In this document: positions 1 to 64,000 of the stretch, piece by piece
How the letters are laid out: every line of letters begins with the position of its first letter
Position numbering within the stretch: position 1 is the first letter of the stretch
Assembly: GCF_963921235.1 (NCBI RefSeq)
Contig: NC_086097.1
Span: 152,770,001-152,834,000, forward strand
Source: Mobula hypostoma
Taxonomy: Eukaryota
DNA length: 64,000 nt
Reading direction: 5' to 3'
Made by a program: the position numbers and the translations under genes
Notes under the pieces: model-generated
Told to the model about the DNA's origin: nothing
The model's database searches: none
What the model saw: the letters and a program-made list of their open reading frames with translations, nothing else

Positions 1-322
1 CTGGTACTGTGGCTATCTTGATCAAGAATGTTTAAGTTGTATGTTAGTAAGTAAAGCTTTTTCTTAAGAACAAGTGTCAAGCAAGTAGCAGTGAACCAGT
101 AAATTGGCATAGAATTTGTGGAAGAACTTGAAGCGTTTAAAGCCTTTTCATCACTTATAAAGTTAAATTTAGGACATTATTGGAATATTCAATGACAGTA
201 ATTAAACTCTACACCACCTGACCTATATTCATGCTCTCCAGTAAGGACTATTCCTGTTCCCACAACTTTTCACAAAGTTTATTTCACCCTCAGAATTCGG
301 CCCTGCGATTTTTGTCAGCAAA

Positions 323-640
323 GTGGCCACAGCAGTTAGTGCCGCTGCTTCACGGCTCCAATAACACATTCATTCCAGACCACATGTTCTCTGTGTGGAG
401 TTTGCATGCTATTCTTATTACCATATAGGTTTCCTTGTTCTGATTCCTTCCAAATCCCCAAAATGTGCTGATAGGTTAATTTAAAATGTAAATTACTCTT
501 TAATGTAAGTATTTGGCAAAAATAATAAAAGATGAGCAGAGATGTATGTGAAAGAGAATAGGTTTAAGGTTATTGGGAAATAAGAGGGTGTAGGACATAT
601 GGGGTTGTCTTGTGAGCAGTTAGCATGGATCCAAAGGACT
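323..640 (+). mobile_element. Degenerate HE1-like V-SINE (tRNA-derived)
   Basis: tRNA-like head (tggccacagcagttagtgccgctgcttcac) followed by V-domain-like tgtgtggagtttgcatg...gtttcc...ataggttaatt; recognised from memory of the family, not aligned. Confidence 0.6.
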
Positions 641-915
641 GATTGAGCTTCTTCACCATCATAGTGAATATGTGAAACAGCAGTATCATGGGATCCACAT
701 AAGCTCCAAATTCTCTCCAAGTTCAAACACTATCTTCACCTGAATGCATATCACTGCTTCTTTATCATCTCAGGCTCAAATGATCAGATTATGGGAACAG
801 AATCATTAAAGACTACAGTCATTCAGAGATTTTTCAATAAATTATAGATGTTCCTACTTCCCTCACCTTCATCTCAAAATCAAGTGTAATCAAAAATCTT
901 CTAAAATGTGCAAAT

Positions 916-1075
916 AAAAAATCAAATTATGTACACCCTTTCAGATATTTTCTGCGAATGTCTGTAACTCCCCAGTTGCTAATTTAAATTCCATTAAAAA
1001 ATCAAATTATGTACACCCTTTCAGATATTTTCTGCGAATGTCCGTAACTCCCCAGTTGCTAATTTAAATTCCATT
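916..1075. repeat. 80-bp tandem duplication (2 copies, 1 mismatch)
   Basis: 916-995 and 996-1075 are identical except T963/C1043. Confidence 0.95.
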
Positions 1076-2329
1076 TTATTTCCTGGTTTGAATCTTTAAT
1101 AGCATGTGGCTAGTGGATGGAACACAGTGAACTTGGACTTATCATTTCTAAATCCTCCAGCATTGTTTCTTTTTCATAAAATTTCTGTGCCTGTTATAGA
1201 TTAATTCTTCAAGATTTATTGTCAATAGTTTCATTGTCACAGAACTACTGTGATCATAAAAGTTAAATTAGATGGACATGGCCCTTGAGCAAATTTTATG
1301 CCCTCTGAAACTGTTGATACATCCTTTTCTTTCACCTTATTCTCCTTTTAAAATTGGTTCTTTTATTTCCCTAGTCATTTAAGACTAATGAATTTAAAGT
1401 TGCTAGGACTTGTTTTATCTTAATGAAGTTTATCAATTTGTAGATTTTTTCATCCCTTCTATTACATTCTTATGTGCAGACCATACATACTTGAGAATTT
1501 ATTGGGTCTGAGCATATTATACTTGTATATGTATCCAGAAAGTGATGCTAATGTCATTTAATTGTGTTATGGAATCTTGAAAATGAAATGGATGAAAAAT
1601 AGACCATCTTTGACCTGAAACATTGACTCTATTCTCTTCTCACAGATGTGGCCAAGACTGCTGAGTATTTTCAGATTTTGTTTTTATTTTTGATATGGAA
1701 ACGTCCTTTGATAGGCAGCATGGAACCAGCACGTTCTCTCATGAATACTTGCAGCTTTAATTGAATGCGTAAATTATTTTTAGATAATTTCCGACTACAA
1801 TCCCATTCATAGCCTCAGTTCACCAGCAGTAATTCTCTTCAACTGGAAGCACTGGAAGAATGTCTCAAACTTGCATTTGACATCTGTTGGAATGGTTATT
1901 ACTAGTCACCTCTCCTTTTATTTAATTAAGCATTCTTTTTACCTGTTTCTTATTCCTTACATTTACACATAATCCTCCCATCAGGCATTGTATAATTTGT
2001 TTTACATAACATATATATAAATACATTTAAGACCATGGATCTTTAATTAGCATTTAAGAATCCTTAGAATGTCAAATCCTCAGTGGAATACTTTTAAAGG
2101 TAATTTCCCCCTACAAGTTGTATATTTGGCTTGTGGAAAAAGCAGAACATTCTGGCATTAACATATTAGGCCAATCAAAATTTTTGACTATGTCTGTTGT
2201 TTTGATTAAAAACATTACCTGAAATGCCACTCTTTTTTTTTTCTTTATACAAACATAGATGCTGATTGACCTGCTGCCTATTTAAGTTCCTTCAATCTGC
2301 TATAACTGGTGCAACAATCATGTGTGGGA

Positions 2330-5300
2330 GAACAGGGAAGGTTCAGGCATAAAAGGAAGTCACTGCCTAGTGCAGCAGTCATCGATGGAGTGGTGTGAGT
2401 CCAAGTGGTAGGGCTTTGGTTCTTTCGGGCTTCGGCGGGGTAAGTGGACTTCGTTTTTCCCTTGCATTTTTTGAGGAATAGAGAGCACGTCTGTAGGGTT
2501 AGTGCTTTGCTCTGGGTGTCAGATGTGGGAGTCTTGGGAATCTTTCAGTCTCCCAGATGGCCACATCTGCGCCAGGTGCACCAAGATGCAACTCCTGAGA
2601 GAGTGTGTTAGGGATCTGGAGCTGCAGCTTGATGACCTACAGCTTATTTGTGAAAGTGAGCAGGAGATACAGCAGATAGGAGCTACAGGGAGTTAGTAAC
2701 CCTGAGGCTGCAGGAATTAGATAAGTGGGTGACTGTCAGGGAAGGGAAGAGCTCAGATAGCAGAGAGCACCCCTGTGGCCATCCCTCTCAGTAATTGTTA
2801 TCTCGTTTTGGATGCGGTTGAGAGGGGTTACCTGACAGAGGAGGAACATGGTGGTAGGGTCTCTGGCACTGAGCCTGGTTCTGTGGTGCAGAGGGGAGAG
2901 AAGAAGATGAGGAATGCAGTAATCATAGGGGATTCCATAGTGAGGGGAACAGACAGGAAGTTCTGTCAGCCTGATAGAGATACCCAAATGGTGTATTGCC
3001 TCCCAGGTGCCAAGGTCCTGGATCTCTCAGCTTGGGTGCAGAGTATTCTGAAGGGGGGGTGAACAGCCAGAAGTCTTGGTACACGTTGGTACCAATGACA
3101 TTGATAGAAAAAGGGAGGAGGTCCTGAAGAAAGAATTCAGGGAGTTGAGTAGGAAGCTGAAAAGCAGGACCTCCAGGGTAGTAATCTTAGGATTGCTGCC
3201 TGTGCCATTTTCTAACGAGCACAAGAATAGCATGACCAGACATATTAATGCGTGGCTGAGAGACTGGTGATAGGAGGCAGGGCTTTGGGTTTCTGGATCA
3301 TTCTCTTCTGTATGACCTGTACAAAAAGGATGGGTTACACCTAAACCCAAAGGGGTCCAATATCCTAGCAGGCAGGTTTAATAGAGCTGTTAGAGGGATT
3401 TAAACTAATTTGGCAGAGGGATGGGTACTGGAGTGATAGGTCTAAGGTACGGGAAAACAGAAATAAATCAAAGATAGTGTGCAACAGAGATGATAGAAAG
3501 GACAGGCAGGAGATGAGGCATAGTCACAGCCAGTGGGATGACCTATAGGACAAAGAGAGGGCATACAAGGAAGCCAAAGCTAGTGGGAAGATTGAGGATT
3601 GGGAAGCTTTTAAAAACTTTCAGAAGGAAGCTAAGAAGGTCATTAGGAAGGAAAAGATGAATTATGAAAGGAAGCTGGTGACTAATATCAAAGAAGATAC
3701 TAAAAGCTTTTTTAAGTATATAAAGGGTAAAAGAGAGTTGAGGGTAGATATAGGACCAATTCAGTCTTCATAGTGGAAAACATCTGCAATATACGAGACA
3801 TTCAGGAGTGTTAGGGAAGTGACTTATGTGCAGTGAAAATTACGACTGAGAAGGAGGTCAGGAAGCTTAATGGTCTGAATGTGGATAAATTTCCTGGACC
3901 TGATGGAATGCATCCTCAGGTTCTGAACGAAGTATCTGGAGAGATTGTGGAGGCATTAACAATGATCTTTCAAGAATCAATAGATTCTGGCACTGTACCG
4001 GATGACTGGAAAATTGCAAATGTTACTCCACTATTTAAGGGTGGGAGGCAGCAGAAAGGAAACTATAGACCTGTTAGCCTGACATCAATGGTTGGGAAGT
4101 TGTTGGAATCAATTGTTAGGGATGAGGTTACGGTGTAACTTGAGGCACATGACAAGATAGGCCAAAACCAGCATGGTTTCCTGCCTGACTAACCTACTGT
4201 AATTTTTTGAGGAAATTACAAGCAGGGTGGACAAAGGAGATGCAGTAGATGAGGTGTACCTGGATTTTCAGAAGGCCGTTGACAAGGTGCCGCACATGAG
4301 GCTGCTTAGCAAGATAAGAGCCCATGGAATTACAGGGAAGTTACTGGCATGGGTGGAGCATTGGCTGGTTGGCAGAAAACAGAGAGTGGGAATAGAGGGA
4401 TCCTATTCTGGCTGGCTGCCGGTTACCAGTGAAGTTCCACAGGGGTCAGTTTTGGGACCGTTGCTTTTCACGATGTATGTCAATGTCTTGGACTATGGGA
4501 TTAATGGATTTGTGGCTAAATTTGCCGATGATACAAAGATAGATGGAGGAGCGGGTAGTGTTGAGGAAACAGAGAGCCTGTAGAGAGACTTAGATAGTTT
4601 AGGGGAATGGGCAAAGAAGTGGCAAATGAAATATAGTGTTGGAATGTGTATGATCATGCACTTTGGTGGAAGAAATAAATGGGCAGACTATTATTTAGAT
4701 GGGGAGAGAATTCAAAATGCAGAGATGCAAAGGGACTTGGGAGTCCTTGTGCACGATACCCTAAGGATTAACCTCCAGGCTGAGTTGGTGGTGCAGAAGG
4801 CTAATGCAATGTTGGCATTCATTTCTAAATGTATAGAATACAAGAGCAGGGATGTGTTGTTGAGGCTCTATAAGGCATTCGTGAGACCACACTTGGAGAA
4901 TTGTGTGCAGTTTGGGTCTCCTTAGTTTCGAAAGGATATACTGACGTTGAAGAGAGTTCAGAGAAGATTCACAAGAATGATTCCAGGAATGAAAGGGTTA
5001 CTGTATGAGGAGCGTCTGGCAGCTCTTGGGCTGTATTCCCTGGAGTTCAGGAGAATGAGGGGGGAATCTCATAAGAACATTTCGAAAGTCAGAAGGCCTG
5101 AACAGATTAGATATGGCAAAGTTATTTCCCATGGTAGGGGAGTCTAGGACAAGAGGGCACGACTTCAGGTTTGAAGGATGTCCAGAGATCTGGAGAGATT
5201 ACTTTAGTCAGAGGGTGGTAAATCTGTGGAATTTGTTGCCACGAGCGGCTGTGGAGGCCATGTCATTGGGTGCATTTAAGGCAGAGATAGTTAGGTTCTT

Positions 5301-5443
5301 GATTAGTCAGGGCATCAAAGAGTATGGGAAAAGGGCAGGGGAGTGGGGATGACTGGAAGAATTTGATCAGCCCATGATTGAATTGCAGGGCAGACTCGGT
5401 GGGCCGAATGGCCTACTTCTGCTCCTATATCTTATGGTCTTAT
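2330..5443 (+). mobile_element. CR1 LINE, internally deleted: ORF1 (Cys knuckle + SGNH esterase) and RT remnants
   Basis: ORFs CSGCQMWE..HICARC, VIIGDSIVRG, VHVGTND (ORF1); PGPDGMHP, YRPVSLTS, YLDFQKA, VPQGSVLGP, FADDTK (RT); CR1 3' tail ...cctatatcttatggtcttat. Many stops and frameshifts. Confidence 0.95.
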
Positions 5444-6032
5444 ACTCCACAAGTCCAAAATTCCAGACATTTTAAAAGGTTTATGAATATATCAATCACA
5501 ACCCCTTCCTGCTTATGTAAAGGGTTTTATTTTGCCTTCTACAATCTTGTATCAACTAAACGTGATTCCTGACATTTTGTCAAACTACTGTTCATGCAAA
5601 GGAAATTCCACAGGTTTCTTTCTTTAAAACAGTTGTCAGGGAGGGGTGGTGGGTGGATCTCCATCTGTAATTGATTGTAAAGAATGAGCTGATAGTCAAA
5701 ATGAATGGCATAAAAAAGACAGGCACTTGGAATGTAAATGCTGAAAGCCAATAGGTTGCTTTTGGCTGGATCTATGCCAGGTCACTGAGGAAAAACAGAA
5801 TAAGGAACAAATAACCATAGTACAGTCTCAAAACCATTAGGACAGATCCAGCAGACCAGAAGATTGAAGATGATACACTAAAAACAGGGAGAGGCTGCTG
5901 TTAGGCTGCCAGAGCGATAGCCATAGCATCAACTCACTCCTTCAGCATGAGTTGTATTCTACACAGTATATTTGAAGCTGCCATTTCGGATCTTAATGGC
6001 ATTCTTCCCTTAATAGCTACTGTGTACATACA

Positions 6033-6254
6033 TCTATTGATGCTTCTGGACACATCTTCAGTGATGTTCCTGGACTCATCGGGTGTTTCGGGTCTTTCAA
6101 CATCATACAACCTCCTCCAGGTGACCCAGCCGGGGCTGATCAGACCCCAGCTTGTGTCCAGATGGCTAGCTACTTATGACTCCATGGCTCCGCTCTTTTG
6201 AGCCACAGCCATTTGAGGCCCTCTCTGCCGCATCAGTGGTACTGCAGATGGCTC
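6033..6254 (-). mobile_element. 3' fragment of a HERO-like (RLE-type) non-LTR retrotransposon
   Basis: Minus strand reads AICSTTDAAERAS/WLWLKRAEPWSHK* (one frameshift), resembling the HERO C-terminus, then a structured 3' UTR; flanked by direct repeat acataca (6026-6032, 6255-6261). Confidence 0.65.
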
Positions 6255-6654
6255 ACATACAATAGAGTATCATTTCATACATCTATGCTATAGCCACTTT
6301 AGTTGTTAGTTGATGATTTTTTGCTGATGCAGAGTGATTCTACAACTACTCTGGAGTTCTGAAATGGAAACCTTTAAAGGAGAAATAACGAACATCACAC
6401 AGTCCAATTCACAGCCATTGAAAGTATGTCAGGCCGCACAGAGGCAGAGAGATAAAATCTATGAGTCCCTTTATGGTTGAAGGAAAAATGTTTGTTAGTA
6501 GTGTTAGTGTGAACTCCATGAATAAATCCAGTGCTGATTTCCACTATGGCTTTACTTCCATCCTCAGATTTTATTTACTGCAAGTACCATACTCCCCATT
6601 GCCCATAATTTTCTTGCTATGGTTTCACTTTACTGGACACTTACTGCACGACAG

Positions 6655-6760
6655 ATCCTGCAGATGCTGCAAATCCAGAGTAACAAACAAAATGCTTGAG
6701 GAATCCAGCAGGTGAGGCAGTATCTATGGAGAAGAATCAGCAGTTGATGTTTTGAGCTGT
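6655..6760 (-). mobile_element. Penelope-like pseudo-LTR tail fragment
   Basis: ctgcagatgctgcaaatccagagtaacaaacaaaatgcttgaggaatccagcagg..., the reverse complement of the tail following the GIY-YIG ORF at 52940-53040. Confidence 0.7.
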
Positions 6761-7094
6761 GACTTACACGGCACTGGAGATCAAAACTGAACCCAGGTCA
6801 CTGTAGTTTAAGCAGCCATTTTCCTAGCTGCTCCAATGTGCCATTGAAGACAACTGTGTTGCTAAATTACGTACAGAGAAGTTAACAATACCAAACAAAA
6901 CTGAGGGGTACTAATGAAGGGTCTGATACTTTTGTAACTCCAAAACATAAAACTAATTGAAAGAAAAACAAGCGAGTCTGAGTGACAAATGTAAAGTTTG
7001 TTTTAACTTCTGACAAGCCAGTTGTGTAACGAAGTATGTCATTCACGTACTCTTACATATAACCCATAATGAGTTATGTGAACAATGAACAATG

Positions 7095-7250
7095 AAGCAA
7101 CACACATCAAAGTTGCTGGTGAACACAGCAGGCCAGGCAGCATCTCTAGGAAGAGGTACAGTCGATGTTTCGGGCCGAGACTCTGCGTTCACCAGCAACT
7201 TTGATGTGTGTTGCTTGAATTTCCAGCATCTGCAGAATTCCTCGTGTTTA
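7095..7250. mobile_element. Palindromic mini-element made of inverted Penelope pseudo-LTR tails
   Basis: Perfect 30-bp inverted arms 7095-7124 / 7187-7216; flanking 14-bp direct repeat aatgaacaatgaag (7084-7097, 7259-7272). Confidence 0.8.
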
Positions 7251-7314
7251 CATTTTTAAATGAACAATGAAGAATGCTTAATCAAAGATATATTTATGGT
7301 ATTTCCGATGAAAT

Positions 7315-8335
7315 AGATGGCGCCAGCAAACAACGTTACCAAGAGCGACATCTTCAAGACGGGCCATGGAGAAGCTCCTTTCATTTCTTTGATGTCTTCT
7401 TTTTATTTCAGATCTGGTTCTACTACTGTTTAAGCCTGTTATCTACATTCTGGCCATGTGCTTTCAAGTCAATAAGGTGATCTGGTACTTTGCTGTTTCC
7501 AACAGAGTACCATGAGGTATGAAGCCCAGGAAGACTGGAGATGGGGCTGGGCCCATGATTAACTCCATCTCTTACTGATCTTTCCGATTAAAGTACCGAA
7601 AGAGATTGAATTCATCGAGGCTGGTGTGGAGGCGACTGAGTGCTCAGTGTGATCTACCAGCCTCTCGCTTGCTGCTGACAGAAGAGGGTGCCTGCATATG
7701 ATGGTCTCTCCCTTCCTCCCTCCCTCCCACTGTTCACGAGGGAAGGTTCTTGCATTCAAAAGATCTCTTGCTCTTGCTCTCCCACCCTCTCTCTCTCCCA
7801 CCCTCTCTCTCTCCCACCCTCTCTCTCTGCCCCCTCCCCTTCCCCCTCCCCCCTCTCTCCCCCCCTCTCTCCCCCCTATCTCCCCCCTCTCTCTCTCTCC
7901 CCCCTCTCTCCCCCCCTCTCTCTCCCCACCTCCCTTGATGCTATTGGAGAATGGTGCTGGAGCAAGGTTTAATCAAAGCAGTTTGTGGACTGTGGACTCT
8001 AATGCACATTTATGATCGGTTCTAGTTTTCTGGTCACCCACTTTGCTTCCTTGGGTGATTTTTGAATCAAGGCAGCCTGCAGATAATAAACACCAAACTG
8101 AACTGAAATGTGCCTTTTGATTATATGTTTTATATCCTGTGTTTTCACTCAACTTTTTTGTTGCAGTTTGTGCGATTTGTTTCTTTTATATGTGGGGGGA
8201 GCGAGGGTTGATGTTTTATTCTTTGAATGTGCTCCATGGTTCTTCTTTGTTTTGTGACTGCCTGTGGGAAAGATTAATTTTTGGTTTGTATACTTCATAC
8301 ATACTTTGATAATAAAAGTACTTTGAATCTTTTGA
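7315..8335 (+). mobile_element. Non-coding non-autonomous retroposon with Rex1/L2-type tail, nested in Gypsy LTR
   Basis: Starts agatggcgcc and ends catactttgataataaaagtactttgaatcttt, like the tails at 24660-24707 and 53660-53716; interrupts the LTR sequence. Confidence 0.65.
7765..7935. repeat. CT-rich low-complexity / (CT)n-(C)n microsatellite
   Basis: Almost pure pyrimidine run; explains the Pro/Ser/Leu-rich ORFs here. Confidence 0.95.
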
Positions 8336-11300
8336 GTATTAAATACTCAACAATCCTCCCTGTTTAGCTATAAACTCCAGTGCAATATAGAATGCATCTA
8401 AACTTACAGTGTTTATACATACGGTATGCAGAATACTATATAATACAACATATTATATAGGGGGGAGAGGGGGGAGAGAGAGGAGGAGACAAAGCCAGCA
8501 CAGTAATTGTCCCATTCAGGACTAAATATTTAATCGCTGTGGAGGATTCTTACTCTTGTGGGATGATGTATTTCCTGACAAGGGGCTCATTCTGCTTGGC
8601 CAGTGAAACCTGTGGCTGTGAAACAATCTCTGCTTTTGGGGCCTCCTCCATGGTGGTTGTAAGAGTTAACTCTGGGACAGCAGGGAATGGTTTTGAGAGC
8701 TCTGGACACCTTTCTTCTCCATTCCTCTTTCATCTCTAAGAGGATCTTTGCATCTTCTGGGTATGCTGGCATCCTGAACAGTGCATGGTAAGCTGCTCGA
8801 TCTGCTGATCTATCCCAAGCCACCAGACAAAGCTTTGAGCCAACAATTTCATTTTGACCATGCCTAGATCACTGGTATGTAGTTCCTCCAACTTTATCTT
8901 TCAGCTTTCATAATACAACAACTCTCAATCCCCACACAAAAGGAGCTAAATAAAGAGCAAATTCATCGCAGCACTAGTAAAAATGGGGGAGCTGGAAGTT
9001 CTGTTGCATATTCCAACCATGTTGAGGGACCGTGTAGACCTGAGACAGTGTGGGGTCTTTTCTGGTTTCTCTTTGGATCATCTCTCCCATAATAAGGAGA
9101 CTTTTGATTTGCATTAGGGAGAATATGTCAAAAGGAGTATCCTCTTTTGTAACTTTTTTCAGGTATTTCCCCTTCCAAGGCTAAACAGGACAAACCATCA
9201 ACATTTCCATGATAAGTTGTCCTCTTGAATTTGATCTTGTAATTGTGTTGTCCAGGAAACAGAACCCTACTCTACATTCATGCTTCTGTTGTTAATGAAG
9301 CACCCTTCTGCGGATTGAAAACGGACTCCATGGATTGGCGATCAGTGAGGAGAGTAGACTATCTCCCATACGAGTGCTGACTGAAACATTATATGCCCCA
9401 ATCCAGACTCAAGTCCTCCCTGTCAATCTGTGTGTAATTTTTCTTTGCAATGGTAAGGGAACATGATGCAAATGCTATGGGGCATTCACTTCCACCACTC
9501 AAAACATGACATGACTGCACTTAAGGTGAAGAATCAAACGCAAGCTTCACTGGACATTGTGGATCGTAATGTATGAGTATAGTGTCTGACATCACCACTT
9601 CCTTTATCGTTTTGAAAGCCACCTCACACTGATTTGTCCATTCCCATTTCATCCAGATCTGTAGTAATAAGTTCAAAGGGTGGAGCACAGTAGCCAGATT
9701 TGGCAGGAACCTGTATTAGTAATTGAAAAATTATTTTAAAAAACCTGCAACTGTGATATATCTTTTGGGCTTGCAGTATTCACCACTACTTGAATCTTTT
9801 CAGCACGCTTGTGCAAACTTGTGCATCAATGGTGTAACCACAATAAGTAATGCATGGCTTAAAGAATTCACACTTGTTGCATCAAGCCATGAGCCCATAA
9901 TCTTCCAATCATTTTAACACTGCCTTACGATTTAGGAGGTGATTCTTATCATCCTTACTCATAACAATTACGTCATCCAGGTAACACGGAGTGCCTGGGC
10001 AACATTGCAAGAGTACAGGAGCAGATGCTACTCCAAGAGTAAGACTTTTAGAGTGTTAAAGCCCTTTATAAGCATTTATGGTGAAAACACTTTGGACTCT
10101 TCTTCCACTTACATCTGTAGGTAGGTCACAGCTAAGTCATTTTTGCTGAAGTTTATCCCTTTGGAAAGATTTGCAAAAATATCCTCTATCCTGAGCAAAT
10201 GGTAATGATCTATTTTTAGTCCTGTGTTGATAGTGGTCTTAATATTATCATAAACCCTGATAGACTCATCATTTTTGGCTACTGGGGCCATTAGCATTGC
10301 ATATGGGCTCTACTCAATCTTGAAAAAAATTCCTTCAGTCTCCAAGTGATCTAGCGGACTAGCTATTTTATCATGGGTGATATAAAGAATAAGGTGAACT
10401 TTGTAAAACTTAGGTCTGGTATTTTCATTTAACACTATTTTACCCTTGATAAGTTTCATTTCATATTTAATTTGCTTCAAAATACTGCTCAGTTCGCTCA
10501 GTATACAACAGCCAGTTATCTCTTGTGCAATTGAACACATCTTCCTTTCCAAAATAGCCAGCTATTTCCGCTGTTTTTTTTAAATTTATGATTATTATCA
10601 CTTGGTATTCACTGTTGATGAACCCATGATTTTGTCTGTTTTCTGTTTTTTATTTTAACTCGACTGTCTCTGTCCCTTCCCAAAGAAGCATATGCTGTGC
10701 TGTTTTTTTTTAAACTTGAAAGTTTCTCACTGTGCTTCAACAAGTAGGAGTGATCTTGGGTTCTTTTTTCTCCCCATTCTCATTATCACTCCTGTGTTCT
10801 GTAACTCAAACACATAAAACTAATCAAAAGAAGAACAAAGGAGCTTGACATAATGGTGTATGTAATTCACTTACTTTTACATATAAATCATAATTATGTA
10901 AACAGCGAAGAATGCTTAATCAAACAATATATTTACAATGTTACTCAAATATTAAACACACAACAGAGTCTCATTCCAAAAATTTGATTGTTTATTCCTC
11001 TCCATTGATTGCCTGACATGCTAAGTTCCTCTAGCATTTTGTGTGTTGCTCTTTGATATTATCTAATCAGCTCTACGTAAATACTGTATCTGATTCAAGC
11101 TCATGTACTGATCACTGGAGCACTCCTTCTCATATGTTATTAATGGAAGAGAGAGACATGAAATTTTCAGTGACAGGACCATAAAAGCACAAACTCCTCC
11201 TACTCTCATTTTTTTTGCACTACCTTACTTTCCATTTTTCTATTTTCTATGATTTATAATTTATATTTTTAATATGTACTAATTTTTGCTATTTTTAATA

Positions 11301-11496
11301 TTTTTAATATTTAATATTTGTTATCCAGGGAGCGAGAAGCGCAGAATCAAATATTGCTGTGATGATTGTACGTTCTAGTATTAATTGTTTGGCGACAATA
11401 AAGTATAAAGTACTATATATATAGTCTGCCTGCTCCCATCTGTCATTAAGGCAGAAAGAAAGTATTTACTCACACAGCGTCTGACTTGTATGTCAC

Positions 11497-11710
11497 ATAG
11501 AAACATAGAAATCTACAGCACATTACAGGCCCTTCAGCCTACAATGTTGTGCCGACCATATAACCTACTGTAGAAACTGCCTAGCGCCTAGCCCCCTATT
11601 TTTCTAAGCTCCATGTACCTATTGTAGAGTCTCTAAAAAGACTCTATTGTATCTGTCTCTACCAACTTCACTGGCAGTGCATTCCATGCACCCACCACTC
11701 ATTGTGTGAT
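11497..11710 (-). mobile_element. CR1 3' end fragment
   Basis: catagaaacatagaaa...acaggcccttcagcctacaatgttgtgccgacc, same tail type as 20059-20130. Confidence 0.8.
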
Positions 11711-12059
11711 ATAATTCACTTTCTGAAGGTTGCCACAATACCTTCATGTTGAGGTAGCACTTCATGCTAGATTCATCTCACACAGAACACAACTCCTTGG
11801 CTGATCTTGGCAAGCCCAATGGAGATGTGCAGCCAATGATTGTGAAATATATCCAAACATCATTGTCTGTGCATTTCTGGAGCTGAACACTAAATGGCTG
11901 ACACCTCTATCATATCAAATGGCGTCTGGATTGACCTAGAGCAGCTGGAAAAGGTCTTCTGATTTCAGTTTGTATGTTCTGCACATTTACATGAGGTGCC
12001 ATTATGAGCCTTCAGAAAGTAGATTAGTCAAACCAGTCATTGTAGTCTGAAGATGTATC

Positions 12060-12360
12060 ACAGAGCCACAATGCACAGAAATAGGCCTTTCAGCCAATGA
12101 GTCCATGCCAATGATCAAGTAATCATTTACACTAATCGCCTTGCATTCTCTTTAACTTCTCCCAGATGTTTCCATTCACCATACACTAGGGGCAATTTAC
12201 TATGCTAAAATAATCTACCTCATATATCCTTGAAACGTTGGAAGAAATCTGAAGGAAATCCATGTGGCGACAGGGAGAAACACATCAAACAGCACCAAAA
12301 ATCAAAACTGAGAGCAGGTCACGCAGTTGTAATTCAGCTATTTTTTCTAGCTGTACCATT
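12060..12360 (-). mobile_element. Degenerate HE1-like V-SINE
   Basis: acactaggggcaatttac...ccatgtggcgacagggaga is the reverse complement of the V domain, with a CR1-like tail on the left. Confidence 0.55.
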
Positions 12361-13587
12361 GTTGCCAATTTGCATACAGCAGATCTAACAATGCCAAGCA
12401 GAACGGAGGAGTAAATTGCCATTCAGGCTTTGTGAAACTCGAATTATCTCAACTTTTAAAATGAGGCCAAACATGGAAACCATGATAAAATTTCATTATT
12501 TTGGACCAATGTACTCTTCCGTTCCTCAAACAAATGACTTATGAAACAGTCAGGAGCCACCTGAAAAAAAAATCATAGGTATGAGCTACAAATATTTATT
12601 CATCAAACTTGACATCTAAAAGCACTCCCAGACCCCTGTATCACATGAAAAGAGGCATCTACTGCTATAGATAGGTTCTTATAATCTTCTTTTGGTAATC
12701 ATATGTTTATTGCAAAATGACAATGAATTTTTAAAAATGATATGCACACATGAACTTTAGAATAACACTTAATGTGCAATTTCAATTAATTCCAGGCCCA
12801 ACAAACAAGCATAATAACTGCAACTAGTCAATGCCTATTTTAACTTTCTCCGTAACACTATATTCTGCATTCTGCTTTTGCTTTATCCTTAATCTATTTA
12901 ATTTGGAATGATCTGTCTCGATAGCACACACACAAAGGTTGTTACTATATCTCAATACATGCAATAATAATAAACCAATTACCAGCTACTTTATTTAGCA
13001 CACATCCTGCATTAAGTCAATTGCTATCCTGAGATGCACTAACCATTATTCAAAGTTAAGAATAATGCTACATCGCTATTTTGATCTTTAAAAGTGAGAA
13101 ATCTCCTCCAAAATCTGCACAAATGGATGAATGGCTACTTGAATAAACCCTTCCTGATCATAATTCTAAAAACCTTTGGTGTAACTGTTTTATTTGCAGA
13201 GGATTGTTGACTTCAGAAGTTATATCTTATTCATAGAATCATTGAGTCATACAACATGGAAGCAGGTCATTCAGCCCACTATATCCATGCTGGCCAGTGG
13301 GTTCTCATCCCTTTTGATTCCATCTTCCAACACTTGGCCCATAATCTTCTACTATTGAATGATTCAACTGCTTGTCCAGAAACTTCTTTAATGCCATCCG
13401 CAGCTCTACCACCACTACTTCAGGCAGTGTATTCCAGGAACTCACCACTCCCAATATGAAAAAAATCCTCCAACAGATCCTGTCTGATTATCTCTAAATC
13501 TATGTCTTCTTCTTTTGTCTACATTTGATGCGGGGAAATGTTTCCTGCAGTCAATAAACCTCGTATTTTTACACATTTAGTCAATTT

Positions 13588-15221
13588 CACTGCCTCAAAT
13601 ACACCCAATGACCTGGCCTCCACAGCTGCATGTGGCAATAAGTTCCACAAATTCACCACCCTTTGGTGAAAGAAATTTCTCCGCATCTCTATTTTGAAAG
13701 GGCCCCCCTCTATCCTGAGGCTGTCCCCTCTTGTTTTAGACTCTTCCACCATGGGAAATATCATTTCAACATCCACATCTCTGTCTAGGCTTTTCAACAT
13801 TCAAAAGGTTTCAATTAGATTCCCCTCAATCTTCTGAATTCCAGTGAGTACTGACCCAGAGTCATCAAATGTTCCTCGTTTGACAACCCTTTCATTCCTG
13901 GAGTCATCCTTGTGAACCTCCTCTGGACCCTCTCCAATATGAGCACATCTTTTCTAAGATGAGGGGTCCAAAACTGTTCACAATACTCATGGTGAGGCCT
14001 CACCAGCGCTTTATAAAGCCTCAGCATCACATCCTTACTCTTGTATCCTAGACCTCCTGAAATGAATACCAACATGGCATTTGGCTTCCTCACCACCGAC
14101 TCAACCTGCAAGTTAACCTTCAGGGAGTTCTGCACAAGGGCTCCCAAGTCCCTCTGCATCTCAGATTCCTGGATTTTCTCTCCACTTAGAAAATAGTCCG
14201 CACATTTATTTCTACTACCAAAGTGCATGAGCATGTATTTTCAAACATTGTATTCAATTGCCATTTTCTTGCTCATTTTCCTAATCTGTCTAAGTTCTTC
14301 TGCATCCTACCTATTTCCTCAACACTACCTGCTCCTCCACCAATCTTCATATCATCTGCAAACTTGGCAACACAGCCATTTATTCCATCATCTAAATCAT
14401 TTATATACATCATAAAAAGAAGCGGTCCCAACACCGACCCCTGCGGAATACCACTAGTCGTTGGCAGCCAACCTGAAAAGGATCGTTTTATTCCCGCTTG
14501 CTGCCTCCTGCCAATCACCCAATGCTCTAACCATGTTGGTAACTTTCCTGTAATACCATGGGTTCTTAACTTGGTAAGCAGCCTCATATGCAGCACCTTG
14601 TCAAAGGCCTTCTGAAAGTCCAAATATACAACATCCACTACATCCCCTTTATCTATTCTACTTGTAATCTCTTCAAAGAATTCCAACAGGTTCATCAGGT
14701 AAGATTTTGCCTGAAGGAAACCATGCTGACTTTGTACTATCTTGTCCTGTGTTACCAAGAACTCCATCACCTCATCCTTAACAATTGACTCCAACATCTT
14801 CCCAACCACTGAGGTCAGGCTAACTGATCTGTAATTTCATTTCTGCTGTTTTTCTCCTTTCTTAAACAGTGGAGTAACATTTGTAATTTTACAGTCTGGC
14901 ACCATGCAGGAGTCCAATGATTTTTGAAAGATCATTTCTAATTCCACCACAATCTCTAATGCTACCTCTTTCAGAACCCTAAGGTACAGTTCATCTAGTC
15001 CAGGTGACTTATGTCTTTTAGCTTTTTGAGCACCTTCTCTCTTGTCACAGAGACTGCACCCACTTCTCTTTCTTCACACACTACAACATCAGTCAAACTG
15101 CTAGTGTCTTCCACAGTGAAGAGATGCAAAATACTCATTTAATTCAGCAGCCATTTCCTTGTCCCCTGTTATTATTTCTCCTGTCTCATTTTCTAGCAGT
15201 CCTATATCCACTCTCACTTTA
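13588..15221 (-). mobile_element. CR1 LINE RT fragment
   Basis: ORFs 14273-14809 (QSQHGF, YLDFQKAFDKV, PQGSVLGP, FADD), 13815-14234, 13519-13800. Confidence 0.95.
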
Positions 15222-15299
15222 ACTGCAGACTCAGCCTTGACTGGAGGTAAGGCAAACCTTTGCTTCCGGTCAAAATACCAAGGCATTCCAGACCTCACC

Positions 15300-18155
15300 T
15301 GAATCAGAATCACAATCAGGTTTATTATCACTATGTCAGGAAATTTGTTGTTTTGCAGCAACTGTACAGTGTTATACATAAAAATTACAAAATGTTAAAA
15401 AGTTACAGTAATATATATTTTTAAAAAAGAGCAAAATAGTGATGTAGTGTTCATAGGTTCATAAATCTGGACAAGAAAAAGTTTTTCCTAAAAGATTTAG
15501 TGGGCATTATCAGGCTCCTTTACTCCTCCCTGATGGTAGCAATTTGAAGAGGGGATGTCCTGAATGGTGAAGCTCCTTATGATGGATCTTCTTGAGGCAC
15601 CGGCTTTGAAGATGTCCTCAATAGTTGGAAAACTAGTTCCCATGATTGAGTTGGCTGAGTTTACAACCCTCTACAACTATTTTTTATCCTTTGCATTGGA
15701 CCCTCCAGATCAGGCAGTGATCCAACCAGACAGAATGCTCTGCATGGTGTATCTATAGAAATTTGCTAGAGCTTTTGGTGGCACAACAAATCTCCTTAAT
15801 CACCTAATGAATGAAGTAAAGCCGATGGCATGCCTTCTTCGTAATTGCATCAATATGTTAGGCTCACGATAGAGCTAGGAGCTTGAAGCTAGCTGCTCAT
15901 TATTTCCATTGCTGACCCCTCAATAGATATTGGTCTATGCTTTCCCAATTTCTCCTTCCTGAAGTCCATGATCATTTACTTAGTCTTACTGATGTTGAAT
16001 GTAAGATTATGTTGTAACATAGAAACATAGAAACATAGAAAATAGGTGCAGGAGTAGGCCATTCGGCCCTTCGAGCCTGCACCGCCATTTATTATGATCA
16101 TGGCTGATCATCCAACTCAGAACCCCACCCCAGCCTTCCCTCCATACCCCCTGACCCCCGTAGCCACAAGGGCCATATCTAACTCCCTCTTAAATATAGC
16201 CAATGAACTGGCCTCAACTGTTTCCTGTGGCAGAGAATTCCACAGATTCACCACTCTCTGCGTGAAGTTTTTCCTCATCTCGGTCCTAAAAGGCTTCCCC
16301 TCTATCCTCAAACTGTGGCCCCCCGTTCTGGACTTCCCCAACATCGGGAACAATCTTCCTGCATTTAGCCTGTCCAATCCCTTTAGGATTTTATACGTTT
16401 CATTCAGATCCCCCCTCAATCTTCTAAATTCCAACGAGTACAAGCCCAGTTCATCCAGTCTTTCTTCATATGAAAGTCCTGCCATCCCAGGAATCAATCT
16501 GGTGAACCTTCTTTGTACTCCCTCTATGGCAAGGATGTCTTTCCTCAGATTAGGGGACCAAAACTGCACACAATACTCCAGTGTGGTCTCACCAAGGCCT
16601 TGTACAACTGCAGTAGTACCTCCCTACTCCTGTACTCGAATCCTCTCACTATAAATGCCAGCATACCATTCGCCTTTTTCACCGCCTGCTGTACCTGCAT
16701 GCCCACTTTCAATGACTGGTGTATAATGACACCCAGGTCTCGTTGCACCTCCCCTTTTCCTAATCGGCCACCATTCAGATAATAATCTGTTTTCCTATTT
16801 TTGCCACCAAAGTGGATAACTTCACATTTATCCACATTAAATTGCATCTGCCATGAATTTTCCCACTCACCCAACCTATCCAAGTCACCCTGCATCCTCT
16901 TAGCATCCTCCTCACAGCTAACACTGCCACCCAGCTTCGTGTCATCCGCAAACTTGGAGATGCTGCATTCAATTCCCTCATCCAAGTCATTAATATATAT
17001 TGTAAACAACTGGGGTCCCAGCACTGAGCCTTGCGGTACCCCACTAGTCACCGCCTGCCATTCTGAAAAGGTCCCGTTTATTCCCACTCTTTGCTTCCTG
17101 TCTGCTAACCAATTCTACACCCACACCAATACCTTACCCCCAATACCGTGTGCTTTTAGTTTGCACACTAATCTCCTGTGTGGGACCTTGTCAAAAGCCT
17201 TTTGAAAATCCAAATATTCCACATCCACTGGTTCTCCCCTATCCACTCTACTAGTTACATCCTCAAAAAATTCTATGAGATTCGTCAGACATGATTTTCC
17301 TTTCACAAATCCATGCTGACTTTGTCCGATGATTTCACCGCTTTCCAAATGTGCTGTTATCACATCCTTGATAACTGACTCCAGCAGTTTCCCCACCACT
17401 GACGTTAGGCTAACCGGTCTATAATTCCCCGGTTTCTCTCTCCCTCCTTTTTTAAAAAGTGGGGTTACATTAGCCACCCTCCAATCCTCAGGAACTGGTC
17501 CAGAATCTAACGAGTTTTGAAAAATTAACACTAATGCATCCACTATTTCTTGGGCTACTTCCTTAAGCACTCTGGGATGCAGACCATCTGGCCCTGGGGA
17601 TTTATCTGCCTTCAATCCCTTCAATTTACCTAACACCACTTCCCTACTAACATGTATTTCACTCAGTTCCTCCATCTCACTGGACCCTCTGTCCCCTACT
17701 ATTTCTGGAAGATTATTTATGTCCTCCTTAGTGAAGACAGAACCAAAGTAATTATTCAATTGGTCTGCCATGTCCTTGCTCCCCATAATCAATTCACCTG
17801 TTTCTGTCTGCAGGGGACCTACGTTACCAGTCTTTTCCTTTTTACATATCTATAAAAGCTTTTACAGTCCGTTTTTATGTTCCCTGCCGGTTTTCTCTCA
17901 TAATCTTTTTTCCCCTTCCTAATTAAGCTCTTTGTCCTCCTCTGCTGAACTGTGACAGCACTCAACCAGCCAATTTGCCTCACAGGTACATCTCCTCATC
18001 ACCTTCACACCAACAACAGCTCTGTCACCAGTGAATTTAGAGATAGCGTTTGAGGTCTGCCTAGCCACACAGTCCATGGGTGTAGAGAGAGTACAGCAGC
18101 GTTAAGCACACATCGTTGAGAAGCCTCTGTGTTGATTGTCAGCAAGGAGATGTTC
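15300..18155 (-). mobile_element. Rex1/Babar/L2-type LINE remnant split by a CR1 insertion (15300-16017 and 17952-18155)
   Basis: Tail gaatcagaatcacaatcaggtttatt at 15301; RT-thumb-like sequence up to 16017 resumes at 17952; tgtaaca/tgtgaca flank the CR1. Confidence 0.7.
16017..17951 (-). mobile_element. CR1 LINE, 5'-truncated, young subfamily
   Basis: ORFs 17115-17792, 16545-17087, 16117-16569 carry the complete RT motifs; (agaaacat)n tail at 16017-16040; very similar to the copy at 24791-27861. Confidence 0.97.
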
Positions 18156-18181
18156 AAAGGCTCACTTATTATCAAGGTATG

Positions 18182-18490
18182 TACGAGGGGTGATTGATAA
18201 GTTTGTGGCCTAAGGTAGAGAGAATCAATTTTAGAAAACCTAGCACATTTATTTTTCCTACATTTACACACTTAGTCCAGTGGTCTTGGAGCATATGGAT
18301 CCCTTCTTTGTAGAAGTGGTTCACAGCAGGGGTGATTGATAAGTTCATGGCCTAAGGTAGAAGGAGATGAGTTATTAACTTCAAACTTTCTGCATTTTCA
18401 CTCATAGAGTTGAACTGCATGTGCATCTTATTCTACCTAAGGTTACAAACTTATCAATCACCCCTGCTGTGGACCACCTGGAGGTCCAAG
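18182..18490. mobile_element. Tc1/mariner-type MITE remnant with three TIR-like copies
   Basis: TA-CGAGGGGTGATTGATAAGTT at 18182; direct copy 18317-18362; inverted copy 18431-18476. Confidence 0.7.
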
Positions 18491-18494
18491 ACAC

Positions 18495-18664
18495 TCACAC
18501 TGTCTTCTATCATTTTGGATCTCCCCCTCCCCCTCCCACTTTCAAATCTCTTACTAGCCCTTCTTTCAGTTAGTCCTGATGAAGGGTCTCAGCCCGAAAC
18601 ATCGACTGTACCTCTTACTAGAGATGCTGCCTGGCCTGCTGCGTTCACCAGCAACTTTGATGTC
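18495..18664 (+). mobile_element. Penelope-like pseudo-LTR (solo)
   Basis: Closely matches 52835-52995, which directly follows a GIY-YIG ORF. Confidence 0.85.
18571..18608 (+). ncRNA. Minimal type I hammerhead ribozyme motif
   Basis: tagtc-CTGATGA-a-ggg tctcag ccc-GAAA-ca-TC-gactg: helix I tagtc/gactg, helix II ggg/ccc, conserved core; helix III AC(A)T is probably CpG-decayed ACGT. Confidence 0.75.
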
Positions 18665-18779
18665 TTTTTTACCCACCTAGGAGAGGAGATCCTATAGTAT
18701 TATTCAAAGTAGAACTGTGAAGTTATCAATAGTTCCTTGAAAAACGTATGTCTCTTAACTAATGCCAATATAATTTCAA

Positions 18780-19300
18780 CCAACAAATAATCTGCTGGAG
18801 GTACTCTGTAGGTCAGGCAGCAAAAGTCAATGGAAAAGAATTGTTGGCATTTCAGGTCTAAGTCCTGCATCAGGACTGAGAGTGGAGAAGTGAAGCCAGT
18901 ATAAAGAGCAGAAGAGGAGTGGCTAAAAAGGATTCTGAGGAGACTGGAGGACTGAGGAGGGTTGTAACATTGCAGGCAGGTTGTGAAGTTTCAAAGAGGT
19001 GAGCAGGGATGGAGTTGGATGAAAATCCAAGTTGAATGACAGATCAGGTCAGACAAAGAGTGAGAGAAAAGGGAGGAAAATAAACAGGTGGATCAAAGTG
19101 AGGGAGGGACATGTGAAGACAGGAGAATTAGTGGGCTGGAAGTTGTGAGTGATGGAACCAGAAGGGGGAAGAGGACAAAATGCATGAAAGGAGCTGGGGA
19201 ATAATGTGGGAAAGGGAACAAAAAACTGAAAGGACCAGAGGAGGACTAGAAGTGTGAAAGGTGAAATGCTTAAGAGGAAAATGGGGGGGGGGGTGTCGCG
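18780..19300 (-). mobile_element. Degenerate Penelope-like pseudo-LTR / 3' region
   Basis: Minus strand ctcagtcctgatgcaggacttagacctgaaatg preceded by a pyrimidine-rich UTR; similar to 35775-36280. Confidence 0.6.
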
Positions 19301-20058
19301 TTTCACTCAGCGGGTCATGTGAGTGTGAAATGAGCTGCCAGCACAAATGGTGCATGTGAACTCAGTCTGAATGTCTAAGAGAAGTTTGGATAGGTACATG
19401 GATAGGAGGAGTATGGAGGGGTATGGTCCACGTGCAGGTTGATGGGACTAGGCAGTTTAATTGGTTTGGCATGGACTATATGGACTGAATGGCTATGACT
19501 GTATGAGGATTGGCAATAAAATGTTACTTATTTAGTCGCTGCCACAATTCTATTCAACTTCCTCAAATTGGCTGTCACAATGCATCACTGATTTTACTTC
19601 AGACATAGTTGCCAAAAGTGACATTTGGTAAGTTCTGGAATGGTAAAAAGTGTGTATCAATATAATTTCTTTTTAAATCTTTACCTTCAATTGGGTACTT
19701 ACTAGTGTGACCTCTATGGTCACCAAGCATTGTTCCAAATAATAGTTGGTACCATTGTTTTCGCGAACATCGAATTGGATTAATTCTGGTTTAGTCTCAG
19801 TTATGACCCGGGGCCAAAATCAAGATGTCGTAGGACTTTTTCCATTTGATAGAAATTGGTGTTAGGCTGCTTGTTTTGTGTAACAGGCAGTATAGATGAC
19901 TAGTGTAAATGCTTATAATGGTACATATGTACATACTCATATGGATGTTAAACTTTGGAAGACCTGACAATTATATGCACTTAGGAAATACCAGTGATTG
20001 ATCTAATTTAGTTGGTTTTCTCATCGTCCATTTTATAATATAACCCAACAAACATATA

Positions 20059-23000
20059 TAGAATATAGAACATAGAATAGTACAGCACAGTACAGGCCCT
20101 TCGGCCCACAATGTTGTGCCAACCCTCAAACCCTGCCTCCCATATAAGCCCCCACCTTAGATTCCTCCATATACCTGTCTAGTAGTCTCTTAAACTTCAC
20201 TGGTGTATCTGCCTCCACCACTGACTCAGGCAGTGCATTCCACGCACCAACCACTCTCTGAGTAAAAAACCTTCCTCTAATATCCCCCTTGAACTTCCCA
20301 CCCCTTATCTTAAAGCCATGTCCTCTTGTATTGAGCAGTGGTGCCCTGGGGAAGAGGCGCTGGCTATCCACTCTATCTATTCCTCTTATTATCTTGTACA
20401 CCTCTATGATGTCTCCTCTCATCCTCCTTCTTTCCAAAGAGTAAAGTCCTAGCTCCCTTAATCTCTTATCATAACGCATACTTTCTAAACCAGGCAGCAT
20501 CCTGGTAATTCTCCTCTGTACCCTTTCCAATGCTTCCACATCCTTCCTATAGTGAGGTGACCAGAACTGGACACAATACTACAAGTGTGGCCTAACCAGA
20601 GTTTTATAGAGCTGCATCATTACATCGCGACTCTTAAACTCTACCCTCGACTTATGAAAGCTAACACCCCATAAGCTTTCTTAACTATCCTATCCACCTG
20701 TGAGGCAACTTTCAGGGTTCTATGGACATGTACCCCAAGATCCCTCTGCTCCTCCACACTACCAAGTATCCTGCCATTTACTTTGTACTCTGCCTTGGAG
20801 TTTGTCCTTCCAAAGTGTACCGCCTCACACTTCTCTGGGTTGAATTCCATCTGCCACTTCTCAGCCCACTTCTGCATCCTATCAATGTCTCTCTGCAATC
20901 TTTGACAATCCTCTACACTATCTACAACACCACTAACCTTTGTGTCATCTGCAAACTTGCCAACCCACCCTTCTACCCCCACATCCAGGTCGTTAATAAA
21001 AATCACGAAAAGTAGAGGTCCCAGAACAGATCCTTGTGGGACACCACTAGTCACAATCCTCCAATCTGAATGTACTCCCTCCACCACCACCCTCTGCCTT
21101 CTGCAGGCAAGCCAATTCTGAATCCACCTGGCCAAATTTCCCTGGATCCCATGCCTTCTAACTTTCTGAACAAGCCTACCATGTGGAATCTTGTCAAATG
21201 CCTTACTAAAATCCATATAGAGCACATCCACTGCACTACCCTCATCTATATGCCTGGTCATCTCCTCAAAGAACTCTATCAGGCTTGTTAGACATGATCT
21301 GCCCTTCACAAAGCCATGTTGACTGTCCCTGATCAGACCATGATTCTCTAAATGCCCATAGATCCTATCTCTAAGAATCTTTTCCAACAGCTTTCCCACC
21401 ACAGATGTAAGGCTCACTGGTCTATAATTACCTGGACTATCCCTACTACCTTATTTGAACAAGGGAACAACATTTGCCTCTCTCCAATCCTCCGGTACCA
21501 TTCCCGTGGACAACGAGGACATAAAGATCCTAGCCAGAGGCTCAGCAATCTCTTCTCTCGCCTCATGGAGCAGCCTGGGGAATATTCCGTCAGGCCCCGG
21601 GGACTTATCTGTCCTAATGTATTTTAACAACTCCAACACCTCCTCTCCCTTAATATCAGCATGCTCCAGAACATCAACCTCATTCATATTGTCCTCACCA
21701 TCATCAAGTTCCCTCTCATTGGTGAATACCGAAGAGAAGTATTCATTGAGGACCTCGCTCACTTCCACAGCCTCCAGGCACATCTTCCCACCTTTATCTC
21801 TAATGGGTCCTACCTTCACTCCTGTCATCCTTTTTTTCTTCACATAATTGAAGAATGCCTTGGGGTTTTCCTTTACCCTACTCGCCAAGGCCTTCTCATG
21901 CCCCCTTCTTGCTCTTCTCAGCCCCTTCTTAAGCTCCTTTCTTGCTTCCCTACATTCCTCAATAGACCCAGCTGATCCTTGCTTCCTAAACCTCATGTAT
22001 GCTGCCTTCTTCCTCCTGACTAGATTTTCCACCTCACTTGTCACCCATGGTTCCTTCACCCTACCATTCTTTGTCTTCCTCACCGGAACAAATTTATCCC
22101 TTACATCCCGCAAGAGATCTCTGAACATTGACCACATGTCCATAGTACATTTCCCTGCAAAAACATCATCCCAATTCACACCCGCAAGTTCTAGCCTTAT
22201 AGCCTCATAATTTGCCTGTCCCCAATTAAAAATTTTCCTGTCCTCTTTGATTCTATCCTTTTCCATGATAATTATAAAGGCCAGGGAGCAGTGGTCACTG
22301 TCCCCCAGGTGCTCACCCACTGAGAGATCTGTGACCTGACCTTGTTCATTACCTAGTACTAGATCTAGTATGGCATTCCCCCTGGTAGGCCTGTCCACAT
22401 ACTGTGACAGGAATCCATCCTGGACACACTTAATAAATTCTGCCCCATCTAAACCCTTGGAACTAATCAGGTGCCAATCAATATTAGAGAAGTTAAACTC
22501 ACCCATGATAACAACCCTGTTATTTTTGCACCTTTCCAAAATCTGCCTCCCAGTCTGCCCCTCTGTATCTCTGCTGCTACCAGGGGACCTATAGAATACC
22601 CCTAGTAGAGTAACTGCTCCCTTCCTGTTCCTGACTTCCACCCATATTGACTCAAAAGAGGATTCTGCTACATTACCCACCCTTTCTGTAGCTGTAATAG
22701 TATCCCTGACCAGTAATGCCACCCCTCCTCCCCTTTTTCCGCCCTCTCTATCCCTTTTAAAGCACTGAAATCCAGGAATATTGAGAATCCATTCCTGCCC
22801 TGGTGCCAGCCAGGTCTCTGTAATAGCCACTACATTATAATTCCATGTATGTATCTGAGCTCTCAGTTCATTACCTTTGTTCCTGATGCTTCTTGCATTG
22901 AGGTACACACATTTCAGCCCTTCTACCTTACTGTCTTTACACTGTTTATTCTGCTTCTCTTTCCTCAAAGCCTCTCTGTATGTTAGATCTGGCTTTACTC

Positions 23001-23621
23001 CATGCACTTCTTCCACTGCTCTATCGCTCTGGGTCTCATCCCCCTCGCAAATTAGTTTAAACCCTCCCAAACCATGCTAGCAAACCTACCTGCAAGGATA
23101 TTGCTCCCCCTCGAGTTCAGGTGCAACCCATCCAATCTGTACAGGTCCCACTTTCCCCAGAAGAGATCCCAATGAACTAAAAATCTAAAACCCTGCTCCC
23201 TGCACCAACTCCTCAGCTACGCATTCAACTGCCATCTCCTCCAATTCTTACCATCTCTGTCACGTAGCACTGGCAGCAATCCTGAGAACGTCACCCTTGA
23301 GGTCCTGTTCTTCAGCCTTCTGCCTAATTCCCGAAACTCACACTTCAGGACCTCATCCCTCTTCCTGCCTATGTTGTTGGTCCCAACATGTATCACGACT
23401 TCTGGTAGCTTTCCCTCTCGTACCAGGATGTCGTGCAACCAGTCAGAGACATCCCGGACCCTGGCACCCGAGAGGCAACAAACAATGCGGGTGTCCTTCT
23501 CACATCCACAAAATCTCCTGTCTGCTCTCCTGACTATAGAGTCTCCAATGACGACAGTTCTCCTCTTCTCCGTCCCACCCTTCTGCACCACAGGGTCAGA
23601 CTCAGTGCCGGAGACCCTGCC
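20059..23621 (-). mobile_element. CR1 LINE with near-intact ORF2 (APE + RT) and 3' part of ORF1 (esterase)
   Basis: 539-aa ORF (YLNARSI, ITETWL, GGGVAL, GEFN, LDLVL, SDH) in frame with 258-aa RT ORF across a single TAA; ORF1 fragment VVIGDSIVR, IHVGTN; (atagaa) tail at 20059. Confidence 0.98.
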
Positions 23622-24117
23622 ACATATGAATTGTTAAATGTTAAACTGAAAAATAAAACTGTTTTATTGAAGCAGGAAAGTCTTATTTATGACAGAAAAG
23701 TCTAGTGCCTTTAACCCTGGGCTGAATCCAGTCTGAGGCACAATGTAAAACAGAGTTTAATGACAGCATTGAAAATATTCCATTTTTCAAGACTGACATG
23801 CTTTAGGAAAATTGCAGCAACACCCACAAAATGCTGGAGGAAGTCAAGAACAGGAAAATTGTGATAACATTGATTATTGGAAAGTTGTTACAGCATTTGA
23901 GAGGGTGCAGAGGAGATGCATCAGGATATTACTCAGGAAGGAAATAAGGAGAGAGACAGGTGAGGCTAGGTCTGTTTAACCTGGAGCAAAATAAGTTAAG
24001 CAGGGACCCAATTGAAATGTATAAAAGTGTGAGGGATTCCCAATGGATGGTATGGATACGGTGGGCCAAATAGATTTTCTCTATGGTCAATGACATCAAT
24101 TTAAATGATAAGAAGAA

Positions 24118-24707
24118 GAGGCATCACAACCTGGTATGGAAACACCTGTGCCCTTGAATGGAAATTGCTACAAAAAGCAGGGGATACAGCCCACTCCACC
24201 ATGGGTAACACCATCCCCAGCACTGAGCACATCTACACTGAGTGTTGTTATGGGAAAGCAGCATTGATCATCAGGGACCCCACCAGCCAGCTGATGATCT
24301 TTTCTTAATACTTCCTTCAGGAAGAAGGTACATGAGCCTAAGGACTTACACCACCAAGTTCAGAAACAGTTATTACCCCTCAGCCATCAGGCTCCTGAAC
24401 CAGAGGAGATAACTTCACTCAACTTCACTTGTCCCATCACTGAACTGTTCCAATAACCTATGGACTTACTTTCAAGGTTTCTTCATCTATTGCTTTCTAT
24501 ATTTATTGCTTACTTATTTACTATTCTATTTTTTTTTCTTTTGTTACTTGCACAGATGGTTGTCCTTTGCACACTGGTTACCTGCCCTCTTGGTGCGGTC
24601 TTTCATTAACTCTAATATGCTTATTGTTTTTTTAAGTACGCCCACAAGAAAATGAATCTCAGGTTGTATATGTATTTCGATAATGAATTTACTTTGAACT
24701 TTGAACT
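24118..24707 (+). mobile_element. Rex1/Babar/L2-type LINE 3' fragment
   Basis: GITTWYGN..LQK..TAHS..IPSTEHIY; ccttcaggaagaaggtac; tail aatttactttgaactttgaac. Confidence 0.8.
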
Positions 24708-24790
24708 TGGAATAATGTGGTGAGCAAGTATTTGAGGAGGAGATTGAGAAAACATTAAGAAAATTGCCCAGGAAAATATAAGTTTCAGGG

Positions 24791-27700
24791 TAGAAACATA
24801 GAAACATAGAAAATAGGTGCAGGAGTAGGCCATTCGGCCCTTCGAGTCTGCTCCACCATTCAGTATGATCATGGCTGATCATCCAACTTAGTACCCTGTA
24901 CCAGCCTTCCCTCCATACCCCCTGATCCCTTTAGCCACAAGGGCCATATCTAACTTCCTCTTAAATATAGCCAATGAACTGGCCTCAACTGTTTCCTGTG
25001 GCAGAGAATCCCATAGATTCACCACTGTCTGTGTGAAGAAGTTTTTCCTAATCTTGGTCCTAAAAGGCTTCCCCTTTATCATCAAACTGTGACCCCTCGT
25101 TCTGGACTTCCCCAACATCGGGAACAATCTTCCTGCATCTAGCCTGTCCAATCCCTTTAGGATTTTATACATTTCAATAAGATCCCCCCTCAATCTTCTA
25201 AATTCCAGAGAGTATAACCCTAGCCGATCCAGTCTTTCATCATATGAAAGTCCTGCCATCCCAGGAATCAATCTGGTGAACCTTCTTTGTGCTCCCTCTA
25301 TGGCAAGAATGTCTTTCCTGAGATTAGGGGACCAAAACTGCACACAATACTCCAGGTGTGGTCTCACCAAGGCCTTGTACAACTGCAGTAGTACTTCCCT
25401 GCTCCTGTACTCGAATCCTTTTGCTATGAATGCCAGCATACCATTCGCCTTTTTCACCACCTGCTGTACCTGCATGCCTACTTTCAATGACTGGTGTATA
25501 ATGACACCCAGGTCTCGTTGCACCTCCCCTTTTCCTTATCAGCCACCATTCAGATAATAATCTGTTTTCCTGTTTTTGCCACCAAAGTGGATAACCTTAC
25601 ATTTATCCACATTAAATTGCATCTGCCATGAATTTGCCCACTCACCTAACCTATCCAAGTCACCCTGCATCTTCTGAGCATCCTCCTCACAGCTAACACT
25701 GCTGCCCAGCTTCGTGTCATCCGCAAACTTGGAGATGCTGCATTTAATTCCCTCATCTAAGTCATTAATATATATTGTAAAGAACTGGGGTCCCAGCACT
25801 GAGCCTTGCGGTACCCCACTAGTCACTGCCTGCCATTTTGAAAAGGTCCCGTTTATTCCCACTCTTTGCTTCCTGTCTGCCAACCAATTCTCTATCCACA
25901 TCAATACCTTACCCCCAATACCGTGTGCTTTAAGTTTGCACACTAATCTCCTGTGTGGGACCTTGTCAAAAGCCTTTTGAAAATCCAAATCTACCTCATC
26001 CACTGGTTCTCCCCTATCCACTCTACTAGTTACATCCTCAAAAAATTCTATGAGATTCATCAGACATGATTTTCCTTTCAGAAATCCATGCTGACTTTGT
26101 CCGCTGATTTCACCGCTTTCCAAATGTGCTGTTATCACATCTTTTATAACTGACTCTAGCATTTTCACCACCACTGATGTTAGGCTAACTGGTCTATAAT
26201 TCCCTGGTTTCTCTCTCCCTCATTTTTTAAAAAGCCGGGTTATATTAGCCATCCTCCAATCCTCAGGAACTAGTCCAGAATCTAAAGAGATTTGAAAAAT
26301 TATCATTAATGCATCCATTATTTCTTGGGCTACTTCCTTAAGCACTCTGGGATGCAGACCATCTGGCCCTGGGGATTTATCTGCCTTTAATCTCTTCAAT
26401 TTACCTAACACCACTTCCCTGCTAACATGTATTTCCCTCAGTTCCTCCATCTCACTAGACCCTCTGACCCCTACTATTTCCAGAAGATTATTTATGTCCT
26501 CCTTAGTGAAGACAGAACCAAAGTAATTATTCAATTGGTATGCCATGTCCTTGCTCCCCATAATCAATTCACCTGTTTCTGTCTGTAGGGGACCTATATT
26601 GGTCTTAACCAATCTTCTTCTTTTCGCATATCTATAAAACCTTTTACAGTCAGTTTTTATGTTTCCTGCCAGTTTTCTCTCATAATCTTTTTTCCTTTTC
26701 CTAATTAAGCCCTTTGTTCTCCTCTGCTGGACTCTGAATTTCTCCCAGCCCTCAGGTGAGCCACTTTTTCTGGCTAATTTGTATGCTTCTTCTTTGGAAT
26801 TGATACTAATTTCCCTTGTCAGGCCATGGGTGCACTACCTTCCCTGATTTATTCTTTTGCAAAACTGGGACGAACAACTATTGTAGTTCATCCATGCGAT
26901 CTTTAAATGCTTGCCATTGCATATCCACCGTCAACCCTTTAAGTATCATTTGTCAGTCTATCTTAGCTAATTCACGTCTCATACCCTCAAAGTTACCCCT
27001 CTTTAAGTTCAGAACCTTTGTTTCTGAATTAACTATGTCACTCTCCATCTTAATGAAGAATTCCACCATATTATGGTCACTCTTACCCAAGGGGTTTCTC
27101 ACGACAAGATTGCTAATTAACCCTTCGTCATTGCTCAATACCCAGTCTAGAGTAGCCTGCTCTCTAGTTGGTTCCTCGGCATGTTGGTTCAAAAAACCAT
27201 CCCGCATACATTCCAAGAAATCCTCTTCCTCAGCACCCTTACCAATTTGGTTCACCCAATCTATATGTAAATTGAAGTCACCCTTTATAACTGCTGTTCC
27301 TTTATTGCACACATTTCTAATTTCCTGTTTAATGCCATCCCCAATCTCACTACTACTGTTAGGTGGCCTGTACACAACTCCCACCAGGGTTTTCTGCCCC
27401 CTAGTGTTATGCAGCTCTACCCATATGGATTCCACATCCTCCCGGCTAATGTCCTTCCTTTCTATTGCATTAATCTCCTCTCTAACCCGCAATGCTACCC
27501 CACCTCCTTTTCTTTCATGTCTATCCCTCCTGAATATTGAATATTCCTGAATGTTGAGCTCCCATCCTTGGTCACCCTGGAGCCATGTCTCTGTGATCCC
27601 AACTATATCATATTCATTAATAACAATCTGCACTTTTAATTCATCCACATTGTTACGAATGCTCCTTGCATTGACACACAAAGCCTTCAGGTTCGCTTTT

Positions 27701-27861
27701 ACAACACTCCTAGCTCTTATACAATTATGTTGAAAAGTGGCCCTTTTTGATTTTAGCCCTGGAATTGCCAGCCTGCCACTTTTACTTTTCACCTTTCTAC
27801 TTTTTGCTTCTACCTTCATTTTACACCCCGCTGTCTCTCTGCACTTGTTCCCATCCCCCTG
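24791..27861 (-). mobile_element. CR1 LINE with essentially full-length but disrupted ORF2 (APE + RT)
   Basis: ORFs 26953-27819 (VNARSI, ITETWL, GDFN, SDH), 26220-26612, 25539-26174, 24888-25523; (agaaacat)n tail. Confidence 0.98.
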
Positions 27862-28721
27862 AAGATAGCAGAATAAGTCTTTTCTAATTACAGCTGGTTG
27901 TTAACTGTATAGTTTACTAATCTCCCAAAGGATATTTTTCTCTATTCAGCTTTTGGCAATTAACCCTCATCTGCAGAGATTTTGAATGATTACAAAGGCA
28001 AAAATAAACTATTTGAAATACTAGCTATATTAATATTGTAAAAGCTTGATTAATTTACCCCCAAATGGATAATGTTTTTTTTTAAAGCGACGGCTGTAAA
28101 GCCTGAAGTGAATAAGCTACATTTTGCACATGGAAACCACTTTGAAGTGATTGAGAAGTAAAACTGACAGTCACGATGTATGCATTTAATTAATAGAACT
28201 AATGTAAAATAAAGTTGGTCAACTGAATCTTTTTAATGCAATTAGTGATGGAAGTAATTAACAAGGGAAAAGTGACAAAGTGTAATTGAGTTCTGCATTC
28301 TAATTAAATTACGTAAAATAACATATTTTTGATGAGGACATGAGAGAACATGAAATGACATAACTAAAATTGCCATGTAGCACAAATCTGGTGTTTTAGA
28401 TCAGATGGCAAATTTTGGGAAAAAAGGGCTATTTTTTTACTTAGGAACAAGAAATGATTTTAATCTGAATAAAAGTTATAATAAGATTACACCTTATTGG
28501 ATTCTTAATTCGATCTACTTACCTTTGTACCAGTCGCTACTAGTCTCTCAGGAAATATAATCCAGAATTATATAGTATAATACAGCACAGAAACTGGCCC
28601 TTCAGCACAATTTGTCCATGTCAAATAAGTTGCCATTCCCAGCAAGTCCTATTTGCCTAAATTTGGCCCTTATCCCTCTAAACCTTTCCTATGCCTGTCC
28701 CTTTCTGAAGTCCTCTTAAAC

Positions 28722-29310
28722 AAAGTCAAATTTGGATTTATTGTCATATGCACAAGTATATGTATGCACAGAAGCAATGATAAACTTACTCACAGCAGCA
28801 TCACAGACACATATCATATAAGTAACATTCATAAGCAATACAAGTTAGACATATACTACACAAAATTTTTACACAAAAACAAAATTAGAACAAAAATGAT
28901 ACCCATTTTAGTGGAAAGCATCAAAATAGTCATAGTGTTCTAAATTAGAGTACAGTTTAATTTTTGGTTCCAGTCTGAATGGTTGAAGGGAAGTAACTGT
29001 TCTTAAACTTGGTGGTGTGGGACTTCAAGCCTCTGTACCTTCTGCCTGAAGAAAAGATGGCATGGCCTGGATGGTGGGGATCTTTGATGATAGACTTTGC
29101 CTTCTTGAAGCTACACTTTCTGTAGATACTCCAAATGCTGGGGGAAGGGGAATGTGCTCATGATGTATTGAACAAAGAACACTACCTCTGCTTCTTCTTA
29201 TGTTCCTGTGCATTGAAATGGCTGTGCCAGGCCATGACGCAACCAGTCAGAATACTTTCAACAGTACATCTATAGAAGTTTGTAAGAGTATTCAGTGACA
29301 AGCCAAACCT
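28722..29310 (-). mobile_element. Rex1/Babar/L2-type LINE 3' fragment, inside an older CR1
   Basis: LTNFYRCTVESILTGC..W motif (ORF 29182-29397); tail aaagtcaaatttggatttattgtc. Confidence 0.8.
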
Positions 29311-30460
29311 CTTTGTAGTTGTTTCCACTTCTACCACTTCCTCTGGAAGCTTATTCCACAAACTTGCCATCATTTGTGTGAAAATCTCAATCCTCATGTC
29401 CCCTTTTCCCCTCTCACTTTAAATATGTAACCATCAGTTTTAGACTTCACTACCTTAGGTAAAAGACAATGAATATTTGCCCTGTCTGTGCCCCACATGA
29501 TTTCATATATCTTTATAAGTTACCCCACAAGCCTCCTGTGCCCTGTGAAAATATTCCCAGCTGATCCAGTTTCTCTTTGTAATTAAAACCCTTTACCCTA
29601 TTAATATCCTTGTGAATCTTTCCAATAACGTATTCAGCTTAAAAATTCCTTCTTATAGGTTTGCAACCAGAATGGCACACAATACTTCAAGTATAGTCTC
29701 CCTAATGATCTCCACAGTTGTAATATGATGTCCCTGACTGATGAAGACAAGCTTGCCAAATACCTTCTTTACTACATTAACTGCGTGTGTCATTTCTTTT
29801 TTGGGAGTATGTAACTTTAGGTCTCTTTGTTCTACAACACTTTCCTGCCATTTACAATGTAAGCCTTGCCCTGGTTTAAATTCCCGAAATGCAACAATTG
29901 CGTTTGTCTGAGTTAAATTCGATCCGGCATTTCTCAGCCCATTTTCCTATTGGATTTATTGTGTATGCCCACAAGAACATGGATCTCAGGGTTGTATATG
30001 GTGATATATACGTACTTTGATAATAAACTTACTTTGAATTTTGAACTTTAGTTGTTCCAGATCCTTCTGCAATCTTAAATGAGTTTTCTCACTGTGCATA
30101 GTACCACCAATTTTGCTGCCATGTGCAAATTTACACAATTAAGCCAACTGTCTTCTTTCTCAGATTTCCTCTAAGCATCCTCTCCCTTTTATTAAATGTT
30201 TGCTTTCGAATAGCCGGCACCTCCACTAACGGGAAAGGTTTCCCACTATGTACCCAGTTCATGTTCCTCGAATTTTGACTTTCAGGAACCCCTTCCACCT
30301 TGTGCACTTCAATAAAAGTCCAGCCCATCCAGTCTCTCCTCATAGCTAAAAAACCTCCCATTCCAGCAATATAATGGTGATTTTTACCTCTTCAAGGTAA
30401 TCCTGCGCATAGTACTCCTGTTGTTATCTAGCTAATATTTTACACAGTTGTGCTGTCACC
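29310..30460 (-). mobile_element. Old degenerate CR1 fragments, with a short Rex-type tail at ~29950-30048
   Basis: FTQ..LWNKLPEEVVE, plus decayed RT-thumb sequence. Confidence 0.7.
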
Positions 30461-31909
30461 GTCCTGCTTGTATAATATGGGATGAGCCGCGTAACAAACC
30501 CAACTTTTTATATGGAATGTTGTTGAACAAATTTTGGAATTCAATGTATTGAGTTAGCCATGGTAATTAATTCTTGTCTGTGGACATTCCCATGATTTCA
30601 ATGATGACATTATGTCTATTGAAACACAGGATACACACACATGCAAATTATAATATGACACCCTAAAATAGTGTCATTGGTTCATAGAGCAATACAGGGT
30701 CTTTGGTCCAGTAAACCCATGCCAACCAAGGTGTCGACCCAACTCGTCCCAATTGCCTGCCAAAGTCTTTTAGCTTTAAAAAAACTGGAGAGTTATATTA
30801 GTCTTTGCTAACAGAGCAGACCAATTGATGATGAATTGAGACCTACTTATAAGTACTTGATTGCCAGCAGTCTGCTGGATCCGACAACCTGTCTCCTCCA
30901 AAGACCAATTTCTCCCTGGCTGGCTTTTTCAGAAAACTGCTGACAGCCAATTGCATTAGCTCATTGATTTTACCACAGTTCACTTGCATTACCACCTGCT
31001 CAAAAGAAGTTGGAGAACCTGATACGACAGATGGATCCATGCTGACTGCTGTTGACTACTTATTTTTTGCTTGAGTAGTCTTTATTTTTCACTTGCATTA
31101 TTTTACATGGAAATGAATTATGAATATTGGGCAATTAGTTCCCTGTTTCTGTTTTATTGAATATGATCATTGTATTAGTTTGACTTCAGTCTACTGGGAG
31201 CTCCCAGTATCCAGTAATCTGCTTGTAATTACTGACAACATGTGACAGATCTCTCTGGGCTTTTGCAGCACCAGGGGATAAATAATATTTATCTCTTAAG
31301 ATTTATTACTCTTGACCACTTTAAAGATGCCTGGAACTCCCACTTCATTTACATCAAATTCACTAATGTTGGTTTTACTAAATCATATAGTTTTCTTTGT
31401 GTCTCTGTGCTGGAGTCCATCTGTTAGTTATCTAGCTCATCTTAATTCTTACTATTTCTCAGTTTCATGTTCTTTGAATGAGACTAATTTGTTTTGAATT
31501 TCTGCCTCAAAACTCTTCACATATCCTGTCAAATCCGGAACGTTCTCTACCCCAAATTAAGTGTGACTTCACTGGTGGCAGTATAAGGGCCCCAGGGAAG
31601 AGGGTGCCCTTCTTGTCAAACCAGATTAATCCCTGAGACTCGTTATTATAATTCATCCACTTTGTGATTCTCAATCTGGTTACCCAAAGCATCTTGCTTG
31701 TCAGATTCTATCCAGTTTCAATCACATCGAAGGGTCGCAGATAAATCCAGAGCCAGAAAATAACAGCTAAAGGGTAGCTGATTGCAGCATGTAGTTGTAT
31801 CTTTCAACACCATGCAAAGTATTGATTGATGTGTCCGTGCCTGAAATTGGTGCTGGAGTCTTATCTCAGCAAGAAGTGTGTCAAGCTGAGATAAGGCAGA
31901 GATGGAAGA

Positions 31910-32080
31910 AATTTCAGATGCTAGAAACTAGAGCACAAAACAAACTGCTGGAAGGATTCAGCAGGTCACACAGTGTCCATGGAGACAAAGCGACACATGA
32001 CTTTTCAGGTCCTGCCAATCCTGACTCAGAGTATCTGCCTGAAATATCAACCATTATCCCCTTGCCTCCACGGATGCTAA
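31910..32080. mobile_element. Degenerate palindromic Penelope pseudo-LTR mini-element
   Basis: Left arm ...gtccatggagacaaag...tttcagg; right arm cctgaaa...cttgcctccacggatgc. Confidence 0.55.
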
Positions 32081-32081
32081 A

Positions 32082-32410
32082 TTCAAATTTCAAAGTTCAA
32101 AGTTCCAAGTAAATTTATTATCAAAATATGTATATTTGACTGTATACTAATCTGAGATTCATTCTCTTGCGTGCATTCTCAGTAGAACAAAGAAATACAA
32201 TAGAAACACAAAGACTGACGAATAACCAATATGCAAAGGAAGACCAAACTGTGCAAATACAAACAAAGAAAGAATAATACAGACTCGTAGAGTCCTTCAA
32301 AGTGAGTCCATAGTTTGTTGAGTCATTTCAGAGTTGAGGTGAGTGAAGTTATCCGGGATGGTTCAGGAGCCTGATGGTTGAAGGGTAATACTTGCACCTG
32401 AGCTTAGCAA
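32082..32410 (-). mobile_element. Rex1/L2-type LINE 3' tail
   Basis: ttcaaagttcaaagttccaagtaaatttattatcaaa..., reverse complement of the tail at 24360-24707. Confidence 0.8.
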
Positions 32411-33439
32411 GTAGTGTGCTTTTTTAATAAACTCTTTCAGGTAGCTCCTAAAGTAAACAAAGGTAAATTTAGCAATTTGTAGTGACCCAGAGTTCCATGT
32501 GGATTGGACATAAACATTGGTCAAAGTGCACGTTTATCATTGTTCACGTTTTATGTACGATGCTTAGAAATCCACCCTATCCAACAATACTCTTTGAGTA
32601 TCTTCACTAAAACAGCAATGTTTCTATGATATTCATTGCCACCTTCTGAAGGACAGTTAGGGGTGGATCATAATTGCTGGCCTTGCCAGTGATACCCACA
32701 TTACAAAACTAAGTGTATTAAAGTTAGTTTAGTATCTTACTTGTTCATTTAGTTTATATCCATCTCCTCTCTTCTAGGTTAGGCTTTTAAACCCTCAGTT
32801 CCAACTCCTTTTGAGGCTGGTAAATGACACAATACATTCTTCTACTCTTTCCTTCATGCTCAATTAAAATGACTTCTAGTCTCATAGGGGGCTTGTTAAT
32901 TGAGATGTTATGTTTTCTTTTCCTACACGCATGGTCAAAATTCAGTTGGTGCTGTGAGAACTTGAATATAAAACATTCAAAGCAATAGACTGTTCACCTC
33001 ATGTTTGAAAGAGCAACGTCATTTCTCCCTTCTTGTGGGACTACACTGTGATCACCTCATTTACAGCCTTGAAGAAAGACAAGCTTGATCTAAGCACCAA
33101 CTGGACTAGCATTTTGCACTTAAGTCGCGTTTATTATCATATGCACAAGAACCTATATGCCCAGATGCAATGAAAAACTTGCAGAGCATAACAAGCACAT
33201 AACATCATATAAGCAGAGTCCACAAGGTAAAATATAACTTAAAAATAAATCATACGTATTTTTTTACAGGAAAACATATGTAGAGTAAAAATAAAGTCCA
33301 TTTTAGTGCCCTACTTAGAATCACGACTCAGAACGTGACACTGATAAATTCCAAGGAATAAAGGGAATAGTCACTTCATCTTTATAGAGAACAGTCACTA
33401 AATTTCTAAGTCAAGATGCACAGTATCTGGAATTACAAG

Positions 33440-34540
33440 CAAGAGAAAATCGGTTGGAAATCTGGAACGCTGGGAATCCCAAGCAACACACACAAAATAA
33501 TGGAAACTCAGCAGGACTGAGTATGGAAAAGAGTGCAGTCAACATTTCAGGCCAAAATTCTTCATCAGGACTGGAAAAAAAGAGGTGAGAAGCTAAAGTT
33601 AGAAGGTGGGAGGAGGGAACAAAGAAACACAAGGTGATAGATGAAACCAGGAGGAGAGAGTGGGGATGTAAAGAGCTGTGAAGTTGATTGGTAAGAGAAA
33701 TACAGGGCTAGAGAAGGGGGAATTTGATAGAAGAGGACAGAGAGCTATAGAAGAAAGAGAAGGTAGAGGAGTACCAAAGTGAGCTGATGAACAGGTAAGG
33801 AGATATGGTGGGAGAAGGAAAAAGGAATGGGTAATGGTGAAGGAGAGATTTGGGTGGGGGGGGGCATTACCAGAAGTTTGAGAAATTAATGTTCATGCCA
33901 TCAGGTTGGAGGCTACCCAAAAAGAATACAAGGTGTTTTTCCTTCGACCTAAGTGTGGTCTCATCGCAACAGTGGAGGAGGCCTTGGACTGACATGTCAG
34001 AATGCGAATGGCAAGCGGATTTAAAATGGGTAGCCACTGGAAGATCCTAGTTTTTATGGTGGAGGGAGTGTAGATGCTCAGTGAAATGGTCTCTCAATTT
34101 ACGTTGTGTCTCACCAATATACAGAATACAGCAGATGACTCCAACAGACTCACAGGTGAAGTGTCAACTCGCCTGGAAGGACTGTTTTGGGCCCTGAATG
34201 GTAGGGATGGAGGAGGTGTAGGGCAGGTGTAGCACTTGTTCTGCTTACAAGGTTAAGTGCCAGGAGGGAGATCAATGGGGAGGGATGAACGGACAAAGGA
34301 GTCACATAGGAGAAATCCCTGAGGAAAGAAGAAAGTGGAGGTGGGGAAGAGAAAGATGTGCTTAGTGGTGAGATCATCCTCTCAGTACCCTACTCAGGAT
34401 AGGACTCCTCTTGTCCTCACCTACCACCCCACCAGCTTCAATGTCTAGCACATAATTCTCCATAACGTCCACCATCTCCAACGTGATCCCATCACCAAGC
34501 ACATCTTTCCCTCCTCCTCCCCACTTTCTGCTTTCAGATA
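33440..34540 (-). mobile_element. Penelope-like element: GIY-YIG remnant, pseudo-LTR and 5' inverted segment
   Basis: Minus strand FTCESVGVICCI/LYIGETQRKLRDHFTEHL; pseudo-LTR 33440-33860; 34381-34540 is an upstream PLE segment (PLVLTYHPTS) in the opposite orientation. Confidence 0.85.
33536..33573 (-). ncRNA. Minimal hammerhead ribozyme motif (decayed helix II)
   Basis: Minus strand cagtc-CTGATGA-agaattttggcct-GAAA-tg-TT-gactg; perfect helix I. Confidence 0.6.
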
Positions 34541-35774
34541 GTGCTCAAATTTACTCTCCATTAAAGACAATTCAGGGTATTATTGGGCAGGCTAGAGTGA
34601 AAGAAAGAAATCATTAGATTTGTGGAGTTTCCTGTCCATTAAATATCTTGGTTGTTTCACATCCTCACTCTACCACCCTTTGATGACTGAATGGGATCAA
34701 TCACTGATCATAGGAAACAAAAAGTAAGGAGAGGTTTTTGATGATACTTGATATTATGCTTAGAATATATACTTAACATATTTGTGTGGTCTAATTCTAC
34801 CAGTGTGTATTCACTCCCATTCAATTTATAACAAGTTAGGTTGCAATGTGGTTATGAGGGAAGTATGCTATGCTGTGAGCAACTGTGCAGAAATAAAGCA
34901 CTAATTTTGATTGTGCATCACTACCCATTATTATTTATCCTCGTCAGAATCCCAAATGGCACATCTGGAAAATAAGCATATTCAGAACAAGGCGCAGGAA
35001 GGTGACAACTAATATCTTTTCATTACTCTCAGTGTATACTGGAGGTCATTTAAAGCCATTTAAATCTTTATCTATAATCTGTTAATAATAAAGTAATCAT
35101 ACATTCAATCCTATCCTGTGGCATTAACCAGTAAGTCCAAGTTCTCCCCTTGTGGTTCTGATACTCAGCTGCTAAGAACTAAGTTTAAACTTATCTGATC
35201 CTCCAAAGCCAATGACTTAGAAATTCATTCACATCACACGAAAATTGATTGTGATTGCAGGTCACATTTTCAGCAGGGGGCTTGTATTCAAACGCTGCCT
35301 CCAAATAATAAATATCACATCATATAAGTCAATGATAATAAATCTGATTCCAATTTGTTTCTAGCTATTTTTTTTCTAATGTGTTTGAACAAAGACATCT
35401 TAAGCCTGCTTCACACCTTCTAGACAATGACAAGGACATGTGAGATCGGATGACATTTTTCAAAACCCTCACAGACCTGATGTACACATTAGTGTTTGGG
35501 TAATAAATGGGTGGGCCAGTTGGCATTGGATTTACTCTGCTTATGTTTTTTCCTTCTGTCATTTGTGAGTGACTGCTGGATGTTCAGTGATAATAATGGT
35601 AAATATGTGATTTAGGACATCCGTGAATATTTATTTTTCAATTGCCTTTTTGGAAGATTAATATTAATAATTTTTGAACATTTTTTCCTAAAATGCTTCA
35701 TTTATTTCAAAATATTTTTTCTATACACTTATCAATAGAATGATATGTGGATGTATTTGTGGGATCAGCATTTA

Positions 35775-36850
35775 ATAACTGCAGATGCTGAAACAAAAGA
35801 CAAATTGCTGGAGGGTCTCAGCAGGTGGAGGAAAAAGAATTGTCAACTGTTCAGGTCGAGACTCTACATCAAGACTGAGAGAGAAGAGAGGAGAGAACCA
35901 GTAGATGAGAGTGAGGAGTGAGGCATGAGCTGGCAGGTAATTGGTGGAGTAGATGAGGAAGACAATGATGGGCAGATGGAACCAATTAATGACAGGGGAA
36001 GATGTAGAGTTAGAGACTAAAAGGATAAGTGAGGACAACAAAGGCCTGCAAATCCTGGAACCCAACGAGTAAGGAAGGTGAGAAGTGGAATCAGATAAGG
36101 GAGGAATAATGGGCAGATGGGACCATTGGGTGAAAGGATAGGAGATGAAGTAGGATAAGCATGTGGCTGATCGACAGATAGAACCAGATGGCAGAGGGTA
36201 AAGAAGTGGGATTTGGGAGAAACTGAGTGGACCAGAAGGAAATAGAAAGCAACATAGGGGATGTAGTTTACCCGGAAATGGCAAATTTGTTTTTCTTCTA
36301 TTGGCTTGTAGACTACCCAGGCTGATTTTGAGACACTGTTCTTGTAGTTTGCATTTGGCCTTGCCCTGGCACTGGAGAAGGCTGACTCTGACTTGTCAGT
36401 GTAGGAACAGGAGGGGACAAATTGTGGACAAATCAAAGCAGTCACCTGGTCTATACTTAGTCTGATTGATGTAACGGACCCCACATAGTGAGCACTAAAT
36501 TCACTAAATTCAACAGACAAGTTTGAGGGATGTGAGTGCAAATCTCTGCCTCACCTTAGTGTCCTAACAAACTGAAACATCAACTGTTCATTTCCCTTCA
36601 TTGATGCTGCCTGACTTGCTGAGATCCCCCAGAATTTTGTGTATGTTTCTCTGCCTCACCTGGGAGAGCTGTTCAGGTCCTTGAATGATGGTGAGGGTGG
36701 AACTGTAAGGACCAGTGTTGCAGATGGAAGTCTCAGGGGATGGGAAGGGCTGGTGAGATGGTATGAGCAATTCAGTTAGTCAAGAATAGAGTAGCTCCTG
36801 TGGAAAGCAGAAATGGGTCAAAGGAAAAGATATAACTGGTGGAGGAATTT
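35775..36850 (-). mobile_element. Older Penelope-like element (GIY-YIG remnant + pseudo-LTR)
   Basis: Minus strand QGPEQLSQVRQR..CSLCGVRYINQT; pseudo-LTR tail at 35775-35880; a short plus-strand pLTR tail is inserted at 36557-36647. Confidence 0.7.
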
Positions 36851-37409
36851 GGGTGACAGCTCCATTGGATCCGTACAAAACACAAGAGTTAAAATTTGTG
36901 GGACCTAATCCCAAATTTTCTGTTCAAACCATTGTTTTCAATTAGTCTCTGCCACCGACCCCCTCACCCCCAACTCCACTCCCTGGAGCATGTTAACTGA
37001 CTGGTCATGGTGATTTTGATAAAGAGTTGCTCAACATCTACTATGACTGTGATTTACAGAAATTATTCCGCTCTTGTGAATGGAAAATTCATAATGTGTT
37101 ATGAATTCATAGTAGGTAGCTAAACATTTGAATTTTTTCATATTCTTTCAGTGATTTTAGTTGTTTCTTTTAGTCATCTCACAGGATTGAAGATTACTTG
37201 TTTCCATTCCAGTTCTTTGGGACCTGAAGTGAGGCCATTTTAGGCTTTATATTCTTCTCCACAGGAGAAACAGGAGGTGCTTGGCCTAATGAGTGTTTGG
37301 GAAGTGATACACTGCTTCTGCCACCTAAACTGGGCTTGTTTGTGTTCTCAATGCATGGACATGAGATCTCCAATATCACCACTGCTCCTCCTCCTCTTCT
37401 CCTCCACTG

Positions 37410-38750
37410 AATCAGAATCAGAATAAAAGCTGTAAATTACAATAAGGGTATATATAAAATAAAGTAAATAAGTAGTACAAAAAAACTCGAAAAATACTGA
37501 GGAAGTGTTCGTAGGTTCATGACTGATGACAGAGAGAAAGAAACTGTTCCTAAAATGTTGTTCGTGTGACTTTGGCTCCTGTGCCTCCTCCTTGATGGTA
37601 GCAATGAGAAGAGGGTATGTCCTTGGTGATGGGGGTCTTTAATGATGGATGCTGACTTTTTGAAGCATCGCTTTTTGAAGATGTCTGGAATGCTGAGGAG
37701 GCTAGTGCCATGAGGGAACTGGCTGAGTTACAGCTTTCTGCAGCTTTTTCCAATGCTGTGAAGTAGCTCCTCCATACCAGATGGTGGGACAACCAGAAAG
37801 AAAGCTCTCCATGGTACACCTGTTGAAATTTGCCAGGGTCTTTCGCGACAAATCAATTCTCCTCAAAGCATAATGAAATATAGCCCGTGTTGTGCTTTCT
37901 TTGCAATTGCATCAATATATTGGTCCCAGGATAGATCAGGAACACCTAGGAACTTGAAGCTGCTCACCCTTTCCTTTTCTGATTCCTCCATGAGGAATGG
38001 TGTGTGTTCCCTTAACTTACACTTCCGGAAGTCCGCAATCAAATCCTCAGTCTTACTAATGTTGAGTGCAAGGCTGTTGCTGTAACACCACACAACCTGC
38101 TGATCTCACTCCTGTCCACCACTTCATCACCATCTGACATTCTGCCAACAACAGCTGTGTCATCATCAAATTCATAGACGGCGTTTGAGCTATGCCTAGT
38201 CATACAATAGTCATGGATGTAGAAATATGGGCTCAATATGCATTGTTGAGGTGGACCAGTGCTGATTGTCGGAGAGGTCGAGATGTTACTTCTGATCCAT
38301 GCAGACTGTGGTCTCCCACTAAGGAAGTCAATGATCCAGTTGGAGACGAAGGTCCAGAAGCCCAGGTTTTTGATTTTTGGTTAGAACTGAGGATATGAAT
38401 GTATTGAATACTCAGCTGCACTCAATAAGCAGCAGCCTGCCATGAGTATTACTATTGTTCAGGTGATCCAAGGCTGAGTGGTGATCCAATGAGATTGCAA
38501 TCACTGTAGACCAATGGTGACAATAGGGTCCAGGTCCATGCTTAGGCAAGAGTTGATTTTAGCCATGACCAACCTCTCAAAGCGCATCATGCCAGTTGAT
38601 GTGCGTGCCACTGCACGATGGTTATAGAGGCAGCTCAGCCTGCTCTTTTTGGCCACTGATATGATTGTCACCCTTTTGATGCAGGTGGTAACCTCTGACT
38701 GCAGCAGTGAGATATTGAAGATGTCCTTGAACTTTCCAATCAGTTGGTTA
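37410..38750 (-). mobile_element. Rex1/Babar/L2-type LINE RT remnant
   Basis: EFDDDTAVVGR, NSLALNISKTEDLIADFRK, FKFLGV; tail gaatcagaatcagaat. Confidence 0.85.
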
Positions 38751-39412
38751 AATCATTATGGGAGCCATATATAGGCCTCCAAATAGTAGCCAAGATGTGG
38801 GATTTAGATTGCAAAGGCAGCTGGAAAAGCATGTAATAAGGATAATGTAATAATTGTAATGGGGAGCTTCAATATGCAAGGGGATTGGAAAAATCAGGTT
38901 GGCATTGGATTGCCAAACGGAATTTGGTGAATGCCTATGAAATGGCTTTTTAGAGCAGCTTGTGCTTGAGTCTACTTGGGGAGAGACTATCCTAAATTAG
39001 GTGTTGTGTAATAACCCAGATCTTATTAGGGAGCTTAACGTAAAGGAACCCTTAGGAGCCAGTGATCATTATATGATTGAATTCATGTTGCAATTTGAGA
39101 GGGAGAAGCATAAGTCAGATGTATCAGTATTGCAATAGAATAAAGGGAATTATAGAGAAATGAGAAAGAAGCTTGCTCAGGTAGATTGGAGGATGATACT
39201 GGCGGGGATGATGACAGAGCAGAGATGGCTGAAGTTTCTGGGAATAGTTCACAAGGTGCAAGATAGATATGTCCCACAGAGGAAGAAGTTCTCAAAAGGC
39301 AGAGATAGGCCACAGTAACTGAAGTTAAAGATGGCATAAAAGCCAAGGGAAGGGCATATAAGGTAGCAAAAGTGAGTGGGAAGTTGGATAATTGGGAAGC
39401 TTTTAATATCCT

Positions 39413-39707
39413 TTTGTTTTTAGTCGTTAAGTTGAGTCTGGCTCTTCGTGACCTCATGAACCCCTGCACTCAAAACTTTCTTGTTGGAAACTGCCTGTCT
39501 ATGATCCCCCAAGGGCATATGCATTGTCTGAGTAATATTATCTGCCCATTGTAGCCTCTGTTGTCCTCTCCTTCTTTTACCCTCTGTTTTACCTAACATC
39601 AGAGTCTTCTCCAAGGAATGCTTTCTTCCTCATAATGTGACCAAAATATTTGAGCTTTTGTCTCGTAATCAAGCCTCCTGGTGAGGCTTGCTACTTCTTC
39701 AAAGAAC
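39413..39707 (-). mobile_element. BovB-like RTE LINE 3' fragment
   Basis: QKLKYFGHIMR/LEKTLMLGKTEGKRRRGQQRLQWADNI..AGVHEVTKSQTQLND*, matching the BovB C-terminal pattern; TSD taatatcct/taaaatcct. Confidence 0.85.
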
Positions 39708-39924
39708 TAAAATCCTACAAAAGGCAACTAAGAAAGCTATAAGCTGGGAAAAGATGACATAGGAGGGCAGACTAGCCGATAATATAAAGTAGGATACCAG
39801 AAGTTTTTTTCAGTTACATAAAGACTAAAAGGGAGGTGAGAATTAATAAGGGACCACTGGAAAATGATGCTGATGAGGTAGTAATGGAGGAAAAGAAATG
39901 GCAGATGATCTTAATGGGTACTTT

Positions 39925-41944
39925 AAGGAAATAAAAGATAGTATCAAATTAAAAGCTCGTGTACAAAGTCGCAAAGAGTAGCGGAAGACTGGAGGATTGG
40001 ATAAACTTTAAAAAGCAACAAGGAACAACTAAACAAGAAATAAGGAAAGGGAAGATAGAGTATGAAAGTAAATTAGCACAAAATATAAAAACAGATAGCA
40101 AAAGTTTTTATAAATATATAAAGCGGAAGAGGGTGGCTAAAGTCAACGTAGGTCCCTTGGAAGACGAGAAGGGGAAATTGATATTGGGTGATAAGGAAAT
40201 GGCTGAGTCATTGAACAACTATTTTGTGTCCATCTTCACAGTGGAGGACACATCTAATATGCCAAAGAATTATGTCATGGACGAAATGGGAGGTGAAGAC
40301 CTTGATAAAATCATAGTCACTAAAGAGATAGTGATGAGCAAACTAGAGGGTCTAAAGGTAGATAAGTCCCCTGGTCCTGATGGGATGCATCCCAGGGTGC
40401 TGAGGGAATTGGCAGAGGTTATAGTAAATGCATTGGTAATCATTTACCAAAACTCTCTAGACTCTGGGCAGGTCCCGGCAGATTGGAAGACAGCAAATGT
40501 CACACCACTTTTTAAAAAACAATGTAGGCAAAAGACGGGCAAATATAGGCCAGTTAGCTTAACATCTGTAGTCAGGAAAATGCCTGAAGTTGTCATTAAG
40601 GAAGAAATAGCGAAGCATTTAGAGAGGAGTGGCTCCATTAGACAGACGCAGCATGGACTCAGAAAGGGCAGGTCCTGTTTGACAAACTTACTGGAGTTCT
40701 TTGAGGACATAATGAATGCAGTGGATAGAGGGGAACAGGTGGATGTCGTATATTGGATCTCCAGAAGGCATTTGATAAGGTGCCACACAAGAGACTTATA
40801 AATAAGATACGGATGCATGGAGTTGGAGGAAGTGTATTGGCATGAATAGTGGATTGGTTAACCAATAGAAGGCAGAGAGTTAGTATAAATGGGTGTTTCT
40901 CTGGTTGGCAGTCTGTGGTGAGTGGGGTGCCGCAGGGGTCGGTTGTGGGCCCACAGCTGTTTACCATTTACATTGATGATTTGAAAGAGGGGACTGAGTG
41001 TAGCATAGCAAAATTTGCTGATGACACTAAACTGAGTGGAAAAACAAATTGTACGTAGGATGTGGAGAGTTTGCAGAGGGACATAGATAGGTTAAGTGAG
41101 TGGGCCAAGGTCTATCAGATGGAATACAATGTTGGTAAATGTGAGATCATCCACTTTGGAAGGAATAATAGAAGAACAGATTATTATTTAAATGGTGAAA
41201 GATTGCAGCATGCTGTTGTGCAGAGAGACTTGGGACTGCCTGTTAATGAATTGCAAAAAGTTGACTTGTAGGTACAACAGGTTATTAAGAAGGCAAATGG
41301 AATGTTGACCTTCATTGCTAGAGGGATTGAATTCAAGAGCAGGGAGGTCATGCTGCAACTATACAGGGTACTGGTGAGGCCGCTCCTGGAGTACTGTGTG
41401 CAGTTCTGGTCTCCTTACTTGAGGAATGATATACTGGCTTTGGAGGCAGTACAGAGGAGATTCACCAGGTTGATTCCAGGGATGAAGGGGTTAACCTATG
41501 AGGAGAGATTGAGTCGCCTGTGACTATATTCTCTGGAATTCAGAAGAATGAGAGAGGATCTTATAGAAACATACAATTTTGAAAGGGATAGATAAGATAG
41601 AAGTAGGAAATGTTGTTTCCATTGGTAGGTGAAACTAGAACTAGGGGTCATTGCCTCAAGATTCAGCGCAGAAGATTTAGGACGGAGATGAGGAGAAACT
41701 GTTTTTCCCAGAGAGTGGTGAATCTGTGGAATTCTCTGCCCAGGGAAGCAGTTGAGGCTTCTTCACTAAATATATTTAAGATACAGTTAGGTAGATTTTT
41801 ACATAGTAGGGGAATTAAGGTTATGGGGAAAAGAGAGACAGATGGAGCTGAGTTTATGGACAGATCAGCCATGATCTTATTGAATGGTGGGGCAGGCTCG
41901 ATGGGCCAGATGGCCTACTCCTACTCCTATTTCTTATTTCTTAT
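39925..41944 (+). mobile_element. Younger CR1 LINE, 5'-truncated, nested in CR1
   Basis: 280-aa ORF 39959-40801 and following RT ORFs; tail cctatttcttatttcttat. Confidence 0.95.
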
Positions 41945-43784
41945 TTGCATCTGTCTTCACTGTAGAAGATACTAGCCACTGGTCTGTGAGTGTCAGGGCG
42001 CAGGAATGAGTGTCATTGCTATTACAAAGATCTTAAGATTGGTAAGTTGTCTGGGCCAGATAGACTACATTCCAGAGTCCTGAGAGATAACCGATGCACT
42101 GTAAATGATCTTTCAAGAATTACTTGATTCCAGCAAGGTCCTGGAGGAGTGGAAGATTGCAAATGTCACTCCACTCTTTAAGGGAGGAAGGCAAAATGAA
42201 GGAAATTATTATTAGCCTAACCTCAGTGGTGGTGATTTGTTGGAGTCTATTATTAAGAATGAGGTTTCAAGGTACTTGGAGACCAATGAAAAAATAAGTT
42301 AAATTCAGCACGGTTTCTGTAAAGAGAAACCTTGCCTGACAGATCTGTTAGAGTTCTTTGAGGAAGTAACAAGCAGGGTGGACAAAGGAGAGGTAGTGGA
42401 TGTCATTTACTTGGAATTTGTGAGACACATGAGGCTGCTTAATAAGATAAAATCCTCTAGCATTACAGGAAAGATATTGGCATGGGTAAAGGAATAGCTG
42501 ACAGGCAGGAGGCAGTAAGTGGAGGTAAAGGGGGCCTTTTCTGGTTGGCTGTCAGTGGCTAGTGGTGTTTCTCAGGGGTCAGTATTGGGACTGATACTTT
42601 TCACATTGTTTGTCAATGATTTGGATAATGGAATTGATGTCTTTGTGGCAAAGTTTGTGGATGATACGAAGATAGGTGGTGGGGTAGGTAATGCTGAGGA
42701 AGCAATGTGATTGCAGCAGGACAATTTTGAGGAATGGGCAAAAAAGCTGCAGTTGGAATATAAAGTTGGGAAATGTATGTTAATACAATTTTTGTAAAAG
42801 GAACAATAGTGTGGACTATTATCTAAATGGGAAGAAGTTTCAAACATCAGAGGGACTTAGAAGTCCTCGTGCAAGATTCCCAGAAGATTAATTTACAGGT
42901 TAAGTCTGTGGTAAAGAAGCCAAGTGCAATGTTGGCATTTGTTTCAAGGGGAATAGATTATAAAAGCAAGGAGATAACATTGAACCTTTATAAGACACTA
43001 GTCAGGCTGCACTTAGAGTATTGTAAACAGTTTTGGGCCCCATATCTCAGAAAGGGTATGTGGTCATTGGAGAGAGTCCAGAAGAGGATCACGAGGATGA
43101 TTCCAGGAGTTAGCGGGTTAGCATATGAGGAGTGTTTGGCAGCTTTGGGCCTGTACTCACTGAAATTTAGAAGCACGTGGGGTAATCTCATTGAAACCTA
43201 CCGAACGTTGAATGGACTACATAGGGTGGATGTGGAGAGGATGTTTCCTTTGGTGGGGGTATCCAGAATGAAAGGGCATAGACTCAAAATTGAGGGGTGA
43301 CTCTTTAGAACAGAGGTAAGAAGGATTTTTTTTTAGCCAGAGTGTAGTAAATCTGTGGAATGTTCTGCTTCAGACTGCAGTGGAGTCCAAGTCTGTGCAT
43401 ATATTTAAGGTGGAATTTGATTGTTTTCTGATTGGTCAGGGCATCCAAGGATATGGCAAGAAGGCAGGTGTATGGGGTTGACTGGGATCCGGGATCAGCC
43501 ATGATGGAATGGCAGAGCTAACTCGATGGCCTAATTTTGCTCCTATGTCTTAGGATGGTTGGCATAGGCACCATCAGGGCCTGACGCATTGGGAGGATTC
43601 ACTCTCTTGAAAGTCGTTTTGACATTGGCCTCCAGAACAGAGATCACAGGGTCACCAGATGCCTCAGGAATTCACATAAAGGTAGATTTTTTTCATCCTT
43701 TCAAAGCGTGCATTACAGGTGTTGAGCTCATCTGGGACTGAAACATCGCTGCCATTCATGATTTCCCAGCAACCCCCAACTCAA

Positions 43785-44000
43785 TCGTAAGTCAGATCAT
43801 GGGACTATTTTTACAATGACCAATTAACCTATCAACTGGTAAGTCTTTGGACTGTGGGAGGAAGCCAGAGCACCCAGACGAAATCCAAGTGGTCACAGGG
43901 AGAACATACAAATTCCTTATAAACAGGGGTAGGAATTGAACCCAGGGCTCTGGTACCATAAATCATTATGCTAACCACTATACTACTGTGACACTCCTGC
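43785..44000 (-). mobile_element. HE1-like V-SINE
   Basis: ccaattaacct...gtctttggactgtgggaggaagccagagcacccag...gtcacagggagaacatacaaa...ggaattgaaccc (B box on minus). Confidence 0.8.
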
Positions 44001-44059
44001 ATAAGCACTGATTTAAGGGTTGTATTGTTCTATACTGTGAGTGGTAATGAACTTAAGAT

Positions 44060-44490
44060 TGCCAGAAACTACTGGGGAAGTTGCAGGCCAGTGATGTTGT
44101 GGGGATGGAACTGGATTCTCTCACGGTGGTGTCTGAAAAGAGGATGCTGTCTAAGTTGCATGCCATCTTGGTCAATGTCTCCCATCCACTACATAATGTA
44201 CTAGGTGGGCACAGGAGTACATTCAGCCAGAGACTCATTCCACCGAGATGCAGCACAGAGCGTCATAGGAAGTCATTCCTGCCTGTGGCCATCAAACTTT
44301 ACAACTCCTCCCTTGGAGAGCCAGACATCCTGAGCCGATAGGCTGGTCCTGGACTGATTTCATAATTTACTGGCATAATTTACATATTACTATTTAACTA
44401 TTTATGGTTCTATTACTATTTATTATTTATGGTGCAACTGTAACAAAAACCAATTTCCCCCGGGATCAATAAAGTATGACTATGACTATT
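44060..44490 (+). mobile_element. Rex1-type LINE 3' fragment
   Basis: ASDVVGMELDSL..SHPLH..RLIPPRCSTERHRKSFLPVAIKLYN; tail aataaagtatgactatgactat. Confidence 0.85.
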
Positions 44491-44734
44491 AATTCAGACT
44501 TTGAGCATATCCTTGAGTATTTTTCTCTGTCCACCTGGTAATCACCTCCCATGTCAAAGTTGAGAACTGAACGTCTGTTTCACAAATCAAGAATCCGGCC
44601 CAGTTGTTAATTATAAGTGATAGGAGAAATGTCTGACAGCAGAGCTAATCAAAGTATTAAGTTATGTAATAGAATATTCAACAATAAGTCAACAAAGCTA
44701 AGACAGATAAGGTAAAAATAACCTAAGTCACAAT

Positions 44735-45143
44735 AAGATGGCGGCGCACATGGACGCAGTGGCCCCTCGGGGAGTGATAAGTGTACCTAGTGTTTGTTCT
44801 GTTTGTCCTGGACGCATAACATGCAGTCGGAATATGCTTGTTAACATCAGGGCATACTATGTCAGAAAAACTGACAAGTTCTGGGGTGACATGGACAGTT
44901 TACACCGCTATGGACGACTATACTCTGCTTTGGACACTTTTAACTTGCACTGGACACTTATAACTTGATTTTAACTGACATGTGGCTGGTGTGTTTTACT
45001 ATTTATTGTTATGCTTATTATTTAGTGTTGCGTTTGTTATGTTATGATTGCACTGCTCCTGAGAAACGCTGTCTCATTCTGCCCTGCAGAGCTCATGTAC
45101 GGTTAGAATGACAATAAAGTTTTCTGAATCTTTGAATCTTTGA
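44735..45143 (+). mobile_element. Short non-coding retroposon with YY1-like 5' end and LINE-type tail
   Basis: Begins AAGATGGCGGC; ends gacaataaag...tgaatctttgaatctttga. Confidence 0.65.
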
Positions 45144-45507
45144 TAATAATCTAGATTGCCTCTCCTTTACCCAAAATTGAAAAGATTGAAAGAGGGACTG
45201 TATATGGAAACCCATCCCTACAGATTCTTACCATTCAAGTCATGCCCTCTTTTCTTTACTATTATTAGGGAAGAGGTACAGGAGCCTAAAACTACATACT
45301 CAGCAATTCATCCATTCTGCCATCCATAAACACCTCATTATTCCTTTAATTTTGCACCTTTTATTTCTTTTTGTATTTTATAGTAATTCTAAGTCTTTGC
45401 ACTGTACAGCGGCCACAAAACAACAAATTTCATGTTATCAACAGAAATCAGTGATAATAAATCTGATTCTGATTCTGAGATCTGAGTTGGAATCTGGAGC
45501 AAACCGT

Positions 45508-45654
45508 TGGAGGAACTCAGTAAGACAGCCAGTATCTGTGGGAGGAAAGGAATCATCAATGTTTTGGGTTGAAACCCTGATACAGGGTTTCAATCAGAAA
45601 CGTTGATGCATCCTCTCCTTTCACAGATACTGCTTGACTCACTGAGTTCCTCCA
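45508..45654. mobile_element. Palindromic Penelope pseudo-LTR mini-element (~147 bp hairpin)
   Basis: tggaggaactcagt/actgagttcctcca, cagtatctgtg/cacagatactg, centre ttgaaaccctg-ata-cagggtttcaa. Confidence 0.8.
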
Positions 45655-46536
45655 GTGTTGAAGTATTTTATTTGCACCCTTCAGATTGTGCTAGGCATAA
45701 GGACCTGTTCAACCCTTACCCTATTCTTTGAAATAATGGGTGCAAATTCTTTCACACCTCTCTGAGTAAGTGAATGAAGCTTTGCATTTCATCTCAAAAC
45801 CAAACTGTTCAGAAGGGTTCTGGAGTGAGAGTTGGGAATGTATGTTCAAATCGTTCAGATAAGTCTTGAACCTATAAGGCATCGTCAGTCTCAATGACGG
45901 GGAACCACTGAACCAAGATTGACACCTAACTGCAGAGACAGATGCAACACACAACCAAAACTCTTTTGTTTTATATGATATCCATACATTGTTCATGAGA
46001 TTTTTAAATGACTGAATTAAATAAATCTTCAACCATTTTAATTTTCCAGTGTTTTTTTAAATTCACCCTGGGTTGTTTTTTATATGCTTAAGGTAAGGGA
46101 CAAAATGCTTTTGCAAATATTCATTACATGTCGCACAAGCTTATTTTCCCAACCATGGTAATTAATTTGCATTATAATGGAAACCATAAAGGCACCCCAT
46201 GACATGATCATTAATATATGCCACGCATGATTATAATTGTCTTGTTGCAGACAATCTGTCGCTGGGTGTTTGTCTTATCACTAGGACACAGAACAGCTGT
46301 TTGCACTCTGTCACTGTCTTTAACACCTTGGCAATTCAAGTGACCCATTTCAAATTTTTCAGCTAAATAATTGGAAGTATTTTATAAAGTTGAGCTCATC
46401 AAGATGAGCAGGGTGGAAGATTGAGCTTTTTTTGGCATTTCTGAAAATTTGATGAAAACTTAAGTTGGCTCTCAACAAATGTGCAATTGAAAATGTAATT
46501 CCAAATCAGTGAAAGATTTTGAGATATTCTTGAGAA

Positions 46537-46750
46537 GAAGAGAAGAAAGCCCTTAACTCTGAGTGGAGTCATCGGGACGCTGTCGTGATGGCATTTTTTC
46601 AGCAGGCTTTCTTATTTTTATGAGGCCGAGTTGCTAGCTCGATGCTCAACCTAACATGGATGGAAAGCGTGCAAAGGAGTCGGCTGGATTCAAACTCGGG
46701 AGCCTTCACTCCAAAGTCCGGCGCTGATGCCACTATGCCACCAGCCGGTT
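46537..46750 (-). mobile_element. tRNA-derived SINE with 13-bp TSD
   Basis: Minus strand A box TGGCATAGTGG and B box GTTTGAATCC; (CTT)-type tail; TSD atattcttgagaa at 46524-46536 and 46751-46763. Confidence 0.85.
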
Positions 46751-48214
46751 ATATTCTTGAGAAATGAGCCTAATTGTTTCTCTTGTATTAACCAAAAATA
46801 TGCCTCAGCATCTTATTGGTTTATGTTCCATCCCATCTTGTTTTTGCAGGGAATATAGAAATAGATAACATTCTTTGAAGGCATAATAGGGTAAGTGATG
46901 TAAGAAGATTATCTCTGGCTGGAAAATCTAGAACCAGAGATTATGATCACAACAAAAGGTTGCCATTAAGAGCAGTGATGATGAGAAATGTCTTTAAAAT
47001 CAAAATCAAAATCCAGGTTATTGTCATATGCCCAAGACCATGTATGTACAGGTGCAGTGAAAAACTCACTTGCAGCAGCAGCACAGGAACAGAGCATCAT
47101 ATAAGCAGCATTCACAAGAAAAAAAGCATAAATTATGCAGTTTTGTACAAGAACAAACAAAAGTAGAACAATATAAAACCACAAAGTCCATTTTAGTACA
47201 GAGTGATCCCAGACATCATAGTTTTGCTCTGTACTGGGGTAGCAATTATGGTTGTGCCAGTTAGTGCAAGAAGAAAATGGTTGAAGGAAAGTAGTCACCA
47301 TGAGTTAAAAAAAATAAAAGATTGAAATATGTTTTTGAAATATACTATTCAGAATTCTTTTGAGGCTTGACAGGGTAGGTCCAGAACTGACGCTTGCTCT
47401 GGTTGGTGTTCCTAAAACAAGAAGACACATTCTCTAATGTATCAGACTGCAAAGATTTTTTCACCTAGGAGGTGATAAATCTTTGGAATTCTGTTCTAAA
47501 GAGTATTGTGTACATTTAAAACAGGATTGAGAATTCATAGATATAAAGGGAATCAATGATTATGGAGATAATGGAGGAATGGGGTACTCAGGAATAAAAA
47601 GTAACGTGACTTTATTGAATGAGAGAATAGGCAAGGAAGGCTGAATGGCCTATTCTTCCTTCTAACCTGTATGGTACTTATGGTATTACTTCCTATCATG
47701 CCCCTTCTTCAAAAAAGTTATAATACTCATACAGGCTCCTCACTCAGCATGCTGAGTGAGGCCAAACAATTATTTCTGATTAGTTTATCCAGTGTTGATC
47801 CCACATTTTTTTGCCTTAACCTAAAGTCCAATGTGGTTACTTCGTCCTTTCGTTACACATTTTACAATTTAAGGTTTTAAATAAAGTTAAATGATTTGAA
47901 GATTTATTTTCTAATGTATAATATAAAATCCAAGGACATAATAAGCTTACTAAAAGAATTAGTGATGTCTCAATCAAAGCATTTTATGTAGCATTGAGCT
48001 TCACACCATGGAAATAATATTTAGATGGAACAATCTAGAATCATCAGGATACTGACTGTTGTATGGTAACTACATTTTCACAATTGGTTAGCAACATAAT
48101 TGCTGCCATGAGAAAGCACCTGGCATCCTTAGGAAAATTTATTCTTTCCTAACATAAAACCTACATTAAGTCAGAATAGATTTACCAGCCACCACCACTC
48201 CTCAACTTAAGTAC

Positions 48215-49893
48215 AAAGCTCCAAGTTCAAAAAAATTTATTTTCAAAGTGTATATATGTATGTGTCACCATGTACAATCCTGAGATTTGTTTTCTTGTGG
48301 GAATACTCAGTAATCCAATAATCATAATAGAATCAACAAAACACTGTACCCAAATAGACAGATAACCAGAGTGAAAAAGACAAAAAACTGCAAATATGAA
48401 GGGAAAACAGAAATAATAATAATAATTAATAAATAACCGATAAGTATTGAGAACACAAGATAAAGAGTCCTTGAAAATGAGTCCATAGTTGGTGGGAACA
48501 GTTCAGCGATGAGGCAAGTGAATTTGAGTGAAGTTATCCACTCAGGTTCGAGAGCACGGTGGCTGAGAGATAATAACTGTTCCTGAACCTGGTGCTGTGA
48601 GTCTTGAGGCTCCTGTACCTCCTTTCTGATAGCAGCACAGCAAGAAGAGAGCATGGGTGACCCGAGCAGTAGCGATCCCTGATGATGGGTGCTGCTTTCC
48701 TGTGACAATGCTTTGTGTAGATGTGCTCAATGGTGGGGAGGGCTTTACCCATGATGGACTGGGCTGTATCTACTGTATTTCTTTTTATAGGATTTTCCAT
48801 TCACGGGCATTGGTATTTGCATACTAGGTTGTGGTACAGCCGATCAATATACTCTCCACCACACAGAAGTTTGTCAAAGTTTTAGATGTCATGCAGAAAC
48901 TTTGCAAACTTCGAAGGAAGTAGAATTGCTGCTGTGCTTTCTTCACATTCACAGTTATATAATAATAACACCAAGGGATTTAAATTTATTGACTCTCTCC
49001 ACCTCTGAGCCTTCAGTGAGGACAGGCTCATGGACAGCTCCTTTCTCTTGCTGAGAATGAGTGAGAGGTGGTTGATATGATACTGGTCAGCCAAAGTTTC
49101 AATCTCCTTCCTATATGCTGATTTGTCATCACCTTTGATTCAGTTAACAACTGTGGTGTTGTCAGCAAACTTAAATATGACATTGCAGCTGCGCTTCGCC
49201 ACACAGTCACAAGTGCAAATTGAGTAGAGTAGGGGGCTAAACACACAGCCCTGTGGTGCACCTGTGCTGATGCAGATTGTAGAGGAGATGCTGCCAATTT
49301 GAATTGACTGGGGTCTGTAAGTAAGGAAATCGAAGATCCAATTGTACAAGGAGGTATTGAGGCCAAGCTCTTGAAATTTATAGATCAATTGTGAGGAATG
49401 ATGGTATTGAATGGCGAGCTGTAGTTGATAAAGAACATTCTGATGTATGCAGCTTTGCCACCCAGATGTTCCAGGGTTGAATGAAGAGCTAATGAAATGG
49501 CATCTGTTGTAGACCTGTTATGACAGTGGGCAAATAGGAACAGATCCACATCTCTTCTCAGGCTCATCACCAGCTCCTCAAGACACTTCTTGTGGATGTA
49601 GGTTCTACTGGATGATAGTTATTGGGTAGGTTACCACGTCCTTCTTAGGCACTGGTATAACTGAAGCTTGCTTGAATCAAGTGGGTACCTCAGACTGCCA
49701 AAGTGAGAGGTTAAAGATCTCAATAAACACTGCAGCCAGTTGACCAGCACAGGGCTTCAGTACTTAACCAGGTACCTTACCTGGGCCAAATTCTTTCCGT
49801 GGGTTCACCCTCCTGAAAAATGCTCTCGTGCCAGCCTCAGAGATTATAATCACAGAATTATCTGGGGTTGTGAAAGTTGGTGATATTTTCTCC
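48215..49893 (-). mobile_element. Rex1/Babar/L2-type LINE RT remnant
   Basis: [66 protein letters not shown]. Confidence 0.9.
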
Positions 49894-52039
49894 TAGTGCC
49901 TTTGTTCTGCTACTCACTTTAAAATGGTGCCCTCTAATTTATAATGCTTCTCATCCTTCCCATTGAAATGCATCATTTCACACTTCTACCTATTAAAATG
50001 TCATCTGCTGCAACTTTTATTTTTTTGCAATTCTATTACATAATACAGTTCCAATATTTTTGGAAATCTCTATACATACTGTAGCATTATCTGCTGTATT
50101 CCCGTCAACAATCTCAATTATTTCTTCAAAGAAAATCATGCTGGCTCTATCTTTCAACAAATGCCAACTGATTTTATACTTTAGACCCTATTTCTCCAAG
50201 TATCAATTCATTTCTTTCCAGAATATTGACTCCAAAGATTCTGCTTCTAAAACATGTTTATCTTGCATGGTGTTTTGTACAGTGATGGAATATATGCATG
50301 CCTTTAATCTTAGGACAGCACATTTAAATCAAGGATGAATAAAATGAAATAGACTGCATGTCATCACCCTAGGCACAGAATAATGATCACAATAAAATTG
50401 CTCCCAATCCTGACAAAATTTGAAAGTCTCCTGAAATATACTTGTGGACTGAGATCAAAGTTGGAACAGCTGATCCACAGATTTGCCAGGCAACAGCACA
50501 GAAGGATCATCCTTATAGGATCATAGCTGTCAAAGGCTGAATATGTCTTGACCCAGCTGAAAATAGACACTCTAGGGGTGGTAGCACAATTGCATATGGG
50601 CAAGAAAGGGTAGTCTATGGAGTCCACAAGATCGAGTCCAGAGCCCAGGAAGATGGAAAATGTTGGAAAATGTCTTTGATCCTGATGTATCAGTATCTTA
50701 TGCACCTTTTCCTGGTCAAGGCTCCTCCAGTTGCTTACTGTTGCTTATTGTGCCATCACCATTTTAGATCCTACATTCTAAATTATTCCCAGAAAATCCA
50801 CAAAATTTTGTTTTGCATCCATGTAACATTTTTTTTGATGTAACTAAATGTTTGTAATTTTGGTTTATTAATCAGTGAAGGACAGCTGCTCTCCCACTGC
50901 TATAACAGTAATGAATGGTTCTCTCGAACAATAGGATGGACACTTGGACCTCACAATCTTCCTCATTATGACCTTGCACTTTATTACTGACCAGCACTGC
51001 ACTTTTCCTCAAACTGTAAGACTGCTCTGCATGAATTGCATGCCAGACAGTATTTTTATTAACTGTACTTCAGTACATGTGAGAATAATAACCAATTTAG
51101 TAACTTAATTTATTACAATGAATTGTAAGACATTGAGTTCACATGAAACACTGAATTTTTTAACTCCTTCAGGGCTTTGTAAGAAGAGTATGCATTTAAC
51201 TGCCCATGCCTAACTGGCATGGCCTTGAAAAGATGGCCATGAGCTGCCTTCTTGAACCCAGCAGTCTTTGAGATGCAGGCATATCCACACTGGTGCTAGG
51301 GAAAGAATTCCAGGATTCTGACCCATTTTAAGCTATTGTTAATGTTGTTGAATAGGGTCTTGAAATTCTCTAATGAGATTTTAAACTTGTTCAATCAGTG
51401 TGAGGTAGGTGAATACTTTTTTAATTCGCCGTCCATGATTTGGCATAATATTGACAATTTGTTCCCATCTTGCACCTTGTGAGAATAGTCTCTTTCAAGT
51501 AGATGAGACATACCTTAAAATACTGAGTGATATTATCAGCAATGTAATACAAAATAGACTATACTGATTATGACGTTCAAACACAGCACTGACACCCAAT
51601 TCTTCCCCTGGCCCTTGGTAAATTTACTGTTAATCAACAGAGTAGCTGTTTTTTAAAAAAATCTTTATTTAGAGCTATCACACAGGGTTCCAAGGTTACT
51701 CTACTCTGACAGTCCATTCTTTCCTTGCTAGTCTAAGTTTAAAGTTGGAGAGAAAAGAATTAAAGGAACTAGGCCTGACAGGTCTCAATGGCAGCAATTT
51801 TCAAGCTGCCCTGAAAATGCTACAATTTAAGATTGAAGTTCTGACGTCTTTGTCTCTAATTTTCTCCCTCATCTCTTTCAAGGCACCATTTAAGCTAGGC
51901 ATATGTTGTGCACCACCAACTGCACTGATAGAAGTGCTGTTGCAACTACATTTGAGATAAATGAATGGTTTATTCAACCGGACTATTGAGGGTCTGGAAT
52001 ATGGAGAGGCTTGAGCAAGTATTGATGGCAGATTTATTT

Positions 52040-53716
52040 CCTGCTGTACTCGTTTTACACTTATGACTGTGTGGCTAAGCACAGCTTTAGTGCCAGACTT
52101 AAGTTTGCTGATGACACCACTGCCATGCGCCAAATCAATGGTGATGTTGAATCAGCATATAGGAGGGAGAATGAAAATTTATCTGAGTGGTGCCTTCAAC
52201 TTCAACTTCTTACTTAATGTCAGCAAGACCACAGAGCTGATTATTGACTTCAGGAGAAGGAACCCAGAGGTCCATGAGCCAGTCCTCATCAGTGGATGAG
52301 AGGTGGGTAAGGATCAGCAATTTTAAATTCTTCAGTGTTATTATTTTGGAGGACCTGTCCTGGGCCAAGTACATAAGCGGGAGACCATTTCGCTGAACAC
52401 CTACGCTCTGTCCGCTAGAGAAAGCAGGATCTCCCAGTAGCCGCACATTTTAATTCCACATCCCATTCCCATTCTGATATGTCTATCCACGGCCTCCTCT
52501 ACTGTCAAGATGAAGCCACACTCAGGTTAGAGGAACAACACCTTATATTCCGTCTGGGTAGCCTCCAACCTGATGGCCTGAACATTGACTTCTCTATCTT
52601 CTATTAGTGTCCCACCTCCCCTTCGTACCCCATCCCTTATTTATTTGTTTATTTATTTATTATTTTCTCTCTCCTTTTTCTCCCTCTGTCCCTCTCACTA
52701 TACTCCTTGCCCATCCTCTGAGCTTCCCCCCTCCCCCTTTCTTTCTCCCTAGGCCTCCCGTCCATCCCATGATCCTCTCATATCCCTTTTGCCAATCAAC
52801 TTCCCAGCTCATAGCTCCATCCCTCCCCCTCCTGTCTTCTCCTATCATTTCAGATCTCCCCTTCTCCCTCCCACTTTCAAATCTCTTACTATCTCTTCTT
52901 TCAGTTAGTCCTGACAGAGGGTCTTGGCCTGAAAAGGCGACAGTACCTCTTCCTATAGATGTTGCCTGGCCTGCTGTGTTCACCAGCATTTTTTGTGTGT
53001 GTTGCTTGAAATTCCAGCATCTGCAGATTTCCTCGTGTAAACACAATTACAAAGAAAACACTGCAGCACCTCTACTTTTTTAGAAGTTTACAAAGATTCT
53101 ACATGACATCTGAAGCTTCGACAAACTTCTATAGATGTGTCGTGGAAAGTATATTTACTGGCTGCATCAGTGCCTGGTATGGAAACATTAACGACCTTAA
53201 ACAGAAAATCCTATGTAAAGTAGTGGGTAAGGCGCATTCGATCACAAGTAAAACCATCCCCACCATCGATCTCATCTACACAGAGCATTGTCGCAGCATA
53301 GTAGCACCCATCATCAGGGATCACCGCCACCCAGATCATGTTCTCTTCTTGCTCAGGAAGTAGGTACAGGAACCTTAGGACTCACACCACCAGATTCAGG
53401 AACAGTTATTACCCACTGAACCAGAGGAGATAACATCACTTAAATACACTTGCCCCATCACTAAACTGGTCCAACAACATATAGACTCACTTTTAAGGGC
53501 ACTTCATCTCATGTTCTTGATACTTATTTTTTTCTTTTTTATTTGCACAATTTGTTGCCTTTGACACACTTGTTGTCTGTTCTGTTGGGTGTGGACTTCC
53601 ACTGCTCTATTATGGTCATTGGATTTAACGAGTATGCCCACTAGAAAATGAATCTCAGTGTTGTATATGGTGACATATGTACTTTGTAAATAAATTTACT
53701 TTGACCCTTGAACTTT
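52040..53716 (+). mobile_element. Rex1/Babar/L2-type LINE RT remnant interrupted by a Penelope element
   Basis: KFADDTT, LNVSKTTELIIDFRR, NFYRCVVESIFTGCISAWYG; tail aataaatttactttgacc. Confidence 0.9.
52378..53040 (+). mobile_element. Penelope-like element, 5'-truncated (GIY-YIG C-terminus + pseudo-LTR)
   Basis: GDHFAEHLRSVR*RKQDLPVAAHFNSTSHSHSDM..RLEEQHLIFRLGSLQPDGLNIDFS; decayed hammerhead motif tagtcctgacagagggtcttggcctgaaa at ~52906-52943. Confidence 0.9.
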
Positions 53717-55309
53717 GAATGAATCCATTTTTACAACAATACAGATTTCCATGGTCACTATTTTTCAAGATTTTTTAATGTCATTTCCAGTACACAAGTG
53801 CAAAGAAGAACAAAATTATTATTACTTCAGATCTGGTACAGCACCAAGAGAAGCAGATAAAGAAAACAATAATAAAAAAAACACAAAAGCTATAAATACA
53901 CAGGTCAGCTCATATTCATCGATTGATTGTATGTACATAAGGTGATGCTGGGCTCAGGAGTGCCTGTACATAATGTGACTCTGAAAGGAATTGATAAAGT
54001 ATTGGTGGGGTGGGTTGGAAGGTAGAGGTGTTGATCAGACTTACTGCTTGGGGAAAGTAATCGTTTTTGAGTTCTTTAAAATCCAGATTTAGTTAATTAA
54101 TTAACACATTTTAAGGTTCCCTTGGAGAGATTTGTATTCACAAATCATTAGTCCTCTGGATGTTAAACAGTACCTGAAAAATTCCACACTTGCACATGGG
54201 AATATCATGGTTTCAGTATTCAAATTAGTTGCAAATATATTGGCATTTAATGAGAAAGGCAGGGATATGCTCGTCATAGACAAACCTACCATATCTCTGC
54301 TACCTGCTCTGCCTTTAGAGACTGTTCGCATCTGAAAATTGATTGGCATTTTTTGATGAGGATTGATTAAAAAGATTTTTTAAAAATCCACTGCAGCTGT
54401 GCTCAGCAAGGACTACCATCAGAAAATTTCATTCTGTATAAAAGATGTGTCAATGATGTCATTCCACAGATTCCCGAGTCCTGAATCCCATTTGGAAATT
54501 GATCTTTGTGCTGCTTGGTGTCTAAAAAGAGAAAATGTAAATTCAGAAACAAGCAGGGATATTATGAATCTTGTTGGTTACCGTGGTGATGCACCATCGT
54601 GCCTACTAGTAAAAACAGCAGTACACTTGTCAATGGAGCAGAGCAGTATGGTTACAGTCATTTTTCACAGGTAGCTATAATTGCCCTGTGACATATACAA
54701 TGGCTCAGTTAATGGCTTAGACACGTGAAAGAGATAAAGTATTACTCCACCATCTGGGTAGTAAGTGCACAATCTATTCTTGAACCTGACAAGGCTCATC
54801 CTGCAATGGATCACACTGCTACCTTCACTTTTAAAGGAAGGCCTACTCTTACCATTCTGCAATCAGTATATTGTCATTTATATGCTTCTCATTGCAGTAC
54901 AGATTGCTGGATTCAGCTGTCTTTCTGGCTGAGAACAGAAATTGAAACTAATGTTTTCCACTCTGTCCCACAGATTGTTCTACTTAAACGCTTTGAAATT
55001 GTACATTGTGATGAAAGCTTTAAAGCATTCATTATATTATATCTCGCTTCCCGAAACACATGGTCTCTATTTTCAATGCCAGCTTCCTGGATCGCTGCAG
55101 CATTTCCTTCCTCCTCCAGTACTGTTCTTCGTGCCAAAAATCCGAATTCATGCATTTCGCACCTTACAGTCAAATGTTAGCAACATTCTGCACCTGAGCT
55201 GCAACTCATTATTTGATTCCATTCAAATAGCTCTTACATTCTTCTTGTCAGTTCCAAACTCCAGTTCTGAACTCCAGCAGATTAATTTTAAAAATTGGTT
55301 ATTGTTGGA

Positions 55310-55620
55310 GTCATAGAGAGGTACAATATAGAAACAGGCCTTCATACCCACTAACTCCATACAAACCCATTCACACAAACACTACATTAATCCCATTTTT
55401 ATTCCCTTTACATTCTCATTAACTCCTTCCAGATTCTACCACTTAGTTACATACTAGAGGAAATTATACATAATTTGGTAATAAACATACTTTGAACTTT
55501 GAACTTACAGTGTTCAATTAACCTGCTAACCTGCATATCTTTGGGATGTGAAAGGAAATTGGAATACCCAAAGGAAACCCCTGCAGTGACATAATCTACA
55601 CAGGCAGCAGCTGAGGTCTG
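55310..55620 (-). mobile_element. Degenerate HE1-like V-SINE
   Basis: caattaacctgctaacctgcatatctttgggatgtg...ggaaaccc with a CR1-type tail (tagaaacaggcc). Confidence 0.6.
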
Positions 55621-56030
55621 TGCCTCTGTCTCGACCAGCTGAACGACCCGAATTGATTTAATTAGTTACATTCAATCAAATGTAGAGAGAGCGCTAACAG
55701 CAACATGAATGCTCAAGTAATAAAGAATGTGTGTCAGAGTCTTAAATCCAAAGGTGATCCCGGACTGGTGAGGTTTGCCCCAGATCTCTTCATAGATTAG
55801 CACGAGTTTTGTGATCATTGCCAACTAGCAGTGCACTGGCCTACAATCGTGTGCTTGTATGTTAAATCATACCATGCAGAATGGGTAGAGAAAGGCAGTT
55901 CCAATTCTTAAAAAGGATATCAAATTAGATCAAGGAAAAATGGATCTATTGTATTAACTTCAGTTATTTTCTCTTTGTATTTTATACATTCCTGACCATG
56001 GAAGCTTTGTGACTGGTTATCAAATCCAGA

Positions 56031-57472
56031 CTCTATACTATCCTTTGACCTTAGCAGTCACATACATAAAGGTACAGATTGGAATGTTTCAACAGTAAAC
56101 CCAACCATCATCCTCAGGCACAACTTAGTCAAATGACAAGTCCCCCACAGCCACCTCCCTATTTATCCTTTTGCATGAGAGGACATGGGCAGGGCTTGTT
56201 GCTCGATCCTGATTGGCTGGATCTGAATTGCCTATTCCTGATTGGTTAGTTTGCATTGGCCTTGTTCTGACTGGTTGATTTTCAGGCCAAACCCTCTTCA
56301 GCAGTGTGTGGACCTCAGCTGGAGCAACCTCTATACTCTTAGCCATAATATCTAAAAATGACACATTTATCCATAGGCAGTAAGTATGGGAGGCATTTTT
56401 AACATATTTAAGCAATCAGAACAAGGCCATACAGTTTATTTTGGAGGTAAAATGTGAGGTTACTTTGCCATTTTTAGATGTTATGGTAAACATCTGGCAT
56501 TGGGTGTTTACAAGAAGAAGACTCACACAGACCAGTGCCTGAATTTCCAGTCAAATCACCCAGAGAAGATAATACTTGGCATTGTTCAAGGCAAGGCACT
56601 AAAAGTAAATTTCTCATGCACAACCAGAGATGAAAAGGAAGAATAGTGCAAGAAGATCGGAGAAGTGTTTAAGAAAAATGGCTACCCTATGTACATAACT
56701 GAGAAAGGAATGAAGTGCAACACAACATTACAACAAAGACAACCTGCAGATAGAACGGTTAGTGTGCCATACAGTGGCAACCTAACTGAAAAGCTAAGAC
56801 GAATTTGTCAAAAGTGTGGTATCCATTTAATAGCAAAAAGTGAGGACACAATTGGAAAAGGGCTAAGTAAATTGGCACCTAGAAGACCTAAAGAACTGTG
56901 TCACAAAGTTGTGTGCTCCATACATCTATCACCATGTCAAGACATAAATACCATTGAGAATGGAGGGCCATTGAAGACCAGGATAGCAGAACATAAAAGT
57001 GCCTTAAACTACTTGGGAGCAGAACAAAGTGGAATCGCTGAACACTGCCTATCATGTTCGTGCAGACCAAGGTTTGATGAGGCCAACATCCCTTGCAAGG
57101 AAGATAATGCCTATAAGAGAAAGATTAAAGGTGCTGTATGTGGGAGACCTAAATGTAGATTCTAGGAGTGTAGAGATCTCGCCAGTCTGGGAGCGAACAT
57201 CCCTAAAAAGGGTTCGGCCTAATAAATTAACAAATCAGAATAAGATCAATACAGACTAACCAATCAGGAACAGGTAATTCAGATCCAGCCAATCAGGATT
57301 GAGCATAAAGCTCCAACCATGTCCTGCTCACTCAAGAAGGTATATAAGGAGGTGTCTCTGGGGGTACATGTGACTTGACTAATTTGCGCCTGAGGAAGAT
57401 GGTTGGGTTTACTGTTGGTATATTGTAATTAGTATCAGTAAATACGTGACTGTTCAGGGTAAAGAGAGTATG
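56031..57472 (+). mobile_element. Penelope-like element with inverted (tail-to-tail) pseudo-LTRs
   Basis: RT C-terminus (IQFILE..LPFLDV, VYKKKTHTDQCLNFQSNHP, FKKNGYP) and GIY-YIG remnant (LKTRIAEHK..SGIAEH); 56031-56342 is the inverted counterpart of 57162-57472. Confidence 0.9.
57260..57347 (+). promoter_or_regulatory. Putative pseudo-LTR promoter: two CCAAT boxes + TATA
   Basis: CCAATCAGGA at 57260 and 57289, TATATAA at 57341; both CCAAT boxes are kept in the inverted copy (tcctgattgg at ~56207 and ~56236). Confidence 0.5.
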
Positions 57473-58286
57473 GTTAGGTTAGATGTTCCTGTAAAATATA
57501 AGATTAGTTTTTCCATCTTTGCCATTTGGCAATAATCCAGTGGTGTGATCTCCCACTAATAGAATCCATAAGATTTCCTTTTGTTTATATCAACAGGATA
57601 TTACTATGAATTCAGTTTAAAGGTCTTCAAGTTCAAGTGTTTCTCTCTCCACAGATGCAGTCTGACCTGTTGCATTTTCCAGTAGTTCTTCTGTTATTTC
57701 AGATTTCTATATTCCAATATTTTAAATGAAATAAAAAAATCTAAAATATCAAGTGAACTAGATCATTAATTTAGCATCTACAATATTTTGTATTATTGCT
57801 TCCACATTTGTCCATCTAGTTTGTGGAAATATAAATTTGACCTTCTGTTTATAAACACAGGAATTGACCTGAAACCAAAAAATGTTGGAAATACTCAACA
57901 GTTCAGCCAGCAATTCAGCTCTAAGACAAAGAAGCAATAGTTCAGATTGTTTACACTTTGGGAAAAAACAAGGAAAAGTTTCCAAAATCTTTTAAGTTGC
58001 TGAGAAAATGAGCAAAACAAAAGATAATGTTCATGATAGAGTGGAGACTCGAGGCAGCCTAAATGACACAACTGATGGTGGTGTAGCTGAGAGAAGGGGG
58101 TGAAGATATGTGAGGTCATCCAGCATCTTTAAGTTTTAAAATAAACAAAGTCTATTGATTATAAATTAGTTAATTCAATGTTGTATCCTGGTCTACAACA
58201 TGCCTAGTAGGGTGGGGTGAGAAGCTGATTCTCAAACTTTCCATAGATTTCATGGAAGCCATATAAAAGACCAAAGATGGGAGGAT

Positions 58287-59684
58287 GATGGCACCTAATG
58301 GCGACTCCCACGCTTGCATCTTCAGAAACAACCCTATTTCTATCTTTGATATCTCTTTTTTTTTCCTTTTAAAGGTGATTTTCAAGAACCTGATATGGAG
58401 TTACACCTTGAATTTGGTTCTTTGCGGAAATGGGACCTGCCCTCGGGGTCTCATGACTGGCCACTTTTCAATATGCCAAAGATGCAACCTGGAAGACTAG
58501 CGTGCCTTCAGTGTGCTGGATTTTCTTGGCTCTGGAGGCGGGCAGACTCAAGGCTGGTGCCACTGCCTGATGTATCATGGGAGGTGGAAGATCATAAGCA
58601 GCGAGCTGGCTGTGTGCCCAGAGACCCGAGTTCTTTGGGCACAACAGCGACGCAACAGACTTTTAACGCCATAAATCAGTGACTTGCTTTGTTCTGTCTC
58701 ACCAGTTGCTGTGAAACAGGGACACCTCTTTTTCCCTTAGTAGGGAGAGGCAGAGCCTGTGGGTTGTCAAATACCAGGTGAACGAGTAGTCTTTGGGGTA
58801 CTGCAAGACTATATCTTTATTGATGCTTTGCTGCACACCTGGGTGGGTGGAGCTAAGGAGCTAATGGTGCCTAACGGCGACTCTTTTGCTTGCATCTTCG
58901 TTATCAGATCTATTTCTATCGTTAATATCTCTATTTTTCCCTTTCGTGGTTCTTTTGAAGACCCTGACCTGGAGTTACACGCTGACTTCGGTTCTTTGTG
59001 GAAATGAGACTCGCTCTCGGGGTCTCACAAATAGTCGTTATTCGAGATAGCAAGGATGTGGCCTAGAAGATTAGCTCACCTTTGGAGTACCGGGATTTCA
59101 TGGCTCTGGAGACAGATGGACTTGTGGTCGGTGTCTGTGCAGGGAATCGGTGTGTCATGGGAGACAGAAGATTGAAAGCAGCAAGCTGACTGCTGGCTGT
59201 TGCTTGTGTGCCCAGAGACCTGAGTTCTTTGGGCACAGAGCTCAGAAAAAGTGACACAACGGACTTCTAATATTGTAAATCAGCGAGTTGTTTGTTATGT
59301 CTCCCCTCTTGCTATGAAACAGAGACAGTTCTTTTTCCCTTATTAGGGAGAGAGAAAGCCTGTGGTGTGTCGAATTACCAGGTGAATGAGTAGTCTTTGG
59401 GGTACTGCAAGTCTGTGTCTTTACTCATGCTTTGGTGCATACGTGAGTGCTCAGTGGGGGGTCCCGATGCTTTTTTGCTGGTGGGGAGGGGGGCTCGTTG
59501 CTTTGCTGCTGCTTATGTGTGGGACTGGGGAGCTGGAGGAGGGTGCATTGGAGTCCTAACATTTAACTGTCATTCATTCTTTGGGGCACTCCGCTGTCTT
59601 CCTGGATGTTTGTAAAGAAAAAGAATTTCAGAATGTATATTGTATACATTTCTCTGACATTAAATGTACTTTTGAAACCTATTG
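58287..59684 (+). mobile_element. Dimeric non-coding retroposon (two diverged ~570-bp heads, one LINE-type tail)
   Basis: gatggcacctaatggcgactc (58287) and atggtgcctaacggcgactc (58864) start colinear, diverged units; ends gacattaaatgtacttttgaacctattga. Confidence 0.75.
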
Positions 59685-60059
59685 AGATGGAGAATATAAG
59701 AAATGAAAGTAGAAATGAGCCATTCTGCCCCTTATTGCTGGTTGGCCATTAAATAAGATCATGGCTGATAATTATCCTCTGTATTTTCTTTTACTAACTC
59801 CATATCTGTTGATTCATATCACTTCAAAATAACAGTTACTTTTAATATAATCAGTGAATGACCATCCAAAGACCTCTTGAGCACAGAATGTCAACGATTG
59901 ACTGCGCCTGAAGTGATGAATTCTTTAGCCGTCTTAATCCTGAATAGATGATCACTTATTTTGAGACTGTGACCCTTGATCTAACCAATCTAGTTAGGGA
60001 AAACATCAACACTGAATTTAACCAGTCAAGCTCTATCAATATATTACACCCTTCAATGA

Positions 60060-60196
60060 CAAACAAGAGAAAATCTGCAGATGCTGGAATTCCAAGCAGA
60101 GCACACAAAATGCTGGAAGATCACAGCAGGGTGGGCAGCATCTGTAGAAAAGAGTACATTACAGATGACGTTTCGGGCCAATACCCTTCAGCAGGA
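60060..60196 (-). mobile_element. Penelope pseudo-LTR tail with hammerhead motif
   Basis: Minus strand tc-CTGCTGA-a-gggtattggccc-GAAA-cg-TC-atctg, followed by the usual pLTR tail. Confidence 0.8.
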
Positions 60197-60869
60197 TATT
60201 ATCCCTCATTTCCTATGCGTTATATGCTAAGTGAACTCTCGTTATTACTTTCAAATGTGGGTCACCAAAACCTTGGGATTAATCAACTTTGCATCCAATA
60301 AGTATTTTCAATACATTTTTAAAAGATGTTTACTTCTTTTAATTCTGTGTCCGATGTTTCTGTGTTTTCTTCTGGTGAAGACAGATAGACAATGTTTGTT
60401 TAATTTCTTGGCCATTTCCCAATTCCCAGTGCAATTTCTTCTGCCTCAGTCTGATTGACCTGCATTAACTTCTGCTAATCTTCTCCTCTTCACATATCTA
60501 TTATGATAGATTTTGGCATTTATTTGCTTGATTACTTTCATGTTCTATTTCTTCTTTCCCAATCCTTCGGCTTTTTTTTTTCTTTTGGGAAATCTTACAT
60601 TGATTTCTTTTGATCTAATGCTATATTTAACTTCCTTTGTTATACATAATTGTACCACTTCTGTTGGATTTTTGCATCTTAACAGGATATATTCATTGAA
60701 TGCTACTGATCAGTTATTCAAAAGTTAGCTACTGCTAGTGCAACACTACACCCTTTGATGTAGTTTTCTAGTTTACCATTACCATCTCCTGTGGCATAGC
60801 CACCCTGTATTTGATTTAACTCTCGGTCTCAGATAAAAATGAACCAATTTCGATTTTAATTTTGTGATC

Positions 60870-61292
60870 ATTCTGACTGGTTGCATTGGAGTCTGGTATG
60901 GTGGCCTCCAATTGCAACGGTCTGCAAAGGATTTTAAATTCACCCAGCTCCATCATGAGCCCCGCTATCAAGAACATCTTCAACAGCTGCTCCTTCAAGA
61001 AGACAGTATCCATCATTAAGGTCCCTCAGCAACTGGCAGATGCCCTCTTTGTGTTATTACCATCAGGGAGGAGGTACAAAAGTCTGAAAATTAACACAGC
61101 ATGATTTAACAACAGCTTCTTCCCCTGTCATCAGATTTCCAACAGCATATGAGCATTACCTTATTCTTTCTTTCCATAATTACACATTTTTGTAATTTAC
61201 AGTAATTTTATGCCTTTGCACTTTGCTGCTGCTGCAAAATAATAAATGTCATCTTGTATAAGTCAGTGATATTAAACCCGATTCTGATTCTG
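60870..61292 (+). mobile_element. Rex1/L2-type LINE 3' fragment
   Basis: LQRILN..ALFVLLPSGRRYKSLK; tail attaaacccgattctgattctg. Confidence 0.8.
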
Positions 61293-62059
61293 TCAAAGTA
61301 TGATCACTCTTCCAATAGGCTCCCTAATTGTTGGATTTAAATTAACCTTTTATCGTTGCAAAATTCCAGATCTGAAGTAACGTGTTCCCAGGGACACAAG
61401 TACTTCATAATTCTAAAATGTTAACGTCATCCCACAACCACTCTGTTCATCTGTTTCTAATGTTTCCTATAACCTTAAAACATGTGTTTTAAGTATCATT
61501 CTTATAAATGCCTCTATATCTAATCAGTAACACTTTGACCAGATTATAAGAGCCATTTAAAGTGTGGTGTAAGAAATAAATTTGAGCATAAATTCCATGT
61601 TTTCCAACTGTGCGATTCTATTTTCCTAGAAAAAATACAAATAATTAAAACTTTGAAGATACAACCTATGTTGAAAATAAACAAGGTCATTGGTCTGAAA
61701 TGTTAATTTTGTTTCTCTTTTCATTGATGCTGCTTGAGTTTTCCAGCCTTTTCTATTTTTGATCTGTGTCATCTGTAATAATTTCTTTTCAAAGAAAATG
61801 TAATGCTTCTAAGAAAACAGATTGGTTTTGTGCATTCATTACTTCATTTTCAGCAATTCTCTTTTTAAGGATACCACTAAAGCAATACTACTTTCTGTGT
61901 TAGCAACGTAATCTTGCTTAAAAACAAATCCAAGGAGTATCTGAGAGTCTTTGCTATATCTAAGAAGGAGAAACACTAAGTTAGTCTTTCCAGTTGATGA
62001 TGCACCATCAAGAAGTGTTAACTCTTCATCTGTGGAATATACACAAAATGAGTGTTTTC

Positions 62060-62320
62060 AGATTTTTGGCCCTTCAAGCTGCATTGCCAGCAAACCCTGA
62101 CAACCCCAATTTAACCCTAACCTATTCACAGGACAATTTGCAATGGCCAGCTAACCTATCTGGTGCATCTTTGGACAGTGGGACGAAGCTGGAGGACCAG
62201 AAGGAATCCTACAGGGAGGATATATAGAGGCACCTGACAGAGGACTCCAGGATTGAACTGTGCACTCAGTGTCCTGAGCTGTAAAAGTGTCACACTAACG
62301 ACTACACAACAGTGGCACCC
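62060..62320 (-). mobile_element. Degenerate HE1-like V-SINE
   Basis: ggacaatttgcaatggccagctaacc...tctttggacagtgggacgaagctggag...ggattgaac. Confidence 0.6.
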
Positions 62321-62429
62321 CATCTATCTACCTCACACCACTTTCCTACATTCTTGTTATTGCCAGGCTAAAAGGAGATGTTCATTTTTCAGGATTATAT
62401 CATCACAAGCAATATTGTCAGTTATTGCT

Positions 62430-64000
62430 CATTCTCAACAGCCAACCAAAGGTGGACCCTTGAACAGCTGCCCTTCTTCTAATGTGGGCACTCCCACATT
62501 ATTGTTCGGTGGGAATTTCTAAAGATTAGACACAGCAATGATGAAGGATCACTAATATAGTACCAAGCCAGGATGGTATATGACTTGGATGGAAACCTGC
62601 AGGAACTGGCGTTCCAAAGTATCTACTTCCTATGCCCTGCTTGGTGGTAAATGCCTCCATTTTGGGAAGTGCTGTCATGGTAGCTTGGTAAGGAATTGCA
62701 ATGCCTTGTGTAGATGACTCCTGTAGATGCACAGCAACCACTAAGCACTGATAGTGGAGGGAATAGAGATTTAGGGCTGTTTTTGGGGTGGTATAAACAA
62801 GTGGATTGCTTTGTCATAGATAGCAATAAGCTGTCGGAAGCCTGAGCTGATTCTGCGTATGGAAAATATTCCAGCAGACAACTGGCTATTGTCTTATTGA
62901 TGATAGAAAGACTTTGGGTTTTCAAATTTGAGTCATTCACTACAGACTACCCAGACCCTGACCTACTCTTGTAAGCAAAGTATATATGTGGCTGTTCCAT
63001 TTGAGCTTCTAGTCAATGGTGACTCCCAGGATTTTGATTATTGGAAATGGTGATGACAATATCATTAAACATTAAGAATCAGTGGTTAGGCTTTATCTCG
63101 ATGATGGTCTTGCCTGGTACTTCTGTGGCATGGCTGTTACTTGCCTCTTATCAGTGTACGCCTTTTTGCATGTAGGCAGAGACTGCCTCATTTGCTGTCA
63201 ATGGAATTGATCATCATCTATGAATATCCTTCCTTCTTCCTTACCTTATGTCTTTGAGGCTGACTAGGTCAGAACATGTAACGTTGAATCAGCTTCGAGG
63301 GTCTGGCAAGTGAGACAGAAGATACTGACTGCGATTAAGTATATTAATAATTTCCTTACAAACAGTAAAAATTCAACCAAACTTTTATGTTCCCCAAGTT
63401 ACAGAAACTACAAAGCTGAACCTTCAACAAACGTACATTTAACAAATATACTTGGGTAAAAGCCTGTGCAGAAGGCATACCTTCCCAATGATCATGTGCA
63501 CCACTTCTCTTAAAGGAAGAGAGAGGAAGAACCTCCCACGTGTGCTCTCTATATACTTAGGATATTTGAAACCGGACACCAGGTAGCTAACTAGTTGGAA
63601 AACTAACCAATCACAACAGAAGTAACTTTTGACAACAGAATATCCCCCACCAGGACAGAACAATTCCTTAAGAAATTCCAGCAGTGATTTCCTGGGGTCA
63701 TTTCTCCAAAGTGTGACTCCAATTATCAGTGTTTTTCCCTTGGCTCATCAGTTTGATAAGGTTTCTTAATGCCTTGATTTCATCTCCTTTCCAGACTTCA
63801 GCTCTTGGTCCAAAGCAGTGGTGAGATCAGGAGTCATCTGATCCTAGTGAAACTCAAAATGAACATAATTGAAGAGGTTATTGATTTGTATCCACTTTTT
63901 CACAGCACTGTTCATAAGTTTCCATCACTTTGCCAGTAATTGAGTGCAGGCTGATTGAATGGTCATTTGCTGGATTATATTTCTTTGTCAATTTGTGACA
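62430..64000 (-). mobile_element. Very old CR1/L2-group LINE remnant (discontinuous)
   Basis: agtcaatggtgactcccaggattttgat reads IKILGVTID on minus; the 3' part resembles 51200-51320. Confidence 0.5.

What the first reader, a model, noticed from the sequence alone, without database searches (positions are those of the whole stretch)
18571..18608. Dispersed minimal hammerhead ribozymes carried by Penelope pseudo-LTRs (best-preserved copy)
Seen: tagtc-CTGATGA-a-GGG tctcag CCC-GAAA-caTC-gactg fits a type I hammerhead with an open helix I, 3-bp helix II and vestigial helix III. Related motifs recur at ~6911/10966 (split), 7159-7182, ~18845-18878, 33536-33573, ~35845-35878, 45577-45607, 52906-52943, 56078-56124, 57381-57430 and 60162-60196. 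Known: Penelope-like elements carry minimal hammerheads with palindromic helix III, proposed to cleave as dimers. Inference: this genome may hold a very large population of such motifs, and intact ones inside introns could cut host transcripts. An ORF/repeat annotation would not show them.
Basis: partly seen in the sequence, partly recalled or inferred. Interest (0 to 1): 0.75.

Follow-up and report, generated by a model that had tools for sequence, protein, structure and literature searches.

The report
Dead Penelope retroelement hammerhead copy
The flagged 38 bases are a real copy of the small self-cutting RNA motif that Penelope-like jumping genes are already known to carry, but it sits alone in a short dead fragment of such an element in a ray-like fish and has lost the pairing it needs to work, so it is ordinary.

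Summary
The motif at 18571-18608 (+) is there: helix I 5 bp, full core, helix II 4 bp (not 3). It is the only flawless hit of my descriptor in 64 kb. It lies in a ~165-nt, 5'-truncated end fragment (about 18500-18664) of a Neptune-type Penelope-like element (PLE). Two longer copies in the window join the same module to a GIY-YIG endonuclease end. The family letter at 18601 is G (54-80% of laid depth), giving the ACGU palindrome needed for dimer helix III. This copy has ACAU (duplex +3.8 against -3.1 kcal/mol), folds as a rod that hides the core and has no same-strand partner. None of the 11 sites named keeps core, both helices and palindrome; 6911 belongs to another repeat; 56078/57381 belong to a second, Poseidon-like family. 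Nine copies show no covariation. No host exon was found, so the intron idea is untested. The kind was described in 2014 (PMC4209133); a lizard PLE hammerhead needs the element's protein (PMC11167929). This scan has noted the same motif family many times elsewhere in this genome. New member of a known kind; low interest.

The parts
18496..18664 (+). 5'-truncated end fragment (pseudo-LTR 3' part, no ORF, no tail) of a Neptune-type Penelope-like element; 5' edge 18496-18503
   Evidence: 84% identical over 166 nt to 52838-53003; contigs cover 18502-18669, loose ends before 18503 match the upstream pLTR of the 52 kb copy, loose ends behind 18663 are the missing tail
18571..18608 (+). minimal type I hammerhead motif (the finding)
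18571..18575 (+). helix I 5' arm, pairs with 18604-18608 (4 Watson-Crick + 1 U.G)
   Evidence: sequence
18576..18583 (+). core C3-A9 (18576-18582), intact, plus the extra nucleotide between 9 and 10.1 (18583)
   Evidence: feature named in PMC4209133
18584..18595 (+). helix II, 4 bp with G10.1-C11.1, 4-nt loop; 18591 differs from the commonest or near-commonest family letter G
18596..18603 (+). G12-A15.1, vestigial helix III 18599-18602 (ACAU, palindrome broken at 18601), U16.1-C17; predicted cut between 18603 and 18604
   Evidence: numbering from established hammerhead convention
52363..53020 (+). longer copy of the same family: GIY-YIG endonuclease end (52380-52604), about 300 nt CT-rich pLTR, broken hammerhead 52906-52943 (G8 and U16.1 changed), tail
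   Evidence: (tblastn 86% to P0001, E 8e-44)
33458..34538 (-). sister-subfamily copy: C-x4-C-x2-C linker + GIY-YIG end (34381-33852), pLTR, hammerhead 33536-33573 (core kept, helix II and palindrome broken), with an inverted 5' piece at 34377-34538 (+)
35778..36722 (-). older Neptune-type relic with endonuclease remnant and broken hammerhead 35845-35878
   Evidence: (31%, E 4e-8)
18772..18899 (-). nearest other module, opposite strand, other subfamily, broken hammerhead 18845-18878; cannot partner the finding in one transcript
7098..7261 (.). small inverted + direct insertion of the same subfamily (95% to the finding's 3' part): minus arm starts in helix II (no CUGANGA), plus arm carries the ~33-nt tail; 12-nt direct repeat at 7086-7097 and 7262-7273
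45500..45659 (.). head-to-head pair of short modules joined at the hammerhead 5' edge; hammerhead 45577-45607 broken
60072..60196 (-). short module with intact ACGU palindrome, but A6 changed and helix I lost
10964..11050 (+). separate 5'-truncated decayed module (no CUGANGA); further decayed modules at 1609-1679 (+), 6678-6757 (-), 36572-36647 (+), 57633-57702 (+, weak)
56036..57480 (.). second, Penelope/Poseidon-like element: inverted pLTR 56036-56332 (-), truncated ORF end about 56400-57165 (+), pLTR 57170-57480 (+) with CCAAT boxes and a TATA-like site; hammerheads 56078-56124 (-, helix I broken) and 57381-57430 (+, GAAA lost)
18183..18495 (.). unrelated inverted-repeat element directly 5' of the fragment (mariner-type by my recall of its ends; label not from a call)
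   Evidence: inverted repeats

Best explanation
A dead, solitary genomic copy of the minimal hammerhead that belongs to the pseudo-LTR of a very abundant Neptune-type Penelope-like retrotransposon of a ray-like fish. In the active parent element the motif lies about 300 nt after the GIY-YIG stop, near the 3' end (shown). In a tandem precursor RNA, two copies would pair through the ACGU palindrome to build helix III and cut after GUC, probably helped by the element's RT-endonuclease protein (inferred from PMC4209133 and PMC11167929). Alone, the RNA prefers a rod in which core G5-G8 pairs with 15.2-17 (computed for this copy; the family letters pair the same way). This copy was made by reverse transcription that stopped about 70 nt past the motif (inferred), then took CpG-type changes, including 18601, which breaks the dimer helix beside its own cut site. 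It most likely does nothing.
For: Module continuous with GIY-YIG ends in two window copies. Relatives carry RT, the C-x4-C-x2-C linker and a sub-threshold Pfam GIY-YIG match (P0001: E 4.6e-4, 20.9 bits against cut-off 22.6); the linker is also in the window. That linker marks Neptune/Nematis (PMC8557442 passages). Inverted 5' pieces and a ~33-nt optional tail as described for PLEs. Sister subfamilies share just the 18572-18608 block: 1,147 and 1,096 loose ends before 18572, and 1,562 and 1,638 behind 18609, in the two large runs, so the motif was kept in active lineages. Family G at 18601. Duplex energies +3.8 (ACAU/ACAU), -0.5 (mixed), -3.1 (ACGU/ACGU) kcal/mol; rod probability 0.44 against 0.006 for the open-core fold. 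Essential G12 is changed in 26% and 19% of depth, its CpG neighbour C11.1 in 25% and 18%. No covariation in 9 window copies, 456 of 500 shuffles as high.
Against: No cleavage was measured. All core letters of this copy are intact, so it could still serve as the 'enzyme' strand for a partner RNA in trans. The A share at 18601 (up to 46% and 34%) is far above the mirror C>T at 18600 (9% and 6%), and the 7159 copy has the same A: reference bias explains this (the same skew is seen at 18591), but a subfamily that spread with ACAU is not excluded. G8 is changed in only 6% and 3% of depth. In the two small runs G12 and C11.1 shares do not mirror each other (42%/17% and 14%/44%). Contig depths are a biased measure and come from coded organisms. 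Clade assignment rests on the linker motif, not on a tree. No target-site duplication was found for this insertion.
Confidence: 0.9

Rival explanations
1. The copy is a working or exapted ribozyme that cuts a host transcript, in trans with another copy or with help from the PLE protein.
For: Complete core and helices I and II. Family very abundant, so partners may exist. A PLE hammerhead is activated by its protein in vitro (PMC11167929).
Against: Broken palindrome and rod fold. Nearest same-strand modules are 7.5 kb and 13.4 kb away and lack a core. No host exon found among 61 + 115 frames scanned, strand and gene context unknown. No monomer activity and low dimer activity (PMC4209133); no RNA-seq ends at the lizard cut site.
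Confidence: 0.04
2. A monomer of a non-autonomous, PLE-derived non-LTR retrozyme or SINE-like element rather than a truncated PLE end.
For: Many window copies are short modules starting at or inside the hammerhead (11 of 17 hits start at model positions 24-59). Retrozymes derive from pLTRs and occur in one chondrichthyan tested (bioRxiv 10.64898/2026.07.22.740005). A few contigs show head-to-tail repeats of the motif (table 5).
Against: This copy has about 70 nt of pLTR upstream that is collinear with an ORF-linked copy. No tandem array holds the motif in the window (0 of 9 rows). No tRNA gene found. The start clustering may come from the poorly conserved 5' part of my model.
Confidence: 0.05
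3. Chance resemblance to a hammerhead.
For: A single descriptor hit arises in 2 of 30 shuffles; no Rfam match.
Against: Position in a PLE pLTR, extra nucleotide 9/10.1, G10.1-C11.1 pair and family palindrome all match the published consensus; a second PLE family in the window has its own version at the same relative place.
Confidence: 0.01

Closest known systems
Minimal hammerheads (min-HHR) of metazoan Penelope-like elements, Cervera and de la Pena 2014 (PMC4209133; read parts 1-2 of 4, supplements searched by terms, file 1 not searchable)
   Same: Type I, short helix I, extra base between 9 and 10.1, G10.1-C11.1, palindromic 15.2-16.2 in the family, in the pLTR, mostly dispersed single copies; reported there for Xena, Poseidon and Neptune elements of fishes.
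   Different: Helix II is 4 bp (7-8 bp in Schistosoma, 6 bp in Drosophila virilis). Host is ray-like; 'shark', 'skate', 'Callorhinchus', 'Leucoraja' had 0 hits in the 2 supplement files searched. This copy has lost the palindrome.
Neptune clade PLEs (Craig et al. 2021, PMC8557442; 12 passages read)
   Same: C-terminal GIY-YIG, C-x2-5-C-xx-C linker, 5' truncation, inverted 5' copy, 30-40 bp optional tail, hammerhead in pLTR.
   Different: No full-length element in the window; Neptune against Nematis not separated by a tree.
Poseidon PAc hammerhead of Anolis carolinensis (Frangieh et al. 2024, PMC11167929; parts 1-2 of 4 read)
   Same: pLTR hammerhead followed by a short stretch and an optional tail. 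The 56036-57480 element looks like this clade.
   Different: The finding's family is Neptune-type. Protein-assisted cleavage is shown there, untested here.
Non-LTR retrozymes (Li, Clavereau, Pollet 2026, bioRxiv 10.64898/2026.07.22.740005; parts 1-2 of 5 and passages read, supplements not seen)
   Same: Type I hammerhead of pLTR origin, dispersed monomers.
   Different: Defined by tandem units each with a complete motif; none in this window.
Ultraconserved intronic hammerheads of amniotes (recalled, no call)
   Same: Type I hammerhead in a vertebrate genome.
   Different: Those are single-copy, conserved and fold as monomers; this is a decaying repeat copy without a stable helix III.

Membership tests
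PLE min-HHR (motif family) | Core CUGANGA, GAAA, UH with helices I and II in type I order | tested here: met
   helix I 5 bp, helix II 4 bp
PLE min-HHR (motif family) | Extra nucleotide between 9 and 10.1; G10.1-C11.1 pair | tested here: met
   A18583; G18584-C18595
PLE min-HHR (motif family) | Palindromic 15.2-16.2 in the family | tested here: met
   G at 18601 in 54-80% of depth in 4 of 4 runs; kept in the 60162 and 45577 copies
PLE min-HHR (this copy as an intact ribozyme) | Palindromic 15.2-16.2 in this copy | tested here: not met
   ACAU; duplex +3.8 kcal/mol
PLE min-HHR (this copy as an intact ribozyme) | Second same-strand motif to dimerise with | tested here: not met
PLE min-HHR | Located in a PLE pseudo-LTR | tested here: met
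PLE min-HHR | Self-cleavage as dimer or with protein | not testable with these tools
   bench test needed
PLE min-HHR | Covariation in helices across families | tested here: inconclusive
Neptune-type PLE | RT followed by C-terminal GIY-YIG endonuclease | tested here: met
   window pieces match P0001 at 65-86%; P0001, P0002, P0004 hit Pfam GIY-YIG below its cut-off, P0003 and P0006 do not (3 of 5); YIDD motif in P0001
Neptune-type PLE | C-x2-5-C-xx-C linker before the endonuclease | tested here: met
   P0001 and window 34220-34381
Neptune-type PLE | RT phylogeny places it in Neptune rather than Nematis | not tested
   no named reference RTs at hand
EN+ PLE insertion | 5' truncation, inverted 5' copy, optional 30-40 bp tail | tested here: met
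   7098-7261, 33458-34538, 56036-57480
Non-LTR retrozyme | Tandem units, each with a complete hammerhead | tested here: not met
   0 of 9 tandem rows hold the motif
Rfam hammerhead families | Score at gathering threshold | tested here: not met
Exapted intronic hammerhead | Inside a host intron, sense strand, conserved at the orthologous locus | tested here: inconclusive
   no host exon identified; no orthologous locus available

The most novel reading that the evidence does not exclude
The family's hammerhead is a two-state switch: alone it is locked in a rod (G5-G8 paired with 15.2-17), and it is opened only by a partner RNA or the element's protein. Because rays carry a huge dispersed pool of such motifs, including copies like this one with a full core, separate host transcripts could pair in trans and be cut whenever the element's protein is expressed, making the retrotransposon an inducible cutter of host RNA.
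Probability: 0.05. Interest if true: 0.7.

Novelty: new member of a known kind. Interest (0 to 1): 0.14.

Why it matters
Little for this copy: it is a relic of a described class. The family is a good source of test material, because what PLE hammerheads do in vivo is still open (PMC8557442 and PMC11167929 passages): a very abundant ray family allows counts of insertion ends relative to the cut site and of strand bias of intact copies in introns. Only if those showed cleavage of host RNA would it matter more widely.

Tried and rejected
Rfam at gathering score and at E<=10: no hammerhead family; the mir-2 hit at 7098-7213 is the inverted PLE pair. Host exons: Pfam on 61 selected frames, nearly all of 90 aa or more (of 98 listed; long CR1-type ORFs and some overlapping frames left out), and on 115 frames of 45-89 aa outside self-similar DNA gave only retroelement domains and weak hits. 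The best non-repeat hit, TSLPR_D1 at 32366-32533 (-), is below cut-off (E 9e-5) and has no PDB match at E<=1: rejected as an exon. Exons in frames under 45 aa or without a Pfam domain would be missed. Expression: no RNA holder listed; all runs laid were contigs, which cannot show ends or strand, and table 6 was empty. The unique right flank 18686-18700 had no cover in 4 of 4 runs, so presence of this insertion in those organisms cannot be judged. Viral contigs: 0 matches to the motif pattern. Metagenome relatives of P0001: 29 loci, 85 kb, one descriptor hit (L013, 1579-1619, opposite strand to the RT match), no match to my module profile: uninformative. Homolog search with the 56647 ORF among longer proteins: 0 of 125 candidates, and no BLASTP likeness to P0001; its GIY-YIG/HTH_animal label rests on Atlas features (0.96; families on 11-20% of members) and a weak tblastn (E 2e-4). 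Descriptor hits 41012-41050 and 56270-56305 (one mismatch each) rejected: they lie in CR1-type coding DNA and in the end of the PLE ORF. Target-site duplication of the 18.5 kb insertion: nothing beyond 6-8 nt chance matches. My drawn double-hammerhead energies were not used; only the 8-mer duplexes and monomer folds were. Lunse et al. 2016 was seen only as cited in a review passage (PMC6765202). Genome-wide counts could not be made, as no assembly was available.

Full report
1. Observation. They fit a type I hammerhead: helix I 18571-18575 with 18604-18608, core 18576-18582, one extra A, helix II 18584-18595, GAAA 18596-18599, two bases, then UC, with the cut predicted at 18603|18604. Helix II has four pairs, not three. 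My descriptor found this as the only flawless hit on both strands; 2 of 30 shuffles also gave one, so alone it is borderline. With one mismatch there were 3 hits against a mean of 0.33. Rfam has no matching family at either threshold. Homology settles it: a profile from 7 window copies finds 17 modules (seeds included), against 2 weak hits in the reversed window.

2. The other named sites. Of 11 sites, only 18571 keeps core, helix I and helix II. 7159 lacks CUGANGA. 18845, 35845, 45577, 52906 and 60162 have core changes. 33536 keeps the core but has lost helix II and the palindrome. 56078 has lost helix I and 57381 has lost GAAA. The 'split' pair is not one motif: 6911 sits in another repeat that recurs at 10797-10904 and 12360-12413, and 10964-11050 is a separate truncated module.

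3. What carries it. The motif lies in a fragment of about 165 nt (18496/18503-18664), 84% identical to the end of a longer copy at 52363-53020. That copy begins with the C-terminal 62 residues of a protein whose closest database relatives are named as ray proteins (Mobula hypostoma 92%, Hypanus sabinus 78-89%; 11 hits among 16 candidates), so the window is ray-like (inference). P0001 has an RT YIDD motif, a C-x4-C-x2-C linker and a GIY-YIG domain (Pfam E 4.6e-4, below cut-off). A second window copy (33458-34381, -) shows linker, endonuclease end, pLTR and motif in one piece, with an inverted 5' part. In both, the motif is about 300 nt past the stop. The linker marks Neptune/Nematis (PMC8557442 passages); I built no tree. 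The insertion at 7098-7261 shows the textbook inverted arm plus direct arm with a ~33-nt tail, and a 12-nt flanking repeat. The 56036-57480 element is a different family: two inverted pLTRs around a truncated ORF end without the linker, read as Poseidon-like (weakly supported).

4. The family. Contigs of four public runs were laid on 18470-18700 (organisms coded, depth is no copy number, reference bias applies). 28,676 of 21,294,172 and 21,739 of 20,913,867 records were laid in the two large runs, 1,580 of 833,374 and 4,023 of 1,095,021 in the two small ones. 18591 is G in 43-71% and 18580 is C in 45-66%; all three are CpG sites. Over a thousand contigs in each large run fit only from 18572 or only up to 18608 and go on with a sister-subfamily flank, so the hammerhead is the block kept between subfamilies: a sign of selection in the active lineages. 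Genomic copies are not protected: G12 is changed in 26% and 19% of depth and its neighbour C11.1 in 25% and 18% in the large runs (42%/17% and 14%/44% in the small ones). Against this, G8 is changed in only 6% and 3%. Nine window copies show no covariation (456 of 500 shuffles as high), and G10.1-C11.1 has become G.U in 5 of 9.

5. How it works. Shown: place in the pLTR, family palindrome, lesion in this copy. Computed: the ACAU duplex costs +3.8 kcal/mol against -3.1 for ACGU and -0.5 for the mixed pair; the monomer folds as a rod in which G5-G8 pairs with 15.2-17 (probability 0.44 against 0.006 for the open core); with 30-60 nt of flank it folds differently again. From the literature: single min-HHRs showed no cleavage, dimers and trimers low cleavage (PMC4209133); the Anolis Poseidon motif cuts only with the element's protein, is not needed for insertion in vitro, and left no RNA-seq ends at the cut site (PMC11167929). 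Inferred: in the parent element the motif trims tandem precursor RNA as a dimer or with protein help; this copy is a truncated product that decayed, with the mismatch beside its own cut site. The nearest module (18772-18899) is on the other strand; the nearest same-strand ones are 7.5 and 13.4 kb away and lack a core.

6. Host transcripts. I found no host exon, so intron status and strand are unknown, and the cutting idea is untested here and unlikely for this copy (about 4%).

7. Known and new. The motif class and its link to Neptune and Poseidon elements of fishes were described in 2014. I did not see a ray family named: three paper searches (listings only) and a term search of two of that paper's supplement files (one file not searchable); bioRxiv supplements were not seen and may list a chondrichthyan family. 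Earlier notes of this scan report the same motif family many times in this genome (61 notes fit the words, 8 shown); they agree but are not independent evidence, and their genome-wide counts were not checked by me.

8. Verdict. Observation real but overstated; Penelope origin right; intactness and host effect unsupported. New member of a known kind, interest 0.14. Boldest reading left open: a protein- or partner-switched pool of motifs that cuts host RNA in trans (5%, interest 0.7 if true).

Noticed in passing
window 45500-45659 and 31927-32077: Two head-to-head palindromic pairs of short PLE modules whose junction falls at the 5' edge of the hammerhead; at 45575-45587 the junction is a 5-bp hairpin, as fold-back priming of the cDNA would give. 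The inverted arm at 7098-7184 also starts in helix II.
   Followed up: partly
table 5, places 18608 to 18572: A few contigs in the two large runs (1 and 3 contigs at the main joint, some more at neighbouring places) repeat the hammerhead head-to-tail with 1-22 letters between: natural micro-dimers in related genomes.
   Followed up: no
window 18845, 35845, 45577, 32025: Four of nine aligned copies have C or T at core position 9 followed by A, which may be an older subfamily with a variant core rather than independent decay.
   Followed up: no
window 7159-7182 and 18596-18603: Both copies of the youngest-looking subfamily share the A that breaks the palindrome; independent CpG decay or a subfamily trait.
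   Followed up: partly
window 56036-56332 and 57170-57480: Poseidon-like pLTR with repeated CCAAT boxes and a TATA-like site about 40 nt before the hammerhead, a promoter layout unlike the CT-rich Neptune-type pLTR.
   Followed up: partly
window 13541-27732, 2811-5515, 37491-43688: Long runs of CR1-type LINE relics (label from my recall of their RT and endonuclease ORFs), several with long open frames such as 21451-23070 (-, 539 aa); 23220-23633 (-) has a weak GDSL/OSK esterase hit typical of their ORF1.
   Followed up: no
window 8739-8900 (-): Integrase zinc-binding domain (Pfam PF17921, E 2e-7): relic of an LTR retroelement.
   Followed up: no
window 18183-18495: Element with nested inverted repeats (18186-18219, 18328-18361, 18432-18465), mariner-type by recall, cut off at the PLE fragment.
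   Followed up: partly
proteins P0005, P0009, P0011: Ray gene models named as ATP synthase C3, VKORC1L1 and ABHD14A isoforms contain this element's endonuclease end: exonisation or annotation error.
   Followed up: no
L013 1579-1619 (-): A complete minimal hammerhead with a 7-bp helix II and an AUAU palindrome, 1.2 kb from a PLE RT fragment in a metagenome contig.
   Followed up: no
window 915-1075: Near-perfect tandem duplication of an 80-nt unit (98%).
   Followed up: no
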